The notes: generated by a model from the letters alone, not told the origin. A stretch of DNA of 64,000 nt from Oscillospiraceae bacterium (GCA_015063325.1 SVUK01000004.1:148665-212664); one strand, 5' to 3'; positions 1 through 64,000 are shown, numbered from the stretch's first letter. Made by a program: numbers and translations.

Positions 1-83
1 CCAACTACGGCGTTGCCATTGCGCAAATGCACGGCATTCTGAAACGGAGCTTATCGCCGTTTGGGGAACTTCAGAAAATATAA
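1..83 (+). CDS. 3' end of an unidentified upstream gene (partial at window edge)
   Basis: Frame 3 is open from the window edge to TAA at 81-83 (..NYGVAIAQMHGILKRSLSPFGELQKI*). A second frame is also open here, so this call is weak. Confidence 0.2.
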   Translation, partial: NYGVAIAQMHGILKRSLSPFGELQKI

Positions 84-170
84 AAAATATTGTGCAGGTA
101 CTCTGGGTGAGTGCCTGCTATTTTATACAAGAACAAGAAAAAATGTTTTGAAAAAACTTGTAAAAAACAC

Positions 171-199
171 TTGCAATTTGAAAAAGGATGTGCTATAAT
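171..199 (+). promoter_or_regulatory. sigma-70-type promoter of tRNA-Glu
   Basis: TTGCAA (171-176), 17-nt spacer, TATAAT (194-199), about 20 nt upstream of the tRNA 5' end. Confidence 0.6.
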
Positions 200-218
200 G
201 TAACAGTCATCCCAATAT

Positions 219-293
219 GGCCCCTTAGTCAAACGGTTAAGACGTCGCCCTCTCACGGCGAAGATATGGGTTCGATTCCCGTAGGGGTCACCA
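219..293 (+). tRNA. tRNA-Glu (anticodon CTC), CCA encoded
   Basis: 75-nt cloverleaf read by eye. Acceptor GGCCCCT/AGGGGTC, anticodon stem TCGCC/GGCGA with loop CT-CTC-AC, T-loop GGGTTCGATTCCC, 3' CCA. Layout matches Bacillus-type tRNA-Glu. Confidence 0.9.
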
Positions 294-372
294 AACGAGT
301 TAAAGGCAAACCTGTTTCCGTTAGGAGATGGATTTGCCTTTATCGTTTCCTTAAAACATGTCAATTAGGATA

Positions 373-421
373 GAAAAAAGCGAGGAGCAGTTTTGGATGG
401 TTGCTCCTCGCTTGCCGTTTT
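373..421. terminator. bidirectional stem-loop terminator (ends the minus-strand mob operon)
   Basis: agcgaggagca (379-389) pairs with tgctcctcgct (402-412). It is flanked by an A6 run (373-378, a U-run on the minus strand) and by tgccgtttt on the plus strand. Confidence 0.6.
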
Positions 422-444
422 ACCGGATTACGACAAACCGCCGC

Positions 445-648
445 TTATTTGTTCTGCGGTTGCCCAATGGATTCAGTGGGCACTATTTCTGTTTTTTGAA
501 TATTCAATTGTTGCTTTTTCCACTCGGCATAGTCCGCTTTCCCTTGCTCAGAATTGCAATAGGCAATGATTGATGAATACAAAACTCTGGCAATCGAATC
601 AATTTCATAGTCAGGTACACCCGTGTTGTTCTTGCGCTTTCTTGGCAT
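445..648 (-). CDS. small hypothetical protein downstream of mob (67 aa)
   Basis: ORF 28 nt downstream of the relaxase on the same strand, followed by the 373-421 terminator. Charged C-terminal half (..GKADYAEWKKQQ..). No family recognised. Confidence 0.45.
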   Translation of the reverse strand: MPRKRKNNTGVPDYEIDSIARVLYSSIIAYCNSEQGKADYAEWKKQQLNIQKTEIVPTESIGQPQNK

Positions 649-676
649 TCGCTATAGCGTTTTCCTCCTTCTTTCA

Positions 677-1792
677 TTATTTGCTCCAATCGGATTTAGA
701 TTTGTTTTTGAGTTGTTCTTGCCGTTTCTCCCATTCGAGTTCTTGCTCGATCTCTCTTACCCGGTTTCTTGGTAAAGGGATCGGCGCAGAGAAAAGATCG
801 ATGAACGGTTGAATGATCGCAGTTGATTTGAAGAACGTCCTTGCAAATGCCTCCGGCTCGTGTTGCCGGACGGCGAGCATGGCATTCCTTGCAACTTCGG
901 CTTTTTTCTCGGAAACAGACGACTTTCGGAGTTGTTGGAACAGGTCGCCGTTGTCCTTTGCAAGACGCGCGTTCTCAGATTCGAGACGCTTGTTCTCAGC
1001 AGTCAGAGTGACAATCTGATCCCGCATTTCCTTTTTGCCGTGGGATACCACTCCGCTCTTTGCTTCTTCCAGCGCGTGGCTGTAATCTGCCTCGGCATTG
1101 CGTATGGAAACGATCTCGTCGCGTTCTTTTCTGGCTCTTTGGATTTCTCCCTGCGTTTCATAGAACTGCTCACGAGCCTCGACATTTTCCTTTGTCAGCC
1201 GCTTGTTCTCGGCTTCGGCTTGCTCTACGATCTTTTTTGCCTTGAACTCGGCCGACGAAAGATGTTCTGCTTGGCTGTTGATCTTCCCACGCTCCAACCC
1301 GAATTTCTTACCAACTCGCTCGTGCAATTCAGTCTGCAACTCACGCAGGTTCTTTGGGCAAAACAAATCTTTGGCGCAGAGACGACCGTCGGATATTGGA
1401 ATCAAATTCAAGTGCAAATGCGGCGTTGTTTCATCCATATGGACGACGGCAGAAATGATATTCTCGGTTCCGTACTTCTCGGCAAAGTAGCGCGTGGCTT
1501 CTGTGAAGAATTCGTCCTCTTCCTGTGGGAACTTGTCGGAAAAGAACTCACTATCCGAACCAATGACAAACGAACACATGAGTACCGCGTCCTTGCGTGG
1601 TTTGAGATTGTTTTCGGCAAGGCGCTGATTGATGTATTCCGTGTAACTTTCCGATCGACCGAGAATGTGGTAATTGCTGCTTGTCCGATCTCGTTCGATT
1701 TGCGGATTTTTTGCCTTGTAGTTTTCATCTCTCTCGTTCTCTTTTTCGATGGGAGCAATATCTGTTTTGTGATATTTCTCCATGTGGCACAC
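677..1792 (-). CDS. mob: MobV/Pre-family relaxase (plasmid recombination/mobilisation protein)
   Basis: Motif III AVVHMDETTPHLHLNLIPI (HxDE..PHxH). N-terminus ..SYLVCHMEKYHKTDIAPIEKENER is colinear with the MobM N-terminus. Coiled-coil C-terminal half. oriT lies just upstream. The true start may be the in-frame ATA at 1804 (see findings). Confidence 0.85.
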   Translation of the reverse strand: MCHMEKYHKTDIAPIEKENERDENYKAKNPQIERDRTSSNYHILGRSESYTEYINQRLAENNLKPRKDAVLMCSFVIGSDSEFFSDKFPQEEDEFFTEATRYFAEKYGTENIISAVVHMDETTPHLHLNLIPISDGRLCAKDLFCPKNLRELQTELHERVGKKFGLERGKINSQAEHLSSAEFKAKKIVEQAEAENKRLTKENVEAREQFYETQGEIQRARKERDEIVSIRNAEADYSHALEEAKSGVVSHGKKEMRDQIVTLTAENKRLESENARLAKDNGDLFQQLRKSSVSEKKAEVARNAMLAVRQHEPEAFARTFFKSTAIIQPFIDLFSAPIPLPRNRVREIEQELEWEKRQEQLKNKSKSDWSK

Positions 1793-1857
1793 TAGATAGG
1801 ATATTGTGTTTTCACCTCCTTTTCTTTGATTTTGTCGACGGACGCGAGCCTCGCAGA

Positions 1858-1899
1858 GCCCACACTTTGCAGAGCAAAGTATAGTGGGCTATACTTTTA
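1858..1899. other. MobV-type origin of transfer (oriT / RSA-like site)
   Basis: gcccacactttgcagagcaaagtatagtgggctatactttta. Nested inverted repeats: gcccac/gtgggc, actttgc/gcaaagt and aaagtatag/ctatacttt. A GTGGG|C core sits in the last loop. This closely resembles my memory of pMV158 oriT (..CACACTTTATGAATATAAAGTATAGTGTG|TTATACTTTA). Confidence 0.65.
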
Positions 1900-2206
1900 T
1901 TCGCGCTTCGCTCCGTCGGCAAAACTTTGCTTGCGGTTTGCTCGTCTTTTTCAGCCACAATAGTGGCGCGTAATTTACATCTTTGGTCGGTCTCTCGGTC
2001 GGTTCATAAATATTCCTTTCCGTAAATTTCTCCTTCACTTAGAAGGGCTGGTTTGGGTCCGAAAGTCAAGGTTGAAGTCGAAAAATTTTTTATCTCGGGC
2101 AATTATGAGACGCGCAAAAAAGCCGCCGATAGAATTACCGCCGACTCCTTCGATTGACTATTCGGTTGTCGTTTCTGTTCCTCTCTTTGCTACATCAATA
2201 TCACCT

Positions 2207-2534
2207 CCTTAAAACAAAGAGTCCGTACGATTTCATCGCCAGATATACAGGCGGATTCCCTTCGTACGGACTCTTTCATTCCGTTATTTTATTCAGTTTC
2301 ATCTAAAAAATTGTATGACAAAAAAGCCCATCAACGCTTTCCGCAAAAAAGCACAACCCTTTCACCACAAAGCGGAAAACTCCGGAACAACTCGATCACC
2401 GCAAGATCGCGGCAATCACCCCCGACATACGCAAGTCTGCGACGGGCAACCGCGGGAACTTTCACCCGCAAACACTGAATTCTGCCTCTTCGCCCCTTAA
2501 GACAGGCTTCTTTTAACGGCAGAATTCCAATACA
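2207..2534 (-). ncRNA. candidate ~0.3-kb structured non-coding transcript (function unknown)
   Basis: Begins downstream of the strong promoter at 2541-2569. No ORF with a usable RBS. Several hairpins, for example GGAAUUCUGCC..GGCAGAAUUC. Ends at a 15-bp-stem hairpin (2216-2230 pairs with 2262-2276) followed by GUUUU on the minus strand. Confidence 0.3.
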
Positions 2535-2540
2535 AGAATT

Positions 2541-2569
2541 ATAATAGCATATAAATTTGCATTTGTCAA
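2541..2569 (-). promoter_or_regulatory. sigma-70-type promoter (minus strand)
   Basis: TTGACA (2569-2564), 17-nt spacer, TATTAT (2546-2541), read on the minus strand. It lies just downstream of the stop of CDS 2622-3449. Confidence 0.55.
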
Positions 2570-2621
2570 GCGCTTTTTGAAAAATATTTCCGAAAACGGA
2601 ATATTTCAAATAAAAACAAAT

Positions 2622-3449
2622 TTAATTGCTTTTCTTTAATTCCATAACCATATCATTAAAAGAATCTATATCTTCTTTCTGTAGTAAATGTACGGCAGCT
2701 TTAAAAGTTTGATCATAGAGCTTTATGCGCATCGGCTTTCGAAGTTTCCATTGCTGAGAGTTTTCATGCCTAATAGATGCATTGTTAAATACTGCAAATA
2801 AATTCTCACATAACGAGTTATATTCGGTTCCTTTATAACACTTGTCTTTACGCTTTTGCTCTAAATAATCGGCAATAGCTTTTAATACAGCCTTTTTTGC
2901 TTTTTCATCATCACGGTTTCTAAAATCGAGATAAGATAATAAAGTTTCTGACAACTCAGGCGCGGATTCAATAACAGCATCTACCTGCGCATCTCTCTTT
3001 GAAATTATGTATTTAGGTAAATCTTTCGTTCTATCCTCGCGCACCCTCATATTAACCATTTCAAGATTGTATTTTATGTTTTCAATGCATCTGGTACATT
3101 CTTCGTTAATAGTCGGATTATCGTTAAATGAAAATATATCAGCTCTATTGGCATCGTATGTTGGTGCCCAGTGTAAAAGATTTAGGATGAGCTCATAGTT
3201 ATAGAGAATGTTCGGTTCGGTATCAGTATCAAACATATTGAATCCATGAGTGCTTGCATAAGAATCAAGGTTGTTTGCCCCTTGCCTATAAGGCCATGTT
3301 TTTATGCAATTATTTAGTAATTGCCTCATATTTAGTGTTCCTAATGCTTTAGTTGTTACGCTTGTACTTTCCAAATCAGCTATAGTTCCCCTAAAATCTG
3401 ACACCAAATCAGTTCGACGCTCTATTTCAAAAATGGTTTTTCTTGTCAA
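2622..3449 (-). CDS. hypothetical protein, downstream partner of the AbiH-like gene (275 aa)
   Basis: AT-rich ORF 33 nt downstream of 3483-4544 on the same strand. No TM segment and no motif I recognise. Confidence 0.7.
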   Translation of the reverse strand: MTRKTIFEIERRTDLVSDFRGTIADLESTSVTTKALGTLNMRQLLNNCIKTWPYRQGANNLDSYASTHGFNMFDTDTEPNILYNYELILNLLHWAPTYDANRADIFSFNDNPTINEECTRCIENIKYNLEMVNMRVREDRTKDLPKYIISKRDAQVDAVIESAPELSETLLSYLDFRNRDDEKAKKAVLKAIADYLEQKRKDKCYKGTEYNSLCENLFAVFNNASIRHENSQQWKLRKPMRIKLYDQTFKAAVHLLQKEDIDSFNDMVMELKKSN

Positions 3450-3482
3450 AGCTTTATGTCCTCCAAATTTACCTCGAATTCT

Positions 3483-4544
3483 TTATATTGCTTCTTGCAA
3501 GACAGACAATTCTTTTTTTGCAGAATGCATTATTCTTTCCGCATTAAACATATTCGAATTGAAGCAAACGAAAACTCGATCACGGATTAAATCTTTCTGC
3601 TTTGGATTTATTTGAGCGGAATTCAGTAATCTGTCCACCATTTCGTCCTTTTCATTTTGCAATAGATACGCCTGTCGCTGATTTATACCTGCATTTCTTG
3701 AAAAAATAATTACTCTCAGGTTGGAAGTCGTCATTTTGTTTGCAATCAATTGCCACCAAGTTTTATCGGTTTCTCCTAACGACATTCCGTAAATACAAAC
3801 TAAATCTGATGTGTTAATGAGTGATGCGGCTCTATCATCTCTTAGTGTACCGGCATTTAGATTCATTTCAGGTTTTACAATTGCCCGTCTAAGTTTTGTC
3901 ATTTCTCGTATTTTTTCATTACATATTTGAGAAATGTCATTAACCCCAAGAATCATATTGCTATTTGTATCGCCGTGAATGTGTTCTATAGTTCGTAATA
4001 TATGGCTATATGTTGTATTTGCAACAGTATGAGATCCTAATGTTAATTCTTTTTCGGAATAGTCAAAAACCTTTTCAAATGTTTTGGTATAGTTGAATAT
4101 TAAGATATTTGTTTCAAAAGTGCTTGCAGAAAATGTACGTTTATAATTATTCAAATTCTGTTGTTCTCTAGGAGTCAAATACTGTTCAGGATAAAACAAA
4201 TCCTTGCACACTTTCTTCTTATCCTCTTCTGAAATTGAAAAATGAACATCTTGCAAATCAACATATTCTGCAAGGGAATCCTGCACATCATTGAGTAATC
4301 CTAAAATTCCATCAATATCTTTCTCTTCAAACTTTTCCATGTACTGGCCAAGTGCTAGTTCAAGATCTGCCCACTTACTTATTTCCCCCAACTGTTCTTC
4401 TTCCAAATCCTTTCTAAATTGAAGGATATAGTCAGAAAGGCTATCTCGCGGAAGTGCTAAATAGTATTTATAAAAATCGGAATATTTTGTTTGCAAACCT
4501 AAATTCAAATCAAATCCATTGCCAATTAAATATGTAGTTTTCAC
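3483..4544 (-). CDS. AbiH-like abortive-infection family protein (353 aa)
   Basis: N-terminal YLIGNGFDLNLGL..KYSDFY, central FNYTKTFE and IEHIHG, and late VCIYGMSLGETDKTWW. These match my recollection of the AbiH (PF14253) signature order. GTG start. Confidence 0.65.
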   Translation of the reverse strand: MKTTYLIGNGFDLNLGLQTKYSDFYKYYLALPRDSLSDYILQFRKDLEEEQLGEISKWADLELALGQYMEKFEEKDIDGILGLLNDVQDSLAEYVDLQDVHFSISEEDKKKVCKDLFYPEQYLTPREQQNLNNYKRTFSASTFETNILIFNYTKTFEKVFDYSEKELTLGSHTVANTTYSHILRTIEHIHGDTNSNMILGVNDISQICNEKIREMTKLRRAIVKPEMNLNAGTLRDDRAASLINTSDLVCIYGMSLGETDKTWWQLIANKMTTSNLRVIIFSRNAGINQRQAYLLQNEKDEMVDRLLNSAQINPKQKDLIRDRVFVCFNSNMFNAERIMHSAKKELSVLQEAI

Positions 4545-4593
4545 TGTTTATAACCGTCCTTGCTTTATTTGATTACCTCGAAAATTGAATATT

Positions 4594-7248
4594 TTACCCC
4601 TTCCCAAACCTCTCCGCCAGTTGCTTAAAGGACGAATTCGGTTGAATCTGCCCCGCGGGGATGAAGAGATATCGCCATTCCTTGTAGCCGTTGGCTTTGC
4701 CCCAACGGGAAGCGGCGGCACAATACTGGATTCCGCGCTCTTTCTTGGCAAGGACGTCCGGATCATTGAGCTTATCCTCTCCCTTGACTTCCACCAAGTA
4801 AATGATATTTTCGGTTTCCACCACAAAATCCGGCTCGTAAATATGCCCATGATTGTAGGTGATATTGAATTCTTGCGGATGCGGACGCAACCAGTTGACC
4901 ACGTCGGGATCGGATTCCAGCACGCGTGCGAGCGTCAGTTCGCCATCCTTGCTGTCAAATTTGGCAGTGCTGAAAACACCTTTCCGAATTCCCGTAAACA
5001 GAACGCTTCTGATATCTTCCGTAAACGGCTCGTAAAGGCCAACCGATTCTCTGTAGTTGTAGGTTTGTTGGAGGTTATAATTCCGCGTTCCGATCACTTC
5101 TTCCTGCAAAAAACCGTTTTTGCAATAGAAGTGCCGGAGCATTTGAGCGTATAACTTGTTGCCGATATCGCGCTTATACATCATAACAATGTTGCGCATA
5201 CCGTTCTCGCCGTTTGCGGCAGTGTAGTGATCACAAAGTTGTGTGATGAGCTTGAACAGCAACTCGGAGCATTTTTCATAGTCGATTTCCGGCTTTTTGC
5301 GAAGCTCGTCCAGAATCACTTTTTTCGGGTTATAGCCTTCAAAATCAATGGCGTCGCCCTTGATGCGTTGGCGGTCGCTCATATCTTCGAGATTTTGAAT
5401 CAACAGTTCGTTGCGGATCGGCACATGATTGAAGTCCGACAAATCCAGATCAAAATCAACGAACACATATTCTTCCACGCCGGCATCCGTAATTCTAATA
5501 CGCGGAATCGGGATGAATTTCTCTTTTGCGGCAATGTAGGTTTGCTCGGTTTCGTGCAACATCCACGAAGCCAAAGGCATTTCATTTTCACGGAAGGTAT
5601 CGCCAAGGTCCTGATCTTCCGAAATCTGCTTTGCAACCGACTCGGCGATTCTTTTTGCCGCTTGTGGTGTGACCGTATGGCTCGGTTCGGTCTGAATACT
5701 CTGCAAAATCTCGTTTTGAAGCAGTGTTTTGGTTTTTTCAAAAACTGCGTCGGTCTTTTCCGTGCGTTCCAGTTGCGTAAAGGAATACGCTTCCTCGTGT
5801 GTTTTGGTTGACGGAATATCAAACGACAACTGCGTGGTGGTGATTTGTTCCGGCACGAGTTCCTCTGCTTTGATGACGTTCCCGGCTTTGAAGATAGAGT
5901 CGCCGCGCTGTGCTTCAGCGAGAATATCGTTGAATTTGTCATGCGCCGTCAGCATGACAGCGTCAACGTCGCGGTCGCCGGTGCGTTCTCCGTAAGGTAA
6001 ACGCAAACCGCGCCCCACCATCTGCTCGCGCAGAATTTTCGATGCGGCGGTGCGAAGAGGGACAATGGTATAAAGATTGTTGACGTCCCAACCCTCTTTG
6101 AGCATATTGACGTGAATGACGATCTCAACCGGATTTTCGGGGTCTTCCACTTCCAACAAAAGCCGTGTGTTTGCCTCGGTCTCGGCGCCGGTTTGCTTGG
6201 AGTGAACGATGATCGTCTTATTTTTATATGCTCCGTCACGGAATTCATCGGAGCGAACAAACCGATCCACCCACTGTGCGTGGTCGGTGTCTTTGCAAAC
6301 AACCATCATAAACGGTTTGACAACCGGTTTGCCCGGATGATTGCCGGCATACACCTTTAACTTTTGTTTTGTGGTTTCGTGGCACAAAATGCCGTCCAAA
6401 AGCATGAGCTTGTCCAGTTGCTCGTCACCGAAATTGTAAAAATCAATATCTGAGCGGGTAACGGCAAACGGAGTACGGGTATAGCCGTCCTCAATCGCTT
6501 TGGAGAGCGGATATTCATAGACAACATTTTTGAACGGAACCTGCCTGCTTCCTTTGGTAACAAGCGGCGTTGCCGTCAATTCAAGCCCCAAAAGAGGATG
6601 CAGTTCATTCAAAGCCGCCGCTCCTCGCTCTGCGCGATAGTGGTGCGATTCGTCCATAATCAGAACGAGGTCTGGCAATGCGGAAAGATACTGATAGAAG
6701 GAGTCGCCGATGATCTCGTTGACCTTCTTCATATTGGCATCTTCTTTATTGAATTTGTCAATGTTGTAAACGAAAATGCGGATATCGGTCTCGAATGTGG
6801 TGATCTGCTTTGATTTATAATCGTCGTCCGTGATGATTTGCGGAGCCATACCAAAACAGCCAAGCCCACGGAAGACATACTTCGGGCTGTTAAAATCCGA
6901 AAGATCCCGCTTCAGTTTTTCGTAAATGGTGGTATTGGGGGCAACGACAAAGAAATTCCGAACGCCCATTTGCGTATAAAGATAGGCAATAAACGCGCCC
7001 ATCAATCTCGTTTTGCCCACGCCGGTTGCCAACGCAAAGGTCAGCGACATAAAATCCCGCTCAAAATCAGAACAAATCGGATACATGGCGTGAACGGCGC
7101 CGAGCGCGGCACGCAGATTCATGCCCTTTTTCAAGGAGACCGTATTCAAAATTTCTTCGAGGATTTTAAGAGAGTCGGTTTGCGGCTTGCGCAACGACAT
7201 AACACCGCTGATATAGTCGGTGGTGTATTGCGGATAATCACTCCTCAT
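4594..7248 (-). CDS. res: Type III restriction enzyme Res subunit (SF2 helicase + PD-(D/E)xK nuclease)
   Basis: Helicase motif I ALATGVGKT, motif II LIMDESHHY, C-terminal EPDFVV..LVEVKGE. Start placed at ATG 7248 (GAGGAGGA RBS about 7 nt upstream). The ORF-track start at 7272 has no RBS. Overlaps the mod stop. Confidence 0.85.
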   Translation of the reverse strand: MRSDYPQYTTDYISGVMSLRKPQTDSLKILEEILNTVSLKKGMNLRAALGAVHAMYPICSDFERDFMSLTFALATGVGKTRLMGAFIAYLYTQMGVRNFFVVAPNTTIYEKLKRDLSDFNSPKYVFRGLGCFGMAPQIITDDDYKSKQITTFETDIRIFVYNIDKFNKEDANMKKVNEIIGDSFYQYLSALPDLVLIMDESHHYRAERGAAALNELHPLLGLELTATPLVTKGSRQVPFKNVVYEYPLSKAIEDGYTRTPFAVTRSDIDFYNFGDEQLDKLMLLDGILCHETTKQKLKVYAGNHPGKPVVKPFMMVVCKDTDHAQWVDRFVRSDEFRDGAYKNKTIIVHSKQTGAETEANTRLLLEVEDPENPVEIVIHVNMLKEGWDVNNLYTIVPLRTAASKILREQMVGRGLRLPYGERTGDRDVDAVMLTAHDKFNDILAEAQRGDSIFKAGNVIKAEELVPEQITTTQLSFDIPSTKTHEEAYSFTQLERTEKTDAVFEKTKTLLQNEILQSIQTEPSHTVTPQAAKRIAESVAKQISEDQDLGDTFRENEMPLASWMLHETEQTYIAAKEKFIPIPRIRITDAGVEEYVFVDFDLDLSDFNHVPIRNELLIQNLEDMSDRQRIKGDAIDFEGYNPKKVILDELRKKPEIDYEKCSELLFKLITQLCDHYTAANGENGMRNIVMMYKRDIGNKLYAQMLRHFYCKNGFLQEEVIGTRNYNLQQTYNYRESVGLYEPFTEDIRSVLFTGIRKGVFSTAKFDSKDGELTLARVLESDPDVVNWLRPHPQEFNITYNHGHIYEPDFVVETENIIYLVEVKGEDKLNDPDVLAKKERGIQYCAAASRWGKANGYKEWRYLFIPAGQIQPNSSFKQLAERFGKG

Positions 7249-8920
7249 CGCATTCTTCCTCCTCGTCGTCATATACCGGCGGATGCAGGATATTCAGATT
7301 ATAATCGGTTTTGCCGAATTCGCAACGGTCAAGCAACATTTGAGGAATTTTTTTGATAGTGATATTTTGATATGCTTTTTCAAGGCCGGCATCGTAGGAT
7401 CGGCAAGCAATAATCAAATATTCGCCTTCCTCCATCGTGTCCCGAATGGAATCCAAGAATGGGCTGTTCAAGTGCCGCGTCGTCACAAAAAGATAACTGT
7501 TTTCGTTCCCGACTGACTGCTTCCAAAACAGGTTGCCGTCGGGTTGATAAGTAAAGCCCTCGTGTAAAGCCATTGCCGCCGCAAGCATATCCGGATTATA
7601 TTCCGGATTGATGATATGCTCTCCAAAACCGTCTACATTGAGGAGCGAAGGGGCAAGTTCAAAGAAGCGATAACTGCCGCCACCTCTCCAGTTCACAGCT
7701 GTTGAAATTCCGGTCTTGTCGCCTTCGATTACTCTATCCAAACGGGGGCGACAAAGAGTATATGCGTGATCTCCCATTTCAACACCTATATACCTTCTTC
7801 CCATTTTGTGAGCGACAGCGGCTGTTGTTCCTGAGCCAAGGAAACTATCCAATACCATATCTCCGGGCATCGAAAAATGTGAAAGAAGATGCTTGATAAG
7901 AATTTCCGGCTTTTTTCCGCCTCTAAACTCAGATCCACCTTCTTGACGGCAATTACCAAAATTCGCTGCCAAATCAAGGAAACCATTTATGGGTACTTCC
8001 TTTGTCATTTTGCCGCTTTCGATTTTATCCATGGGTACGCCCTGATAATACTTACCTTTTGTAGCACCCGCTTTGTTTGGACCGGTAAAAAAGCGATAAT
8101 CATAGCGGTCATCACCAATGCCATATACTTTGTAAAGCACCCCATATCCGTCTTCTGCATATCTTCCGGTTAAATAATCACGGAAAAACCGACCAGAAGA
8201 ATTTCCATCCAGTATGGTGCCTGAAGCCCATATTTCTTTCAAACCATATTCGGAACCGTCTTCTTCAATTATCTGGTAAGTGCCTTTCGCATATACTTCG
8301 ACTTTTTTCCCACCGAGTTCAATTTCTTTAAGTGGCTCTCCCTCCACCTCGATTCTATATTTGAACTTGTCATAGCCGGCCTCAACGGATTCCATAATGG
8401 GCTTAGCCGAAGGAGTTTTTCGATAAATATGGACCTGTTCTATTTCTTTATGGAAAGCCATGTCTTGTTTAAGGGTTTTCTCAGGATAGCGCACACGAAC
8501 ATAAATGGTTGTTAGATAGTTGGAACGCCCAAATATTTCGTCAAGAATTGTTTTTAGGTAATGCCCTTCAGAATCATCTATTTGACAGCAGAAGAAGCCA
8601 TCATCTGAAAGAATATTTCTTAATAGCGTTAGCCGGGAGTACATCAAGCCAAGCCAGATACTATGTTCAAGATTATCATCATAATATTCAAAAGCTTCAC
8701 CGGTGTTGTATGGAGGGTCTATGTAAATACACTTCACCTGACCGGCATACTTACTCTCCAATGCCTTCAGCGCCAAGAGGTTGTCCCCGTGGATCAGCAT
8801 ATTCTCCGTATTGGGATCATTGGCGCAGTTCGACAGAGCCGCATTTTCAATCAAAATACGCGGCTCAACCACAATCGGCTCATCCTTCCCGTACCAAGTC
8901 AGTTCCAATTTGTTTGGCAT
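7238..8920 (-). CDS. mod: Type III R-M Mod subunit (beta-class N6-adenine/N4-cytosine DNA methyltransferase)
   Basis: Motif IV CIYIDPPYNTG lies near the N-terminus, and motif I DSFLGSGTTAAVA lies in the C-terminal third with a variable region between. Positioned directly upstream of and overlapping res. Confidence 0.85.
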   Translation of the reverse strand: MPNKLELTWYGKDEPIVVEPRILIENAALSNCANDPNTENMLIHGDNLLALKALESKYAGQVKCIYIDPPYNTGEAFEYYDDNLEHSIWLGLMYSRLTLLRNILSDDGFFCCQIDDSEGHYLKTILDEIFGRSNYLTTIYVRVRYPEKTLKQDMAFHKEIEQVHIYRKTPSAKPIMESVEAGYDKFKYRIEVEGEPLKEIELGGKKVEVYAKGTYQIIEEDGSEYGLKEIWASGTILDGNSSGRFFRDYLTGRYAEDGYGVLYKVYGIGDDRYDYRFFTGPNKAGATKGKYYQGVPMDKIESGKMTKEVPINGFLDLAANFGNCRQEGGSEFRGGKKPEILIKHLLSHFSMPGDMVLDSFLGSGTTAAVAHKMGRRYIGVEMGDHAYTLCRPRLDRVIEGDKTGISTAVNWRGGGSYRFFELAPSLLNVDGFGEHIINPEYNPDMLAAAMALHEGFTYQPDGNLFWKQSVGNENSYLFVTTRHLNSPFLDSIRDTMEEGEYLIIACRSYDAGLEKAYQNITIKKIPQMLLDRCEFGKTDYNLNILHPPVYDDEEEECDEE

Positions 8921-8922
8921 GA

Positions 8923-9429
8923 TTATTTGTCCTCCGATTTTCTAGCATCCTTTTGTTGTGCGAAATTCCCTTGTAGCATACCTAAAACAGCTAATTGACC
9001 GTTCTTAAATTGCTCTTGTGCCTTCATTTCATCAGACATACCCTTTGGAATATATGGATTTTGAATTGTATCCCATGTAATTTTGTCTTTATATCCCAAG
9101 CAAACAGCCATTTCTTCTAAAAGTTTATATTTTAATGTCGCACGCTTATTGGCAAGTTGGACGGAATTTTCGGTTGAATTGTAAGCATCCAATAGATTAG
9201 CCCACGCTGTACGTACCTTTTTATCGTTTACAAATACAACATCGATCATATTGAGAGCCTCAACGCTCTCTTTTGTCCACACAAAAGCACGCGTATTCAT
9301 TAAAACAGTAAAAATACGCATTTTATCTTCGCGCTTTTTGGCTCGTGTTTGCAAACATTGCCCGATAATGACTGCTACAATCGGTACAACAACAAGAGCG
9401 ATAATACTAACCCAATCTTTAACTTCCAT
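8923..9429 (-). CDS. membrane-anchored hypothetical protein (168 aa) translationally coupled to mod
   Basis: Single N-terminal TM helix (WVSIIALVVVPIVAVIIGQCL). Its last codons contain the GGAGG RBS of mod, and its TAA lies 2 nt before the mod ATG. Confidence 0.7.
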   Translation of the reverse strand: MEVKDWVSIIALVVVPIVAVIIGQCLQTRAKKREDKMRIFTVLMNTRAFVWTKESVEALNMIDVVFVNDKKVRTAWANLLDAYNSTENSVQLANKRATLKYKLLEEMAVCLGYKDKITWDTIQNPYIPKGMSDEMKAQEQFKNGQLAVLGMLQGNFAQQKDARKSEDK

Positions 9430-9482
9430 ATTACAAAAACTCCTTTTCTGTGCTTTATTAGCTACGATAGCTTTCTGTTATA

Positions 9483-10739
9483 TTACGAATCCAACGCTTT
9501 TTCCGGCTCCATTAAAAAGTCCTGGAGCGAAAGCATCAAAATGCCCTGTTCGTTGTATCCGCTCATGATGGGCTGGTTGACAATAATGATTTTGCGGAAA
9601 GCATCGTTAATCGAGAGGAGCGACGCTTGCTCCTGCCGCATTTTTTCTTCCGAGGCGATATTATAAGCCGATTGGATATAATACCGCTTGTTGCCGCTGT
9701 TAACGACAAAATCTACTTCCAATCTGTTTCTTGCCAAGTCTCCACCATTTTCGCGGCGAACAGTTTCCACCACGCCAACATCGACGGAATAACCGCGCAG
9801 GCGCAGTTCGTTGTAAATCACGTTTTCCATAATGTGCGTGTACTCTTGCTGACGGAAGGAAAGGCGCGCGTTACGAAGCCCCATATCCACAAAGTAGTAT
9901 TTGGCGGGAGTGTTGATATACTTTTTACCTTTGATGTCGTAGCGAACCGCTTTTTCTATTAAGAATGCGTCCTGTAAATAATTCAGGTAATTGATGATCG
10001 TGTTTACGGACAGCTTGACGTTCTTCGTGCTACTAAAGGTGTTTGAAAGTTTCAAGGGGTTGGTCAACGAGCCGATCGAAGACGCTAAAACATCGGTCAG
10101 TTCACCAATCTCCGTATTGCCTCGCAAACTGTTGCGGTTGATAATATCGGCAAGGTAGGTCGTTTCAAACAAGTTGGTCAGGTACTTTGCCTTATCCTCC
10201 TGCGTCTGCATGGACAGGCAAAGCGGCATACCGCCAAAGTTGCAATACATAACCCACGCCTTATCAAATTCGCCGCCGTAAGCCGAATAAAACTCCGAAA
10301 AATTGAGCGGATAGACACGGATCTCATCGCCGCGGCCACGGAACTCGGTAATAATATCGCTGGAAAGAAATTTGGAGTTGCTTCCGGTCACGTAAATATC
10401 AGCATTTGGAATGTGCATAAAACCGTTGATCACGCTCTCAAAATCGGCAACTAATTGGATCTCATCAAGAAGAATGTAGTAGTCCCCCTCGTCTGCAATG
10501 GCATTCTTTATATGCTGATACAGTTCGTCCGGATTCTGCAACGCTTTGTTTCCGTAATCGTCCAGAGCAATTGCGATAATATGATCCGCCGGAACACTGC
10601 TCCCAAGCAAATAGTCCCGAAAGAGTTTGAACAGCAGATAGGATTTGCCGCACCGACGAACACCGGTTACGATCTTGACCATGCCGTTCTTTTGATGTTT
10701 GATCAACTTGTTCAAATAAAAATCGCGTTTGATTTCCAT
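9483..10739 (-). CDS. AAA-family ATPase with C-terminal DUF4143-type nuclease-fold domain
   Basis: Walker A GVRRCGKSYLL, Walker B YYILLDEIQ, C-terminal LEVDFVV..KRYYIQ. First gene of the minus-strand cargo operon. Confidence 0.75.
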   Translation of the reverse strand: MEIKRDFYLNKLIKHQKNGMVKIVTGVRRCGKSYLLFKLFRDYLLGSSVPADHIIAIALDDYGNKALQNPDELYQHIKNAIADEGDYYILLDEIQLVADFESVINGFMHIPNADIYVTGSNSKFLSSDIITEFRGRGDEIRVYPLNFSEFYSAYGGEFDKAWVMYCNFGGMPLCLSMQTQEDKAKYLTNLFETTYLADIINRNSLRGNTEIGELTDVLASSIGSLTNPLKLSNTFSSTKNVKLSVNTIINYLNYLQDAFLIEKAVRYDIKGKKYINTPAKYYFVDMGLRNARLSFRQQEYTHIMENVIYNELRLRGYSVDVGVVETVRRENGGDLARNRLEVDFVVNSGNKRYYIQSAYNIASEEKMRQEQASLLSINDAFRKIIIVNQPIMSGYNEQGILMLSLQDFLMEPEKALDS

Positions 10740-10769
10740 TTTGCGCTCCTAATAGTTTTATTTGTCTAT

Positions 10770-10798
10770 ATTATACCTCTTTAGAATGCAAAAGTCAA
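10770..10798 (-). promoter_or_regulatory. sigma-70-type promoter of the minus-strand cargo operon
   Basis: On the minus strand: TTGACT (10798-10793), 17-nt spacer, TATAAT (10775-10770), about 30 nt upstream of ATG 10739. Confidence 0.6.
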
Positions 10799-10918
10799 CA
10801 TCAAAACTGAAAATTTTTGTAACAATATATGATTTTTTTAAGTTGTTGGATGAACGATCTGTATATGCAAATAAATAGTCGTATCAATATATCGTATCAA
10901 TGCAATTTATTTTATGTA

Positions 10919-10947
10919 TTGACAACTGCCATGCGTCGTGATATAAT
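10919..10947 (+). promoter_or_regulatory. sigma-70-type promoter of the XRE-recombinase operon
   Basis: TTGACA (10919-10924), 17-nt spacer, TATAAT (10942-10947). Confidence 0.6.
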
Positions 10948-10975
10948 AGAGAAAAGAAATCGGAGGTCTGATACA

Positions 10976-11335
10976 ATGTTAAATGAAGCTGTTTCAAAAA
11001 GATTAAGAGAATTACGTACAGGAATCAAACTTTCGCAGGCAAAACTGGCGGCGAAGTTCGGTGTTGCGCAGTCTCTCATTGCAAGATACGAAACCGGCGA
11101 GCACTTGCCGCCGTTGGAGCTCCTAATCAAATATGCCGATTTTTTCGATGTTTCTATGGATTTTCTTGTCGGCAGAACCGATGCTCCACAGGGAAAACTG
11201 TATCACTATCAACCAAAAGCAATCAACGATGACAAAATGCGAGAATTCGTTGAAATGTGCTTTGAACCGAACTCCCCTGCAAATGCCAAACTCAAAGAAG
11301 CTGTCATTAAACTGTTTGAGGAGGAAAGCAAATGA
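10976..11335 (+). CDS. XRE-family helix-turn-helix transcriptional regulator
   Basis: LSQAKLAAKFGVAQSLIARYETG HTH motif. GGAGG RBS 9 nt upstream of ATG 10976 (the ORF track extends to 10829 without an RBS). The stop overlaps the recombinase start (ATGA). Confidence 0.8.
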   Translation: MLNEAVSKRLRELRTGIKLSQAKLAAKFGVAQSLIARYETGEHLPPLELLIKYADFFDVSMDFLVGRTDAPQGKLYHYQPKAINDDKMREFVEMCFEPNSPANAKLKEAVIKLFEEESK

Positions 11336-12834
11336 GAGCCGTCATTTATGCGCGTTATTCGTCGGACAATCAGCGCGAAGAGAGTATTGAGGGTCAGTTG
11401 CGCGAATGCAACGACTACGCCGAATTCAACCACATAGAAGTCGTCGGCAACTATATTGACCGCGCGTACTCGGCAAAGACCGATCACCGTCCCGAATTTC
11501 AGCGGATGATCAAAGACAGCGCAAAAAACTTTTTTGATACCATCATTGTCTGGAAACTTGACCGTTTCTCACGTAACCGCTACGATTCGGCTCGCTACAA
11601 ACACCTTCTCAAAAAGAACGGTGTGAAGGTTGTTTCCGCGAAGGAAACGATCGCCGAGGGTTCGGAAGGAATCCTGCTCGAATCCCTTCTGGAAGGTATG
11701 GCGGAGTATTATTCTGCCGATTTGTCCGAAAAGGTCAAACGCGGCATGACCGAGAATGCGAAGAAAGGCAAAACGAACGGTGTTCCTGCGCCGTTTGGAT
11801 ATTACGTAGATGAGGACGACCGTTTTCAGATTGACGAAAAGACCGCTCCCATTGTCCGTGAAATTTTTGAACTTTACGTTGACGGGAAACGCACGCAGGA
11901 AATCAAAAATATTTTGAATGCCCGCGGAATCAAAAATCGGAACTATCCGTTCTCCTATAACACCGTCTTCCGCATTTTGACGAACCGAAAATACATGGGG
12001 GAATACAAGTTTGGAGATATTGTCATTCCAAACGGGGTCCCGGCGATCATTGATGAAAAACTCTTTGAAAAAGCTCAGACAAGAATGAAAAACAACAAAC
12101 GCGCTCCGGCAATGCACCGCTCGGAAGACGATTACCTTCTTACAACCAAACTGTTCTGCGGAAAGTGCGGCGCGCTGATGACCGGTGCAATTGGAAGAAA
12201 TCGAAAGAATGTGCAATATCGCTATTACAGATGCAACCGCGCTGAGAAAAAAGAATGCGATAAAAAATCGGTCCGAAAAGAGTGGATCGAAAGTCAGGTG
12301 ATCGATTGCATTCTGGAAATTCTGAAAAGCGACAAGATTTTGGACGAGATTGCCACAAGAATTTACGAAATGCAAGCCGAAGAAAGCTTCTTGTTAAAGT
12401 CCTTGCAAGGCCAACTGGACGATACCAAGCAAAAACTTAAAAATATCGTTACGGCAATCGAGAACGGCGTTTATTCGGATACAACAAAAGAACGCCTGGA
12501 CGAACTGGAAGCGCAAAAGAAAGTACTCGAAGCCAAAATAGGCGAGGAGCAACACGCCCACCCGATCGTTCCGCAGGAAGAAATCTTTGTTGCGTTACAG
12601 AATTACAAACGGATCGACATCTCCACAAAAGAAGGAAAACAAAAGCTGATCGACGCATTTGTCAACTCCATTTATCTCTATGATGACCGTTTCGTCATCA
12701 CGTTTAACTACAAAGATCAATCCAAAACCGTATCCCTTGAGGAGATCGAGTGTTTACCTTTGACATCTCAGGTTTCACCACAAAAAGAAAACCACCGCGC
12801 TTCGCGGTGGTTTTCTTGTTGTGGTGATTTCTAA
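11332..12834 (+). CDS. large serine recombinase
   Basis: Resolvase N-terminus AVIYARYSSDNQREESIEGQ (catalytic Ser), recombinase domain, zinc ribbon CGKCG..YYRCNRAEKKEC, coiled coil. The 3' end reads through a long hairpin (caccacaaaaagaaaaccaccgcg/cgcggtggttttcttgttgtggtg). Confidence 0.9.
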   Translation: MRAVIYARYSSDNQREESIEGQLRECNDYAEFNHIEVVGNYIDRAYSAKTDHRPEFQRMIKDSAKNFFDTIIVWKLDRFSRNRYDSARYKHLLKKNGVKVVSAKETIAEGSEGILLESLLEGMAEYYSADLSEKVKRGMTENAKKGKTNGVPAPFGYYVDEDDRFQIDEKTAPIVREIFELYVDGKRTQEIKNILNARGIKNRNYPFSYNTVFRILTNRKYMGEYKFGDIVIPNGVPAIIDEKLFEKAQTRMKNNKRAPAMHRSEDDYLLTTKLFCGKCGALMTGAIGRNRKNVQYRYYRCNRAEKKECDKKSVRKEWIESQVIDCILEILKSDKILDEIATRIYEMQAEESFLLKSLQGQLDDTKQKLKNIVTAIENGVYSDTTKERLDELEAQKKVLEAKIGEEQHAHPIVPQEEIFVALQNYKRIDISTKEGKQKLIDAFVNSIYLYDDRFVITFNYKDQSKTVSLEEIECLPLTSQVSPQKENHRASRWFSCCGDF

Positions 12835-13114
12835 TTCCTATGGAGACAGTTTTTGCCAGGCAAAACATGGGTTCGCATTTTTCACCGCGGTCAGGGTATT
12901 CGTTCGCGAGGGTGATAAGACAAGAAAAGTCAGGAAAGTTCGCGCGAAGCGCGAAAAAAGAACTTGAGGCTCTGCCTCAAACCCCGCCAACTTTAAAAAA
13001 AGTTGTATTAAAAACTTTTTCTCTTTTCCAAAGCTTTTAGAAGAGGGGAGAGCGCGAGAGGGGAGAATCCTTTTTTCAAAAAGGTTTCTCCCCTCTCGCG
13101 GTCTTATAACTGTT

Positions 13115-14188
13115 TTACTGTGCAATATGTTCTGCTACGGAGTAAAGCGCGGCGATTTCAGCGCGGCGTTTCTCGCAGATTGCCTTCATGGTTTCCAGTT
13201 CGGCAGGCGAGAAGCGGTCAAGATCACCGGGCTTGAGCTTGTTTTTGTACATCCGGTCGGTGATGAGCGCCAGGGTGATATCCATACTGTCGATCTTATC
13301 CTCGTTTTCACAAACGACGAGGTTGGATTTACCTTCCACCAGCTTTTCCACGGCGTAGCAAGCCATCCGTGCGGCGGTTACGCGGTCGCGTGCGGTCGGT
13401 CTGCCACCGCGAATGACGTGGGCGGCGCGGAAGAACTTGCTGTCCATTCCGGCGTCCTTGATTTTTTGGTTCAGCACCTCGGCGTAGGGCGTTCCGTCGT
13501 CAGCTTTGAGTCCCTCGGCAACAACCACAATCATGTTGCGCTTTCCGGCGGCTCTATGGGCGAGAATACGCTTGATAGCGGCGTCTTCGTTAAACGGGAT
13601 TTCCGGAATGGCGCAGGCAACCGCACCCGAAGCAATTGCTGCGTAGAGAGCAATCTGTCCGCACTCGTTGCCCATCAGTTCCACAACACCAACGCGTGCG
13701 TGGGATTCATGCGTATCGCGAAGGTTGTCGATCAGCGCAGTGGAGGTATTGATGGCGGTATCCAATCCGATGGTGTAATCGGTGGCGGTAATGTCGTTAT
13801 CAATGGTGCCGGGAATGCCGATGGAAGGAATTCCGTGCAAAGTCATGTCGGTTGCACCGCGGAAAGTTCCGTCGCCGCCAATGCAGATCAGCGCGTCAAT
13901 GCTGTTGGCGCGGCAGGTTGCAATCGCGGTTTGCATTCCTTCTTCGGTTTTAAATTCGGGGCAACGGCTGGAATAGAGGATTGTACCGCTCTCGCCCACA
14001 ATATTGGAAATTTTATGCTCGGTCAGCTCTACCAAATCGTTTTGAATCAAACCGGCATAACCGCCGTTGATGCCGATGACCTCAATTCCTAACTCTGCCG
14101 CACGGTGAACGGCGGCTTTTACACAGGCATTCATTCCGGGAGCGTCGCCGCCGGATGTGAGAATACCGATCTTTCTGAATTTTTGCAT
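13115..14188 (-). CDS. pfkA: ATP-dependent 6-phosphofructokinase
   Basis: GILTSGGDAPGMNA and CIGGDGTFRGA motifs. Start taken at ATG 14188 (MQKFRKIGILTSGGD). Confidence 0.9.
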   Translation of the reverse strand: MQKFRKIGILTSGGDAPGMNACVKAAVHRAAELGIEVIGINGGYAGLIQNDLVELTEHKISNIVGESGTILYSSRCPEFKTEEGMQTAIATCRANSIDALICIGGDGTFRGATDMTLHGIPSIGIPGTIDNDITATDYTIGLDTAINTSTALIDNLRDTHESHARVGVVELMGNECGQIALYAAIASGAVACAIPEIPFNEDAAIKRILAHRAAGKRNMIVVVAEGLKADDGTPYAEVLNQKIKDAGMDSKFFRAAHVIRGGRPTARDRVTAARMACYAVEKLVEGKSNLVVCENEDKIDSMDITLALITDRMYKNKLKPGDLDRFSPAELETMKAICEKRRAEIAALYSVAEHIAQ

Positions 14189-14420
14189 AAACAAAACCTA
14201 ACCTTTCCGCCCGATTTCTACGGAGTAACCCACGGGCAAAGAACATACACATCTATTTTAACTGATTTTAACTGCAAAATCAAGATGTTTTGGCAAAAAA
14301 TTCACATTTTTCCGAAAAAAACAATTCTTCTTGACAAGCAGGCGTAAAGAAGATATAATGAACGTATACGTATACTAAAAATAGAGTAAATTAATAAGGA
14401 TCAAAAAAGGAGAAAGCAAA

Positions 14421-15446
14421 ATGGGATTTGAAAACAAATTCGCAAGATTCATGCGCAATACCGGTCCGGCGCGCTTCTTTATTCCGATGGGATTGATTTT
14501 GATCATAGCCGGAATCCTTTTGATGGTGTTCAGCACCGGCGATTTCGTAGAAACAACGGCAAAAAATCAATCGGTTGAAGAGGTTCTTGTGACCGGTGAG
14601 ACAAATCAGACAGAATACGAGATTAAATTCGATTACGAAGTGGGCGGAAAGATCTACACCGGCAGTTTTCAAATGGTTAAAGAGTATAAGGTCGGCGACG
14701 AGATAACGATTTACTACGAGTCCTCTAATCCCGAGAAGATTACCAATACCAAAAACGGTAATCTGATCGGTTGGATCATGATCGGCGTCGGCGCGGTAGC
14801 AATCGTCGGGGGTATTTTTGCAACCGTCAAGGCATTCCAAAAGAGTAAAGCCCTGGACGAGGCGATTCCGGGAGGTAAACCGGATACAACCGCGTTCAAC
14901 AATTTCAAAACAGATGAAGGCGTTACCGAATATTATTTCCGATTCGACGGGCATTCGCTCAAACCGGGATATATTATTGAGGATGCAAACCGAAATGTCC
15001 TGTTTGAGGGCAAGATGACCAAGCAGGCGCTGGTCGGCGCGCGGACATACGAGTTCCACAATCACGTTACCGGGTCGGTTGCCGAGCATCAGATTGGACA
15101 CACGATAACGCAGAGCTACAACGACGAATTCTTTTCGAGAAAATCGTGGTTCAAAGTGGACGGAGAAAACGTTTGGGATCTTCTGCACGGAAAGGGTATT
15201 CGTCTGATCACCGACCTGCATAGCGAGCTCCCCTATCTCGTTTACAACGTCAGCAGAAATGGTAACCCGATTGCAATCGTTGAAACCAGCAGTTTGTACG
15301 TTCACGAGGATGAGGAAGCACAGCATAAGATCGTTCTTCCGACGGGGAATATGTACTATCGTTTTTGGACGAATTCGAGTGATTTTGAAACGCTGTTCCT
15401 GACCATTTTTGCCATTTCCGAAACCGAACAAACGGTAGTGGAATAA
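14421..15446 (+). CDS. DUF3592-type membrane protein
   Basis: RBS aaaggag upstream. TM helix, then a beta-rich segment, then a second TM helix, as in DUF3592. The longer antisense ORF 14391-15476 is rejected. Confidence 0.7.
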   Translation: MGFENKFARFMRNTGPARFFIPMGLILIIAGILLMVFSTGDFVETTAKNQSVEEVLVTGETNQTEYEIKFDYEVGGKIYTGSFQMVKEYKVGDEITIYYESSNPEKITNTKNGNLIGWIMIGVGAVAIVGGIFATVKAFQKSKALDEAIPGGKPDTTAFNNFKTDEGVTEYYFRFDGHSLKPGYIIEDANRNVLFEGKMTKQALVGARTYEFHNHVTGSVAEHQIGHTITQSYNDEFFSRKSWFKVDGENVWDLLHGKGIRLITDLHSELPYLVYNVSRNGNPIAIVETSSLYVHEDEEAQHKIVLPTGNMYYRFWTNSSDFETLFLTIFAISETEQTVVE

Positions 15447-15490
15447 GACAAAAGTCCGGAAGACAAAATACAGCAAACGCTCAAGAAAAT

Positions 15491-15533
15491 AAAAAACGCG
15501 CCAATGCAGAATTATTGCATCGGCGCGTTTTTT
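15491..15533 (+). terminator. rho-independent terminator
   Basis: cgcgccaatgca..tgcatcggcgcg stem followed by TTTTTT. Confidence 0.7.
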
Positions 15534-15580
15534 GAGGTTTGAAAATAACCAACAAAACCGGGTGAGATCGGATTAGAAGA

Positions 15581-15626
15581 AAAACTCGTCTGAACCTTGT
15601 GAGTTCAAACGAGTTCAACTTGGCGG
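15581..15626. repeat. left direct repeat (attL) of island 2
   Basis: aaaactcgtctgaaccttgtgagttcaaacgagttcaacttggcgg matches 26876-26921 at 42 of 46 positions. On the minus strand it folds as a 13-bp stem followed by UUUUU. Confidence 0.75.
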
Positions 15627-15709
15627 CACGTGTGCCACTCTCATTGAACTTTTGATCGAGTTTTAGCTTCTGTTTTCATTCCCTATATATCACTATTATT
15701 TTAAAAAAA

Positions 15710-15760
15710 TCTCTAAAATATAGAGAAAACCTTGACAAACGGAAGTTGTCTTGGTATAAT
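15710..15760 (+). promoter_or_regulatory. promoter of the defence operon with an upstream palindrome (possible operator)
   Basis: Palindrome tctcta-aaata-tagaga (15710-15726). TTGACA (15732-15737), 17-nt spacer, TATAAT (15755-15760). Confidence 0.6.
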
Positions 15761-15799
15761 AATATCAAACGCATCAACTTATTTTGTAAGGAGCAAAAA

Positions 15800-16009
15800 A
15801 TGGCAGTAAGTTATAAAAAACTATGGAAACTTCTAATTGATAAAGATATGAAAAAAGAGGATTTGCGCAAGGCAACTGGTATTACTACAACGGCAATGGC
15901 TAAACTCGGCAGGAACGAGAACGTTAATACTGAAATACTTGTAAAGATTTGCACGGCGCTTCAATGTGAACTAAATGATATTGTAGAAATTGTTGGCACA
16001 GAACAATGA
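15800..16009 (+). CDS. small HTH transcriptional regulator (69 aa), controller (C)-protein-like position
   Basis: KEDLRKATGITTTAMAKLGRNENV HTH motif. AAGGAG RBS upstream of ATG 15800. First gene of the R-M/Gabija-like operon. Confidence 0.75.
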   Translation: MAVSYKKLWKLLIDKDMKKEDLRKATGITTTAMAKLGRNENVNTEILVKICTALQCELNDIVEIVGTEQ

Positions 16010-16076
16010 ATATTATGAAACTGAGAATAGTTAATAGTATCGAAACAAAAGCAAATAAGTTATTAGGAGAAAAAAG

Positions 16077-17948
16077 ATGAACAGACACGACATCATAAAC
16101 AAAATTGGTGCTAAGTACCATGTTGGGAATACTGAAACAGGTGAATTCAGCTACGTTCAAGCATTGAAGTCTGTTGGAAAGGATATTAAGGATTATCAAA
16201 AAGCGACGACTGGAACAAAGCACCAATATTTGGATATTCGTTTTACTAACGATCGTTTGGTAATATTGGTAGAGTGCAAGAGTAAATTCAGCCGTTGGGA
16301 TAAGGCGAAGATACAGGGACAACTTCAAGACTATGTTAGATTTGAAAAAGCATACTCTGATAAAAAGATAGTTGCAATCTTGGCAGAAACCGAAGGCGAC
16401 GATGTTTGGGTTTGGTATGGTCAATCGGTTATTATTGACGACGAGCATAAAGTGTCGACTGAAACCATTATTCGCACTTTTGAAGAGTATGAGAACTTGT
16501 GTTTTGGCAAGGTAAACGATAAAATTAAAATTGTTGATTCTATCAAGCAATTAAACGAAAAATTGCATTCGGATGGTATTAACGAGAAATTGCGCAGTCA
16601 ATTTGTTGGAACGTGCCTTCTTGCATTGAAGAATGGCTTGGTTTATAAAGACATTAAAGCAACAATAGATCCCTCTACGGGCAAGGAGCTTTCTTCTGAA
16701 AAAGTTGTTTTAAAAAACATTAAAGATATTCTCGAAGGTCTGCTAACGAAGAGTGGGACGGTCAATATAAACAAAGCGAGTAAATTGACAATACTTAATA
16801 ATAAAGTTCTCGGCGACCAAGATGTTGAAAGTCTTACTTATGAAGAATTAAAAGAGATTTTAGAATATATCGATATAAATGTCGTTCCGTATATTAACGA
16901 TAAAAGTACTGCAGGGCAAGATTTATTAAATCTCTTCTTTACGACGTTCAATAAATATGTTGGTAAATCTGATAAGAATCAGGCTTTTACTCCTGACCAT
17001 ATTTGCGACTTTATGAGCAAAGCTGTTGGCGTAAACAAGAATTCTCGTGTTTTAGATCCTTGTTGCGGGAGTGGCGCTTTCTTGGTTAGAGCAATGACCG
17101 ATGCAATGGATGATTGCGATACGGAAGATGAAAGAGAAGACGTAAAGAAAGGACAGATTTTTGGCATTGAATATGAAGACGGCGCCTTTGGCTTGTCCTC
17201 TACAAATATGTTGATTCACGGCGATGGAAACTCTAACGTCATACAAGCATCTATGTTTGATAAGGCAAAGTGGATTTCGGATAACAACATTAATGTTGTT
17301 TTGATGAATCCCCCTTACAATGCCACTAAAAAGTGTTGTAATCCCGAATACACAAAGAATTGGAGTGCAAATCAGAAAGAAGACCCCTCTAAAGGCTTGC
17401 ATTTTGTAGAGTTTGTTGCAAGGCATGTTTCAAAACCGTGCAAAATAGCGGTTCTTCTTCCTATGCAGGCAGCTATAGGTAACAGTGGCGAAACAAAAGA
17501 GTTTAAGAAGAAAATGTTGGACAACTATACGCTTGAAGCCGTATTCTCTTTACCTAATGAAATGTTTTATCCCGGAGCGTCGGCGGTAGCGTGTTGTATG
17601 ATATTTGATTTGTCACAAAAACACGAAAGAGCCAACAAAGAAACATTCTTTGGTTATTATAAAGATGATAAATTTATTAAACGAAAAGGACTAGGTCGAG
17701 TTGAGAAAACTGACTCGGAAGGAAATAGTCTTTGGGTAAAAACAGAAGAACTATGGCTTGATCTTTATAGGAACAAAAAGGTTGTTCCCGGATTGTCTGT
17801 TATGCACAAGGTAACGTGGAAAGATGAGTGGCTTGCAGAAGCCTATATGGAAACAGACTATTCCACGCTGACAGAACAAGATTTTCAACAAACCATCAAC
17901 GATTATCTTTCATTTTTAGTAAAGGAAGGAACAGTTTATGAATCTTAA
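16077..17948 (+). CDS. Type IIB (BcgI-like) R-M subunit A: N-terminal PD-(D/E)xK-like domain fused to gamma-class N6-adenine methyltransferase
   Basis: D53-x12-E66-C-K68 (YLDIRFTNDRLVILVECK). Motif X QAFTPDHICDFM (aa 302-313), motif I VLDPCCGSGAF (aa 325-335), motif IV NPPY (aa 411-414). 623 aa. No hsdR gene in the island. Confidence 0.65.
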   Translation: MNRHDIINKIGAKYHVGNTETGEFSYVQALKSVGKDIKDYQKATTGTKHQYLDIRFTNDRLVILVECKSKFSRWDKAKIQGQLQDYVRFEKAYSDKKIVAILAETEGDDVWVWYGQSVIIDDEHKVSTETIIRTFEEYENLCFGKVNDKIKIVDSIKQLNEKLHSDGINEKLRSQFVGTCLLALKNGLVYKDIKATIDPSTGKELSSEKVVLKNIKDILEGLLTKSGTVNINKASKLTILNNKVLGDQDVESLTYEELKEILEYIDINVVPYINDKSTAGQDLLNLFFTTFNKYVGKSDKNQAFTPDHICDFMSKAVGVNKNSRVLDPCCGSGAFLVRAMTDAMDDCDTEDEREDVKKGQIFGIEYEDGAFGLSSTNMLIHGDGNSNVIQASMFDKAKWISDNNINVVLMNPPYNATKKCCNPEYTKNWSANQKEDPSKGLHFVEFVARHVSKPCKIAVLLPMQAAIGNSGETKEFKKKMLDNYTLEAVFSLPNEMFYPGASAVACCMIFDLSQKHERANKETFFGYYKDDKFIKRKGLGRVEKTDSEGNSLWVKTEELWLDLYRNKKVVPGLSVMHKVTWKDEWLAEAYMETDYSTLTEQDFQQTINDYLSFLVKEGTVYES

Positions 17949-18990
17949 CATTAGTGAATGGAAAGAATATCGGTTGGGCGATTTGTTTGAAATCAAAAAG
18001 GGTAAACGTCTAACTTCAGAAGATCAAACGGAAGGAACGACCCCATACATAGGAGCTATCGATTCCAATAATGGTGTATCTAATTATATTGGGCAAACAC
18101 CAATTCATGAAGGTAACACTATTTCTTTAAGTTACAATGGATCAGTTGGGCAGGCCTTCTATCAGCCGATTCCTTTTTGGGCGACTGATGATGTTAATGT
18201 CCTTTATTTCCGCGATAAAACCATATCCTTCAATCGCAACATGGCACTTTTTATCTGTACAATTCTTAAGCAAGAACAATACAGATACTGTTATGGTCGT
18301 AAATGGGTGCTTGATTCTATGAATGAAACGATGGTTAAGCTTCCTACAAAAGGTGATAAACCCGACTGGTCATATATGGAAAAATACATTTCATCTTTGA
18401 AAAGTCAAGCCGTTACATCCACAAAAAAAGTTGGGGATATTTCCTTTGATTACAAAAAGTGGAAATCTTTTAGTTTTGGTAGCTTAATAACAGAGGAAAA
18501 CATTTATAAAGCAAAAGCTTACAGCAAAACAGAGCTTGTAACAAGCGATGTTTGGAAAGAGGGTTTTATTCATTTTGTATCAAGAACGGAAGAAAATAAT
18601 AGTATCGACTGTTATGCAATGAAAAGCGATTTTTCTGATATTGAAGAAGGGAATGCGATTACTGTTGGAGATACCACATCCACTATAGCATATCAAGGCG
18701 AACCCTTTGTAAACGGAGATCACATCATTGTCATTCGAGCAGACTGGTTAAACAAGTATATTGGCATGTTCATTGTGAGTTTGTTGAGAAAAGAACGTTA
18801 TCGTTATTCATATGGTAGAGCATTTCTAATGGATTCTATCAAAAATACAAAATTGCTCCTTCCTGTTAAGATGGAAAATGGTAAACCCATTATTGATGAT
18901 AGTCATACGTTTTCTAATGAAGGCTATTTGCCGGATTGGGAATGGATGGAGAATTATATAAAATCGCTTCCTTTTAGTGATAGAATCTAA
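17938..18990 (+). CDS. R-M specificity subunit (HsdS/BcgIB-like, two target-recognition domains)
   Basis: Two repeated halves, each opening with a W-K-x-x-x-L/F-G-D/S-L element (WKEYRLGDLFEIKKG and WKSFSFGSLITEEN). Overlaps the upstream gene by 11 nt. Confidence 0.8.
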   Translation: MNLNISEWKEYRLGDLFEIKKGKRLTSEDQTEGTTPYIGAIDSNNGVSNYIGQTPIHEGNTISLSYNGSVGQAFYQPIPFWATDDVNVLYFRDKTISFNRNMALFICTILKQEQYRYCYGRKWVLDSMNETMVKLPTKGDKPDWSYMEKYISSLKSQAVTSTKKVGDISFDYKKWKSFSFGSLITEENIYKAKAYSKTELVTSDVWKEGFIHFVSRTEENNSIDCYAMKSDFSDIEEGNAITVGDTTSTIAYQGEPFVNGDHIIVIRADWLNKYIGMFIVSLLRKERYRYSYGRAFLMDSIKNTKLLLPVKMENGKPIIDDSHTFSNEGYLPDWEWMENYIKSLPFSDRI

Positions 18991-19002
18991 CTGGAGATTA
19001 TT

Positions 19003-21003
19003 ATGTATATTCAAAAGATAAGCATCAAAAATTATAGGAACTTCAATAATTTTGAAATGGAATTTCATGAAGGATTGAATGTTATTGTCGGTGCCAACAA
19101 TTCTGGGAAAACCGGATTGTTATATGCAATTAATTCCTTGAAAGAGCCAGCCATTACTATTGATGATTTTAATAAAAACAATTTAATCCATTTTAAGAGC
19201 TTATATATGGAGAATGCTCCCTCCATCGAGATAACATATTTTATTAAGCATTTAATTTCTATTGATGATACAACTGATGAGAGTATTATAAAATTGGTGC
19301 CATTTCTTGGTTTGAAAGAAATAAATGAAACTCGCATTCAAGATGGTGATAATACAAAGTATAATGTAACTGCCGTTATTAAATCAGTTTATTCTTTAGA
19401 TGTTAAATATCTTGAAGAGTATAGAAAAGCGGTTTCATCGCTCAATCAATATGATGATTATCTAATTGTATTAAATAGATTTGTTTCAGAACATTATGAT
19501 TGGAGCTATACAAATGGGGTTAGCGATTCAAAAGCGGCATCCAAAGATGCTCGTAATATTTTTGATATTCGATTTATTGGAGCCGAAAGGACCGCCGAAG
19601 AGGTTTCAAAGGAAGCAAAAAGAGAAATAGATGCTTTTTCAAAAATCGTTGAAAATGCTACTGAATTAGATAAATTTAAGAGCAAAACATCATCTGAACT
19701 CAAAGAATTATTAAGCCCTTCTCTCAATAAATTGAGTACATTATTCGAAAGTGAACAGAATGATATAGGTTTAAAGAAAGGTAATGTTTCAATCAGTTCT
19801 TCTATTAAAGCAAATTTTTCTATACCGGATTCATTTGTAACAGAAGTGAAGGATACAAAAACCGATTATATTGTGCCATTAAATCATAATGGTCTAGGTT
19901 ATAATAATCTAATTAACATATATATGCTTATTCGTCTTAACGAGATAAAAATGGGCAGAGATTTCCGAATTCTTTGTTTGGAAGAGCCGGAAGCGCATTT
20001 GCATCCCGCAATGCAATATAAACTTTTTAAGTATTTAAAGAAATTAGATGCAGATAATGAATTAAAACAGCAAATATTTGTTACTACGCATTCGAGCAAT
20101 ATCTCAGCGGTCGCAGGTTTAGATAATATGTTTATGATGGCTTATAACCGTCAATTGACACCGCAAGATTGTATGAATCAGAGCCTTGCATCGTTGTTCG
20201 TGGATAAAGAAGGTTCAACCGAAAAAAGCGAGGCAAAAAAGCATCTTTCTAAATTTCTAGACGTAACACGGTCTGATATGCTATTTGCAGATAAGGTTAT
20301 TTTAGTAGAAGGAATAGCTGAAAGGCTACTAATGCCTTATTTTATGGAAAAATGCGGATATGCATACGAAGATGAGCACGTATCGATTGTTGAAATAGGT
20401 GGTAAACATTTTGAACATTTTATTGAGTTATTCAATGGAAACGCTTTAAAAAAGAAGGTTTTATGCATCACTGATAATGACTTTAATTGGGTTTGTGAGG
20501 ATAAAACTAAATTTGATTCAAAAGCACACTATGAGGCAAATGTGCCGAGTCATATAGATAAAATCACAAGTAGATTCAATTTCGATGAATTCAAATTATG
20601 CACACAAAAGAATGGTGGTAGGACATTTGAAGATGAGCTGTTCTTGGCAAATTGTGATAACGAAGGAACTGCTGTTTTTCTTTTGAAAACTGTATTGCCC
20701 GAAACATTGTATTCATTTGTTGAAACTTATAAATTAGATATAGATCAATGGCGAAGTCATTTAGAGGAAATAGACGGAAGATCCAAATCTGTAATTAAAA
20801 ATTACTTAACTTATTATACCAATCGTAAGGATCAAGATGATTCGCTATCGAATTGGTATAAAAAATTATTTTTTGCTGAGTTGTTTTTGCATTATGCAAA
20901 TGGAAACAAAGGAGACATTGCTCTTGAGCTTTTAACAAATTTCACGGATAAAGATCTTGTAGTTCCAGCATATATAAGCGAGGGAATAGAATGGTTGAAA
21001 TAA
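19003..21003 (+). CDS. gajA: OLD-family ATPase/Toprim nuclease, Gabija GajA-like
   Basis: Walker A GANNSGKTG, LCLEEPEAHLHP, Toprim VILVEGIAERLLMP and LCITDNDFN. Followed by an overlapping UvrD-type helicase gene, the class 2 OLD arrangement. Confidence 0.75.
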   Translation: MYIQKISIKNYRNFNNFEMEFHEGLNVIVGANNSGKTGLLYAINSLKEPAITIDDFNKNNLIHFKSLYMENAPSIEITYFIKHLISIDDTTDESIIKLVPFLGLKEINETRIQDGDNTKYNVTAVIKSVYSLDVKYLEEYRKAVSSLNQYDDYLIVLNRFVSEHYDWSYTNGVSDSKAASKDARNIFDIRFIGAERTAEEVSKEAKREIDAFSKIVENATELDKFKSKTSSELKELLSPSLNKLSTLFESEQNDIGLKKGNVSISSSIKANFSIPDSFVTEVKDTKTDYIVPLNHNGLGYNNLINIYMLIRLNEIKMGRDFRILCLEEPEAHLHPAMQYKLFKYLKKLDADNELKQQIFVTTHSSNISAVAGLDNMFMMAYNRQLTPQDCMNQSLASLFVDKEGSTEKSEAKKHLSKFLDVTRSDMLFADKVILVEGIAERLLMPYFMEKCGYAYEDEHVSIVEIGGKHFEHFIELFNGNALKKKVLCITDNDFNWVCEDKTKFDSKAHYEANVPSHIDKITSRFNFDEFKLCTQKNGGRTFEDELFLANCDNEGTAVFLLKTVLPETLYSFVETYKLDIDQWRSHLEEIDGRSKSVIKNYLTYYTNRKDQDDSLSNWYKKLFFAELFLHYANGNKGDIALELLTNFTDKDLVVPAYISEGIEWLK

Positions 21004-22892
21004 CTTCAAGCGACATTTTGTCTATAGAGCAGATTAACAAAAACACAAAAGTGTTTGCAGGTCCAGGTGCCGGCAAAACTCATTTTTTAGTGGAGAATAT
21101 TAAAAACATAATAGCTAAAAATGATATTATTGTAAATAGTCACTCTCGCAAACTATTGTGTATTACATATACAAACGCTGCGGTCGATGAAATTAAGAAA
21201 CGATTAGATAGATTCACTGACTATGCGGATATATACACAATCCATGGGTTTATTATTGATAACATTATTAAACCATTTCAAGATGATATGAAACAAATTA
21301 TAAAAAATGATTTCGGGATTGAGGTGAATTCAAAAGGCGCGATTACATCCCAAATAGAGGGACTTGGCATATTACATGGAGTTGATCGCGAGGAAATCTT
21401 TTCATTCATAAAAATGGAGTTGTCTTTGCCTGCAAATGAGCCAATTGCATATAGTAAAAAAATAATGGGTGAGATCGAAGTTGACAATTCATCTTTTATC
21501 AATTCATTAAAGAGTAAAGATAAACCAATTTGCCAAATATGTTCTTCATCAAAAATACAGGAAGAACATGTGCTACCAATAAAAAAGTATATATGGTCAA
21601 TCGTTAAAAAGCTAACGCATAACGAAATACTATACTTCGGTTATAGAATAATTGAACAAAACCCTCTTGCTTTATACTATTTGCGTGTAAAATATCCGTA
21701 TGTATTTGTTGACGAGTTTCAAGATACAAATCCCTTACAGACATTGTTGATTAAAAAAATGTGTCAAGATTCTTCGAAAGTATGGGTTGTTGGAGATGTA
21801 GCGCAATCAATATATAGCTTTCAGGGTGCCAAGCCATCTGATTTTAGTGCATTTAAGATAGATGACGATGATTCAGATTGTTATATTAGAGGCAATAGAC
21901 GATCATCTTCAAATATTGTAAACTTTTGTAATTTCATTAGACAAAAAGATCAAACGGTTATTCAAACCAGTACTAATGGAAGTGTTAACAACAAAAAAAT
22001 TCACTTTTTAATGGGAAAAAGTGATAATACTAACACTACAATTGCTTCTGTTATCAAAGATGGGGGCGTAGTGTTAACTCGAACTTGGGCAACAGCATTT
22101 GATTATATTATTGGAATCGATGATGGTCAAGCAAGTTTGTTAAAGAAAATATATAGTAGTTACTATAACACTACTATAAGCATAAGGGATGAAATAGTCG
22201 AATTAAATAATGTGCTTTGGGTACGAGCATTTAAGTTCATTTTCAATTTGTGGGATAGTTATAAAAATGGATCAGTTGTAGACTTCATTAATGCACTAAA
22301 ACTATATGGGAACGTTCAATATCAAAGCATTGATGTAAACTCGCTATTATTAATTAATTCGCTTTTGCAAAAAGTTTTCCGTGATTGCGAGAGCACTACG
22401 ACTTTTAATGTCATAAATAATTTCAACGAGGAAATGAAAAGCTCTCAATATGATTCACTAAAAAAGATCCTTATAGGCGAATACCATGAGATACAGATTT
22501 TCGATGAACTTGATAAAGAAGACTTAACAGCGGCTATATCTAACTTGAATTGGGAAACTTCGTATAAATTATTTAAGGAAGTGTTTGCAGAAAACAGCAA
22601 ATATTTAACAGTTCATCAAGCAAAGGGATTGGAGTGGAAGAAAATAGTAGTTGGAGTTGTTCCGGGAAGAAATGATAAAACTACGTTAACAAAGTTTTAT
22701 TCTTCACCAGATATAATGGGAGAAGCGCCTGAAAAAGAATTTGCTAGGATTTACTATGTTGCATGTAGTCGTGCGATAGAGGATTTATATATTCATATTC
22801 CTAGTGGATGTGAACGCGAAACTATCGAGAAAAGCTTAAATGATTTTATCTCAAAAACATCCAATAGCATTGACTATGAGTTTATTGAGTAG
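20991..22892 (+). CDS. gajB: UvrD/PcrA/Rep-type SF1 helicase, Gabija GajB-like
   Basis: FAGPGAGKTHFL (motif I), VFVDEFQDTNPLQ (motif II), LTVHQAKGLEWKK, YVACSRA. Overlaps gajA by 13 nt. Confidence 0.75.
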   Translation: MVEITSSDILSIEQINKNTKVFAGPGAGKTHFLVENIKNIIAKNDIIVNSHSRKLLCITYTNAAVDEIKKRLDRFTDYADIYTIHGFIIDNIIKPFQDDMKQIIKNDFGIEVNSKGAITSQIEGLGILHGVDREEIFSFIKMELSLPANEPIAYSKKIMGEIEVDNSSFINSLKSKDKPICQICSSSKIQEEHVLPIKKYIWSIVKKLTHNEILYFGYRIIEQNPLALYYLRVKYPYVFVDEFQDTNPLQTLLIKKMCQDSSKVWVVGDVAQSIYSFQGAKPSDFSAFKIDDDDSDCYIRGNRRSSSNIVNFCNFIRQKDQTVIQTSTNGSVNNKKIHFLMGKSDNTNTTIASVIKDGGVVLTRTWATAFDYIIGIDDGQASLLKKIYSSYYNTTISIRDEIVELNNVLWVRAFKFIFNLWDSYKNGSVVDFINALKLYGNVQYQSIDVNSLLLINSLLQKVFRDCESTTTFNVINNFNEEMKSSQYDSLKKILIGEYHEIQIFDELDKEDLTAAISNLNWETSYKLFKEVFAENSKYLTVHQAKGLEWKKIVVGVVPGRNDKTTLTKFYSSPDIMGEAPEKEFARIYYVACSRAIEDLYIHIPSGCERETIEKSLNDFISKTSNSIDYEFIE

Positions 22893-23091
22893 TAACCTCG
22901 TAATCTAAAATCGGGTTTCCCGATTGTTCCCGCGCGCTACGCTCGGCGTGGCGCGCGCCCTCGAAAGCGCAACCATGTTGCACTTTCCTTTACCTGCTTA
23001 GGCATCGGAGATAGCCAAAATAATGGTGCAAAATACGAGTCGGAAAAATCTTTTTAAATATGACTGAAATTGTCAGGGATAGTACGGTATA

Positions 23092-24132
23092 TTGAGGTTA
23101 TGGGATAAGTTAGCGTATCACTACAACAAAAAGAAAATTCCCGCCGAGAACGCGGGCAAATATCTGTATTATTATCCTTGCGCCGCCGAGAACGCAAACG
23201 CTCGGATTGACGGGCACGGCTTTATCGTCATAGAAGTCACCGAAAAGGAGTGGGAAGCACTGATCGAGTTGGATCGGATCGACTACAACAATGAGCATAA
23301 ATACGTCCGCCACACTATGCCCATCCCCAACGCAGACGAAGACCAACTTACTGTCAAACAACAAGAACAACTGCATTCGGGTGAAACAGATATTTCTACA
23401 GCAACAGCGGAAACATTCGATAAGCGGCAATGCTTTTCAAAACTATCCGACAACGAAAAGCGAATCATTGCTTTGCTTGACGAAGGAAGCACGCAAAAGG
23501 AAGTCGCAAAAGAACTCGGCGTAACGCAAGGTTATGTTTCAATGGTCAAGAAGCAAGCCAAGTTCAATTTGGACTATTCGGAGTATCGTTCCGCGGTCAA
23601 ATCGAACGACGGCGAGTATATCTGGAAATGCTGGGATCAGTTTTCACGGAAACTTGCGATGCCTTTGTTTCTTGACGTCGAATTGGAATACGTTATCAGT
23701 CGTTTGCACCCCGACGACATCGCCCACTTTATGCACTGGTATTACAGTTTCGGTGAGTTCATACGCTATTCGTTGACCTATTACATATACAACGAAGATA
23801 AGATAAAGGACGAAATTACGGAATACTTATATAAAGCGAGCGATCGGGAACTTACTTGGTTTATGAAAAACTATTCCAACCAACCGGCACTCGTTCAAAT
23901 TGTATATATTCGCTTGATTGACGAATTTGAGCGCCGAAGACAAAGCGGACTTAAAAGTTCAAGTAAAGCAATCGACGGGTTACTTACGGCGGTGGAAAAA
24001 CTTGCCGAGAAAGTAAATATGCCGTCCGAGCAATTCTATGCCGAAAGAATTTATCCCATCGTGGCGACGATCCGCAACAAACGCAAAAGGCAATTTTATC
24101 TCTTTTACACCGGCAAAAAACTGACCAAATAA
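23092..24132 (+). CDS. sigma-70 region-4-like HTH protein of the mobile-element backbone
   Basis: LSDNEKRIIALLDEGSTQKEVAKELGVTQGYVSMVKKQA resembles a sigma r4/LuxR-type HTH. TTG start. The rest of the protein is unassigned. Confidence 0.6.
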   Translation: MRLWDKLAYHYNKKKIPAENAGKYLYYYPCAAENANARIDGHGFIVIEVTEKEWEALIELDRIDYNNEHKYVRHTMPIPNADEDQLTVKQQEQLHSGETDISTATAETFDKRQCFSKLSDNEKRIIALLDEGSTQKEVAKELGVTQGYVSMVKKQAKFNLDYSEYRSAVKSNDGEYIWKCWDQFSRKLAMPLFLDVELEYVISRLHPDDIAHFMHWYYSFGEFIRYSLTYYIYNEDKIKDEITEYLYKASDRELTWFMKNYSNQPALVQIVYIRLIDEFERRRQSGLKSSSKAIDGLLTAVEKLAEKVNMPSEQFYAERIYPIVATIRNKRKRQFYLFYTGKKLTK

Positions 24133-24203
24133 ATTTTTTCAAAAATTTTTGAAATCACTAATATTTTCTCCCTTCTCGTGGCTTATAAGTAGAAGGGCGT
24201 ATT

Positions 24204-24238
24204 GAGAACGACGATCGAACAGGTCGCCGTTCTTTTTT
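24204..24238 (+). terminator. rho-independent terminator
   Basis: gaacgacga..gtcgccgttc stem (one mismatch) followed by TTTTTTAT. Confidence 0.55.
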
Positions 24239-24263
24239 ATGCCTTCAAAAAACCAGAAAGGAG

Positions 24264-25049
24264 GTGAAAAATATCAGTTGGAATTATGAAGGTAAAAAGG
24301 ATTTGATTCGGGATAAACACGCAACCATTTCGGTCATTACGTTTCGGAAAGATAAACTGTCCGCACAGGACGGTTATCTCGAAGAAGTCGAACAGACTTA
24401 TTCCGTCGCGTGGCTGAAGCAAAAACGCGCCTGTTTTGAACAAGAATGGGCACGCGTGAAAACCGAACTGAACGCCACGTTTAACAGTCGAGGAAAGAAC
24501 GTTGTATTAGAGTGTTTGCAGTTCGGCGGCAACCACGAGTTTTGGGACGATTTTCCCGACGAATACGAAATTACGACATATTTCAGGAAGTGCTACGCTT
24601 TTGCGATTAAGATTATCGGTTACAAGCAAACTGACAAGAACATTGTCTGCGCGCTTATCGTTACCGAGCCGAACAGGCGTAACCTTTTCGTGTATTACCT
24701 GCCTATAACGAACAGTTGGCAACGGAAAGTATGCGGCGAGAAGCGATCGGAACGCGGAAACATTTTGCAACTACGCGATATAAACGATGAGCCGATATAC
24801 CGAAACGAACAAAGCGATGAACGCCCTCTTTTGTGTCATACGGAATTTTGGAAACAACGCGGCGGCGAAACGTCTTATTCCGAACTGCAAGAGAGATTTT
24901 ACACCGAGATCTCGAAACGGTACGGAGCCGAGCGCGGCGAAAGTCATTCAAGACTGAAATACACGACGAACGAACAGATCCGTCGGCATTTCCGTTATGA
25001 CGGCGACAGTGACGACGTAATGCCGCCGACAAAAGGGATCTGGGTTTAA
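24264..25049 (+). CDS. Mob/Pre (MobV)-family homologue lacking the catalytic histidine motifs
   Basis: Colinear with the island-1 relaxase: KNVVLEC..EFWDDFP..NIVCALIVTEPNRRNLFVYYLPIT aligns with KDAVLMC..EFFSDKFP..NIISAVVHMDETTPHLHLNLIPIS, and LQERFYTEISKRYGAERG aligns with LQTELHERVGKKFGLERG. HxDE..PHxH is replaced. GTG start abuts the RBS, so the start is uncertain. Confidence 0.6.
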   Translation: MKNISWNYEGKKDLIRDKHATISVITFRKDKLSAQDGYLEEVEQTYSVAWLKQKRACFEQEWARVKTELNATFNSRGKNVVLECLQFGGNHEFWDDFPDEYEITTYFRKCYAFAIKIIGYKQTDKNIVCALIVTEPNRRNLFVYYLPITNSWQRKVCGEKRSERGNILQLRDINDEPIYRNEQSDERPLLCHTEFWKQRGGETSYSELQERFYTEISKRYGAERGESHSRLKYTTNEQIRRHFRYDGDSDDVMPPTKGIWV

Positions 25050-25192
25050 CTGACGCCTGTTCCCTTTACTTTTAAGTCAGCAAACATATATATCAAAATA
25101 ACAAGGAGGAAAATTGTGGTTTATGGAGAGAGCACATAGTATCCATCAGGAAAGAGAACATTGTATCCGCACAAATAAAAAATTAAGGAGAA

Positions 25193-25399
25193 TTGAAACG
25201 ACAGGAATCAAAACATCAAAATCGGGTTGAAATCAATTTATTGACCCACAAAAAACAAGAATCACCACTATTTTTAGACGACGAAACTCTGGACGTAAGC
25301 GCGACCGTGTTTGCGAATATGATGTTGGACTTCGTTAGAGCCAACGGTATGGAAAAACTTACGCCGAGCAACGTTTTTAAGAAGGAGAAACAGGAATGA
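25193..25399 (+). CDS. small hypothetical protein translationally coupled to the recombinase (start uncertain)
   Basis: The ORF stop overlaps the recombinase ATG (ATGA). The TTG start at 25193 has poor RBS spacing, and an internal ATG (..MMLDFVRANG..) is possible. Confidence 0.4.
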   Translation: MKRQESKHQNRVEINLLTHKKQESPLFLDDETLDVSATVFANMMLDFVRANGMEKLTPSNVFKKEKQE

Positions 25400-26937
25400 A
25401 GAAAGCAGTTATTTACGCGAGATTCAGTTCGCACAGTCAGACCGAACAGTCTATCGAAGGACAATTACGCGAATGCTATGATTTTGCAAAGCGAAGCGAC
25501 ATTACGATCGTCGGAGAATACATAGACCGCGCGCTTACCGGCACGTCGGACAAGCGCCCGCAATTTCTTAAAATGATAGACGAGAGTAAGAAAAAGAATT
25601 TCGAGTACGTTTTAGTCTATCAATTAGACCGTTTCGCCCGAAACCGTTACGACAGCGCGAACTACAAAGCCAAGTTAAAGAAAAACGGCGTGAGAGTTTT
25701 GTCTGCAAAAGAAAACATAACTGACGACGCGAGCGGAATTCTCGTCGAAGGAATGCTTGAAAGTATGGCGGAGTATTACTCCGCCGAACTCTCGCAAAAA
25801 GTCAAGCGCGGCATCAAAGAAAGCCTTATCAAAGGCAATTTCATCGGCGGTTACGGTCTATTGGGCTACGATACCGTGGACAAGAAGTGGACGGTCAATC
25901 CATTGGAAGCGGCGGTCGTAAAAGATATTTTCACAAGATACCGAAGCGGAGAAAAAGCCAAAGATATCATCAACCGCTTGAACTCTTTGGGTATCAAAAC
26001 CAAATGCGGCAAAAAGTTTACGATGAGTCAATTTGCCCGCATTATCCGCAACGAAAAATATACAGGTATCGTGAGAACAGGCGAAACCGTCTATGCAAAC
26101 GTTATTCCGCCCATCGTGGACGAAAAACTATTCAGGGAGTGTAATATAATTATGGATTCGCATAAGCATAAACAAAGAAAGAACTATAACGAACAGCCGT
26201 ATATATTGAGCGGCAAACTCTTTTGCGGTTATTGTGATTCGGCAATCACCGCCGAAACTGGAACAAGCAAAACCGGCAAAGTTTACCATTATTACAAGTG
26301 CTACGGCAAGAAGATGAAAACAACCGATTGTAATAAAAAGCCCGTCAGTCAGGAGTTTATAGAATCGCTTGTATTTGAAGCGACGATAAAATACGTTCTT
26401 ACGCCGAAAACCATTGAAAAACTCGCAAAACTTGTCACCGAAAAGTTTAATTCGGAAATCGCCAAGCCTACCGCTTTACTTTCGCTTGAAAAGGAATTAA
26501 AGGAAATAAACAAATCTATAGACGGCATTATGGCGGCGATAGAAAACGGTATTTTTACAAAAACGACCAAAGACAGATTACTTAGATTAGAAGCCGAGCA
26601 ATCCGAACTCGAAGCCAAAATATCCGTGGAAGAGTCAAGAAGCGTAAAGCCGCTCGAAGTGAACGAAGTCAAGAAGTTTATGACTTACTTTGCCTATATG
26701 AAGTTTGAAAAAGGCGAAGAAAAAAACGAGTTCATAAACTCGTTCATAAACCGTGTGATTTTATACGACGACAAGGTTATTATCCTTTACAATTCCAACG
26801 ATAGAGAAGTCAAAAGGCTCACGAAAAAGCAATTAAGGGAAGCGGAAGCCGCCGAAAACTTGGAAGAAATAAAAGAAAACTCGCCTGAACCTTGTGAGTT
26901 CAAACGAGTTGCTCTTGGCGGAGAAGGAGAGATTTGA
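25396..26937 (+). CDS. large serine recombinase
   Basis: AVIYARFSSHSQTEQSIEGQ catalytic-Ser N-terminus, zinc ribbon CGYCDS..YYKCYGKK, coiled coil. Paralogous to 11332-12834. The last ~20 codons lie in the right direct repeat, and the last 22 nt overlap tRNA-Ser on the opposite strand. Confidence 0.9.
   Translation: MKKAVIYARFSSHSQTEQSIEGQLRECYDFAKRSDITIVGEYIDRALTGTSDKRPQFLKMIDESKKKNFEYVLVYQLDRFARNRYDSANYKAKLKKNGVRVLSAKENITDDASGILVEGMLESMAEYYSAELSQKVKRGIKESLIKGNFIGGYGLLGYDTVDKKWTVNPLEAAVVKDIFTRYRSGEKAKDIINRLNSLGIKTKCGKKFTMSQFARIIRNEKYTGIVRTGETVYANVIPPIVDEKLFRECNIIMDSHKHKQRKNYNEQPYILSGKLFCGYCDSAITAETGTSKTGKVYHYYKCYGKKMKTTDCNKKPVSQEFIESLVFEATIKYVLTPKTIEKLAKLVTEKFNSEIAKPTALLSLEKELKEINKSIDGIMAAIENGIFTKTTKDRLLRLEAEQSELEAKISVEESRSVKPLEVNEVKKFMTYFAYMKFEKGEEKNEFINSFINRVILYDDKVIILYNSNDREVKRLTKKQLREAEAAENLEEIKENSPEPCEFKRVALGGEGEI
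26876..26921. repeat. right direct repeat (attR) of island 2
   Basis: aaaactcgcctgaaccttgtgagttcaaacgagttgctcttggcgg. Includes the last 6 nt (CCGCCA) of tRNA-Ser and its terminator hairpin. Confidence 0.75.
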
Positions 26938-27006
26938 ACTCTCGCGCCGGTTGCCCGGCCTACACCCTTAGCAGGGGCGCCTCTTCGGCCTCTTGAGTAC
27001 TTCTCC
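26916..27006 (-). tRNA. tRNA-Ser (anticodon GCT), long variable arm, CCA encoded
   Basis: Minus strand reads GGAGAAGTACTCAAGAGGCCGAAGAGGCGCCCCTGCTAAGGGTGTAGGCCGGGCAACCGGCGCGAGAGTTCAAATCTCTCCTTCTCCGCCA. Acceptor GGAGAAG/CTTCTCC, anticodon loop CT-GCT-AA, T-arm GAGAG-TTCAAAT-CTCTC. Confidence 0.9.
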
Positions 27007-27054
27007 GTGTACTCATCCGCAAAATGCCGTTTGCAGTGTCTTGCGGACTTTTTT

Positions 27055-27083
27055 ATTATACCGTTCTTTTTTTGATTTGTCAA
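27055..27083 (-). promoter_or_regulatory. sigma-70-type promoter of tRNA-Ser
   Basis: Minus strand: TTGACA (27083-27078), 17-nt spacer, TATAAT (27060-27055). Confidence 0.6.
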
Positions 27084-27146
27084 GAGGTTTTTTATTTTTT
27101 TACCTTGCGGTTTTCTTTTTTCTTTTTGATTTTGTTTCTGCTTTGC

Positions 27147-27175
27147 TTGACAAGCTCTTGCTTTCATGCTACAAT
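27147..27175 (+). promoter_or_regulatory. sigma-70-type promoter of the ABC transporter gene
   Basis: TTGACA (27147-27152), 17-nt spacer, TACAAT (27170-27175). Confidence 0.55.
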
Positions 27176-27211
27176 AGAAATGTATTTTTATTCAGATAGA
27201 AAGGCTTTTCT

Positions 27212-28933
27212 ATGTTAAAACGGTTTATTCGCTATTATCGTCCGCATCGGCGCATCTTTTGGATGGATATGTTTGCCGCCTTGATGGTTGCCGGTATCGG
27301 CGTTTTGTATCCCATGGTTACGCGAACCATGCTGAATAACTATATTCCCAACAAGGAATATAAAATGATTGCCATTATGGGTATGATTCTGCTGGGGACC
27401 TATCTTGCCCGTATGGGCTGCAACTTTTTCATGCAGTATTACGGGCACGTTATGGGCGTTCGGATGCAAAAACAGATGCGCAATGATCTGTTCCATCATT
27501 TGGAAACCCTGCCATACAGTTTTTATGACAACAACGAAACCGGAAAACTGATGTCTCGCTTGACCAACGATTTGTTCGATGTGAGTGAGCTTGCACATCA
27601 CGGACCGGAAAATTTGATTATTTCCACCATTTCCATTGTCGTTTCATTCGTCTATCTTTGCACCATCAACTGGGTGCTGACGTTAATTATTTTCGCCTGC
27701 ACGCCTTTTTTGCTGACCATTTCGCTGCTTCTGCGGCGCAAGATGCGTTCGGCATTTAAACGCAGCCGCGAGTCGGTTGCCGAGATCAATGCGTCAACCG
27801 AGGGCAGTATTTCAGGCATTCGTGTGACCAAAGCTTTTAACAATGCCGAAAAGGAAGAGGAGAAGTTTGAGGCGAGCAACAAAAAATTTGTAGCCGCGCG
27901 TACCGACGCTTACCGTGCTATGGGGCAGTTCCATGCAGGCACAACGTTTATCACCGATATTTTCAACGTGGTTATTTTGGTTGCCGGCGGCTTTTTCCTT
28001 TACGGTGGCAAAATCGGACTTGGCGACTATTCTGCGTTCGTCGTTTCCATTCATTTGTTTATCACGCCTGTGATGACATTGATTAATTTTATGGAACAGT
28101 ATCAGGATGGCGTGACCGGATTCGAGCGGTTTGTTGAGATTATGGATACCCCATCCGAGGTCGATTCCGAGGGCGCGGTGGATATGGGACGCGCCGAAGG
28201 GAAAATTGAGTTCTGCAACGTCAGTTATGCCTATGACGGTGAGCACGACGTACTGGACGGAATCAATTTGAAGGTGGACGCCGGAAAGAAATTTGCGCTG
28301 GTCGGCGCTTCCGGAGGCGGAAAAACAACCATTTGCCATTTAATTCCGCATTTTTACGATGTGACGAACGGAGAGATCAAGATCGACGATCGGGAAATCC
28401 ATTCCATCACGCTCCATTCGCTTCGACAAAATATCGGTATCGTTCAGCAGGATGTGTATTTGTTCAATTCCACCATTCGGGAAAATATTCTTTACGGTCG
28501 GCTGGATGCTACCGATGAAGAGGTCTACGAGGCGGCAAAAAGAGCCAACATTCACGATTACATCCTCTCGCTTCCAAACGGCTACGAAACGAAGATCGGC
28601 GAGCGCGGCGTCAAACTTTCGGGCGGACAGAAACAGCGTCTTTCCATTGCTCGCGTATTTCTCAAAGATCCCCCCATTCTGATTTTGGACGAGGCAACCA
28701 GCGCACTGGATAATGCCACCGAAATTCAGATTCAAAAGGCTTTGGACGAGCTTTGCCGCGGCAGAACGACCATCGTGGTGGCGCATCGCCTTTCCACCGT
28801 TAAGAACGCCGATGAAATCGCCGTAATTGAGAAGGGAAAGATCACCGAGCAGGGAACGCACGAGGAGCTGGTTGCCAAGGGCGGCGTTTATGCAAACCTC
28901 TATCGGATGCAGTTCCGCGATTCGGATCTTTGA
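27212..28933 (+). CDS. ABC exporter, fused permease/ATP-binding protein
   Basis: Six-TM N-terminal half. Walker A LVGASGGGKTT, signature LSGGQKQRLSIAR, Walker B ILILDEATSALD. Confidence 0.9.
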   Translation: MLKRFIRYYRPHRRIFWMDMFAALMVAGIGVLYPMVTRTMLNNYIPNKEYKMIAIMGMILLGTYLARMGCNFFMQYYGHVMGVRMQKQMRNDLFHHLETLPYSFYDNNETGKLMSRLTNDLFDVSELAHHGPENLIISTISIVVSFVYLCTINWVLTLIIFACTPFLLTISLLLRRKMRSAFKRSRESVAEINASTEGSISGIRVTKAFNNAEKEEEKFEASNKKFVAARTDAYRAMGQFHAGTTFITDIFNVVILVAGGFFLYGGKIGLGDYSAFVVSIHLFITPVMTLINFMEQYQDGVTGFERFVEIMDTPSEVDSEGAVDMGRAEGKIEFCNVSYAYDGEHDVLDGINLKVDAGKKFALVGASGGGKTTICHLIPHFYDVTNGEIKIDDREIHSITLHSLRQNIGIVQQDVYLFNSTIRENILYGRLDATDEEVYEAAKRANIHDYILSLPNGYETKIGERGVKLSGGQKQRLSIARVFLKDPPILILDEATSALDNATEIQIQKALDELCRGRTTIVVAHRLSTVKNADEIAVIEKGKITEQGTHEELVAKGGVYANLYRMQFRDSDL

Positions 28934-29113
28934 TTTTTCAAGGCAGAATCCGAAGAAAAAGAATCTGTGTCGGATCGTCATTCTTTCGGTCGGATAAAAT
29001 CGAAAAAAATTTTCAAAAAAATCCGCAAAAGGTCTTTTCATTTTCCGAGTTATCATGTATAATAGAAAGTAGAAATTATCATGTTTCAATTTTTGGAAAG
29101 GAAGTAGATCAAA

Positions 29114-29665
29114 ATGAAGCAGAAGTTTAATATTACCGTTGCGGATATGCAGTTGAGCATCGTCAGCGATGCCAATCCCGAAGAGGTGGAAGCCATCGTC
29201 GGAATGCTGGATCGCAAAATGAGAGACATCAACCTGAAAAGTCCACGTTGCACCAAGAACGAAGCTGCAATTCTTTGCGCGCTTTCCTATTGCTCCGAGC
29301 GTTTGGCGGCGCAGGAAACCGCAAAAAAATTGGAGAAAGACTGCTTCCGTTTCGCAACCGAGAACGAACGCCTGAAAAAGCAGGTCGAGTCGCTGAAAAT
29401 CGAGCTTAACGGCGTCCGCGAGGATAACGCTGTTATGCGTTCGGTTTTAAGCCGTACGACGAATATTCCAACGCCGCAGGAAGCACCGGCAAAGAAACAA
29501 GCGGCACCGGCAACGTCTTCCGTTTCCGCCGAGCAGCTTTCGGTTGAGATTCCTGCCGCAGCAGAGAGCGGAACCCCGGTTGTGGAGGAATCCGAGGAGA
29601 AGAGTGAAAAAGGAAAGAGCCGCGTTGGCACCATGTTCGATCTTCTCACCTTCAGCGACGTCTGA
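29114..29665 (+). CDS. zapA: cell division protein ZapA-like
   Basis: N-terminal FNITVADMQLSIVSD..EEVEAIVGMLDRKM ZapA-type fold signature followed by a coiled coil and a low-complexity tail. Confidence 0.65.
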   Translation: MKQKFNITVADMQLSIVSDANPEEVEAIVGMLDRKMRDINLKSPRCTKNEAAILCALSYCSERLAAQETAKKLEKDCFRFATENERLKKQVESLKIELNGVREDNAVMRSVLSRTTNIPTPQEAPAKKQAAPATSSVSAEQLSVEIPAAAESGTPVVEESEEKSEKGKSRVGTMFDLLTFSDV

Positions 29666-29672
29666 TTTTTAC

Positions 29673-31685
29673 ATGAACAGTCAAAAAAGCAAAAAGCCGG
29701 AGCTTCTGTGCCCGGCAGGCTCTGCTTTGGCGCTGGACGCGGCGATTGAGGGAGGGGCAAATGCGGTCTATCTCGGCGGAACCGCCATGAACGCGCGGAT
29801 CCATGCCGGAAACTTCACGCCCGAAGCGCTTCGGGAAGCCGTTAAAAAGGCGCACGCCTATGGCGTTAAAATATATTTGACTCTGAACACGCTGGTAACC
29901 GATTATGAGTTGCCAGCGTTTTTGGAAGCCGCATGGGACGCGGCGCAGTCCGGCGTAGACGCCCTGATTGTTGCCGATGCCGGCGGAGCGATGGCGATCC
30001 GGCGCGCCATTCCCGATTTGGAGCTGCACGCAAGCACGCAAATGTCGGGGCATAACAGCGAAATGGCAAAAGTATTGCAATCGTTCGGCTTTTCGCGCAT
30101 GGTGGCGGCAAGGGAGATCAGCGAGGGAAATCTGAAACTTCTTTTGCAGAATTCTCCCATCGAAACCGAATTGTTCGTGCATGGCGCGCTTTGCGTCTGC
30201 CATTCGGGGCAATGCCTGTTTTCTTCCATGGTCGGGGGCAGGAGCGGCAACCGCGGCGAGTGCGCACAGCCATGCCGTTTGCCGTATGGAAAAGCCGGAG
30301 ATTATCCGCTCTCGCTCAAAGATCTTTCGCTTGTAAAGCATATTCCGAAACTGATTTCTCTCGGCGTTTCCTCGCTCAAAATTGAGGGGCGTATGAAATC
30401 TCCAGAATATGTAAGGGATGTGACTACTGTTTTTCGTCGTCTTTTGGATGAAGAACGCGGTGCAAACGAAAAAGAAATGCAAATTTTGACCGACGCCTTC
30501 TCGCGCGATGGATTCACCGACGCATATTTCACCGAAAAAATCAATTCGTCCATGCTCGGCGTTCGCCGGGAAGCGGATAAAGAGAACACGCGCCGGGTTT
30601 CTTCTTTTGCAGGACTTGCGAAAAAGGTCGAAATTGAGCTGTTTGCAAGCATTCGGCAAAACGAACCGGCAATGCTGACGCTCAAAAAGGGAGATTTGCC
30701 CGTTACCGTTTCGGGCGAGATCCCTCAAACGGCGAAAACCGCGCCGCTTTCTAAAGCCGACGTGGAGCGCAGCCTTTCCCGTATGGGAGCAACCCCCTAT
30801 CGGATCGAGAAAGCGGAGATCGAATTGGACGATGGATTGATCATGCCTGTTTCACAGCTCAACAATTTGCGCCGCCGTGCCGTAGAGGCTTTGGATGAGG
30901 CGCAAATGCCGAAAAAGCGAGAGCGGTTCCCGATTGCATGGAGTGCCGAACGGAGAGAACCAACCGCACGAAGAACGGCAAGGTTCTATCGCCCCGAGCA
31001 GATCACCGCGCGCGCTCAAGCCTATTTTGAGCGCATTTTTCTGCCGTTGGATTCCTATTCGCCGCTTGCAAACGGCGTTGTCCTTCCGGCAGTGATCTTT
31101 GACCGCGATTTTCCAATCATTCGGCAAAAACTGCGCTCTGTCAAAGAGCAGGGCGCAAAATGGGCGCTGACGGGCAATCTCGGGCATCTTTCGCTTGTGC
31201 GTGAAGTGGGACTGATTCCGGTCGGCGACTACCGACTGAACATCACCAATCGCGAAAGCGCCGCATTTTATCGCTCAATAGGGCTGGAAGAGCCGATTCT
31301 TTCGCCGGAGTTGACTCTGCCGCAACTGCGCGATATCGGCGGTGAAAGCCAAACGATTGTTTACGGGCGAATCCCCTTGATGACTTTGGAAAAGTGTATT
31401 TCCAAAGAGAAGGGCGGTTGCCGTCTTTGCGAAACCGGAAAACAAACGCTGACCGACCGCAAGGGAATCGTGTTTCCGGTTTTGCGTGAGTGGGAACATC
31501 GCAATATCATTTATAACAGTTTGCCAACTGCCATGTCCGATCGGTTGGATCAGTTAATCAAGTATCGGATTTTCTCGTGGCATTTCATTTTCTCGGTGGA
31601 AACGCCGGATGAGATTGACGCGGTAATCAACGCCTATCAAAAGGGGATTCCGATCGGAAAACAGATCCGCCGAATCGGTTCATAA
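29673..31685 (+). CDS. U32-family peptidase-like protein (long form with C-terminal extension)
   Basis: PELLCPAGS..AIEGGANAVYLGG..YGVKIYLTLNTL and E..CxxxCR (GECAQPCRLPY) are typical of U32. Start at ATG 29673 (MNSQKSKKPELL) rather than track start 29544, which overlaps zapA. Confidence 0.8.
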   Translation: MNSQKSKKPELLCPAGSALALDAAIEGGANAVYLGGTAMNARIHAGNFTPEALREAVKKAHAYGVKIYLTLNTLVTDYELPAFLEAAWDAAQSGVDALIVADAGGAMAIRRAIPDLELHASTQMSGHNSEMAKVLQSFGFSRMVAAREISEGNLKLLLQNSPIETELFVHGALCVCHSGQCLFSSMVGGRSGNRGECAQPCRLPYGKAGDYPLSLKDLSLVKHIPKLISLGVSSLKIEGRMKSPEYVRDVTTVFRRLLDEERGANEKEMQILTDAFSRDGFTDAYFTEKINSSMLGVRREADKENTRRVSSFAGLAKKVEIELFASIRQNEPAMLTLKKGDLPVTVSGEIPQTAKTAPLSKADVERSLSRMGATPYRIEKAEIELDDGLIMPVSQLNNLRRRAVEALDEAQMPKKRERFPIAWSAERREPTARRTARFYRPEQITARAQAYFERIFLPLDSYSPLANGVVLPAVIFDRDFPIIRQKLRSVKEQGAKWALTGNLGHLSLVREVGLIPVGDYRLNITNRESAAFYRSIGLEEPILSPELTLPQLRDIGGESQTIVYGRIPLMTLEKCISKEKGGCRLCETGKQTLTDRKGIVFPVLREWEHRNIIYNSLPTAMSDRLDQLIKYRIFSWHFIFSVETPDEIDAVINAYQKGIPIGKQIRRIGS

Positions 31686-31759
31686 TCAATTTTAAATTTA
31701 GGTTCTGATCAAGTAAGATAATAAAAGTAAGATAAGTAAGTAAGAAAGGAGAAAACGCC

Positions 31760-33286
31760 GTGTTACGCGCTTTGTGGAACAAAATCAAGGAATCGGCAAT
31801 GTCGGTCATTCCGCTGACTTTGATCGTTCTTTTGCTCGGATTTACGCCGTTGGTCTCCTTTACACTGCAGGAAAGCGTGGCGTTTCTCATTGCCGCCGCA
31901 GCGTTGATTCTTGGAATGGCGCTCTTCAGCCTGGGAGCCGATATGGCAATGACGCCGATGGGTGAACAGGTCGGTTCGGGACTTTCCAAATCTCAAAATC
32001 TGTGGTTGTTGCTTTTTGCCTGCCTTTTGCTTGGCGCGTTTGTTACCATTGCCGAGCCGGACGTTTCAGTTTTGGCGGCGCAGATTTCAGGTATGATTGA
32101 CAATCGGGTACTGATTTTTGCCGTGGGTGGAGGCGTTGGCATCTTCCTGGTACTTGCCGTATTGCGAATTGTCGTCAAAATTCGCCTGTCCATGGTATTG
32201 CTCTATTTTTATCTTGTTTTGTTTGCGCTGGCGGCGTTGGTCGTGATCAACGGAGGGGCGGATTTTTTAACGGTTGCGTTTGATGCCGGGGGCGTTACCA
32301 CCGGACCAATCACCGTTCCGTTTATCATGGCGCTCGGCGTTGGCGTTGCCGTAACGTTGGGGGGCAAGAACGCCGATGAGAATAGTTTCGGTCTTGTTGC
32401 ACTTTGTTCGATTGGACCCATTCTTGCGGTGCTGATTTTGGGATTGGCGGCAAAGGGAACTCCGGTCTATACGCCGGCGGATTACAGCTTGGAATCACAT
32501 CTCGGAACGGAATTTGGAAAAACGATTTTGCGTGTTGCCCGGGAAGTTGGAATTTCGTTGGGCATGATCGTGCTTTTCTTCCTGATTTTGCAAATTGTTT
32601 TTTTGCGTCTTCCGCGCCGCAAACTTTACCAAATGGCGATTGGGATTGGATATACGTTTGCAGGACTGGTGATTTTTCTTTCGGCGGCAACTATCGGATT
32701 CATGCCTATCGGTTATCAGATTGGTGCTCAACTGGCGGCAAACAATTCCAAACTGCTTCCGATTTTCGGCTTTTTGCTTGGTTTGGTGGTCGTGTTTGCC
32801 GAGCCGGCAATCCATGTGCTTAACCGGCAGGTCGAGGGGATTACCAATGGCGGCGTCGGAAAGAGATCAATGCTGGTGGCACTTTCTATCGGCGTTGGAA
32901 TTTCTATCGGGCTTTCCATGCTGCGGATTTTGCTGGGCTTTAACATTTTGTACTATCTTGTTCCCGGATTTCTGATTTCTTTAGGACTATCCTTTTTTGT
33001 TCCGCGGCTGTATACGGCGATTGCGTTTGATTCGGGCGGCGTTGCCAGCGGCCCTTTGACATCCACATTTATTTTGCCGTTTGCAATCGGAGCCGGCGTT
33101 GCGCTGAATGGGGTTGAAAACGTGATGAGCGATGCGTTCGGCATTGTTGCCATGGTTGCAATGACGCCGCTGATTACTATTCAGGTGCTTGGTTTCCGTG
33201 CGATCATTGCCAAACGGATGCGTGAAAAGAGAGCGATGAAGAAAATTTTGGCGGCGGATGACGAACAGATCATCAACTTTATGTAA
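31760..33286 (+). CDS. DUF1538-family polytopic membrane protein (two repeated halves)
   Basis: About 12 predicted TM helices. Internal duplication (FDAGGVTTGPITVPFIMALGVG and FDSGGVASGPLTSTFILPFAIG). GTG start with AAAGGAG RBS. Confidence 0.75.
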   Translation: MLRALWNKIKESAMSVIPLTLIVLLLGFTPLVSFTLQESVAFLIAAAALILGMALFSLGADMAMTPMGEQVGSGLSKSQNLWLLLFACLLLGAFVTIAEPDVSVLAAQISGMIDNRVLIFAVGGGVGIFLVLAVLRIVVKIRLSMVLLYFYLVLFALAALVVINGGADFLTVAFDAGGVTTGPITVPFIMALGVGVAVTLGGKNADENSFGLVALCSIGPILAVLILGLAAKGTPVYTPADYSLESHLGTEFGKTILRVAREVGISLGMIVLFFLILQIVFLRLPRRKLYQMAIGIGYTFAGLVIFLSAATIGFMPIGYQIGAQLAANNSKLLPIFGFLLGLVVVFAEPAIHVLNRQVEGITNGGVGKRSMLVALSIGVGISIGLSMLRILLGFNILYYLVPGFLISLGLSFFVPRLYTAIAFDSGGVASGPLTSTFILPFAIGAGVALNGVENVMSDAFGIVAMVAMTPLITIQVLGFRAIIAKRMREKRAMKKILAADDEQIINFM

Positions 33287-33306
33287 AAAAAGGGGGGGAT
33301 GCGACG

Positions 33307-33735
33307 ATGGCACAGATACCGATTTTACAGGGAAGACAGGCAAACCGCGGCGGCGCGCCGCAAGTCTCGGCTGTCAAAAAATTGAAGTTGCTTGTCACGA
33401 TCGTCAATAAAAACAAAGCAGAGTTTTACATCGATTATTTGCAATCGTTCGGCGTCAATTTACAGCTGTTAATGCATGCGCACGGTACGGCAGGGTCGGA
33501 AATGCTCCATTACATGGGGTTGGAAGAATCCGAAAAAACCATTTTACTCAGTCTGGTGCGCGAAGATTTTGCTCCGCAGGCGCTTGCCGGACTGGATGAA
33601 AAATTTCGCCTTCTTCGTGGGGGCAAAGGAATCGCTTATACCGTTCCGCTCACCGGTGTGATTGGTGCGGCGATCTATCAGTTCCTATCCAATCAAACGG
33701 GAACCGAAAAGGAGAATTTTGCCAATGAAATTTGA
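33307..33735 (+). CDS. P-II-like (GlnB-fold) protein, first of two
   Basis: KLKLLVTIVNKNKAEFYIDYLQSFGVN..GTAGS..KTILLSLV beta-alpha-beta pattern. Immediately follows the DUF1538 gene. Confidence 0.55.
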   Translation: MAQIPILQGRQANRGGAPQVSAVKKLKLLVTIVNKNKAEFYIDYLQSFGVNLQLLMHAHGTAGSEMLHYMGLEESEKTILLSLVREDFAPQALAGLDEKFRLLRGGKGIAYTVPLTGVIGAAIYQFLSNQTGTEKENFANEI

Positions 33736-34048
33736 ATATGAAATGATCCTCTGTATTGTTAATGCCGGATTCAGCGAAGCGGTCATGGATGCGGCAAAAG
33801 AAATCGGCGCCCGGGGAGGAACCGTGATTTCGGCAAGAGGAACCGCCGCAAAAGAGGCGGAACGCACCTTTCAAATCACCATTCAACCCGAAAAGGAGAT
33901 CGTGTTGATCTTGGTGCCGTCTAAGCTCCGCGATAATATTCTCCATGCCATTTACCAAAACGTCGGATTAAATACACCGGGGCAGGGCATTGCGTTTGCG
34001 CTCCCGGTAGATAGTGCCGTCGGATTGGTGCAGGATCAGAAGGGATGA
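33725..34048 (+). CDS. P-II-like (GlnB-fold) protein, second of two
   Basis: EMILCIVNAGFSEAVMDAAKEIGARGGTVISARG..KEIVLILV. ATG 33725 overlaps the upstream stop by 11 nt. Confidence 0.6.
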   Translation: MKFEYEMILCIVNAGFSEAVMDAAKEIGARGGTVISARGTAAKEAERTFQITIQPEKEIVLILVPSKLRDNILHAIYQNVGLNTPGQGIAFALPVDSAVGLVQDQKG

Positions 34049-34093
34049 TAAAAAACGCGCCTTTCCTTGCGAAAGGCGCGTTTTAAATTTCAA

Positions 34094-34741
34094 TTATGTT
34101 AGAATTGCGCGGTTCAGCCGATAGCCGCTTCCGTATTCCGAAAGGATCAGGTTGGGTTGCCCGAGCGTAGCGGCACGGCGATTGATTCGCGAAATTTGCA
34201 CCGAAAGGTTTGCAAAATGTTGTCTTCCTTCCGGGAAACAAAGGGAAAGAAGATCATCGGCAGAAACGATGCGAGGAGCGAATGCAAACAAACAGCGCAA
34301 AATGGCAAGTTCACGGCCCGAAAGCGGAAACGGGTAGCCGAGAAGCATCGCGTCGTTTGATTCAAGCGAGAGCGAAAGCGAAAAGGTGGAAAAATCATAT
34401 TTCCAGCCAACCGTTCCGCGAATGAAAAGCAAAAGTTTTTCGGCAAGATCGGGAATGGATCCGGAATCGCAGACCGTTTCGGCAGGAACATCGGGAAGAT
34501 CTTTGGGCGCACTGATAAGTAGGAGAGGCAAATCAGGGTATTCAGCGCGCAAATCAGCAACCAGCAATTGCGCCGCGTTCAGATCGGGAACTCCGTCAAC
34601 AATTGCACCGCTGATATCCTTTTCGCAAGCAAAAAAGCGTGCTGTTTCGGTGGGGCAAACATAAGTGAAAATACCTGCCGGAAGAAAATGAGAAACCGGC
34701 AGACCGCGAACGGTTTGCCGGTCGGAAACGAGCAAAATCAT
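34094..34741 (-). CDS. OmpR-type winged-helix protein with a degenerate receiver-like N-terminus
   Basis: C-terminal LSGRELAILRCL..ISRINRR..GYRL matches the Trans_reg_C pattern. The N-terminal half lacks an obvious acidic pocket. The ATG overlaps the glcK stop (ATGA). Confidence 0.55.
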   Translation of the reverse strand: MILLVSDRQTVRGLPVSHFLPAGIFTYVCPTETARFFACEKDISGAIVDGVPDLNAAQLLVADLRAEYPDLPLLLISAPKDLPDVPAETVCDSGSIPDLAEKLLLFIRGTVGWKYDFSTFSLSLSLESNDAMLLGYPFPLSGRELAILRCLFAFAPRIVSADDLLSLCFPEGRQHFANLSVQISRINRRAATLGQPNLILSEYGSGYRLNRAILT

Positions 34742-35709
34742 ACCGAGAGCTCCAACCCCAAAGCCGCTGCGCCGATGATACCGGCGTCGTTCTTCAGAGC
34801 GGCAATGCGAATTGCACTGTTCGGTGCGTAAGCTGAACCGTAGGTTTGTTTTTTCACTTCAGGGAAAAGAAGGTCAACAAGCGTTTGCCCTTCGTTGGAA
34901 ATGCCGCCGCCGATCAGAATGACTTCGGGTTGGAAGATGTTAATCATGTTGGCAAGTCCGATTGCAAGATACTTCGTATACTCTTCCACGACCTGCGTTC
35001 CGGCTTCGTCGCCTGCGCGCATAGCGTCAAAGGCGGTTCTACCGTTCAATTTTCCTTTTTCGGCAATCAGATCGGTCATTTTGGTCGGACGTCCTGCTTT
35101 TTCACATTCGTCCAGTTTTTCTTTTGTTGTTTTGATCAGTCCGGTTGCCGAAGAGTAGGTCTCCCAACAGCCGCGTCTTCCACAGGTGCAGGGACGGCCG
35201 TCCACGCAAATTACCGTGTGTCCAAGCTCTCCGCCTGCCGAGTTAAAGCCCTTGTAAATTTTTCCGTCGGCGATAATCCCACCGCCAACTCCGGTTCCCA
35301 GCGTAATCATAATGGCGTTGCGGCAACCCTTTGCGGCGCCGACAACCACTTCACCCCAAGCGGCGGCATTCGCGTCGTTTTCCAAATAAATGTTTGTAGT
35401 GCCGATCCGCTCGCGCAACAGAGGAATCATGGGAAATTCTCGCATTCCAAGGTTGTTGGAATAAACCACCATGCCGCTTTCCTGATCCACCAGTCCCGGC
35501 GAAGCAATACCTACCGATTCTACGTCGGCAATCGCAATCCCTGCCTCGGTGCAAACCTCGTTGCAAAGTTTTGCAATATCGGCAACAATCTCCTCGTTCG
35601 GTCTTTCGGCAATGGTAGGGGTACTTTTTTTCGAGATGATTTCAATTTTTTCATTTACCAGTCCAACGGCAATATTCGTGCCGCCCAAATCAACACCAAT
35701 GCGATACAT
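34738..35709 (-). CDS. glcK: ROK-family glucokinase
   Basis: IGVDLGGTNIAVG ATP-binding N-terminus. Zinc motif CTCGRRGCWETY. GGGI..G C-terminal motif. Confidence 0.85.
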   Translation of the reverse strand: MYRIGVDLGGTNIAVGLVNEKIEIISKKSTPTIAERPNEEIVADIAKLCNEVCTEAGIAIADVESVGIASPGLVDQESGMVVYSNNLGMREFPMIPLLRERIGTTNIYLENDANAAAWGEVVVGAAKGCRNAIMITLGTGVGGGIIADGKIYKGFNSAGGELGHTVICVDGRPCTCGRRGCWETYSSATGLIKTTKEKLDECEKAGRPTKMTDLIAEKGKLNGRTAFDAMRAGDEAGTQVVEEYTKYLAIGLANMINIFQPEVILIGGGISNEGQTLVDLLFPEVKKQTYGSAYAPNSAIRIAALKNDAGIIGAAALGLELSV

Positions 35710-35934
35710 TCAAAGTTTCTCCCATTCATTTTTCCATTTTTCATCTGTCGGAGGGACGAATTTTTCGTGTTCCATTATACATTTTTTGAAAGGCTTCGTC
35801 AAGGCTTTTTTTATAAAAAGTACAAAAGTGTCAATTTTTGGTAAACGGCTTGCAAAGAAAGACGCTTTTCGGTATAATATATATTGGCAAAGGATTGGAA
35901 AAATGTAAAAAAGGAAATCGGAAAGGAAACGAAT

Positions 35935-36636
35935 ATGGATAAGAATTTTACGATACCGGTCAACGAGGCGTTTGAGGCGTCGGCGGCGAATCCTGCCTGC
36001 GGCTGTCCCTTCTGCGCGCTGTACCGAATGCTGGAGGAAAACGAGCTGGATTTAATCCTCGGCGCTTCCATGATGGAGCCGGATATCCGCATCCGCACCA
36101 ACCGGGAGGGCTTTTGCCGACTGCATTACGATTTGATGTTTACGCGTAAAAACCGACTCGGCATGGCGCTAACGCTGGAAAGCCATCTTTCCGAACTGGA
36201 ACACGACCTGCGCGACGGCGGATTGGGAGGCGGAAAAGGCAATAAGCCGATCAAACGCATTGGTGAATTGGAAGCCGGGTGCTACATTTGCAACCGGATC
36301 AATCATAATTTTGAAGAAATGATGGATACCGCCGTTTACATTTGGGAAACCGATCCCGAATTTACGCCCAAACTGAAGGCACAGCCCTATTTTTGCCTGC
36401 CGCACTACCGAAAACTGTTGCAATACGGGCAAAAGCGGCTGGGCAAAAAGCAGTTGCCGACCTTTGTTTCTCAATGTGAGAAAGTGGTTTCCGGCTACCT
36501 TGCCGAACTGCAAAAGGACGTAAGCTGGTTCTGCAAAAAATTTGACTACCGTTACGACGAAGAACCGTGGTATAATTCCAAGGACGCGGTGGAACGCGCG
36601 TTCAAATTCCTGCGGTCGGATATTCACAACCGATAA
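35935..36636 (+). CDS. Cys-rich hypothetical protein (DUF6062-like)
   Basis: MDKNFTIPVNEAF..CGCPFCALY..CYICN..FCLPHY pattern. Start at ATG 35935. Confidence 0.6.
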   Translation: MDKNFTIPVNEAFEASAANPACGCPFCALYRMLEENELDLILGASMMEPDIRIRTNREGFCRLHYDLMFTRKNRLGMALTLESHLSELEHDLRDGGLGGGKGNKPIKRIGELEAGCYICNRINHNFEEMMDTAVYIWETDPEFTPKLKAQPYFCLPHYRKLLQYGQKRLGKKQLPTFVSQCEKVVSGYLAELQKDVSWFCKKFDYRYDEEPWYNSKDAVERAFKFLRSDIHNR

Positions 36637-36648
36637 GAGAGGCATTTT

Positions 36649-37203
36649 ATGATCGATCTTTTGGAACTGCACAAATATTTTATTCTGAAACACCTGCGCG
36701 AGGGCGACGTTGCCGTGGATTTTACCATGGGCAACGGGCACGACACCGAGTTTCTTTCCAAAACGGTTGGCGAGCGCGGGCACGTCTACGCCTTTGATAT
36801 TCAGGCGCAGGCGGTGGAATCCACCCGGCGGCACCTGGAGGAAGCCGGTTGCCCTCAAAACTATACCCTGATCCACGCTTCGCACGAGTTTGTGAAAGAT
36901 TACGTCAAAACGCCCTTCAAAGCCGGCATGTTCAACCTCGGCTGGCTCCCCGGCGGCGATAAATCCATTACCACCCTGCGCAAAAGCACCATGCCGGCAA
37001 TCGAAGCGGCAATTGAGTTGATGGATCGCGACGCAATTTTGAACGTTGCCGTTTACCCGGGACACGAGGAGGGGGACGCCGAAGGGAAGATGATTTGCGA
37101 GTACCTTGCCGGCATCAGCCGCCATAAGGTTTGCGCAACCAAGGTGAAAATCCTCAATTCGCCCACCTCGCCCTACTTCATCGTCATTGAAACGAAACCG
37201 TAA
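36649..37203 (+). CDS. class I SAM-dependent methyltransferase (putative rRNA methylase family)
   Basis: VAVDFTMGNGHDTEFL SAM-binding motif and YAFDIQ. About 184 aa, typical of the YtqB/PF06962 type. Confidence 0.7.
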   Translation: MIDLLELHKYFILKHLREGDVAVDFTMGNGHDTEFLSKTVGERGHVYAFDIQAQAVESTRRHLEEAGCPQNYTLIHASHEFVKDYVKTPFKAGMFNLGWLPGGDKSITTLRKSTMPAIEAAIELMDRDAILNVAVYPGHEEGDAEGKMICEYLAGISRHKVCATKVKILNSPTSPYFIVIETKP

Positions 37204-37264
37204 AAAAATCCGCTTGGAAGTTTCCAAGCGGATTTTTGCTGTTGTTAGTTTTAATATATTTCTA

Positions 37265-37963
37265 TTATTGTATTTCTTTCGAGCGGTCGATGGTGAAAAT
37301 GTGCATTGTGCCGGCGCGCACACGCGCAATATAATCGGCAACGCTTTCGAGCGGCGTTTCACATTCCAATCCGGCAAGCAAAGGGCAATCACCGGCGCGG
37401 TGATTGTCCGATCCGGCGGTTTGGCAAACAAAGCCGTAATGGTCGGCAAAGAGCTTTGCCATCTCATTTTCAAATGCCGGACGGCTGGAATTGAGAATTT
37501 CCACCCCATCCACACAGCGCGGAAACAGGCGGATGTGGTCAATGTAGGAGCTATCCCGAAAAGGGTGCGCCTGAATGACCAAAGCCCCTTGCGATTGCAA
37601 AAAGGGCAATTCTTCGCTTTTTTTCATTTCCATAATTTCCGGGTGCGCAAGATACCATTCCTTGTCCAATCCGTAAACTAGAAAATCGGTGCCGCCGTAG
37701 GTCAGTTCCACCCCGAAAAAGAGTTTAATGCCAAGTTTTTTTGCAATCGGCAGTCCGTCCTCGTAGTCCTTGCAGTAAAGATTGATTTTTTCGGCATATG
37801 GCAAGTCGGCGTCGCGCAAATAGAAGTTGCCGTCCAAAAAATGATTGGTCAGAAAAACGCCGTCGTAACCGAGCGAGGCATAAAATTCCAAACTCTCCTC
37901 AACCGTTTTTTTTGCACATTTGCTGACCGGAGAAGTGTGCAGGTGCGTTTCGTAGCGGTACAT
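37265..37963 (-). CDS. PHP-domain metal-dependent phosphoesterase
   Basis: YETHLHTSPVSKCA N-terminal His motif, and later QAHPFR and GSDNH motifs. Confidence 0.7.
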   Translation of the reverse strand: MYRYETHLHTSPVSKCAKKTVEESLEFYASLGYDGVFLTNHFLDGNFYLRDADLPYAEKINLYCKDYEDGLPIAKKLGIKLFFGVELTYGGTDFLVYGLDKEWYLAHPEIMEMKKSEELPFLQSQGALVIQAHPFRDSSYIDHIRLFPRCVDGVEILNSSRPAFENEMAKLFADHYGFVCQTAGSDNHRAGDCPLLAGLECETPLESVADYIARVRAGTMHIFTIDRSKEIQ

Positions 37964-37974
37964 GGCGTTTCCTT

Positions 37975-38880
37975 TCAGTCGAGATAATCGCAGGCGGCAA
38001 GAGCGGCGACAGCGCCGTCAGACGCCGCAGTGGTCACCTGACGGATCTTTTTGGAGCGGCAGTCGCCGGCAACGAAAATACCGGGGGTACTCGTCAAGCA
38101 GGATTCGTCCGCGTCGGCATAACCGTAGGAATTGAGCTTGACGACGTTTGCAAACGGCTCGTTTTGCGGAATCAAACCGATGGCGATGAACATTCCGTCG
38201 ATTGTAAGATCGGAGAGGGTGCCGTCCGCCACCTTTTTAATCCGGATACCGGAGAGCGCATCTTCGCCCAAAATCGAATCGACCACCGTTCCCAAAATGA
38301 TCTCTACGTTTGTGCGCGCGGCAAGGGTATCGCGCAGTTTTTGCTCGCCGGTCAGAGTATCAAGGTTTTGAACCACGAATACCTTTTTGCATTGTTCGGA
38401 AAGCAAAATTGCCTCCTGCAAAGCCGAGTTTCCGCCGCCGATAACGGCAACCGTTTTGCCTTGGTAGAAAGCGCCGTCGCAAACGGCACAGAACGAAATG
38501 CCGTCGCCGATAAACTGTTTTTCACGCTCCAACCCCAAAAGGCGGTGGCGCGCGCCGGTGGAAATGATCACGGTTTTGCCCTGAAATTCGCCGCAGTCGG
38601 TCACAACCGTTTTGATCTCCCCGTCCCGGATCCCCTGCGCTTCGCAAACTTCCACCTCGGCGCCCTGTTCGAGAACTTGCTCTACCAAATGGTCGGCAAA
38701 CTCGTTGCCCGAAAGGGAAAGGAAGCCGGGAATATTTTCCACCTTCGGGGAGTAGGTGATCTGCCCTCCGAAGGCGCCCTTTTCCAAAATCAGCACCGTT
38801 TTGTTGGCGCGGCGCGCGTAGAGCGCGGCAGTCAGACCGGCAGGACCACCGCCGATAATGATCATATCATAAACAGACAT
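37975..38880 (-). CDS. trxB: thioredoxin-disulfide reductase
   Basis: IIGGGPAG (FAD), CAVCDG redox centre, VIGGGNSA (NADPH). Confidence 0.9.
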   Translation of the reverse strand: MSVYDMIIIGGGPAGLTAALYARRANKTVLILEKGAFGGQITYSPKVENIPGFLSLSGNEFADHLVEQVLEQGAEVEVCEAQGIRDGEIKTVVTDCGEFQGKTVIISTGARHRLLGLEREKQFIGDGISFCAVCDGAFYQGKTVAVIGGGNSALQEAILLSEQCKKVFVVQNLDTLTGEQKLRDTLAARTNVEIILGTVVDSILGEDALSGIRIKKVADGTLSDLTIDGMFIAIGLIPQNEPFANVVKLNSYGYADADESCLTSTPGIFVAGDCRSKKIRQVTTAASDGAVAALAACDYLD

Positions 38881-38954
38881 ACGATTCTCCTTGTGATGAA
38901 AGAGGGGCTTTCCGCAGTTGCGCGGAAAGCCCGCTTTTTTTCAAAAGTCAAAAA

Positions 38955-41327
38955 TCAAAGTGCGAGATTTCTTTTAATGTCGGAAACGCCGGCATATTTA
39001 GCGGCTTCTCCGTTTTTCACAACCACCATGGTCGGCGCCTGCTTAATGCCGAGCTCGGTTGCCAGCGCAGCGTTCTCATTTGCCAAAAGGTTGGTGTAGG
39101 GAATGCCGGCTTTATCCAGAATGGATTTGACGATTTTGCAGTTGGGGCAGGTCGCCGTGGTGAACAGGTAGTTGCCGTCAGCAAGTCCTTTTTCCTCTAC
39201 CACTGCAGGCGCTTCTTCCTTGCAGGTGGTGCAGCCCTCGTGTTTCAGCGTGGAGTGCGCAACATCGTAGGTCAGGCGGTCCTTATATTCCTGCGCTTTG
39301 CCGTCGTTCCAGTTCTGCACCGGGCGGTAGTAGCCGGTAATGCGGCTGTAAACCTCGGTTGGTTGACCGCAATGGGGGCAGGTGAACTGCTCGCCGGCAA
39401 GATAGCCGTGGTTTTTGCAAACCGAATAGGTCGGCGACATGGTGTAGTAGGGCAGACGGTAGTTTTCGGCAATCTTGCGAACGAGATTTGCGGCGGCTTT
39501 CCAGTCGGGCAGTTTCTCGCCGAGGAAAGCGTGGAAGACGGTGCCGGAGGTGTACAGCGTTTGCAGTTCGTCCTGAATATCCAGCGCCGAGAAGATATCC
39601 TCGGTGTAGCCGACCGGCAGGTGCGAGGAGTTGGTGTAGTAGGGCGTTTCGTCCTTGGTCTTTGCCGCGGTGATGATGTCCGGATAGCGCTTCAAATCAT
39701 GCTTTGCAAGACGGAAAGCGGTGGACTCTGCCGGAGTTGCTTCCAGGTTGTAAAGGTCGCCGTATTCTTCCTGATAGTCGGAAAGGCGCTCTCTCATGTG
39801 GTTGAGCACGTTCTTGGTGAATTCCTGTGCCTTCTCGTGCGTCAAATCCTCGCGGATCCAAGCGGCGTTGCGGCAGGCCTCGTTCATACCGACCAGACCG
39901 ATGGTGGAGAAGTGGTTGTTGAAAGTGCCCAGGTAGCGTTTGGTGTAGGGGTAAAGCCCTGCTTCCAGCAGTTTGGTAATAACGGTACGTTTCACTTTGA
40001 GCGAGCGAGCGGCAATATCCATCATGTGGTCGAGGCGCTCGTAGAACTCTTTTTCATCCTTGGAAAGGTAGGCAATACGCGGCATATTGATGGTGACAAC
40101 ACCAACCGAACCGGTGCTTTCGCCGCTGCCGAAGAAACCGCCCGACTTTTTGCGCAGTTCGCGCAGGTCAAGGCGCAGCCGGCAGCACATGGAGCGCACG
40201 TCGCTCGGCTCCATATCGCTGTTGATATAGTTGGAGAAGTAGGGAGTGCCGTATTTTGCGGTCATCTCAAAGAGCAGTTTGTTGTTCTCGGTTTCCGACC
40301 AGTCGAAATCGCGGGTGATGGAGTAGGTGGGAATGGGGTATTGGAATCCGCGGCCGTTGGCGTCGCCTTCAATCATGATTTCGATGAACGCGCGGTTCAC
40401 CATATCCATTTCCTTTTTGCAATCCTTGTATTTGAAATCCATCTCCTTGCCGCCGACAATGGCGTTCAGCTCGGCAAGGTCGGCGGGAACCGTCCAGTCC
40501 AACGTAATGTTGGTAAAGGGCGATTGCGTGCCCCAACGGGAGGGAGTGTTCACACCGTAAATGAAGGACTGGATGCACTGTTTGACTTCTTTGTAGGAGA
40601 GGTTGTCCACCTTGACAAAGGGAGCAAGATAGGTGTCAAAGGAGGAGAACGCCTGCGCGCCTGCCCATTCGTTTTGCATAATACCAAGGAAGTTGACCAT
40701 CTGATTGCAGAGGGTGGAAAGGTGACCGGCAGGGGAAGAGGTGATCTTGCCGACCACACCGCCAAGTCCTTCCTGAATGAGCTGTTTGAGCGACCAACCG
40801 GCGCAGTAACCGGTCAGCATGGAGAGGTCGTGAATGTGAATATCGGCGTTGCGGTGCGCATTTGCAATTTCCTCGTCGTAAACTTCGGAGAGCCAGTAGT
40901 TCGCCGTGACGGCGCCGGAGTTGGAAAGGATCAGACCGCCGACGGAGTAGGTAACGGTGGAATTTTCCTTAACGCGCCAGTCGTTGATTTTCAGGTAGTT
41001 GTCCACAACGTCCTTGTAGTCCAGCACCGTTTTGTTCAGGTCGCGGATCTTCTCCCTCTGTTTGCGGTAGAGAATATATGCTTTTGCAACGTCATCGTAG
41101 CCGGCTTTGATGAGCACCGATTCCACGCTGTCCTGAATGGCTTCCACGGATACTTGTCCGTCTTTGATTTTCGGTTCAAAGTCGGCGGTCACCTTCAGTG
41201 CAAGAAAGTCGATGATGTCATCGTTGTATTGCCGTTTGCAGGCGTCAAACGCCTTTTTCATGGCGGCGCTGATTTTTGTAAGATTGAAATCGGCAAGAGC
41301 GCCGTCCCGTTTGGTAACGCGATACAT
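38955..41327 (-). CDS. nrdD: anaerobic ribonucleoside-triphosphate reductase with C-terminal thioredoxin/glutaredoxin-like domain
   Basis: N-terminal ATP-cone (VTKRDGALADFNLTKI), zinc site CPHCG, glycyl-radical motif RITGYYRPVQNWNDGK. Followed by an extra ~100 aa with TATCPNCK..QAPTMVV, a CxxC and cis-Pro-like pattern. Confidence 0.9.
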   Translation of the reverse strand: MYRVTKRDGALADFNLTKISAAMKKAFDACKRQYNDDIIDFLALKVTADFEPKIKDGQVSVEAIQDSVESVLIKAGYDDVAKAYILYRKQREKIRDLNKTVLDYKDVVDNYLKINDWRVKENSTVTYSVGGLILSNSGAVTANYWLSEVYDEEIANAHRNADIHIHDLSMLTGYCAGWSLKQLIQEGLGGVVGKITSSPAGHLSTLCNQMVNFLGIMQNEWAGAQAFSSFDTYLAPFVKVDNLSYKEVKQCIQSFIYGVNTPSRWGTQSPFTNITLDWTVPADLAELNAIVGGKEMDFKYKDCKKEMDMVNRAFIEIMIEGDANGRGFQYPIPTYSITRDFDWSETENNKLLFEMTAKYGTPYFSNYINSDMEPSDVRSMCCRLRLDLRELRKKSGGFFGSGESTGSVGVVTINMPRIAYLSKDEKEFYERLDHMMDIAARSLKVKRTVITKLLEAGLYPYTKRYLGTFNNHFSTIGLVGMNEACRNAAWIREDLTHEKAQEFTKNVLNHMRERLSDYQEEYGDLYNLEATPAESTAFRLAKHDLKRYPDIITAAKTKDETPYYTNSSHLPVGYTEDIFSALDIQDELQTLYTSGTVFHAFLGEKLPDWKAAANLVRKIAENYRLPYYTMSPTYSVCKNHGYLAGEQFTCPHCGQPTEVYSRITGYYRPVQNWNDGKAQEYKDRLTYDVAHSTLKHEGCTTCKEEAPAVVEEKGLADGNYLFTTATCPNCKIVKSILDKAGIPYTNLLANENAALATELGIKQAPTMVVVKNGEAAKYAGVSDIKRNLAL

Positions 41328-41434
41328 TTTTTAAATTCCCCCTTTTTGCTGTGGCTTTTGGTAAAAAAACTTTTCTTATCGTTGATAAAATCCCCCGTTC
41401 GGAAAAGGGGGGGATCTGTTTTGTCAGCTTTTTT

Positions 41435-41487
41435 ATTGTACCATATATCTTGTGTTTTGTCAAGCGAATTTTCACAATATCTTGTGT
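41435..41487 (-). promoter_or_regulatory. nrdD promoter with two tandem NrdR boxes
   Basis: Minus strand: TTGACA (41463-41458), 17-nt spacer, TACAAT (41440-41435). NrdR-box-like palindromes acacaagatatatggt (41455-41440) and acacaagatattgtga (41487-41472), 32 bp centre to centre. Confidence 0.7.
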
Positions 41488-41617
41488 TCTATATGTACAA
41501 AAATAAATTTGCAATTTTGTAAAAAATAACCTGCAAAAAAAGCGTTCCGAAGGGATATTTGCCGTTTTGTTTTCGGGCGGCGAATATCTGCGTCGGAACG
41601 CGTAGCCAAAAGAGATT

Positions 41618-42310
41618 TTAAATTCCGCGCAGGGCGGCGCCGGGAATTTTCCGCGCTGCAATTTCGCGCAGCAATTCCAGCATTTCCGGCGAGTGCGCAT
41701 GCAAATTTGAGCCGATCATGTGCTCCGACTCCTGAAAATTTTGTAGAAAATAACGAGGCGCCCCGGCAATCCAGTCGGCAATGGCGGCAATATCTTTTTC
41801 GGTGTGAAGTTCTTTTACAATGGTTGTGCGAAATTCAAAATCCACCGTGCCGGAAAGCAAAAAGTCAACGCTTTCCTCCACCGGGCGCAAATCAAAATTG
41901 GGAAGCCCGACGGTCAGAGCGTATTTTTCTTTGGAATTTTTGATATCCATGGCAATATAGTCTACCAATCCCTCGTTAACAATACTTTTCAAAAGATCGG
42001 GATAGGAACCGTTGGTATCCAGCTTGACCGAATAGCCAAGCGCTTTGATCTTTCGCAAAAGTTCGGGAATGTCGCGGTTCAAGAGCGGTTCGCCGCCGGT
42101 AATGGCAACGCCGTCCAAAATGCCGCGCCGTTTTTGCAGATAGGAAAAGATTTCTTCTTCGTCGTAGACCGCCGCCGCGTCAATCTCGGTAACCAGCAGG
42201 GCGTTGTGGCAAAACGGACAGCGGAAATTACAGCCTGCCGTAAACAGCGTGCAGGCAACTTTGCCGGGAAAGTCCAGCATGGTCATTTTTTGAAACCCGT
42301 GAATCTTCAT
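41618..42310 (-). CDS. nrdG: anaerobic ribonucleotide reductase activating protein (radical SAM)
   Basis: MKIHGFQKMTMLDFPGKVACTLFTAGCNFRCPFCHN. Start at ATG 42310 (AAAGGAG RBS) rather than track start 42361. Confidence 0.85.
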   Translation of the reverse strand: MKIHGFQKMTMLDFPGKVACTLFTAGCNFRCPFCHNALLVTEIDAAAVYDEEEIFSYLQKRRGILDGVAITGGEPLLNRDIPELLRKIKALGYSVKLDTNGSYPDLLKSIVNEGLVDYIAMDIKNSKEKYALTVGLPNFDLRPVEESVDFLLSGTVDFEFRTTIVKELHTEKDIAAIADWIAGAPRYFLQNFQESEHMIGSNLHAHSPEMLELLREIAARKIPGAALRGI

Positions 42311-42546
42311 CTGTTTTAACGCTCCTTTTCGGGTGAGATTTACCGAACGGTATATTTTCATTATAGTGAATTTTTGTGAACAAAAGGTGAACGAAACGCA
42401 GGAAACCGAACCGAAAAAGCGCGCCGTTTTGCGCCTCTATAAATAAAGGAAGAAAGGCATTTTTCAACCAATAAAAAATCGTGAAAATGCTCAAAAACCG
42501 GCGCGTTGGATTATCAAAATTTCACAATGTTTTTTGGCGTTTTCTC

Positions 42547-42603
42547 TTGACTTTTCCAAAAGACTGTGGTAAAATAATTTTTTGGAATGTTAGCATGCTA
42601 ACA
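42547..42603 (+). promoter_or_regulatory. marR-ABC operon promoter with palindromic operator
   Basis: TTGACT (42547-42552), 17-nt spacer, TAAAAT (42570-42575). Perfect 16-bp palindrome TGTTAGCATGCTAACA (42588-42603) lies between the -10 element and the RBS. Confidence 0.6.
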
Positions 42604-42625
42604 GATTGAGAAAGGAAAAAATAAA

Positions 42626-43123
42626 ATGCAGGAAAAAAAGCGCGATTTGGGGCAAATGATTTGCCACGCTTCGCGGCTGTTCCGCCGAAAGATGGACCAA
42701 TCCATTGTCTCGGCAATGGGAACAGACGCCGATGAAGTTTGCTCGGGGCGCAATCTTTGGGTACTCCGATACGTTAAAGATCACGAAGGAGAAGCCGTTT
42801 ATCAAAGAGATTTGGAAAAAAACTTCCGGTTGCGGCGCTCCACCATTTCCAATATGATTGACTTAATGGTGCAGAAACAGTTTCTCGCGCGCGAGCAGGC
42901 GCAAGGGGATAAACGGCTCAAACGGCTGATTTTGACCGAAAAAGGGGAAGCAATTTTAGCGGAAGTCACCCATTCGGTCGGCGAATTGGAAACGGCTTTG
43001 CGCGGGCAGTACACCCAGGAAGAATACAACGAATTTTTTATGTTTTTGGAACGGTTGTGCGATTCACTGGAATCCACAACCGAAACCCCCGAAGGAAAGG
43101 AACCGGAAAAAACAAATGGGTAA
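42626..43123 (+). CDS. MarR-family transcriptional regulator
   Basis: Winged-helix core QRDLEKNFRLRRSTISNMIDLMVQKQFLAREQAQGDKRLKRLILTEKG. Confidence 0.85.
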   Translation: MQEKKRDLGQMICHASRLFRRKMDQSIVSAMGTDADEVCSGRNLWVLRYVKDHEGEAVYQRDLEKNFRLRRSTISNMIDLMVQKQFLAREQAQGDKRLKRLILTEKGEAILAEVTHSVGELETALRGQYTQEEYNEFFMFLERLCDSLESTTETPEGKEPEKTNG

Positions 43124-44882
43124 AATCATCAAACGGCTTGCTGGCTGTGTGCGCGAATACAAAGGCTTGTCGATCGCAACCCTCCTTTTAATGGTGGGCG
43201 AAGCGGCAATCGAGAGTGTGATTCCGTTTATCACGGGCGAGTACCTCATCAACGTTATTCAAAAGAGCAACGGCAACGTGGAAATGCCGTACATCATCAA
43301 AATCGGAATTCTCATGGCGGTCATGGCGCTCTTTTCGCTGGCATTCGGCGGATTTGCCGGCTTGACAGCGGCAAAAGCCGCCGCAGGTTTTGCAAAAAAT
43401 TTGCGACACGACCTGTTCGGAAAGGTGCAGGAATTTACCTTCCATAATATCGACAAATTTTCGTCTGCCTCGTTGGTGACGCGTATGACGAGCGACGTTA
43501 CCAACGTGCGCATGTCCTACATGATGCTGATCCGCATAGCAATACGCAGCCCCCTGATGCTTATTTTTTCCATCATTATGGCGGCAAAGGCGTGCGGATG
43601 GATGTCGCTGACCTTTGTTGTGGTCATTCCGATTTTGGTATTTGGCTTTTTGATCATTTTCAGGCGTGCCATGCCGGCGTTCCGCCGCGTGTTCAAAAAG
43701 TACGACAAATTGAATGAATCCATCGAGGAAAACGTGCGCGGAATGCGTGTTGTCAAAGGATTTTCGCGCGAGGAGTACGAGAAGAAAAAGTTTGCAGCCG
43801 CGTCCGATGCGATTTGCGAGGACTTTACCAAAGCCGAGCGGATCGTAGCATGGAACACGCCGCTGATGAATTTTTGTATGTATTTCAATATGATCTTTAC
43901 GCTGATTGTCGGTTCGTGGCTTGCCATTGCAAAACCACAGACGGGCGTGAATGTCGGACAGCTTTCCATGATGTTGAATTACGGAATGCAAGTACTCATG
44001 TCTTTGATGATGTTCTCCATGATTTTTGTTATGGTCACCATTTCGGTGGAAAGTGCCAAGCGTATCTGCGAGGTGCTGGAGGAGGAACCGGATATGAAAA
44101 CGCCGGAGGATCCTGCAACCAAGGTTGCCGATGGGTCGATCGAGTTTGAAAATGTATCCTTTAAATACGCCGCCGATGCACAGGTATTTGCACTTTCGGA
44201 TATCAACCTTAAAATCCCATCCGGCGCAACGGTCGGTATTTTGGGAGGAACGGGATCGAGTAAATCCTCGCTTGTGCAACTGATTCCCCGACTGTATGAC
44301 GCTTCCGAAGGGGTAGTCCGTGTAGGCGGCAAGGATGTGCGCGATTACGATACCGCCATCCTGCGCGATTCGGTTGCTATGGTGTTGCAAAAGAATCTGT
44401 TGTTCTCGGGTACGATCAAGGAAAATCTGCGTTGGGGCAACGAAAACGCCACCGATGAGGAATTGATCGAAGCCTGCAAGCTTGCCCAAGCGGATAGCTT
44501 TGTGCAGTCCTTCCCCGAAGGGTACGATACCCATATCGAGCAGGGAGGCACCAACGTTTCGGGCGGACAGAAACAGCGCCTTTGCATTGCACGCGCACTA
44601 CTCAAAAAGCCGAAGATTCTGATTTTGGACGATTCCACCAGCGCGGTGGATACGAAAACCGATGCGCTCATCCGCGCCGGTTTCCGCTCCTATATTCCTG
44701 CCACAACCAAAATCATCATTGCCCAGCGCATAGCCTCGGTGCAGGACGCCGATATGATCGTGGTAATGGAAAACGGCAGAATCGCTTCCGTCGGAACACA
44801 TGAAGAATTGATGAAGAGCAGTGAGATCTACCGTGAGATTTATGAACAACAAACCAACGGAAACGGAGGGGATGAACAATGA
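43116..44882 (+). CDS. ABC exporter permease/ATPase (heterodimer partner 1)
   Basis: TM domain plus ILGGTGSSKSS, VSGGQKQRLCIAR and ILILDDSTSAVD. Overlaps the marR stop. Confidence 0.9.
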   Translation: MGKIIKRLAGCVREYKGLSIATLLLMVGEAAIESVIPFITGEYLINVIQKSNGNVEMPYIIKIGILMAVMALFSLAFGGFAGLTAAKAAAGFAKNLRHDLFGKVQEFTFHNIDKFSSASLVTRMTSDVTNVRMSYMMLIRIAIRSPLMLIFSIIMAAKACGWMSLTFVVVIPILVFGFLIIFRRAMPAFRRVFKKYDKLNESIEENVRGMRVVKGFSREEYEKKKFAAASDAICEDFTKAERIVAWNTPLMNFCMYFNMIFTLIVGSWLAIAKPQTGVNVGQLSMMLNYGMQVLMSLMMFSMIFVMVTISVESAKRICEVLEEEPDMKTPEDPATKVADGSIEFENVSFKYAADAQVFALSDINLKIPSGATVGILGGTGSSKSSLVQLIPRLYDASEGVVRVGGKDVRDYDTAILRDSVAMVLQKNLLFSGTIKENLRWGNENATDEELIEACKLAQADSFVQSFPEGYDTHIEQGGTNVSGGQKQRLCIARALLKKPKILILDDSTSAVDTKTDALIRAGFRSYIPATTKIIIAQRIASVQDADMIVVMENGRIASVGTHEELMKSSEIYREIYEQQTNGNGGDEQ

Positions 44883-46858
44883 ATCGAAAAATGTCAATGC
44901 CTCCGAAAGGCGCAAAGGGAGCAATGCCCATGCGCGGCAAACCGAAAATGGATTTCAAGGTGCTCGGCAGAACCGTGAAAATGCTGTTCAAATTTTATCC
45001 GCGCATGGTGCCGATCTCCATCGTTTGCATTCTGTTTTCGGCAATTACCGCAACTCTCCCGGCAATTTTTTTGCAAAAGGTGACCGAAACAATCGGCATT
45101 GCGTTCAATCAGCAATTGTCGTGGGGAGAGGCAAGTAAAATTATCATTCCGCAGATTTTGCTTTTGATCGGATTTTATGTGCTTTCGCTCATCGCGGTCA
45201 CGCTGGAGACCCAGCTTGCCGCCTATATCACGCAGGGATTTCTTTCCAAAATGCGTAAATCCATGTTCGACGGCATGCAGAATTTGCCCATTCGCTATTT
45301 TGATACGCATCAGCACGGCGATATCATGAGTTATTACACCAACGATATTGACACACTTCGCCAACTCATCGGGCAGTCGCTGCCAACGCTCATTCGATGC
45401 GTGACCATCGTCGTCAGTGTTTTCTTTATTATGCTTTGGTTCAGCGTATGGCTGACGCTCATTGTCGTTGCCGGAGTCATCATCATGTTTTTGGTTTCCG
45501 GCAAACTGGGCGGCGGTTCGGCAAAATTTTTCATTCGCCAGCAAAAGGCTTTTGCCGCCGAGGAAGGTTATATTCAGGAGACCATGAACGGGCAAAAAGT
45601 GGTCAAGGTTTTCAATCATGAAAAAAAGACCATGCAGGAGTTCGACAATCTGAACAACGAGCTGTTCCAGAACGCCTACCGTGCCCATGCTTATGCGAAT
45701 ATGCTCGGACCGATCATCATGAATATCGGAAATCTCTTATACGTGGTTAATGTCATTGCCGGATGCCTGCTCATTATCAACGGCGCCTTCAATCCGAGCA
45801 TCGGACTTTTGTTCGGCAAGGTAGGATCAACAATGGAAGGGGTTTTGGGAATCAGTATCGTGATTTCCTTCCTTTCCATGACCAAGCAGTTTACCGGCAA
45901 CATTAACCAAGCCACCCAGCAGATCAACTCCATCGTTATGGCAATGGCAGGTGCCGGGCGCGTCTTCTCGCTCGTTGACGAAGCTCCCGAAGCCGACAAC
46001 GGCTACGTCACGCTGGTCAATGCCGAAATTGCCGAGGACGGCACCGTGACCCCAACCGAAAAGCACACCGGCAAATGGGCTTGGCGCCATCCGCACGAGG
46101 ACGGCACCGTGACCTATACCCAGTTGCGCGGCGACGTGCGCCTGACCGATGTGGATTTTGCCTATGTGGAAGGCAAGCCGGTTTTGCACGACGTGACCGT
46201 ATTTGCCGAGCCGGGACAAAAGGTTGCGTTCGTCGGCGCGACGGGCGCGGGAAAAACCACCATTACCAACCTGATCAACCGATTTTACGATATTGCTGAC
46301 GGTAAGATTCGTTACGATGGAATCAACATCAATAAGATCAAAAAATCCGATCTGCGGCGCTCGCTCGGCATCGTTTTGCAGGATACCAACCTCTTCACCG
46401 GAACGGTGATGGAGAATATCCGCTACGGCAAGCTGGATGCCACCGACGAGGAGTGCATGACCGCCGCAAAGCTCGCCGGCGCCGATGATTTTATCACCCG
46501 TTTGCCGCAGGGATATCAAACCGAGCTTTCCAACAACGGCGCAAACCTTTCGCAAGGACAGCGGCAATTGATTGCCATTGCACGCGCCGCGGTCGCCGAC
46601 CCACCGGTGATGATTTTGGACGAAGCGACCTCCTCCATCGATACGCATACCGAGGCAATCGTACAAAAGGGAATGGATGCGCTGATGAAGGGCAGAACCG
46701 TGTTCGTCATTGCCCACCGGCTGTCCACTGTCCGCAATTCGGACGTGATCATGGTACTGGACCACGGCAGGATCATCGAGCGAGGCAATCATGAAAAACT
46801 GATTGCCGAAAAGGGACAGTACTATCAACTTTATACCGGCGCGTTTGAACTGGAATAA
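44879..46858 (+). CDS. ABC exporter permease/ATPase (heterodimer partner 2)
   Basis: TM domain plus FVGATGAGKTT, LSQGQRQLIAIAR and VMILDEATSSID. ATGA overlap with partner 1. Confidence 0.9.
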   Translation: MNRKMSMPPKGAKGAMPMRGKPKMDFKVLGRTVKMLFKFYPRMVPISIVCILFSAITATLPAIFLQKVTETIGIAFNQQLSWGEASKIIIPQILLLIGFYVLSLIAVTLETQLAAYITQGFLSKMRKSMFDGMQNLPIRYFDTHQHGDIMSYYTNDIDTLRQLIGQSLPTLIRCVTIVVSVFFIMLWFSVWLTLIVVAGVIIMFLVSGKLGGGSAKFFIRQQKAFAAEEGYIQETMNGQKVVKVFNHEKKTMQEFDNLNNELFQNAYRAHAYANMLGPIIMNIGNLLYVVNVIAGCLLIINGAFNPSIGLLFGKVGSTMEGVLGISIVISFLSMTKQFTGNINQATQQINSIVMAMAGAGRVFSLVDEAPEADNGYVTLVNAEIAEDGTVTPTEKHTGKWAWRHPHEDGTVTYTQLRGDVRLTDVDFAYVEGKPVLHDVTVFAEPGQKVAFVGATGAGKTTITNLINRFYDIADGKIRYDGININKIKKSDLRRSLGIVLQDTNLFTGTVMENIRYGKLDATDEECMTAAKLAGADDFITRLPQGYQTELSNNGANLSQGQRQLIAIARAAVADPPVMILDEATSSIDTHTEAIVQKGMDALMKGRTVFVIAHRLSTVRNSDVIMVLDHGRIIERGNHEKLIAEKGQYYQLYTGAFELE

Positions 46859-46931
46859 AAAACTTGTTTGGACCGGAATAAAAAACTTGTTTGGACCGGA
46901 ATAAAAAACTTGTTTGGACCGGAACAAAAAA
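46852..46931. repeat. 23-bp tandem direct repeat, about 3.5 copies
   Basis: ggaataaaaaacttgtttggacc occurs three times (46852-46874, 46875-46897, 46898-46920), followed by a partial ggaacaaaaaa. The first copy contains the stop codon of the ABC gene. Confidence 0.85.
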
Positions 46932-47166
46932 GAGAGAAGGAGAGCCTTTCCAAAAGGCTTTCCTTTTTTCTTTCTGTTCTTTTCTTTCCTTTCCTTTTTT
47001 GCGTTCAAAGACATTGTGAAACTTGCAATAAAACCGTAATGGATGGAAGAATCATAGAAGCGCAATAACGGCAAAAACGAACAAAAACCAATTCTCAGCT
47101 CAACAGGGTAAAAGGGCTTAGTTTTTTGTGTCGCGCCTTGACGAACACCGATATACTGTTAGCAAA

Positions 47167-47193
47167 GGTTGCCGCCGGGCAACCGATTTTTTT
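47167..47193 (+). terminator. intrinsic-terminator-like hairpin in the zupT leader
   Basis: GGTTGCC-gccg-GGCAACC followed by GATTTTTTT, ending 25 nt upstream of ATG 47218. Confidence 0.5.
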
Positions 47194-47217
47194 AACGGTG
47201 CAAGGGGTTTGAAATAT

Positions 47218-48000
47218 ATGGTTTGGCAAATTGTTTTCGGCGTATTGATTCCGTTTTTCGGAACGGTATTGGGCGCTTGTTGTGTTCTTCTGTTGAAAGG
47301 CGAATTGAATCGTCGATTGCAAAGGAGTATGGCTGGGTTTGCCGCAGGCGTAATGGTGGCGGCGTCGGTTTGGAGCCTTTTGATTCCTGCCATCGAGAAA
47401 TCAGCCAAAATGGGAAAACTTTCCTTTCTGCCGGCGGCAATCGGCTATTCAATCGGCTTTCTATTTTTGTTGATTTTGGATTTCGTTATTCCGCAGCCAG
47501 AGGAATTGACAATTCGGGAAAAGGAAACGAAGGGCGGCATGCGGAAAATTCGTATGATGGTGCTTGCCGTAACGCTTCATAATATTCCCGAGGGAATGGC
47601 GGTGGGTGTTGCCTTTGCCGCAGTTCTGGTCGAGAAAAATCCGGCAATGGTGTCGGCGGCAATGGCACTTTCGGTGGGTATTGCAGTTCAAAATTTTCCC
47701 GAGGGCGCCATTGTTTCCATGCCGCTGGCAAGCGCCGGGGAACCAAAGGGCAAAGCCCTTCTTTGGGGCATTTTTTCGGGTGCTGTAGAACTGCTGGGCG
47801 CAGGAATTATGCTTCTCGCGTCGGTTTGGCTCGCTCCTGCCATGCCGTGGTTTTTAAGCTTTGCGGCAGGTGCAATGTTTTATGTGGTAGTGGAGGAACT
47901 GATCCCCGAAATGGAGGACGGCGTGCGCAATAAAATCGGAGCGATCAGTTTTGCCGCCGGTTTTTTAATCATGATGATTTTAGACGTTCTTTTGGGTTGA
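47218..48000 (+). CDS. zupT: ZIP-family metal (zinc) transporter
   Basis: LHNIPEGMAVG and VQNFPEGAIV motifs with multiple TM helices. Start at ATG 47218 (MVWQIVFGVL). Confidence 0.85.
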   Translation: MVWQIVFGVLIPFFGTVLGACCVLLLKGELNRRLQRSMAGFAAGVMVAASVWSLLIPAIEKSAKMGKLSFLPAAIGYSIGFLFLLILDFVIPQPEELTIREKETKGGMRKIRMMVLAVTLHNIPEGMAVGVAFAAVLVEKNPAMVSAAMALSVGIAVQNFPEGAIVSMPLASAGEPKGKALLWGIFSGAVELLGAGIMLLASVWLAPAMPWFLSFAAGAMFYVVVEELIPEMEDGVRNKIGAISFAAGFLIMMILDVLLG

Positions 48001-48152
48001 ATCTCCCGTTTCAGAGTTTGCCAACGGTAATCTTTTATAAAAGGGTTGCAAAACCGGTCGATTTGTGATACAATGAAAACCGAATCGGCAAAAAAGGAGA
48101 GCCGAAGTCAAAAAACACAATAAAACGCAGCAAAATTTAAGGAAAGTTAAAA

Positions 48153-48956
48153 ATGGGTTACGGATTTTTTGATTATAAATACCACATTCCCGATGAATAT
48201 AAAACGGGAATGTTTACAACGGCACATATCGGCATGATTGTCCTTGTTTACCTGCTTGCAATCTTTCTCCCAATTCTTTTGCGAAACGTACAAAGAAGGA
48301 AAATTACAATTTTTCTTCGCGTTTTATCCATCGCCATGGTGGTTTTGGAAGTGACCAAAATCACATGGGAAAGCTATTTTGATATCACCACCGGTCAGGG
48401 GTTCAACTTTGGCGGCATTCTACCGCTTTATACCTGTTCGCTTTTTATTTATACGCTTTTGTTTGCCGCTTGGACAAAGGGCAGAGTGCAAAAGGTTGCC
48501 CTTTCGTTTATCACCACCATCGGACTTCTTTTCGGAGCGATCGGCGTGGTGTACTGCAACGGACTGAACTGGTATCCGCTGTTCTCTTTCGGCGGATTGT
48601 ATTCGTTTTTGTTCCACAGTACCATGTTTGTAACGGGAATGTTGCTTTTGATCACACAGTATCATGAGCCTGAATGGAAGGATAGCCTTTGGATCATGAT
48701 TCCCGTTCTCCTCTTGTCGGTTTTCGCCATTCCGGCAAACTATCGGTGGAGCGCCGACTATATGCTTTTGTACAGTGGATCTGGTGTTCCGATTTATGAA
48801 GAAATTGCCGCCGCCGCGGCAGAAAAGGGATTGCGCTTTCTGTACACATTGCTCATGTTAATAACGCATATTCCGCTTGCCTGCTTGGTCATCGGAGTAG
48901 CGAAATTTGTCAAATGGAGCGCAAAAAAAATCAAAAAGAAACCGTCCGGAGATTAA
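48153..48956 (+). CDS. polytopic integral membrane protein (YwaF/TMEM164-like)
   Basis: About 7 TM helices with an LPLYTCSL motif. The family assignment is from memory only. Confidence 0.6.
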   Translation: MGYGFFDYKYHIPDEYKTGMFTTAHIGMIVLVYLLAIFLPILLRNVQRRKITIFLRVLSIAMVVLEVTKITWESYFDITTGQGFNFGGILPLYTCSLFIYTLLFAAWTKGRVQKVALSFITTIGLLFGAIGVVYCNGLNWYPLFSFGGLYSFLFHSTMFVTGMLLLITQYHEPEWKDSLWIMIPVLLLSVFAIPANYRWSADYMLLYSGSGVPIYEEIAAAAAEKGLRFLYTLLMLITHIPLACLVIGVAKFVKWSAKKIKKKPSGD

Positions 48957-49123
48957 AATTCTCCGGATTGTTCTTTTTTCGTGTAAAATTTCAAAAAAAC
49001 AGGAAGAATCCCCTTGTATTCGCGCTTTTATTATGTTATAATATCTATGTATCTTTATTATAGAATTATAGAATGGATTATAGAGTGAATCCAAACGCCG
49101 AAAGAAAGGAGGGTGACCGATCC

Positions 49124-52100
49124 GTGAAAAAAAGAAACGAACAAAGCCGAGACGACGATTTTGATTTGTTTGAGGATGAAAACGAAAAGAATTCCGAAAG
49201 TGCCGGAAATCGTGGGACAAGTTCTTCCGAGCGGACAGGCGCGTCCGGTGGCAGAACGGGGAAACGATCAACGTCCGATTCCGCAACCCGGGCGAGACGG
49301 GGAAATGCAACGGGCGAAAAAGAGACGGTACGTTTAACGCCGGAACGCCGAGGCGGAAACAGAGCGCGTAGCCAAACCGTTTTGCAGTATCTATTTTTGG
49401 GGTTGGGCATTTTCTTCTTTATTTGCCTGTTTTTAAATCTTTTGTGCAATTTCGGAAACCGATTGGAAGATCCGTCCAAACACTGGATGGGCTATGTCGG
49501 ATATGGAATTTCCTATGCTTTCCATGGATTGTTCGGTTCATCGGCATTTCTGCTGCCAATCGGTATGGTTGTGTTTTTCGTGTTTTGGAAACGACTGCGA
49601 GAAGAACGCCGGCTCGTTTTCAAATTGCTCAATGGGGTTGCACTTTTGCTGATTCTGTCAACAATCATTCATACCTTTTACCTTGCCATTGTGCTCAGGG
49701 ATAAAGTGGATTTGGGCGCAGGAGAGCTGATTCGTCGGGGCGTCGCGTTGAGCGGCGGCGGACTGTTCGGCGGAAAACTTGCTTATTTTGGGGTGCGGTT
49801 TCTCAACTGGGCAGGCGCCTTTATCTTGGAATTCATTCTGTTCTTTGCAAGCTTTTTCTATATGCTGGGAATGACGCCGAGGTATATTTTGATGCGTTGG
49901 AGCCATCGCCGTGAGCTTTCGGGCAAAGATAAGAAGACCTTGAGCGAGCAGGAGGCGGAAAAAGCCAAACGCCGCGCAAAAGAAGCGGCAGAGGAAAAAC
50001 GGGCGCAATCCAGCGTTGTAAAAACAACGCCGGAAGGATTCCCCGATGGCTCGGTTACCGTTTATAAAAATGGAGGAACAGCAGCGCAATCTAAAAATCC
50101 GGAGCGTCCACCCATCCCGACAACCTCCGGTTCCGATGAGCAACAGCTTTATCTGCCGGCAGAGGTACGGCGCAAAATGCGCGAGGAGGACGAGCGCAAG
50201 CGTCAGCAGGCAGAGGAACAGAGGGAGAGAAAACGCCTTGCCGAAGAGCAGGCAAGCAGGGAACAGTTGAATGCAACTGCTACCTACAGAAGTGCTTCGG
50301 CTACGGCACAACAGGGAACCGCGATTCCGTTGCCCGAGGCTTCCAAAAAGTCGGAACCGATGAATCCGGAAAAACCGGCAGTCACCTCTACCGTACGTGC
50401 CGCAACCCCGTCGCCTATACCGACCGTTTCGGAAGAAGTGCGCACAAGCTATGAGAGCGCCGACCCGATTTTTCCGCAAACAGATAACAAAGGGGTTAAA
50501 AAGGTCCGTAAAGAGGATCGCAATTTTGACCTGAAGGATATTTTTAACGACGAGGATATTGACGAACCGCTTGCGCAACCGCCGCAGCACGCGCCGCTTC
50601 CGCCGGAAAAACCGGTACCAAACCGTTCCGCGCCGAAAAAAGCGCCGCCTCCGCCGGAAGAACCTCCGGTAAAGGAATATCTTTATCCACCGATGGACCT
50701 GCTCAAACGAGGCGCTCCCATGAGCGAGGAAAATCGGTCGGAAATCGAGCAGAATATGCGCCTTTTGGCAACGACACTGGAAAATTTCCGTGTGGGAGTC
50801 AAAGGAATCGACTATGCCTGCGGACCGACGGTCACCCGGTATGAGATTACTCCTGCCGCCGGTGTCCATGCAAAATCCATCACCAATCTTGCAAGCGATA
50901 TTGCGTTGGCATTCGCCGTTTCAGATGTTCGAATGTCGCAAATTTCGGGCAAGAGCGCCATCGGTGTAGAGGTTCCGAACAAAACGCGCTATACCGTATT
51001 TTTGAGGAATCTTTTGGAAAGTCCGGCATTCCAGAATGGGAAGACTAAGTTGACGGTTGCGCTCGGCGCGGACGTTGTCAACGATCCGGTAATTTTTGAT
51101 ATCACCGAAATGCCGCACCTGCTGGTCGGCGGTGCTACCAAAATGGGTAAATCGGTTTGTATCAACTGTACCATCATCAGCCTTTTGTTCCGCGCAAGAC
51201 CGGATGAAGTCAAGCTGATTCTGATCGACCCGAAGAAAGTGGAATTTACCCCTTACAAGAGCATTCCGCATTTGTTGGCGCCGATCATCACCAGCGCAAA
51301 CGACGCGGCAGGTGCTCTGCAAGCCGCTGTAGCCGAAATGGAATCACGCTTCGAGCTGATTCAGGAGGTCGGAGCAAAGAATGCCGAGGCGTACAACGAA
51401 ATCACAAAGAACGATCCTGACAAACCGTTCATGCCGTACCTTGTCATCATTATCGACGAGCTTGCAGACCTGATGTTGCAGGCAAGGGATCAGGTGGAGG
51501 AACCCATTTGCCGCCTGTTGCAAAAGGGACGCGCAAGCGGTATTCACCTTATTTTGGGCACCCAGCGTCCGTCAGTGGACGTTGTCACCGGTCTGATTAA
51601 ATCCAACGTTCCTTCGCGAATTGCCTGCACGGTGGCGTCGCAGGTCGACTCCAGAACCATTTTGGACGGCGTTGGCGCAGAGAAACTGTTGGGGCGCGGC
51701 GACATGTTGTTTTCGCCGGTTGGATCCACTCGCCCCGAGCGTGTGCAGGGCGCATTCGTTTCGGATAAAGAAGTGGAAAGCGTATGTAATTTTATTCGCG
51801 CCAAGAACGGCAACGCCGTTTATGACGAGAAATTCACCGAAAAGATGAAAGAGTTTTCCGCCGAAATCGCCAAAGCCGGCAGTAAAGCGGAAGACGTTGT
51901 CGTTTCGGACGACGCAAAGGACGACAACAAGTATCTGGACGCCGTTCGCGTTGCAATGGAGGAAGGGAAGATGTCCACTTCGTTGTTGCAGCGACGGTTG
52001 GGGCTTGGCTACGGTCGTGCCGCAAAGCTGATTGACCGGATGCAGGCGGAGGGAATTGTTTCTCCGCCGGACGGTTCCAAACCGCGGTCGGTTCTCATCA

Positions 52101-52168
52101 CTGCCGATGAATTTATGGAGCGTTTTGCAAACGACGAGTTCTCCTCCGGCGGCGAATCGGAAGACTGA
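49124..52168 (+). CDS. ftsK: DNA translocase FtsK/SpoIIIE
   Basis: N-terminal TM helices, a Pro/Glu/Lys-rich linker, Walker A VGGATKMGKSV, Walker B LVIIIDELADL, gamma domain LLQRRLGLGYGRAAKLIDRM. Start at GTG 49124 (AAAGGAGGG RBS). The track ATG at 49073 lacks an RBS. Confidence 0.9.
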   Translation: MKKRNEQSRDDDFDLFEDENEKNSESAGNRGTSSSERTGASGGRTGKRSTSDSATRARRGNATGEKETVRLTPERRGGNRARSQTVLQYLFLGLGIFFFICLFLNLLCNFGNRLEDPSKHWMGYVGYGISYAFHGLFGSSAFLLPIGMVVFFVFWKRLREERRLVFKLLNGVALLLILSTIIHTFYLAIVLRDKVDLGAGELIRRGVALSGGGLFGGKLAYFGVRFLNWAGAFILEFILFFASFFYMLGMTPRYILMRWSHRRELSGKDKKTLSEQEAEKAKRRAKEAAEEKRAQSSVVKTTPEGFPDGSVTVYKNGGTAAQSKNPERPPIPTTSGSDEQQLYLPAEVRRKMREEDERKRQQAEEQRERKRLAEEQASREQLNATATYRSASATAQQGTAIPLPEASKKSEPMNPEKPAVTSTVRAATPSPIPTVSEEVRTSYESADPIFPQTDNKGVKKVRKEDRNFDLKDIFNDEDIDEPLAQPPQHAPLPPEKPVPNRSAPKKAPPPPEEPPVKEYLYPPMDLLKRGAPMSEENRSEIEQNMRLLATTLENFRVGVKGIDYACGPTVTRYEITPAAGVHAKSITNLASDIALAFAVSDVRMSQISGKSAIGVEVPNKTRYTVFLRNLLESPAFQNGKTKLTVALGADVVNDPVIFDITEMPHLLVGGATKMGKSVCINCTIISLLFRARPDEVKLILIDPKKVEFTPYKSIPHLLAPIITSANDAAGALQAAVAEMESRFELIQEVGAKNAEAYNEITKNDPDKPFMPYLVIIIDELADLMLQARDQVEEPICRLLQKGRASGIHLILGTQRPSVDVVTGLIKSNVPSRIACTVASQVDSRTILDGVGAEKLLGRGDMLFSPVGSTRPERVQGAFVSDKEVESVCNFIRAKNGNAVYDEKFTEKMKEFSAEIAKAGSKAEDVVVSDDAKDDNKYLDAVRVAMEEGKMSTSLLQRRLGLGYGRAAKLIDRMQAEGIVSPPDGSKPRSVLITADEFMERFANDEFSSGGESED

Positions 52169-52179
52169 GTGAAAAATCA

Positions 52180-52211
52180 CCGGGCGAACGGAATATCGTT
52201 CGCCCGGTTTG
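52180..52211 (+). terminator. ftsK terminator
   Basis: ccgggcgaacg-gaatat-cgttcgcccgg followed by tttgc. Confidence 0.6.
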
Positions 52212-52237
52212 CTATCAAAGAACCCGGAAAAATCAAG

Positions 52238-52282
52238 CAAAAAAAGCGCGGCGGAATCGGGAGATTCCGCCGCGCTTTTTTA
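52238..52282. terminator. bidirectional terminator
   Basis: A-run, then agcgcggcggaatc-ggga-gattccgccgcgct, then a T-run. Lies 18 nt downstream of the minus-strand LRR gene stop. Confidence 0.7.
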
Positions 52283-52299
52283 TCAATTGTTTATCTTAA

Positions 52300-53481
52300 T
52301 TATTTATCGCTCTCCAAAACGCCGTCCGAGCAAATGATTTTGTATTTTTTCATTCCCTCATCCCAAGCAATCACTTTGTTCGAGGTCGTATTTTCATTTC
52401 CGTCGGTGTTCGGAATATTGATCGAGTTCCACTGTGCTTTCGTTCCAACATAGTGAATCGTTTTCAGCATATAGCAGTTGTAGAATGCGCCCTGACCGAT
52501 GAGATCCAGTGTAAGCGGAATCTCAATTTCGGAAAGACCGCGGCAGTTGCGGAAGGTGGATTCGCCAATCGTCCGAAGGGCAGCGGGAAACGTTACAGTG
52601 GTTAAAGCAGTGCAACCATAAAAGGTTTGCTCCAGGGAAAGGACCTTGTCCGAGCGGAAAACGGCGTCGGTCAACTTTTCGCAACCCTTGAAAGCCGCTT
52701 TTCCAACAATGCGAACATTTTGCGGAATCTCAATGTGCTCAATTTTGGCGCAACCCTCAAAGGCAAAATCCTTAATTTCTTCCAGAGATTGCGGCAGAAC
52801 AACATTTTTCAGCTCGGAGCATCCATAGAAAGCACCCTCACCGATCAAGGTAATTCCTTCGCTGAAAGTGACCGTTTCCAAACCAAGGCAGTTGTAGAAA
52901 GCCGTGTCAAAAAATTGCAAACCGGAGGGCAGTGAAATTTGTTTCAATGCGTTGCAACCACGAAATGCGTTTTCGCCAATCCATTCCAAATCGTCGGAAA
53001 ATGCAATATTGTTCAGTTTCTCGCAACCGTCAAAAGCGTATCTGCCAATCGTTACCACATTGTTGCCGCCGGAAACTTTTGTCAAAGCGGTGCAACCGGC
53101 GAAGGCATAGTTTTCAATGGTGGTAACCGAGGAGGGAAGGACCACTTCTTCAATGGCGGTTTTCAGTTGAAAAGCACCGCGACCAATCGTAATGACCGGA
53201 ACGCCTGTTCCATCCTCTGCGGAGTTCGAGGGAATTTCAACGGGCAGAACGGTTTTTGTAACGTTTCCTTCATCGTCTGTTTCCGTTTTCGTTTCCACTT
53301 TAAAAAGCGAACCGGGCGTAACCGAGCAACCGATCACCTTGCCATCCTTGGTAATGTTGGTAAAGTTCCATTTTGCGGCTTTTTCAGTCTCATCAACCGT
53401 TTTGCGAGAGCAGGAAGCAAAAATGGCAACAATCGAAACGCAAAGAGTCAAAGCGACCAAAAGCGCAAGAAATTTTTTCAT
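52300..53481 (-). CDS. leucine-rich-repeat (BspA-like) surface lipoprotein
   Basis: Lipoprotein signal MKKFLALLVALTLCVSIVAIFASC. About ten repeats of the I-G-x-x-A-F-x-x-C-x-x-L pattern. Start at ATG 53481. Confidence 0.8.
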   Translation of the reverse strand: MKKFLALLVALTLCVSIVAIFASCSRKTVDETEKAAKWNFTNITKDGKVIGCSVTPGSLFKVETKTETDDEGNVTKTVLPVEIPSNSAEDGTGVPVITIGRGAFQLKTAIEEVVLPSSVTTIENYAFAGCTALTKVSGGNNVVTIGRYAFDGCEKLNNIAFSDDLEWIGENAFRGCNALKQISLPSGLQFFDTAFYNCLGLETVTFSEGITLIGEGAFYGCSELKNVVLPQSLEEIKDFAFEGCAKIEHIEIPQNVRIVGKAAFKGCEKLTDAVFRSDKVLSLEQTFYGCTALTTVTFPAALRTIGESTFRNCRGLSEIEIPLTLDLIGQGAFYNCYMLKTIHYVGTKAQWNSINIPNTDGNENTTSNKVIAWDEGMKKYKIICSDGVLESDK

Positions 53482-53607
53482 ATTTTGTGCAACCAAACCT
53501 TTCCGAGAAATAAAAGATTACAAACTTCTCCATCACAGATATAAATATCTTATCATAATAAAAGCAATTTGTCAACCCTTTCCGAAAAAAGAAAAGACCC
53601 CTAAATA

Positions 53608-53641
53608 AACAAAAAACAGGAGCGCCCCACATGGGACGCTC
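53608..53641 (-). terminator. spo0A terminator
   Basis: Minus strand: ggagcgtccc-atgt-ggggcgctcc followed by TGTTTTTT. Confidence 0.65.
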
Positions 53642-53661
53642 CAAAAATGAGATATTTGTTT

Positions 53662-54438
53662 TCAATACAACTTATATTTCAGCCTTAAATTATCGGCGAT
53701 CATGGCAATAAATTCCGAATTCGTCGGCTTGCCGCGTCCCTGCTGAATGGTGTAGCCGAAATAGGAGTTCAGGGTGTCCACATCGCCGCGGTCCCAAGCA
53801 ACCTCAATCGCATGGCGGATGGCGCGTTCCACCCGGCTGGTCGTTGTGGAATACTTCTTCGCAACGCTGGGGTAGAGGACTTTCGTTACCGAGTTGATAA
53901 TGTCGTTGTCCTGTACCGTCAAAAGGATTGCTGTACGCAGATATTGATATCCCTTAATGTGCGCCGGAACGCCGATTTGGTGAATGATTTGCGTGACTTG
54001 CGATTCAATGTCAGGCGATTTTTCCGACGCGCTCGCCGCCTTGGCAAGATCGTTTTGCCGCCCGGCAAGCAGACTTTCAATGTGATTGCAAAGGCTTGTC
54101 AGGTTGACCGGCTTCGGCAAACAGAGGTCGGCGCCGGCTTCACTTGCCTGAACAAACAAATTTTGGTTGGTCACGGATGAAATCACAATAAAAACAGGAG
54201 AATCTGCATCCTTCTTTTGAGCATGGCAGGCGCGCAACAGACCAATGCCGTCTAATTTGGAAAGCCAAACATCCAAAAGGACAACCGAGGGGCGAACGCG
54301 GTCGATCTTTGCCAGCGCTTCCTCGCCGTTTGCCGCTTCCTCAATGCTGCGGTATCCGGCGCGCAGCAATCCTTCGCGCAGTTGCGCTCTTGTGGCCGGA
54401 CTTTCATCTGCAATCAAAATTCTTGTGGTATATTCCAT
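53662..54438 (-). CDS. spo0A: sporulation master regulator Spo0A
   Basis: Receiver domain ([20 protein letters not shown]) and the Spo0A_C signature [18 protein letters not shown]. Start at ATG 54438 (GGAGG RBS). Confidence 0.9.
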
Positions 54439-54590
54439 GGTAAAAAATCCTCCGTCATTTTTCTTATTTTTCCTTGACAGGAATATTTTACCATATTTTG
54501 GAAAATTTTGCAATACCTATTTTTGCAAAATAATGACCAAAAATAAAGCCTAAAAAATGGTAAATTTTTACAATTTTGGAATTTATAAGA

Positions 54591-54983
54591 TTATTTTGGG
54601 GAATGCTTGCAGGGGTCGTAGAAAAATCCCGTCAAATCCATTTCCCATCTTCCGTCGGAATTTCGGGAAAAACCGATTGCTTTGACGAGCGTTTCATTTT
54701 CGCAATGGGCGTCAAAAAAAGCCCGATGAACGCCGCAAAGATCAATGAAATTCAAAACGCCGCGACCGAGAATGAAAAAGGTTTCGAATTCGTATTTGTC
54801 CGGTGCCCAGGCAAAATCAATGATTTTACCACCTTCAGCGTTCATGGTGAATTGACAAATGCCTTTTAAGTCCCCGTCCCGTACGGCGCTGTATGCCATC
54901 GTTTCAGGACGATAGGGAACGCCGCAGGCGTTGCAAATGCGCTCTTGATCTTCTTTTTTTTGAATGGATAACACTTCCAGCAT
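54591..54983 (-). CDS. hypothetical protein (131 aa)
   Basis: ORF in the rluB operon, with its start at ATG 54983, 5 nt after the rluB stop. No motif recognised. Confidence 0.55.
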   Translation of the reverse strand: MLEVLSIQKKEDQERICNACGVPYRPETMAYSAVRDGDLKGICQFTMNAEGGKIIDFAWAPDKYEFETFFILGRGVLNFIDLCGVHRAFFDAHCENETLVKAIGFSRNSDGRWEMDLTGFFYDPCKHSPK

Positions 54984-54988
54984 GATAA

Positions 54989-55726
54989 TTATTTTCCTTT
55001 TAATAAATACTGTACTTCCGCATCGGTCAAATGCCGCCATTTGCCTGCCGGCAACGAACCAAGGCGTATTTCTCCAATGCCGACGCGCGAAAGCCGCGTG
55101 ATTTTTAGTTTTGCAAGTTCACACATCCGGCGAATCTGCCTGTTTCTGCCTTCCCAAAGGGTCATTTCCAGCTTGTCCGGCGAAAGAGCGCGAATTTTGA
55201 CCGGTTGGAGCGGATAACCGTCCAGCTCCATGGGGGAGGAGAGAATTTCCAACTGGCGCGCGGTCGGCGGCTCGCTGAAGGATACTTCATAAATCTTTGG
55301 GATTTCATGGCGCGGATGGGTCAAGCGGTTGGCAAAATTGCCGTCGTCGGTCAAAAGCAAAAGCCCGTCCGAATCCATATCCAGCCGCCCCACCGGATAG
55401 AGGCGTACCCCGTCCAATTTGACGAGATCGGTAACAGGGGTGCGCCCTTTTTCATCTTTTGATGTGCAAACAATGCCGCGCGGCTTGTTGAGCAGAACAT
55501 AGTGCTTCTTTGAGCCGGGTGAAAGGATCGGCTTTCCGGCAAAGCAGACAAGATCGGTTTCGGGATCGATCTTCTGCCCGATTTCGGCAAGATTACCGTT
55601 TACGGTAATTTTGCCGGCGGCAATCTCGGCTTCGGCGGCGCGCCGCGAACAAACGCCGCAGTCGGCAAGATATTTTTGAATGCGAACCAGCGCCAAGGGA
55701 GCGCCTCCTTTCTTAATCAATTTCAT
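54989..55726 (-). CDS. rluB: rRNA pseudouridine synthase (RsuA/RluB family)
   Basis: S4 domain (RIQKYLADCGVCSRRAAE) and catalytic motif VGRLDMDSDGLLLLTDDG. Confidence 0.85.
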   Translation of the reverse strand: MKLIKKGGAPLALVRIQKYLADCGVCSRRAAEAEIAAGKITVNGNLAEIGQKIDPETDLVCFAGKPILSPGSKKHYVLLNKPRGIVCTSKDEKGRTPVTDLVKLDGVRLYPVGRLDMDSDGLLLLTDDGNFANRLTHPRHEIPKIYEVSFSEPPTARQLEILSSPMELDGYPLQPVKIRALSPDKLEMTLWEGRNRQIRRMCELAKLKITRLSRVGIGEIRLGSLPAGKWRHLTDAEVQYLLKGK

Positions 55727-55740
55727 TTAATGTAAAAGTC

Positions 55741-56994
55741 TTATTCGATATGAAAAATTTTTTTCCAAAGAGAGATCAGCCAATTTTCTTTTTTCGGTTT
55801 TTCCACCGCCTCCGTCGCAATAAAAGACGTTTGCGCAATCTCTTTGCCGTCGGCATACCATACCGCGCGGCCAACAATTTCTCCGGCTGAAAAACCGGCG
55901 TAAAGAAAACGGGGAAGTTCGATCACACGAGTGATTTCTCCGTGCCCGGAGGGGAGTAAAATTTCCGCCGGTTCGGAATTGCAAATCGAAACTTGATTTG
56001 AAACGCCGCCAACGACAGGAAGCGAAAGCACGATTTCCCCTGCTTTTGCAAGCAAGAGGGCGGAAACGGCGGCAAAACCGGCGTCCAGCATCGCGCGGTG
56101 ATCGTTCCAGTCGGAGGGAGCGTCCAGCGTAACGGCAACCAGCGAAAGACCGTCGCGAGCGGCGGCAGAGACGAGACAGCGACCGGTGCGTTTTGTGTAT
56201 CCGGTTTTCACGCCGAATGCACCGTCGTAAAGCCGCAGGAGCTTGTTGTGATTGACCAACAGGCGCACCCCGTCGGTTCCGTTGTGCGGAATCACCTTTT
56301 TGCGCGTGGAGACCATTTCGCGAATCATCGGATTTGCCAAGGCGGCACGCGCAATGATCGCAAGGTCGCGCGCCGTGGTGTAATGGTCTGGATCGTCTAA
56401 ACCGTGAGGGTTGACAAAATGCGTGTTTTCCAAACCGAGAGCCAATGCTTTCTCGTTCATCAGAGCGGCAAAAGGCTCCACACCGCCGGCAACGCCGAAA
56501 GCAATCGCAACCGCCGCGTCGTTTGCAGAATTGAGCAAGAGTGCCCAAAGCAATTCTTCCAGCGAGAGTGTTTCCCCTTCAAAAAGATAGATCGAGGAGC
56601 CTTCGGTTCCAACCGCCTCTTTCGGCGTTGAAATCAAAAGATCGGGGTCGGCGTTTTCCAATGCGACCAAAGCCGTCATAATTTTGGTGGTGCTTGCCAT
56701 GGGCAAACGGGCGTCGGCATTTTTGGCAAACAGAATGGTTCCGGTCGTCTCCTCCATCAAAACGGCGGCGCGCGCCGAAACGCCGACCGAAACGCGAACG
56801 TCTGCAATCATGGCTCCGAAACGTTCGCTTTTTGTAGAAATAATTCCGTTTTCGGATTGTCCGCTTTCCGTTAAAACAATTCCGCTTCCGGGGTGTCTGC
56901 CTTCCGCAAAAGCCGTAAAAAGAGCGCCGGGGCAGGAACATAGGAATACCGCCGACAGCGCAAAAACCAAAATTCGAATCAACCGATGCTTCAT
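55741..56994 (-). CDS. D-alanyl-D-alanine carboxypeptidase (S11, PBP5-type)
   Basis: Signal peptide MKHRLIRILVFALSAVFLCS. SxxK MASTTKIM, SxN LNSANDAA, KTG GVKTGYT. Start at ATG 56994 (GGAGG RBS). Confidence 0.85.
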   Translation of the reverse strand: MKHRLIRILVFALSAVFLCSCPGALFTAFAEGRHPGSGIVLTESGQSENGIISTKSERFGAMIADVRVSVGVSARAAVLMEETTGTILFAKNADARLPMASTTKIMTALVALENADPDLLISTPKEAVGTEGSSIYLFEGETLSLEELLWALLLNSANDAAVAIAFGVAGGVEPFAALMNEKALALGLENTHFVNPHGLDDPDHYTTARDLAIIARAALANPMIREMVSTRKKVIPHNGTDGVRLLVNHNKLLRLYDGAFGVKTGYTKRTGRCLVSAAARDGLSLVAVTLDAPSDWNDHRAMLDAGFAAVSALLLAKAGEIVLSLPVVGGVSNQVSICNSEPAEILLPSGHGEITRVIELPRFLYAGFSAGEIVGRAVWYADGKEIAQTSFIATEAVEKPKKENWLISLWKKIFHIE

Positions 56995-57083
56995 ATTTGA
57001 CCTCCGGAAAAATACAGTCCTGTCTGAGGGGGATATACAGTTCAATATATTTTTCCGAAGGTCGGTTTATGCGGAAAAGCCGG

Positions 57084-57521
57084 TCATTCTGCGGCAGTTT
57101 CCTCGCTCTTTTCTTCCTGCTTTTTTGCAAAGAGGTCTTTGAATCTGCCAACCAGATCGGGGGTACGGTTAATAAAATCGGCAATCTGTTCAATGGGAGT
57201 GGATGGCTCTTGTTTCATGGGCAAAACCTCCACTCTGCCGTCGGGGTAAGCGGTCAGAAAACCGATGGGGAAAACCGTCACACCGGTTCCGCCACCGCCG
57301 CCGAAATTCTTTTTGCCCGAGTCTTTATCCTTTGCCGGCAGATCCAAGCCGCCGGAGGCAAATCCCATTAAAACTTTGGAAACGGGGATCACCGTCACAC
57401 CGTTTTCCAGCTTGATGGGCTGACCGATGACAGTGTCCGCGTCCATCACGGTGCGGATTTGTTCGAGCGCGTTTTGAATGATGTCTTTCATAGAGCTTTC
57501 GTTTTCCATAGGAATGACCAA
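57084..57521 (-). CDS. ytfJ: sporulation protein YtfJ/GerW family
   Basis: GQPIKLENGVTVIPVSKV..GFASGG..GGGGGTG pattern. The start could instead be ATG 57509. Confidence 0.8.
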   Translation of the reverse strand: MVIPMENESSMKDIIQNALEQIRTVMDADTVIGQPIKLENGVTVIPVSKVLMGFASGGLDLPAKDKDSGKKNFGGGGGTGVTVFPIGFLTAYPDGRVEVLPMKQEPSTPIEQIADFINRTPDLVGRFKDLFAKKQEEKSEETAAE

Positions 57522-57526
57522 CCTTT

Positions 57527-58264
57527 CTATGTTGCTTTCTTTTCAGCTTGTTTTGCAATGCGCTTTTTGGCGTGCAGACGAGCGCGCCGTTTTTCGGTTC
57601 GATAAGCGCGAAAAAGTCCAAAAGCAATGCCAATGGCGCGGAATCCGCGCGTTTGCAGGCGAATATCCAGCGCAAACGTAGATTTTTGGGAAAGAAAATC
57701 CGGGGTAATCGTCAAATCTCCGTCCTTCCGGCGGATTTCGTTAAAATGATCCTGCGTCCACTGTAAAAGATAGGAAAAAGTTTGTACGACGGTACCGTAC
57801 AAAATCGCAGTAGAAGCGGCGTCCCCTGTGGCAATCGAAAGGCGCAGTTTGCGAAAATCCACGCGCAGCTTTCCTTTGGTCAGCGCGTAGGCGCGTTTAA
57901 GGACTGCAAGGATCATATCCAGATTTTCTTTCGGATTGGGCGTTGGTTCAGGTCCCGCTTTTTTCGAGGGCTGCTTCTTTTTCGCCTGTTTTTTTTGCAG
58001 GCGCGCGGCCTTCTTTTCGGCGCGTTTGCGGCGCTTTTCCTCTTTTTTCAGGAGTTTTTTCGGGTCGGATTTTGCAACGTCCGTAAGCGACTTTTCAACA
58101 GTTTTGCGCGGAAAGATCGTTTTGCGAAATCCGAAAATCGAAATGCGGACGTTCAGCTCGCCCTCATAGGAAATGCGCGCGCCGACAAAACCGAAACAGA
58201 GGATGAAAACCAGCAGGAGCAGAACGCCGCCGATGGCCGAAAGGGCAATCAACCATCCGTTCAT
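57527..58264 (-). CDS. DUF2953-family (YtfI-like) sporulation-associated membrane protein
   Basis: N-terminal TM helix and a Lys-rich linker. Conserved position upstream of ytfJ. Confidence 0.65.
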   Translation of the reverse strand: MNGWLIALSAIGGVLLLLVFILCFGFVGARISYEGELNVRISIFGFRKTIFPRKTVEKSLTDVAKSDPKKLLKKEEKRRKRAEKKAARLQKKQAKKKQPSKKAGPEPTPNPKENLDMILAVLKRAYALTKGKLRVDFRKLRLSIATGDAASTAILYGTVVQTFSYLLQWTQDHFNEIRRKDGDLTITPDFLSQKSTFALDIRLQTRGFRAIGIAFGLFRAYRTEKRRARLHAKKRIAKQAEKKAT

Positions 58265-58359
58265 GTTGAAAAAACCTTTCTGTTAGTCAGGGAATATTCA
58301 AGGATTGTTTGGGTGAAATTCAGGGAATATTCGGAAAAAAATTGAGGATTCTTTTTGGT

Positions 58360-59082
58360 TTACTGGGGGTTGAGATCGGAAACGGTTTCGGCACCGTTTT
58401 CAAAAATAATATCGGTTTCTTCGGTGTCCACCGGTTCGGTATATTCGCCGGACGGTTCTGCCGCGTCTGCCTCGGATTCATCCAGCGTTTTGTTCAAATT
58501 GAGCTGTTCTGCCTGCGCGGCGGCACTGAGCGCTTCGGTTGCAGGTAGTTCCTCCAGCGCGTTCAGACCGAACACGCGCAGGAATTTATCGGTCGTCACA
58601 TAGAGCATTGGGCGACCGGGGGCATCCAATCGTCCGGCAGCTTCGATCAACCCCTTGTCCAAAAGGGAATTGACGGCATAGGAGCTGTCAACACCGCGCA
58701 CAAGATCAATGAACGAACGTGTGACCGGCTGATTGTAGGCAATAACCGCAAGCACCTCCATAGAGGAAGCCGAAAGATTTCCGCCGCGGCGAATGCCGAG
58801 CGCTTCACGGATGTAGGGAGCGTACTGTTCTTTGGTCGAGAACTGACAGGAGGCAGGAAAGACCAAAAGCTGAATGCCGTGGAAATTATCCTCTTCGGCA
58901 AATTTTTTTTCAATATTGCGGACGAAGGCTTTGACATCTTTCACGGTGATTTGCAGGACTTCCGCAAGTTTGTCAAAGCGAACGGGGTAGCCGGCGGCGT
59001 AAAGGATGGCTTCAATCGCCTCTTCGGTTTCGCGCGCGGTTTTGAGGGGTTCTAAAACCGGCTGTTGTTTTTTATCTTCCAT
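58360..59082 (-). CDS. scpB: segregation and condensation protein B
   Basis: EAIEAILYAAGYPV..LLVFPASCQFSTK..SSMEVLAVIAYNQPVTRSFID winged-helix repeats. Downstream of scpA. Confidence 0.85.
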   Translation of the reverse strand: MEDKKQQPVLEPLKTARETEEAIEAILYAAGYPVRFDKLAEVLQITVKDVKAFVRNIEKKFAEEDNFHGIQLLVFPASCQFSTKEQYAPYIREALGIRRGGNLSASSMEVLAVIAYNQPVTRSFIDLVRGVDSSYAVNSLLDKGLIEAAGRLDAPGRPMLYVTTDKFLRVFGLNALEELPATEALSAAAQAEQLNLNKTLDESEADAAEPSGEYTEPVDTEETDIIFENGAETVSDLNPQ

Positions 59083-59103
59083 GGTATTTGACCTTCTTTT
59101 TGA

Positions 59104-60204
59104 TTACTTTTCGGGGGTCTTTGGCAAATTTTTTGCCCGTTTTGCCATGTGGGCAACGATCTCGTTCATATCCAGACCGAGGTCGTCCAAAAGGTCCTCG
59201 TCGCGTGCCGAGAGCTGTTCATCCAGCATTGCGGCAATCTGCTCTTCGGCTTCCAGGTCGCTGTCGTCGTCGGGCAGAAGGGAATCGCTTTTCTCGTCGG
59301 TGCGACGGGCGCGTTCCTCTTCGCGGAGACGCTTGCGTTCCGCAAGTTTCTGTTCGCGCAGAATGCGGCGTTGTTCGCGGTGCATTTCAGCTTTGGAGGA
59401 AAGAGGAATCGGCTCGTCCGAATCCGGCGGCAAGATTTTTTTGTCGACCTTTTCAGCTTCGGCTTCATCCAAAATCAGAAACGCCGTATCGATTCCGTGA
59501 ACCGAGTTGTCGGCAAACTCCTCTTCCTGCATTTTAATGCGACGAACCTTCATCAGTTCAAGAATACCAAGAAAGATGGCGATCAGATCAGGCAAGCTTG
59601 TCGCGTCGGCAAGCAGTTCCTTCATCGAGGTCGGCTCGCTCTTTTTCTTTTTTTCCATACGGTGCAGAATGCCGACAATTTTGATGTCCACGGGAATGAT
59701 CGGCTTTGCAATCATCGGGGCAAAGACCGCTTTTTCCAGCTTGGGGCGGCTCTCGTTCGCGGCAATGATGCGCCGGACGGCAAGGAGAAGCGAGGTGACC
59801 TGTTGATCGGCAACATAGGAGGTGTCAATCGAGATTTCGTCGGTGTCTTTGACCATGCGACCGCTGTAAATCTGAAAGAGTTCCGCCATTTTTTTTGCGG
59901 CTTCTTTCGCCTGCTGATAGCGGCGCAAGGCGTCTGCAAGGTCGGCGCGCGGATCGTCCCCATCCTCTTCGGCGCGCGGCAGGAGCATTCGGCTTTTAAT
60001 GAGCATCAGCTCGCTTGCCATCACGATGAACTCGCCTGCGATATCCATGTCCATGCTTTGCGCTTCGCGCAGGTATTCCAAATACTGGTCGCAAATAATA
60101 GAAATGGGAATGTCTTCAATATTCATTTTGTTTTTTTGAATCAGGGTCAAAAGCAGATCGAGCGGACCTTCAAACTGATCCAAACGGTAGGTGATAGCTT
60201 CCAT
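59104..60204 (-). CDS. scpA: segregation and condensation protein A (kleisin) with a long charged C-terminal extension
   Basis: FEGPLDLLLTLIQKNKMNIEDIPIS N-terminus. 366 aa, of which the last ~120 are acidic/basic low complexity. Confidence 0.85.
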   Translation of the reverse strand: MEAITYRLDQFEGPLDLLLTLIQKNKMNIEDIPISIICDQYLEYLREAQSMDMDIAGEFIVMASELMLIKSRMLLPRAEEDGDDPRADLADALRRYQQAKEAAKKMAELFQIYSGRMVKDTDEISIDTSYVADQQVTSLLLAVRRIIAANESRPKLEKAVFAPMIAKPIIPVDIKIVGILHRMEKKKKSEPTSMKELLADATSLPDLIAIFLGILELMKVRRIKMQEEEFADNSVHGIDTAFLILDEAEAEKVDKKILPPDSDEPIPLSSKAEMHREQRRILREQKLAERKRLREEERARRTDEKSDSLLPDDDSDLEAEEQIAAMLDEQLSARDEDLLDDLGLDMNEIVAHMAKRAKNLPKTPEK

Positions 60205-60232
60205 GAAAACTCCTTTGAAAAGGAAAATCGAT

Positions 60233-60946
60233 TCAGATTAAGGCATTGAAAATGCCGTTGGCAATCGGTGTTGCCACCAGTTCGGTCAGCCTGTCTGCAA
60301 CCCAGGAAAATGGAGAGACCGGCAACAAATAGGAGCAAAGGATCAGCACCGCAAGCAGACCGAGCATGATATACCGCTCATATTTCATCACGGCAAAGTA
60401 GGCTTTTTGAGGTAAAAAGGCAAACAGAATGCGCGAGCCGTCGTAGGGGGGGATTGGGATCATGTTAAAGACCGAATAAATGAAATTCAGCATTGCGGCA
60501 AGCCCGAAAAAGGTTGCGCTCCAAGAGAGCAAGTCAAGCCGAAATCCGGTTAGCCCCGTTGCAACCGCATGGGCATAAAATCCCCAAAATACGCCGTAAA
60601 TCGCCGCATTGATAATTCCCAGCAAAAAGTTGGTCAAGGGACCTGCAAGCGAAACGAGCGCGAATCCCCATTTCGGGTTTTTGAAGTTCCGCGGATTAAC
60701 GGGAACCGGTTTTGCCCAACCGAATCCAAATACCAGCAAAACCAAAAAGCCGATGGGATCAATATGTCTGCGTGGATTGAGCGTCAGCCGACCTAAATTC
60801 CGGGCGGTCGGATCGCCCAGCTTGAGAGCAACGAATCCGTGCATCAGTTCGTGAATCGAGAGCGAAAACAGAATGATCGGCAACAAGAGAATAAATTGAA
60901 TCAAAATGCTTTTGAAATCCCGACTTCCGAGCATGGCAAATAACAT
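60233..60946 (-). CDS. site-2 protease family (M50) membrane metalloprotease
   Basis: HExxH motif SIHELMHGF within a TM helix and multiple further TM helices. Start at ATG 60946 (AAAGGAG RBS), not track start 61150, which overlaps engB. Confidence 0.8.
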   Translation of the reverse strand: MLFAMLGSRDFKSILIQFILLLPIILFSLSIHELMHGFVALKLGDPTARNLGRLTLNPRRHIDPIGFLVLLVFGFGWAKPVPVNPRNFKNPKWGFALVSLAGPLTNFLLGIINAAIYGVFWGFYAHAVATGLTGFRLDLLSWSATFFGLAAMLNFIYSVFNMIPIPPYDGSRILFAFLPQKAYFAVMKYERYIMLGLLAVLILCSYLLPVSPFSWVADRLTELVATPIANGIFNALI

Positions 60947-60984
60947 GAGGAATCTCCTTTTCCAAAAAAGATGAAGGTCAATTG

Positions 60985-61593
60985 TCAGAACTGCACGCCG
61001 GCAAAGTAGCCGAGCTGCCGCTTGAGCTCCTCCTTGCCCTCGCCGGACTGCGCCGAGAGGAACAGGACGGATGTTTCGCCCGGAATGAGCGGATGATTTT
61101 TCAAGAGCGCTTCGGCGGCGGCGCGTTCGGTTTTGTTGAGCTTGTCGCATTTGGTGGCAACCACCAAAAAGGGAATGCCCGAGCGGTTGAGAAAATCCAG
61201 CATCATTTCGTCGTCCTTTGTCGGACCGATGCGGCTGTCGATCAGTTGCGCAACAAGCTTCAGACGGTCAATATTGCGGTTGGCGGTAAAGTAGCCGTCG
61301 GTCAGACCCGACCAGCGCGCCTGATCCTCTTTCGTCCGTTTGGCGAATCCGTAGCCGGGAAGATCGACGAAAAAGAGCTTGCCGTCCAGATCGTAAAAGT
61401 TGACGGTGATGGTCTTTCCGGGCGCCGAGCTGACTCGTGCCAGTGATTTTCTGCCCAAAAGCAGATTGATGAGCGAACTTTTGCCCACGTTTGAACGCCC
61501 CGAAAAAGCAATTTGCGGAATCGGGTCGGCAGGAAATTGTTTCGGTGTTCCGGCGCTGATGCGCAGAACAACCTTGTTTAAATTGATTGCCAT
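60985..61593 (-). CDS. engB: ribosome-biogenesis GTPase YsxC/EngB
   Basis: G1 GRSNVGKSSLIN, G3 DLPGYG, G4 TKCDK. Confidence 0.9.
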   Translation of the reverse strand: MAINLNKVVLRISAGTPKQFPADPIPQIAFSGRSNVGKSSLINLLLGRKSLARVSSAPGKTITVNFYDLDGKLFFVDLPGYGFAKRTKEDQARWSGLTDGYFTANRNIDRLKLVAQLIDSRIGPTKDDEMMLDFLNRSGIPFLVVATKCDKLNKTERAAAEALLKNHPLIPGETSVLFLSAQSGEGKEELKRQLGYFAGVQF

Positions 61594-61614
61594 TTGTTCG
61601 CCCCTTTCAAAAAA

Positions 61615-64000
61615 TCAAATGTGGATTTGCGGTTGGTTTGCGGTGGGTTGAGGAATATAGAGGGGAGAAGCCTGCTTTTCGGCAGATTCCGTTTGCCCAA
61701 CCGGATTTTCGGTGGGGAGGAGTGCGTTTTCAAGAACCTCCGCCGCGGTGCGGCAAAAGATGAATTGCAGATTTTCACGTGCAAGGGAGTCGATTTCTTC
61801 CAAATCGCGGCGGTTTTCCTCGGGAACGAGGACTGTTTTTGCGCCGGCAGTAAACGCCGCCATCGTCTTCTCTTTCAACCCGCCGATGGGAAGGACTTTT
61901 CCGCGCAGACTGATCTCGCCGGTCATGGCAATGTCGCGGCGAACGGCGCGACCGGTCAGTGCGCTGACCAAAGCCGTCACCATCGTCACCCCTGCCGAAG
62001 GACCGTCCTTTGGAACGGCGCCTTCGGGAAAGTGAATGTGAATATCCTTCGTTTTATAAAAATCAGCAGGAATCCCGTAGGAGGCGGCGATGGAGCGGAC
62101 ATAGCTGACGGCAATGTGTGCCGATTCTTTCATCACGTCGCCGAGCGAGCCGGTCGTCTCAATCTTTCCGGTACCTTCCAGCACGGCAACTTCCACACGG
62201 AGCAGGGTACCGCCCAGTTCGGTGTAGGCAAGCCCGTTGACAACGCCGACCTCGTCAAGCTCTTCAATCGCCTCGGGCAAAACTTTTCGAACGCCGAGAT
62301 AGGGAATAAGATCGGTCTCGGTCAGAGCGAGAACGCCTTTTTTACCTTCCACAATGCGGCGGTCAACTTTGCGGCAAACGGATGCAATCGTGCGCTCCAG
62401 CTGGCGAACGCCGGCTTCCCGGGTGTAGTAGTCGATCATTTCGTAGATCGCGCCGTCCGAAAATTTGAGCTGCCGGCGCGAGAGCCCGTGGCGTTTCAGT
62501 TGCTTGGGGATCAGGTGATCCTTTGCGATCTCCAGCTTTTCGCGCCGGGAGTAAATGCCAAGTTCAATGATCTCCATACGGTCGCGCAACGGGCGCGGAA
62601 TGTTGTCCAAACTGTTCGCCGTAGCGATAAACATACAATCCGAAAGATCGAACGGCAGTTCCACAAAATGGTCGCGGAAGGTGCAGTTTTGTTCACCGTC
62701 CAAAACTTCAAGCAACGCCGAGGTCGGGTCGCCGTGCGCGTCATGCGTCAGCTTGTCGATCTCGTCTAAAAGGATCAGAGGATTGCGAACGCCTGCGCGC
62801 GTAATTGCGGTAATGATCCGTCCCGGCATAGCGCCGATATAGGTTTTGCGGTGACCGCGGATATCGGCTTCGTCCCGAATGCCGCCAAGAGAAATGCGCA
62901 CATATTTGCGGTTCATGGCGCGTGCAATCGAAGAGGCAATCGAGGTTTTGCCAACGCCGGGAGGGCCGACGAGACAAAGAATCTGATTTTTCAAATCCGG
63001 ACTGACCTGCTTTGCGGCAATGTATTCCACAATGCGTTCTTTCACCTTTTCCAGCCCGTTGTGATCCTCGTCCAGCACCTTTTTCACCGTTTTGGCATTT
63101 GTGCGGTCTTTGGATTCTTTCGTCCACGGAATGTCAAGGCAAATGTCCAAATAGTTGACCAAAACAGTCGATTCGGCGGAACCGTAGGGCGTTTTGTCCA
63201 AACGGTCCACTTCCTTGAGCAATTTTTCTTCCACCTCTTTGGGCAGTTTTGCGTCGGCAATTTTACCTTTGTAGTCGTCAATGTCCGATCCGCCCTCGCC
63301 CAGCTCTTCCTCAATCACCTTGATCTGCTCGCGCAGGTAGTATTCGCGCTGGTTGCGGTTCATGCGCTTGGAAACGCGGCTGCGAATGGTCGCCTCGGTC
63401 TCCATCAGCTCGGATTCCTGCTGCAGAATCATTAAAAGAACTTCGGTGCGCGCAAAAGGATCAAAGCATTCCAAAACGGTTTGTTTGTCCTGCGGACGGA
63501 CTAAAATATTCGCGGCAATAAAATCGGCAAGCGCGCCGGGGTCGGTATAAAGCCGAGCGGCGTTCAGAATGTCGGAAGAGCCGGCAGGCAGAAAGCGGAG
63601 ATTTTTCTCCAGCTCGCGTAAAAGCTCGGTTTTGCAGGCTTCGCCGCGAATACCGCCTTCGTCGGGCAGGGTAACGGCTTTGCAAACCAGATCGGCTTCA
63701 ATATATCCCTCCGCTTTTCTGTATTCCGAAACAATCGCGCGTGTAAATCCTTCAAAGATCACGCGCGAAGAACCGTCCGGCGTGCGAAGAAATTGTTTGA
63801 TCTTTGCAACGGTCCCCACGCGGTAGAGCTGTCCGATCTCGGGTGCGCGTCCGGTGGGGATCGGCTCGGAAACGCCGGTCAAAAACACGAAGGGACTGGT
63901 GCCGCTCGCCCGGCGCACAGCGGTGTCCGAGCTGTCGTCCCCAAGCTCTAAATTGAGGGGGACAGATGGAAATGCAATGGCGCCGCGCAGGGTAACGACC
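61615..64000 (-). CDS. lon: ATP-dependent Lon protease (5'-partial; continues past the window end)
   Basis: Walker A LVGPPGVGKTS, catalytic-Ser motif PKDGPSAGVTM. The frame stays open upstream of the track start to position 64000 (..VVTLRGAIAFPSVPLNLELGDDSS..), which matches the Lon N-terminal domain. Confidence 0.9.
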   Translation of the reverse strand, partial: VVTLRGAIAFPSVPLNLELGDDSSDTAVRRASGTSPFVFLTGVSEPIPTGRAPEIGQLYRVGTVAKIKQFLRTPDGSSRVIFEGFTRAIVSEYRKAEGYIEADLVCKAVTLPDEGGIRGEACKTELLRELEKNLRFLPAGSSDILNAARLYTDPGALADFIAANILVRPQDKQTVLECFDPFARTEVLLMILQQESELMETEATIRSRVSKRMNRNQREYYLREQIKVIEEELGEGGSDIDDYKGKIADAKLPKEVEEKLLKEVDRLDKTPYGSAESTVLVNYLDICLDIPWTKESKDRTNAKTVKKVLDEDHNGLEKVKERIVEYIAAKQVSPDLKNQILCLVGPPGVGKTSIASSIARAMNRKYVRISLGGIRDEADIRGHRKTYIGAMPGRIITAITRAGVRNPLILLDEIDKLTHDAHGDPTSALLEVLDGEQNCTFRDHFVELPFDLSDCMFIATANSLDNIPRPLRDRMEIIELGIYSRREKLEIAKDHLIPKQLKRHGLSRRQLKFSDGAIYEMIDYYTREAGVRQLERTIASVCRKVDRRIVEGKKGVLALTETDLIPYLGVRKVLPEAIEELDEVGVVNGLAYTELGGTLLRVEVAVLEGTGKIETTGSLGDVMKESAHIAVSYVRSIAASYGIPADFYKTKDIHIHFPEGAVPKDGPSAGVTMVTALVSALTGRAVRRDIAMTGEISLRGKVLPIGGLKEKTMAAFTAGAKTVLVPEENRRDLEEIDSLARENLQFIFCRTAAEVLENALLPTENPVGQTESAEKQASPLYIPQPTANQPQIHI

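Follow-up and report, generated by a model that had tools for sequence, protein, structure and literature searches.

The operon described here, located in a 64,000-nt window (the whole stretch of DNA analysed), is probably a defence operon of two independent and already known systems, a restriction-modification (RM) pair and Gabija, carried by a small tRNA-inserted element that obtained Gabija through cassette exchange (Table 1). Because related elements fill the same slot with other defence genes, the locus appears to be an ordinary modular defence island and not a new coupled system. In the proposed mechanism, gajAB would be transcribed from the RM promoter and would share the HTH regulator (as suggested by gene spacing). 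The RM enzyme would methylate host sites and excise unmethylated sites of incoming DNA, and Gabija would form an autonomous second layer through nicking by GajA and through end sensing and nucleotide hydrolysis by GajB, activities that are established for the Gabija system of Bacillus cereus. The two systems would have come together when cassettes were exchanged at a hot spot for defence cargo, with no obligate partnership. The original prediction had described an HTH-led operon and proposed that its two modules are coupled; taken as a whole, the observation is confirmed and the interpretation is partly supported.

Table 1. Features of the element and its defence operon (positions counted from the first nucleotide of the window)
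Feature	Coordinates	Strand	Evidence
Left 46-nt direct repeat, copy of tRNA-Ser 3' end and its terminator	15581..15626		Repeat comparison
Palindrome TCTCTAAAATATAGAGA, putative operator of HTH regulator	15710..15726	+	Direct sequence reading
Sigma-70 promoter, TTGACA-17-(TG)TATAAT	15732..15760	+	Sole 12/12 match within 15000-23500
Cro/C1-type HTH regulator, C-protein-like, 69 aa	15800..16009	+	Pfam HTH_26 6.8e-18
RM-A, BcgI-A-like, 623 aa	16077..17948	+	PADLOC REase_MTase_IIG PDLC03608 1.7e-54, residues 61-618
S (specificity) subunit, BcgI-B-like, 350 aa	17938..18990	+	Pfam Methylase_S 3.7e-30, PADLOC
Exchangeable cassette containing gajA-gajB	18992..22904	+	Homology breaks vs L095, L084
GajA, ABC ATPase + OLD-type Toprim nuclease, 666 aa	19003..21003	+	PADLOC GajA PDLC00069 4.4e-100, 1-665
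GajB, UvrD-like SF1 helicase, 633 aa	20991..22892	+	PADLOC GajB PDLC00119 5.2e-94; Pfam UvrD-helicase 4.7e-37
Three stable hairpins, probable operon terminator, conserved right flank of cassette	22905..22990	+	MFE, L084 comparison
Backbone gene, 346 aa, sigma-70 region-4-like HTH	23092..24132	+	Pfam Sigma70_r4 1.4e-07
Backbone gene, 261 aa, faint MobV relaxase similarity	24264..25049	+	NCBIfam MobV 0.0022, far under cutoff
Large serine recombinase, 513 aa	25396..26937	+	Pfam Resolvase 3.2e-29, Recombinase 6.5e-17, Zn_ribbon_recom 4.9e-11
Right 46-nt direct repeat	26876..26921		91% identical to left copy
tRNA-Ser(GCU), integration target of element	26916..27006	-	ARAGORN; Rfam tRNA 49.2 bits

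The operon genes follow each other on the + strand in the order HTH, RM-A, S, gajA, and gajB, with RM-A and S overlapping by 11 nt, S and gajA separated by 12 nt, and gajA and gajB overlapping by 13 nt. All positions originally given for the promoter, palindrome, genes, junctions, and hairpins were correct: the strong promoter with an upstream palindrome does precede a 69-aa HTH gene, the three junctions are as described, and the first hairpins appear past 22909, where three stable structures (~22909-22987; MFE -48.4 kcal/mol, z = -5.6) lie downstream of gajB and no convincing + strand terminator was found inside the operon. The promoter has TG upstream of TATAAT (extended -10), and the palindrome TCTCTAAAATATAGAGA abuts its -35. 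The related elements L001, L084, L095, and L096 have kept the palindrome, -35, and extended -10 but diverge in the spacer and leader. A small same-strand HTH gene upstream of RM genes, together with a palindromic candidate operator at the promoter, would fit a C-protein-controlled RM operon. The five genes had also been predicted to be similarly AT-rich, which is true relative to the remainder of the element (base composition 0.42-0.47) and the chromosome (0.46-0.51), but the Gabija pair (GajA, 0.318; GajB, 0.323) is clearly more AT-rich than the RM genes (RM-A, 0.372; S, 0.354), the HTH gene having a value of 0.357.

Because only 12 nt precede the cassette, gajAB are most likely read from the RM promoter and share the HTH regulator, and, judging by the distances between the five genes, one transcript led by the HTH gene, as had been predicted, is the most likely arrangement. 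The alternative that gajAB merely adjoin the RM genes and are read from a promoter in the 3' end of S, independent of the HTH and RM promoter, is rather improbable. Two 9/12 promoter-like matches (18936-18964 and 18977-19004) are located there, NYIK codons conserved near the S stop yield TATA-rich sequence in all lineages, and some other genes found at this position in relatives begin 185-360 nt past S, leaving space for promoters. However, such weak matches are no commoner than in shuffled sequence (36 observed within 15000-23500 vs 33.7 +/- 6.2), no terminator separates S from gajA, the ribosome-binding site alone occupies the 12-nt gap, and stand-alone relatives have long upstream regions (~1 kb in L198), which the window pair does not have.

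Pfam and PADLOC matches bear out the protein identities originally suggested for both modules. By sequence, RM-A and S are a BcgI-like type IIB/IIG RM pair that forms a conserved module with the palindrome, promoter, and HTH gene, whose product is 97-100% identical in sister elements and also resembles the NCBIfam VanU-like model (1.7e-24, under the model cutoff). RM-A is predicted to combine a PD...ExK-type nuclease region at its N-terminus with a gamma-class N6-adenine methyltransferase (Pfam N6_Mtase 2.4e-33) in one polypeptide. Across 37 homologues, down to 26% identity, D327, G331, and N411-P412-P413 (motif I and NPPY) as well as E66 and K68 are invariant. No Pfam domain was detected in residues 1-290, and a fold search with the AF2 model (pLDDT 59) returned no match at E <= 0.001, with BsaXI as a possible fold match in third rank (probability 0.44). 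S contains two target-recognition domains (Methylase_S in two stretches) and matches PADLOC Specificity_II PDLC03591 at 3.3e-38.

The GajA/GajB profile check proposed for the downstream pair was positive, and the full-length PADLOC matches identify GajA and GajB as a predicted Gabija system. GajA comprises AAA_15 (2.7e-38, residues 1-367) and OLD-like_TOPRIM (3.3e-20, residues 427-493) domains, and G35-K36-T37, L326-E327-E328-P329-E330, E436, and D491/D493 are invariant across 14 homologues; the catalytic elements, i.e., Walker A GKT, Walker B/D-loop, and the Toprim Glu and DxD, are present. Helicase motifs I, II, and VI can be read in the GajB translation as GPGAGKT, DEFQD, and VACSRA. In all related loci with sufficient contig, gajB lies directly 3' of gajA. 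Anti-phage activity and a GajA4:GajB4 complex would be expected of a Gabija member.

A hybrid four-protein system, in which GajA and GajB would serve as an ATP-driven nuclease-helicase arm replacing HsdR on a type I-like methyltransferase-specificity core, could account for the RM-A methyltransferase domain being closest to type I HsdM and for the frequency of ATPase-nucleases downstream of S. We give this possibility very little weight, considering that RM-A retains its own invariant ExK motif, which is needed for cleavage in BcgI (E53 being essential; PMC3592470), that RM-A and S occur without a downstream partner in 11 lineages, and that GajA and GajB are paired in every locus, whatever their neighbours.

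From its sequence features, the carrier of the operon is an integrative element of ~11.3 kb that encodes a large serine recombinase and sits at the 3' end of a tRNA-Ser gene. The recombinase gene is located at one end, its final codons crossing the right repeat. The two flanking repeats (91% identity) are spaced by 11,295 nt, the left one containing a - strand terminator-like hairpin (15616-15582), and the target is defined. The whole 11.2-kb unit recurs, 91% identical, at another genomic site in L001, where the 346-aa backbone gene is 86% identical and the 261-aa backbone gene 78% identical over partial length.

Within this element, homology between the window and L095 stops at 18991, and homology to L084 stops at the same position and restarts at 22905, the interval in L084 being filled by a 940-aa gene. 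Since homology is lost at the S stop and regained 13 nt past the gajB stop, gajAB constitute an exchangeable cassette. The right flank of the window shares CTAAAATCGGGTTTCC(C/A)GATTGTTC with L084, where it directly follows the different tenant; the slot starts right after the S stop and ends at the conserved hairpin/terminator sequence. In L095, RM-A (98%) and S (96%) are nearly identical to those of the window, and S is followed by a Ppl-like 940-aa gene. By classifying the gene after S in 75 RM-anchored loci representing 46 lineages, we found Gabija in eight lineages (two PADLOC subfamilies), Ppl-like ATPases in four, a single OLD nuclease in three, and PDC-M49A, PDC-S06, PDC-S60, NsnA, a kinase, and an HEC-06-like gene once each; some other tenants were classed as unknowns, and in 11 of the 46 lineages no tenant is encoded on the same strand. 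Among the 35 lineages with a same-strand tenant, Gabija is the most frequent single one (8/35), and even RM-A pairs with 97-98% identity differ in their tenants.

These results bear on specific coupling, i.e., that the RM system and Gabija cooperate and that selection keeps both in one operon, with Gabija triggered by an anti-restriction block of the RM system or GajB activated by type IIB double-excision ends as possible variants. A proposed check was whether BcgI-like genes sit directly upstream of gajA in other genomes, and the RM-S-gajA order does recur in a subset, despite recombination, with S-gajA gaps of 8-24 nt in RM-A lineages 100%, 78%, and 54% identical to that of the window; in contrast, the RM type of the window adjoins gajAB in none of the 80 GajA-anchored species-genome loci (0/80). 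Gabija standing 8-24 nt behind three divergent RM-A lineages could mean a selected pairing as opposed to neutral cassette traffic. Coupling would also fit with ABC-ATPase-type defences making up over half of the same-strand tenants, a class in which some systems are reported to be triggered by anti-restriction proteins (10.1101/2024.01.29.577857, PMC12255303), and with GajB being reported as a sensor of DNA termini (10.1101/2023.05.02.539174). However, the near-identical RM-A and S of L095 are followed by another tenant, and L198 has gajAB without any RM. Elsewhere, same-strand genes upstream of gajAB encode type I HsdR, type IIG enzymes, type III Res, or a type II REase, many of these restriction genes (types I, IIG, and III among them) lying 12-59 nt from gajA, or non-RM proteins such as SoFic, AbiEii, TmtA, and TIR-NLR; in L201 a HinfI-like type II RM pair lies 168 nt upstream. 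The RM-A and GajA/B phylogenies are also incongruent: RM-A of the window is closer to that of L146 (78%) than to that of L177 (54%), whereas GajA is closer to that of L177 (68%) than to that of L146 (56%). Furthermore, Gabija defends autonomously in heterologous hosts. Specific coupling is thus unlikely, and the preferred reading is that of two independent systems joined by cassette exchange. Coupling had also been thought undescribed, but a second defence under an RM promoter has been published for DarTG2, which lies within a type I RM system led by RptR (PMC12255303), and Payne et al. propose that Gabija serves as a back-up, set off once Ocr inhibits a methylation-based system (bioRxiv 10.1101/2024.01.29.577857). 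Layered defence with a Gabija back-up is therefore not a novel idea.

Compared with Gabija of B. cereus VD045, the window pair likewise consists of an ABC-ATPase/Toprim OLD-family nuclease followed by a UvrD-like helicase encoded by overlapping genes. However, it represents a distant subfamily: the best PDB matches of GajA are GajA chains at only ~1e-12 (phmmer; residues 256-495 only), and for GajB the matches to GajB and to UvrD are equally strong (both ~1e-16). The proteins had been noted as larger than canonical, and they are indeed ~90 and ~140 aa longer than those of B. cereus, but their sizes are ordinary for the subfamily (best PADLOC profiles of 687 and 565 positions; more than 100 GajA homologues of 645-690 aa with GajB partners of 631-646 aa). 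The window pair also lacks a separate upstream region, being located 12 nt behind an S gene. The RM system shares with BcgI and BsaXI a two-gene organization, an A subunit with a PD...ExK-type motif and a gamma N6-adenine methyltransferase, a B/S subunit with two recognition domains, and the lack of a separate motor subunit. The RM-A family profile matches RM.BsaXI (3e-27) in the methyltransferase region only; the nuclease fold, cleavage on both sides of a bipartite site, and an A2B stoichiometry are putative. Here the system is preceded by a C-protein-like HTH gene.

The 'guilt by embedding' cases of Payne et al. and the RptR/DarTG2 island resemble the window in that a second autonomous defence shares an RM locus, and in the window the promoter and small repressor are probably shared too. 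The tenants of embedded systems are similarly diverse and often ABC-ATPase based, and PDC and HEC candidate families of Payne et al. occupy the window-type slot in relatives. However, the host system here is a two-gene type IIB RM, outside the survey of that study, and gajAB are appended and not nested, because they follow S, the last RM gene, and precede the element backbone; the slot is sharply bordered by the S stop codon and the conserved hairpin. Similar to the hot spots of P2 and P4 (Rousset et al. 2022, PMC9122126), conserved flanks enclose interchangeable anti-phage cassettes in a syntenic element, but the carrier in the window, an integrative element of gut Clostridia, is small and uses a serine recombinase, and its slot is flanked on the left by the 3' end of an RM gene.

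The best-supported reading of this locus is that a mobile element carries a single operon, headed by a regulator gene, in which two known defence systems, each autonomous, are stacked. Gabija (gajA-gajB) would at present occupy a hot spot for cargo, located at the 3' end of a BcgI-like restriction-modification (RM) module, with cassettes swapped into a bounded slot and then expressed from the RM promoter. The module consists of an HTH gene, RM-A (nuclease plus N6-adenine methyltransferase subunit) and S (specificity subunit), and the slot is the position right after S. In the ORF map all five genes are co-directional, and the junctions are those originally predicted: RM-A and S overlap by 11 nt, S and gajA are 12 nt apart, and gajA and gajB overlap by 13 nt. 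The predicted strong promoter (TTGACA-17-TATAAT with a TG extension) and its upstream palindrome are also present; this promoter is the sole 12/12 match within 15000-23500, where weaker promoter-like matches are not commoner than in shuffled sequence (36 vs 33.7 +/- 6.2). No credible plus-strand terminator was found inside the operon, and hairpins occur only 3' of gajB, as had been noticed (three stable ones, MFE -48.4 kcal/mol, z = -5.6). Considering this, that gajA has just 12 nt upstream of it and that its stand-alone relatives have long upstream regions, co-transcription of the RM genes and gajAB appears likely. Four sister elements share the palindrome, the -35 and the extended -10 but differ in spacer and leader, which fits an operator/promoter unit under the control of the HTH protein (Pfam HTH_26, 6.8e-18); the HTH/operator/promoter unit is a candidate common regulator of the two defence layers.

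Features of the window discussed in the text
Feature	Position	Strand	Size	Remark
Left direct repeat	15581-15626		46 nt	
Left cargo slot	15675-15699			empty
Palindrome	15710-15726			TCTCTAAAATATAGAGA
Promoter	15732-15760			
HTH gene	15800-16009	+	69 aa	from ATG, ORF map
RM-A gene	16077-17948	+	623 aa	ORF map
S gene	17938-18990	+	350 aa	ORF map
Exchangeable cassette	18992-22904			
gajA, OLD-type gene	19003-21003	+	666 aa	ORF map
gajB, helicase gene	20991-22892	+	633 aa	ORF map
Large serine recombinase gene	25396-26937		513 aa	right repeat inside its last codons
Right direct repeat	26876-26921		46 nt	
tRNA-Ser(GCU) gene	26916-27006	-		right repeat ends at its CCA end
Repeated segment, three copies	28580-28712, 44520-44652, 46511-46643		133 nt	61-77% identity
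Tandem repeat, four units	46843-46931		23-nt unit	93-95% identical

The four large proteins all matched the PADLOC profiles expected from their original assignment: RM-A residues 61-618 match 'Type IIG restriction enzyme-methyltransferase' (PDLC03608, 1.7e-54), S 'Type II specificity subunit' (3.3e-38), GajA PDLC00069 from end to end (4.4e-100; residues 1-665, 687-position profile) and GajB PDLC00119 (5.2e-94). The Pfam domains are N6_Mtase (2.4e-33) in RM-A, Methylase_S in two stretches of S, AAA_15 and OLD-like_TOPRIM in GajA, and UvrD-helicase in GajB. Among solved structures, GajA matches chains of B. cereus GajA best (E of only about 1e-12) and GajB matches UvrD and GajB equally; the RM-A family profile matches HsdM proteins of type I systems as well as RM.BsaXI, a type IIB enzyme (3e-27, over the methyltransferase region). 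No Pfam domain was found in the N-terminal region of RM-A, and an AlphaFold model of its first 290 residues (mean pLDDT 59, from an alignment of 80-95% identical homologues) was too poor to confirm a nuclease fold and gave no Foldseek match in the PDB at E <= 0.001. E66/K68 (ExK near the N-terminus), D327/G331 (motif I) and N411-P412-P413 of RM-A are invariant among 37 homologues, down to 26% identity; the counterpart of E66, BcgI Glu53, is part of a PD...ExK motif and essential for cleavage (PMC3592470). GajA retains Walker A, the D-loop, the Toprim Glu and DxD and, judging from these motifs, both systems possess their catalytic residues. The two Gabija proteins are larger than the canonical ones, as first pointed out, but this is no oddity, their size being normal for a subfamily with more than 100 GajA homologues of 645-690 aa. 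Assignment to MADS (from mad2/mad5/mad3 matches) was rejected, as these matches score far lower than the RM and GajA profiles and do not reach NCBIfam cutoffs. The possibility that the 633-aa helicase serves the RM system as an HsdR-like motor was rejected too, since every related locus has this helicase paired with GajA, whether or not an RM is present.

A 46-nt direct repeat (copies 91% identical), made up of the last 6 nt of tRNA-Ser(GCU) and the terminator downstream, flanks 11.3 kb including the operon, and the integration site is the 3' end of this tRNA gene. The region 15699-26922 is 91% identical to L001, a metagenomic contig in which it has a different neighbourhood; thus, the whole unit is a small integrative element and the operon its cargo. 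The five genes are AT-rich compared with the element, in agreement with the original prediction (HTH, RM-A and S have a GC content of 0.35-0.37, gajA and gajB of 0.32 and the other parts of 0.42-0.47). Nothing besides the tRNA matched Rfam in 15000-27500 (E <= 0.1). Because the recombinase ORF extends across the right repeat, excision would alter about 20 residues at the C-terminus of the protein; in L001 (16438-19481) a second serine recombinase gene (550 aa) is convergent to this gene and overlaps it, which suggests that the L001 element inserted next to or into another element. A second cargo slot lies just left of the HTH promoter and holds, on the opposite strand, Abi_2, DUF3800 and a 213-aa gene in L001 (4125-6622), and SIR2_2 and a 512-aa gene in the related loci L084-L088 (L084:4644-7539). 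Elsewhere in the window, a tandem repeat (GTTTGGACCGGAATAAAAAACTT) lies within a region dense in ORFs or at its end, and 133-nt repeats probably stem from paralogous genes (573-, 588- and 659-aa ORFs).

In the related contig L095, RM-A and S are 98% and 96% identical to those of the window, and a Ppl-like 940-aa gene follows S instead. DNA homology to both L095 and L084 ends at 18991, one base beyond the S stop codon, and homology to L084 restarts at 22905, 13 nt 3' of the gajB stop, at a common CTAAAATCGGGTTTCC(C/A)GATTGTTC; the stretch between these borders is thus an exchangeable cassette. The C-terminus of S reads ...NYIKSLPxxDRI in every lineage, and most tenants begin 3-45 nt after S, each with its own ribosome-binding site. 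Ancient vertical co-inheritance of RM and Gabija was rejected because the identity matrices are incongruent: the window groups with L146 by RM-A (78%; GajA 56%, GajB 51%) and with L177 by GajA and GajB (68% and 59%; RM-A 54%), implying that Gabija cassettes have moved between RM modules.

The surroundings of gajA elsewhere are varied. Scanning one genome per species for GajA gave 80 loci (26-67% identity), in which gajB follows gajA wherever the contig permits. The question raised originally, whether BcgI-like genes directly precede gajA in other genomes, has a divided answer: RM-A plus S adjoin gajA in 0/80 of these loci, but HTH/RM-A/S precede it with an 8-nt gap in metagenomic clusters whose GajA is 67-68% and whose RM-A is just 54% identical to the window's. 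Among 30 annotated same-strand genes directly 5' of gajA from the 80 loci, 13 are restriction/modification genes (type I HsdR, type IIG fusions, type III Res and Mod, type II REase; gaps of 12 to about 470 nt), and others include SoFic, AbiEii, AbiLii, TmtA, TIR-NLR, an LmuB-like ATPase, an HNH protein and PDC candidates. Three further metagenomic relatives of GajA are preceded by a Schlafen/AlbA_2 ATPase gene (77% identity), stand alone (63%) or lie 168 nt 3' of a HinfI-like type II RM pair (61%). An IMG/VR scan with the GajA alignment returned 15 loci, one alone above 43% identity, and was left out of the statistics.

Conservation is far higher for RM-A, with hundreds of clusters 80-100% identical, than for GajA, and 75 RM-A-anchored loci, corresponding to 46 lineages (97% RM-A identity and same tenant), were surveyed for what follows S. 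Gabija of the window's subfamily, Gabija of the PDLC00063/00113 subfamily and Ppl-like ATPases (940 or 772 aa) account for four lineages each, a single OLD/AriA-like nuclease for three, and PDC-M49A, PDC-S06, PDC-S60, NsnA, a mad6/Stk2-like kinase and a HEC-06-like protein for one each; 11 have no same-strand tenant, and the rest carry proteins without a clear match. Tenants differ despite 97-98% identical RM-A (window vs L095; L146 vs L154). The PDC and HEC families originate from the study of Payne et al. (bioRxiv 10.1101/2024.01.29.577857), and their presence fits a defence-cargo site. The 940-aa (L084:11059-13881) and 772-aa (L131:4166-6484) tenants have only a ~130-residue C-terminal region in common with PADLOC Ppl (3.9e-19 and 3.3e-23), with faint ABC-ATPase (SMC_N/AAA_21) signals, and probably represent an undescribed Ppl-related family. 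The 772-aa family, elsewhere directly 3' of S, is stacked behind RM-A, S, gajA and gajB in L155 (7870-14052), and in L121 (4804-6792) a PDLC00063-subfamily gajA seems split into 368- and 266-aa ORFs beside a remaining gajB, which may reflect a decaying cassette or an assembly error. Same-strand tenants right after S in L133 (10499-11632, 377 aa), L157 (3579-5703, 317+392 aa), L163 (2927-4885, 254+395 aa), L108 (10978-13690, 226+314+363 aa) and L166 (10694-11708, 121+231 aa) are, by position, candidate new defence genes; neither PADLOC nor Pfam gave a match for those of L133 and L157.

The functional coupling of RM and Gabija that had been proposed finds no support as a specific partnership, because the same RM and S occur with other tenants, gajAB are found with different partners or with no partner, and the phylogenies conflict. 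A broader alternative is that BcgI-like RM modules and their 3'-slot tenants form a selected two-layer unit, in which the tenant would fire once a DNA-mimic anti-restriction protein neutralises the RM enzyme, or free DNA ends from type IIB double excision would switch on GajB. The tenants are mostly ABC-ATPase/OLD-type nucleases, Gabija being the commonest, and selection would explain why, recombination notwithstanding, Gabija has come to lie 8-24 nt from S in three divergent lineages of the RM; we nevertheless consider this reading improbable. Combining a methylation-based first line with a second line built on ABC-ATPases may bring a benefit that is general, not specific to one pair, and this pairing is an idea already in the literature (Payne et al.).

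Stacking of autonomous systems, the reading that we favour, reveals no new kind of immune mechanism at this locus, which is instead a clean natural example of defence stacking, with a conserved RM module led by a regulator and a precisely bounded slot on a small mobile element. What may be new are the slot borders, sharp to the base pair, owing to which the slot (left, the S stop codon after its conserved C-terminus; right, a conserved hairpin) could serve as a cheap probe for finding defence genes that are still uncharacterised. Both systems are ordinary members of their families and the arrangement is an instance of a known phenomenon: Zhang et al. described a type I RM with embedded DarTG2 whose promoter is controlled by a small repressor (PMC12255303), and the two-gene type IIB RM found here as the host module may be a new case, belonging to a class outside the embedding survey of Payne et al.
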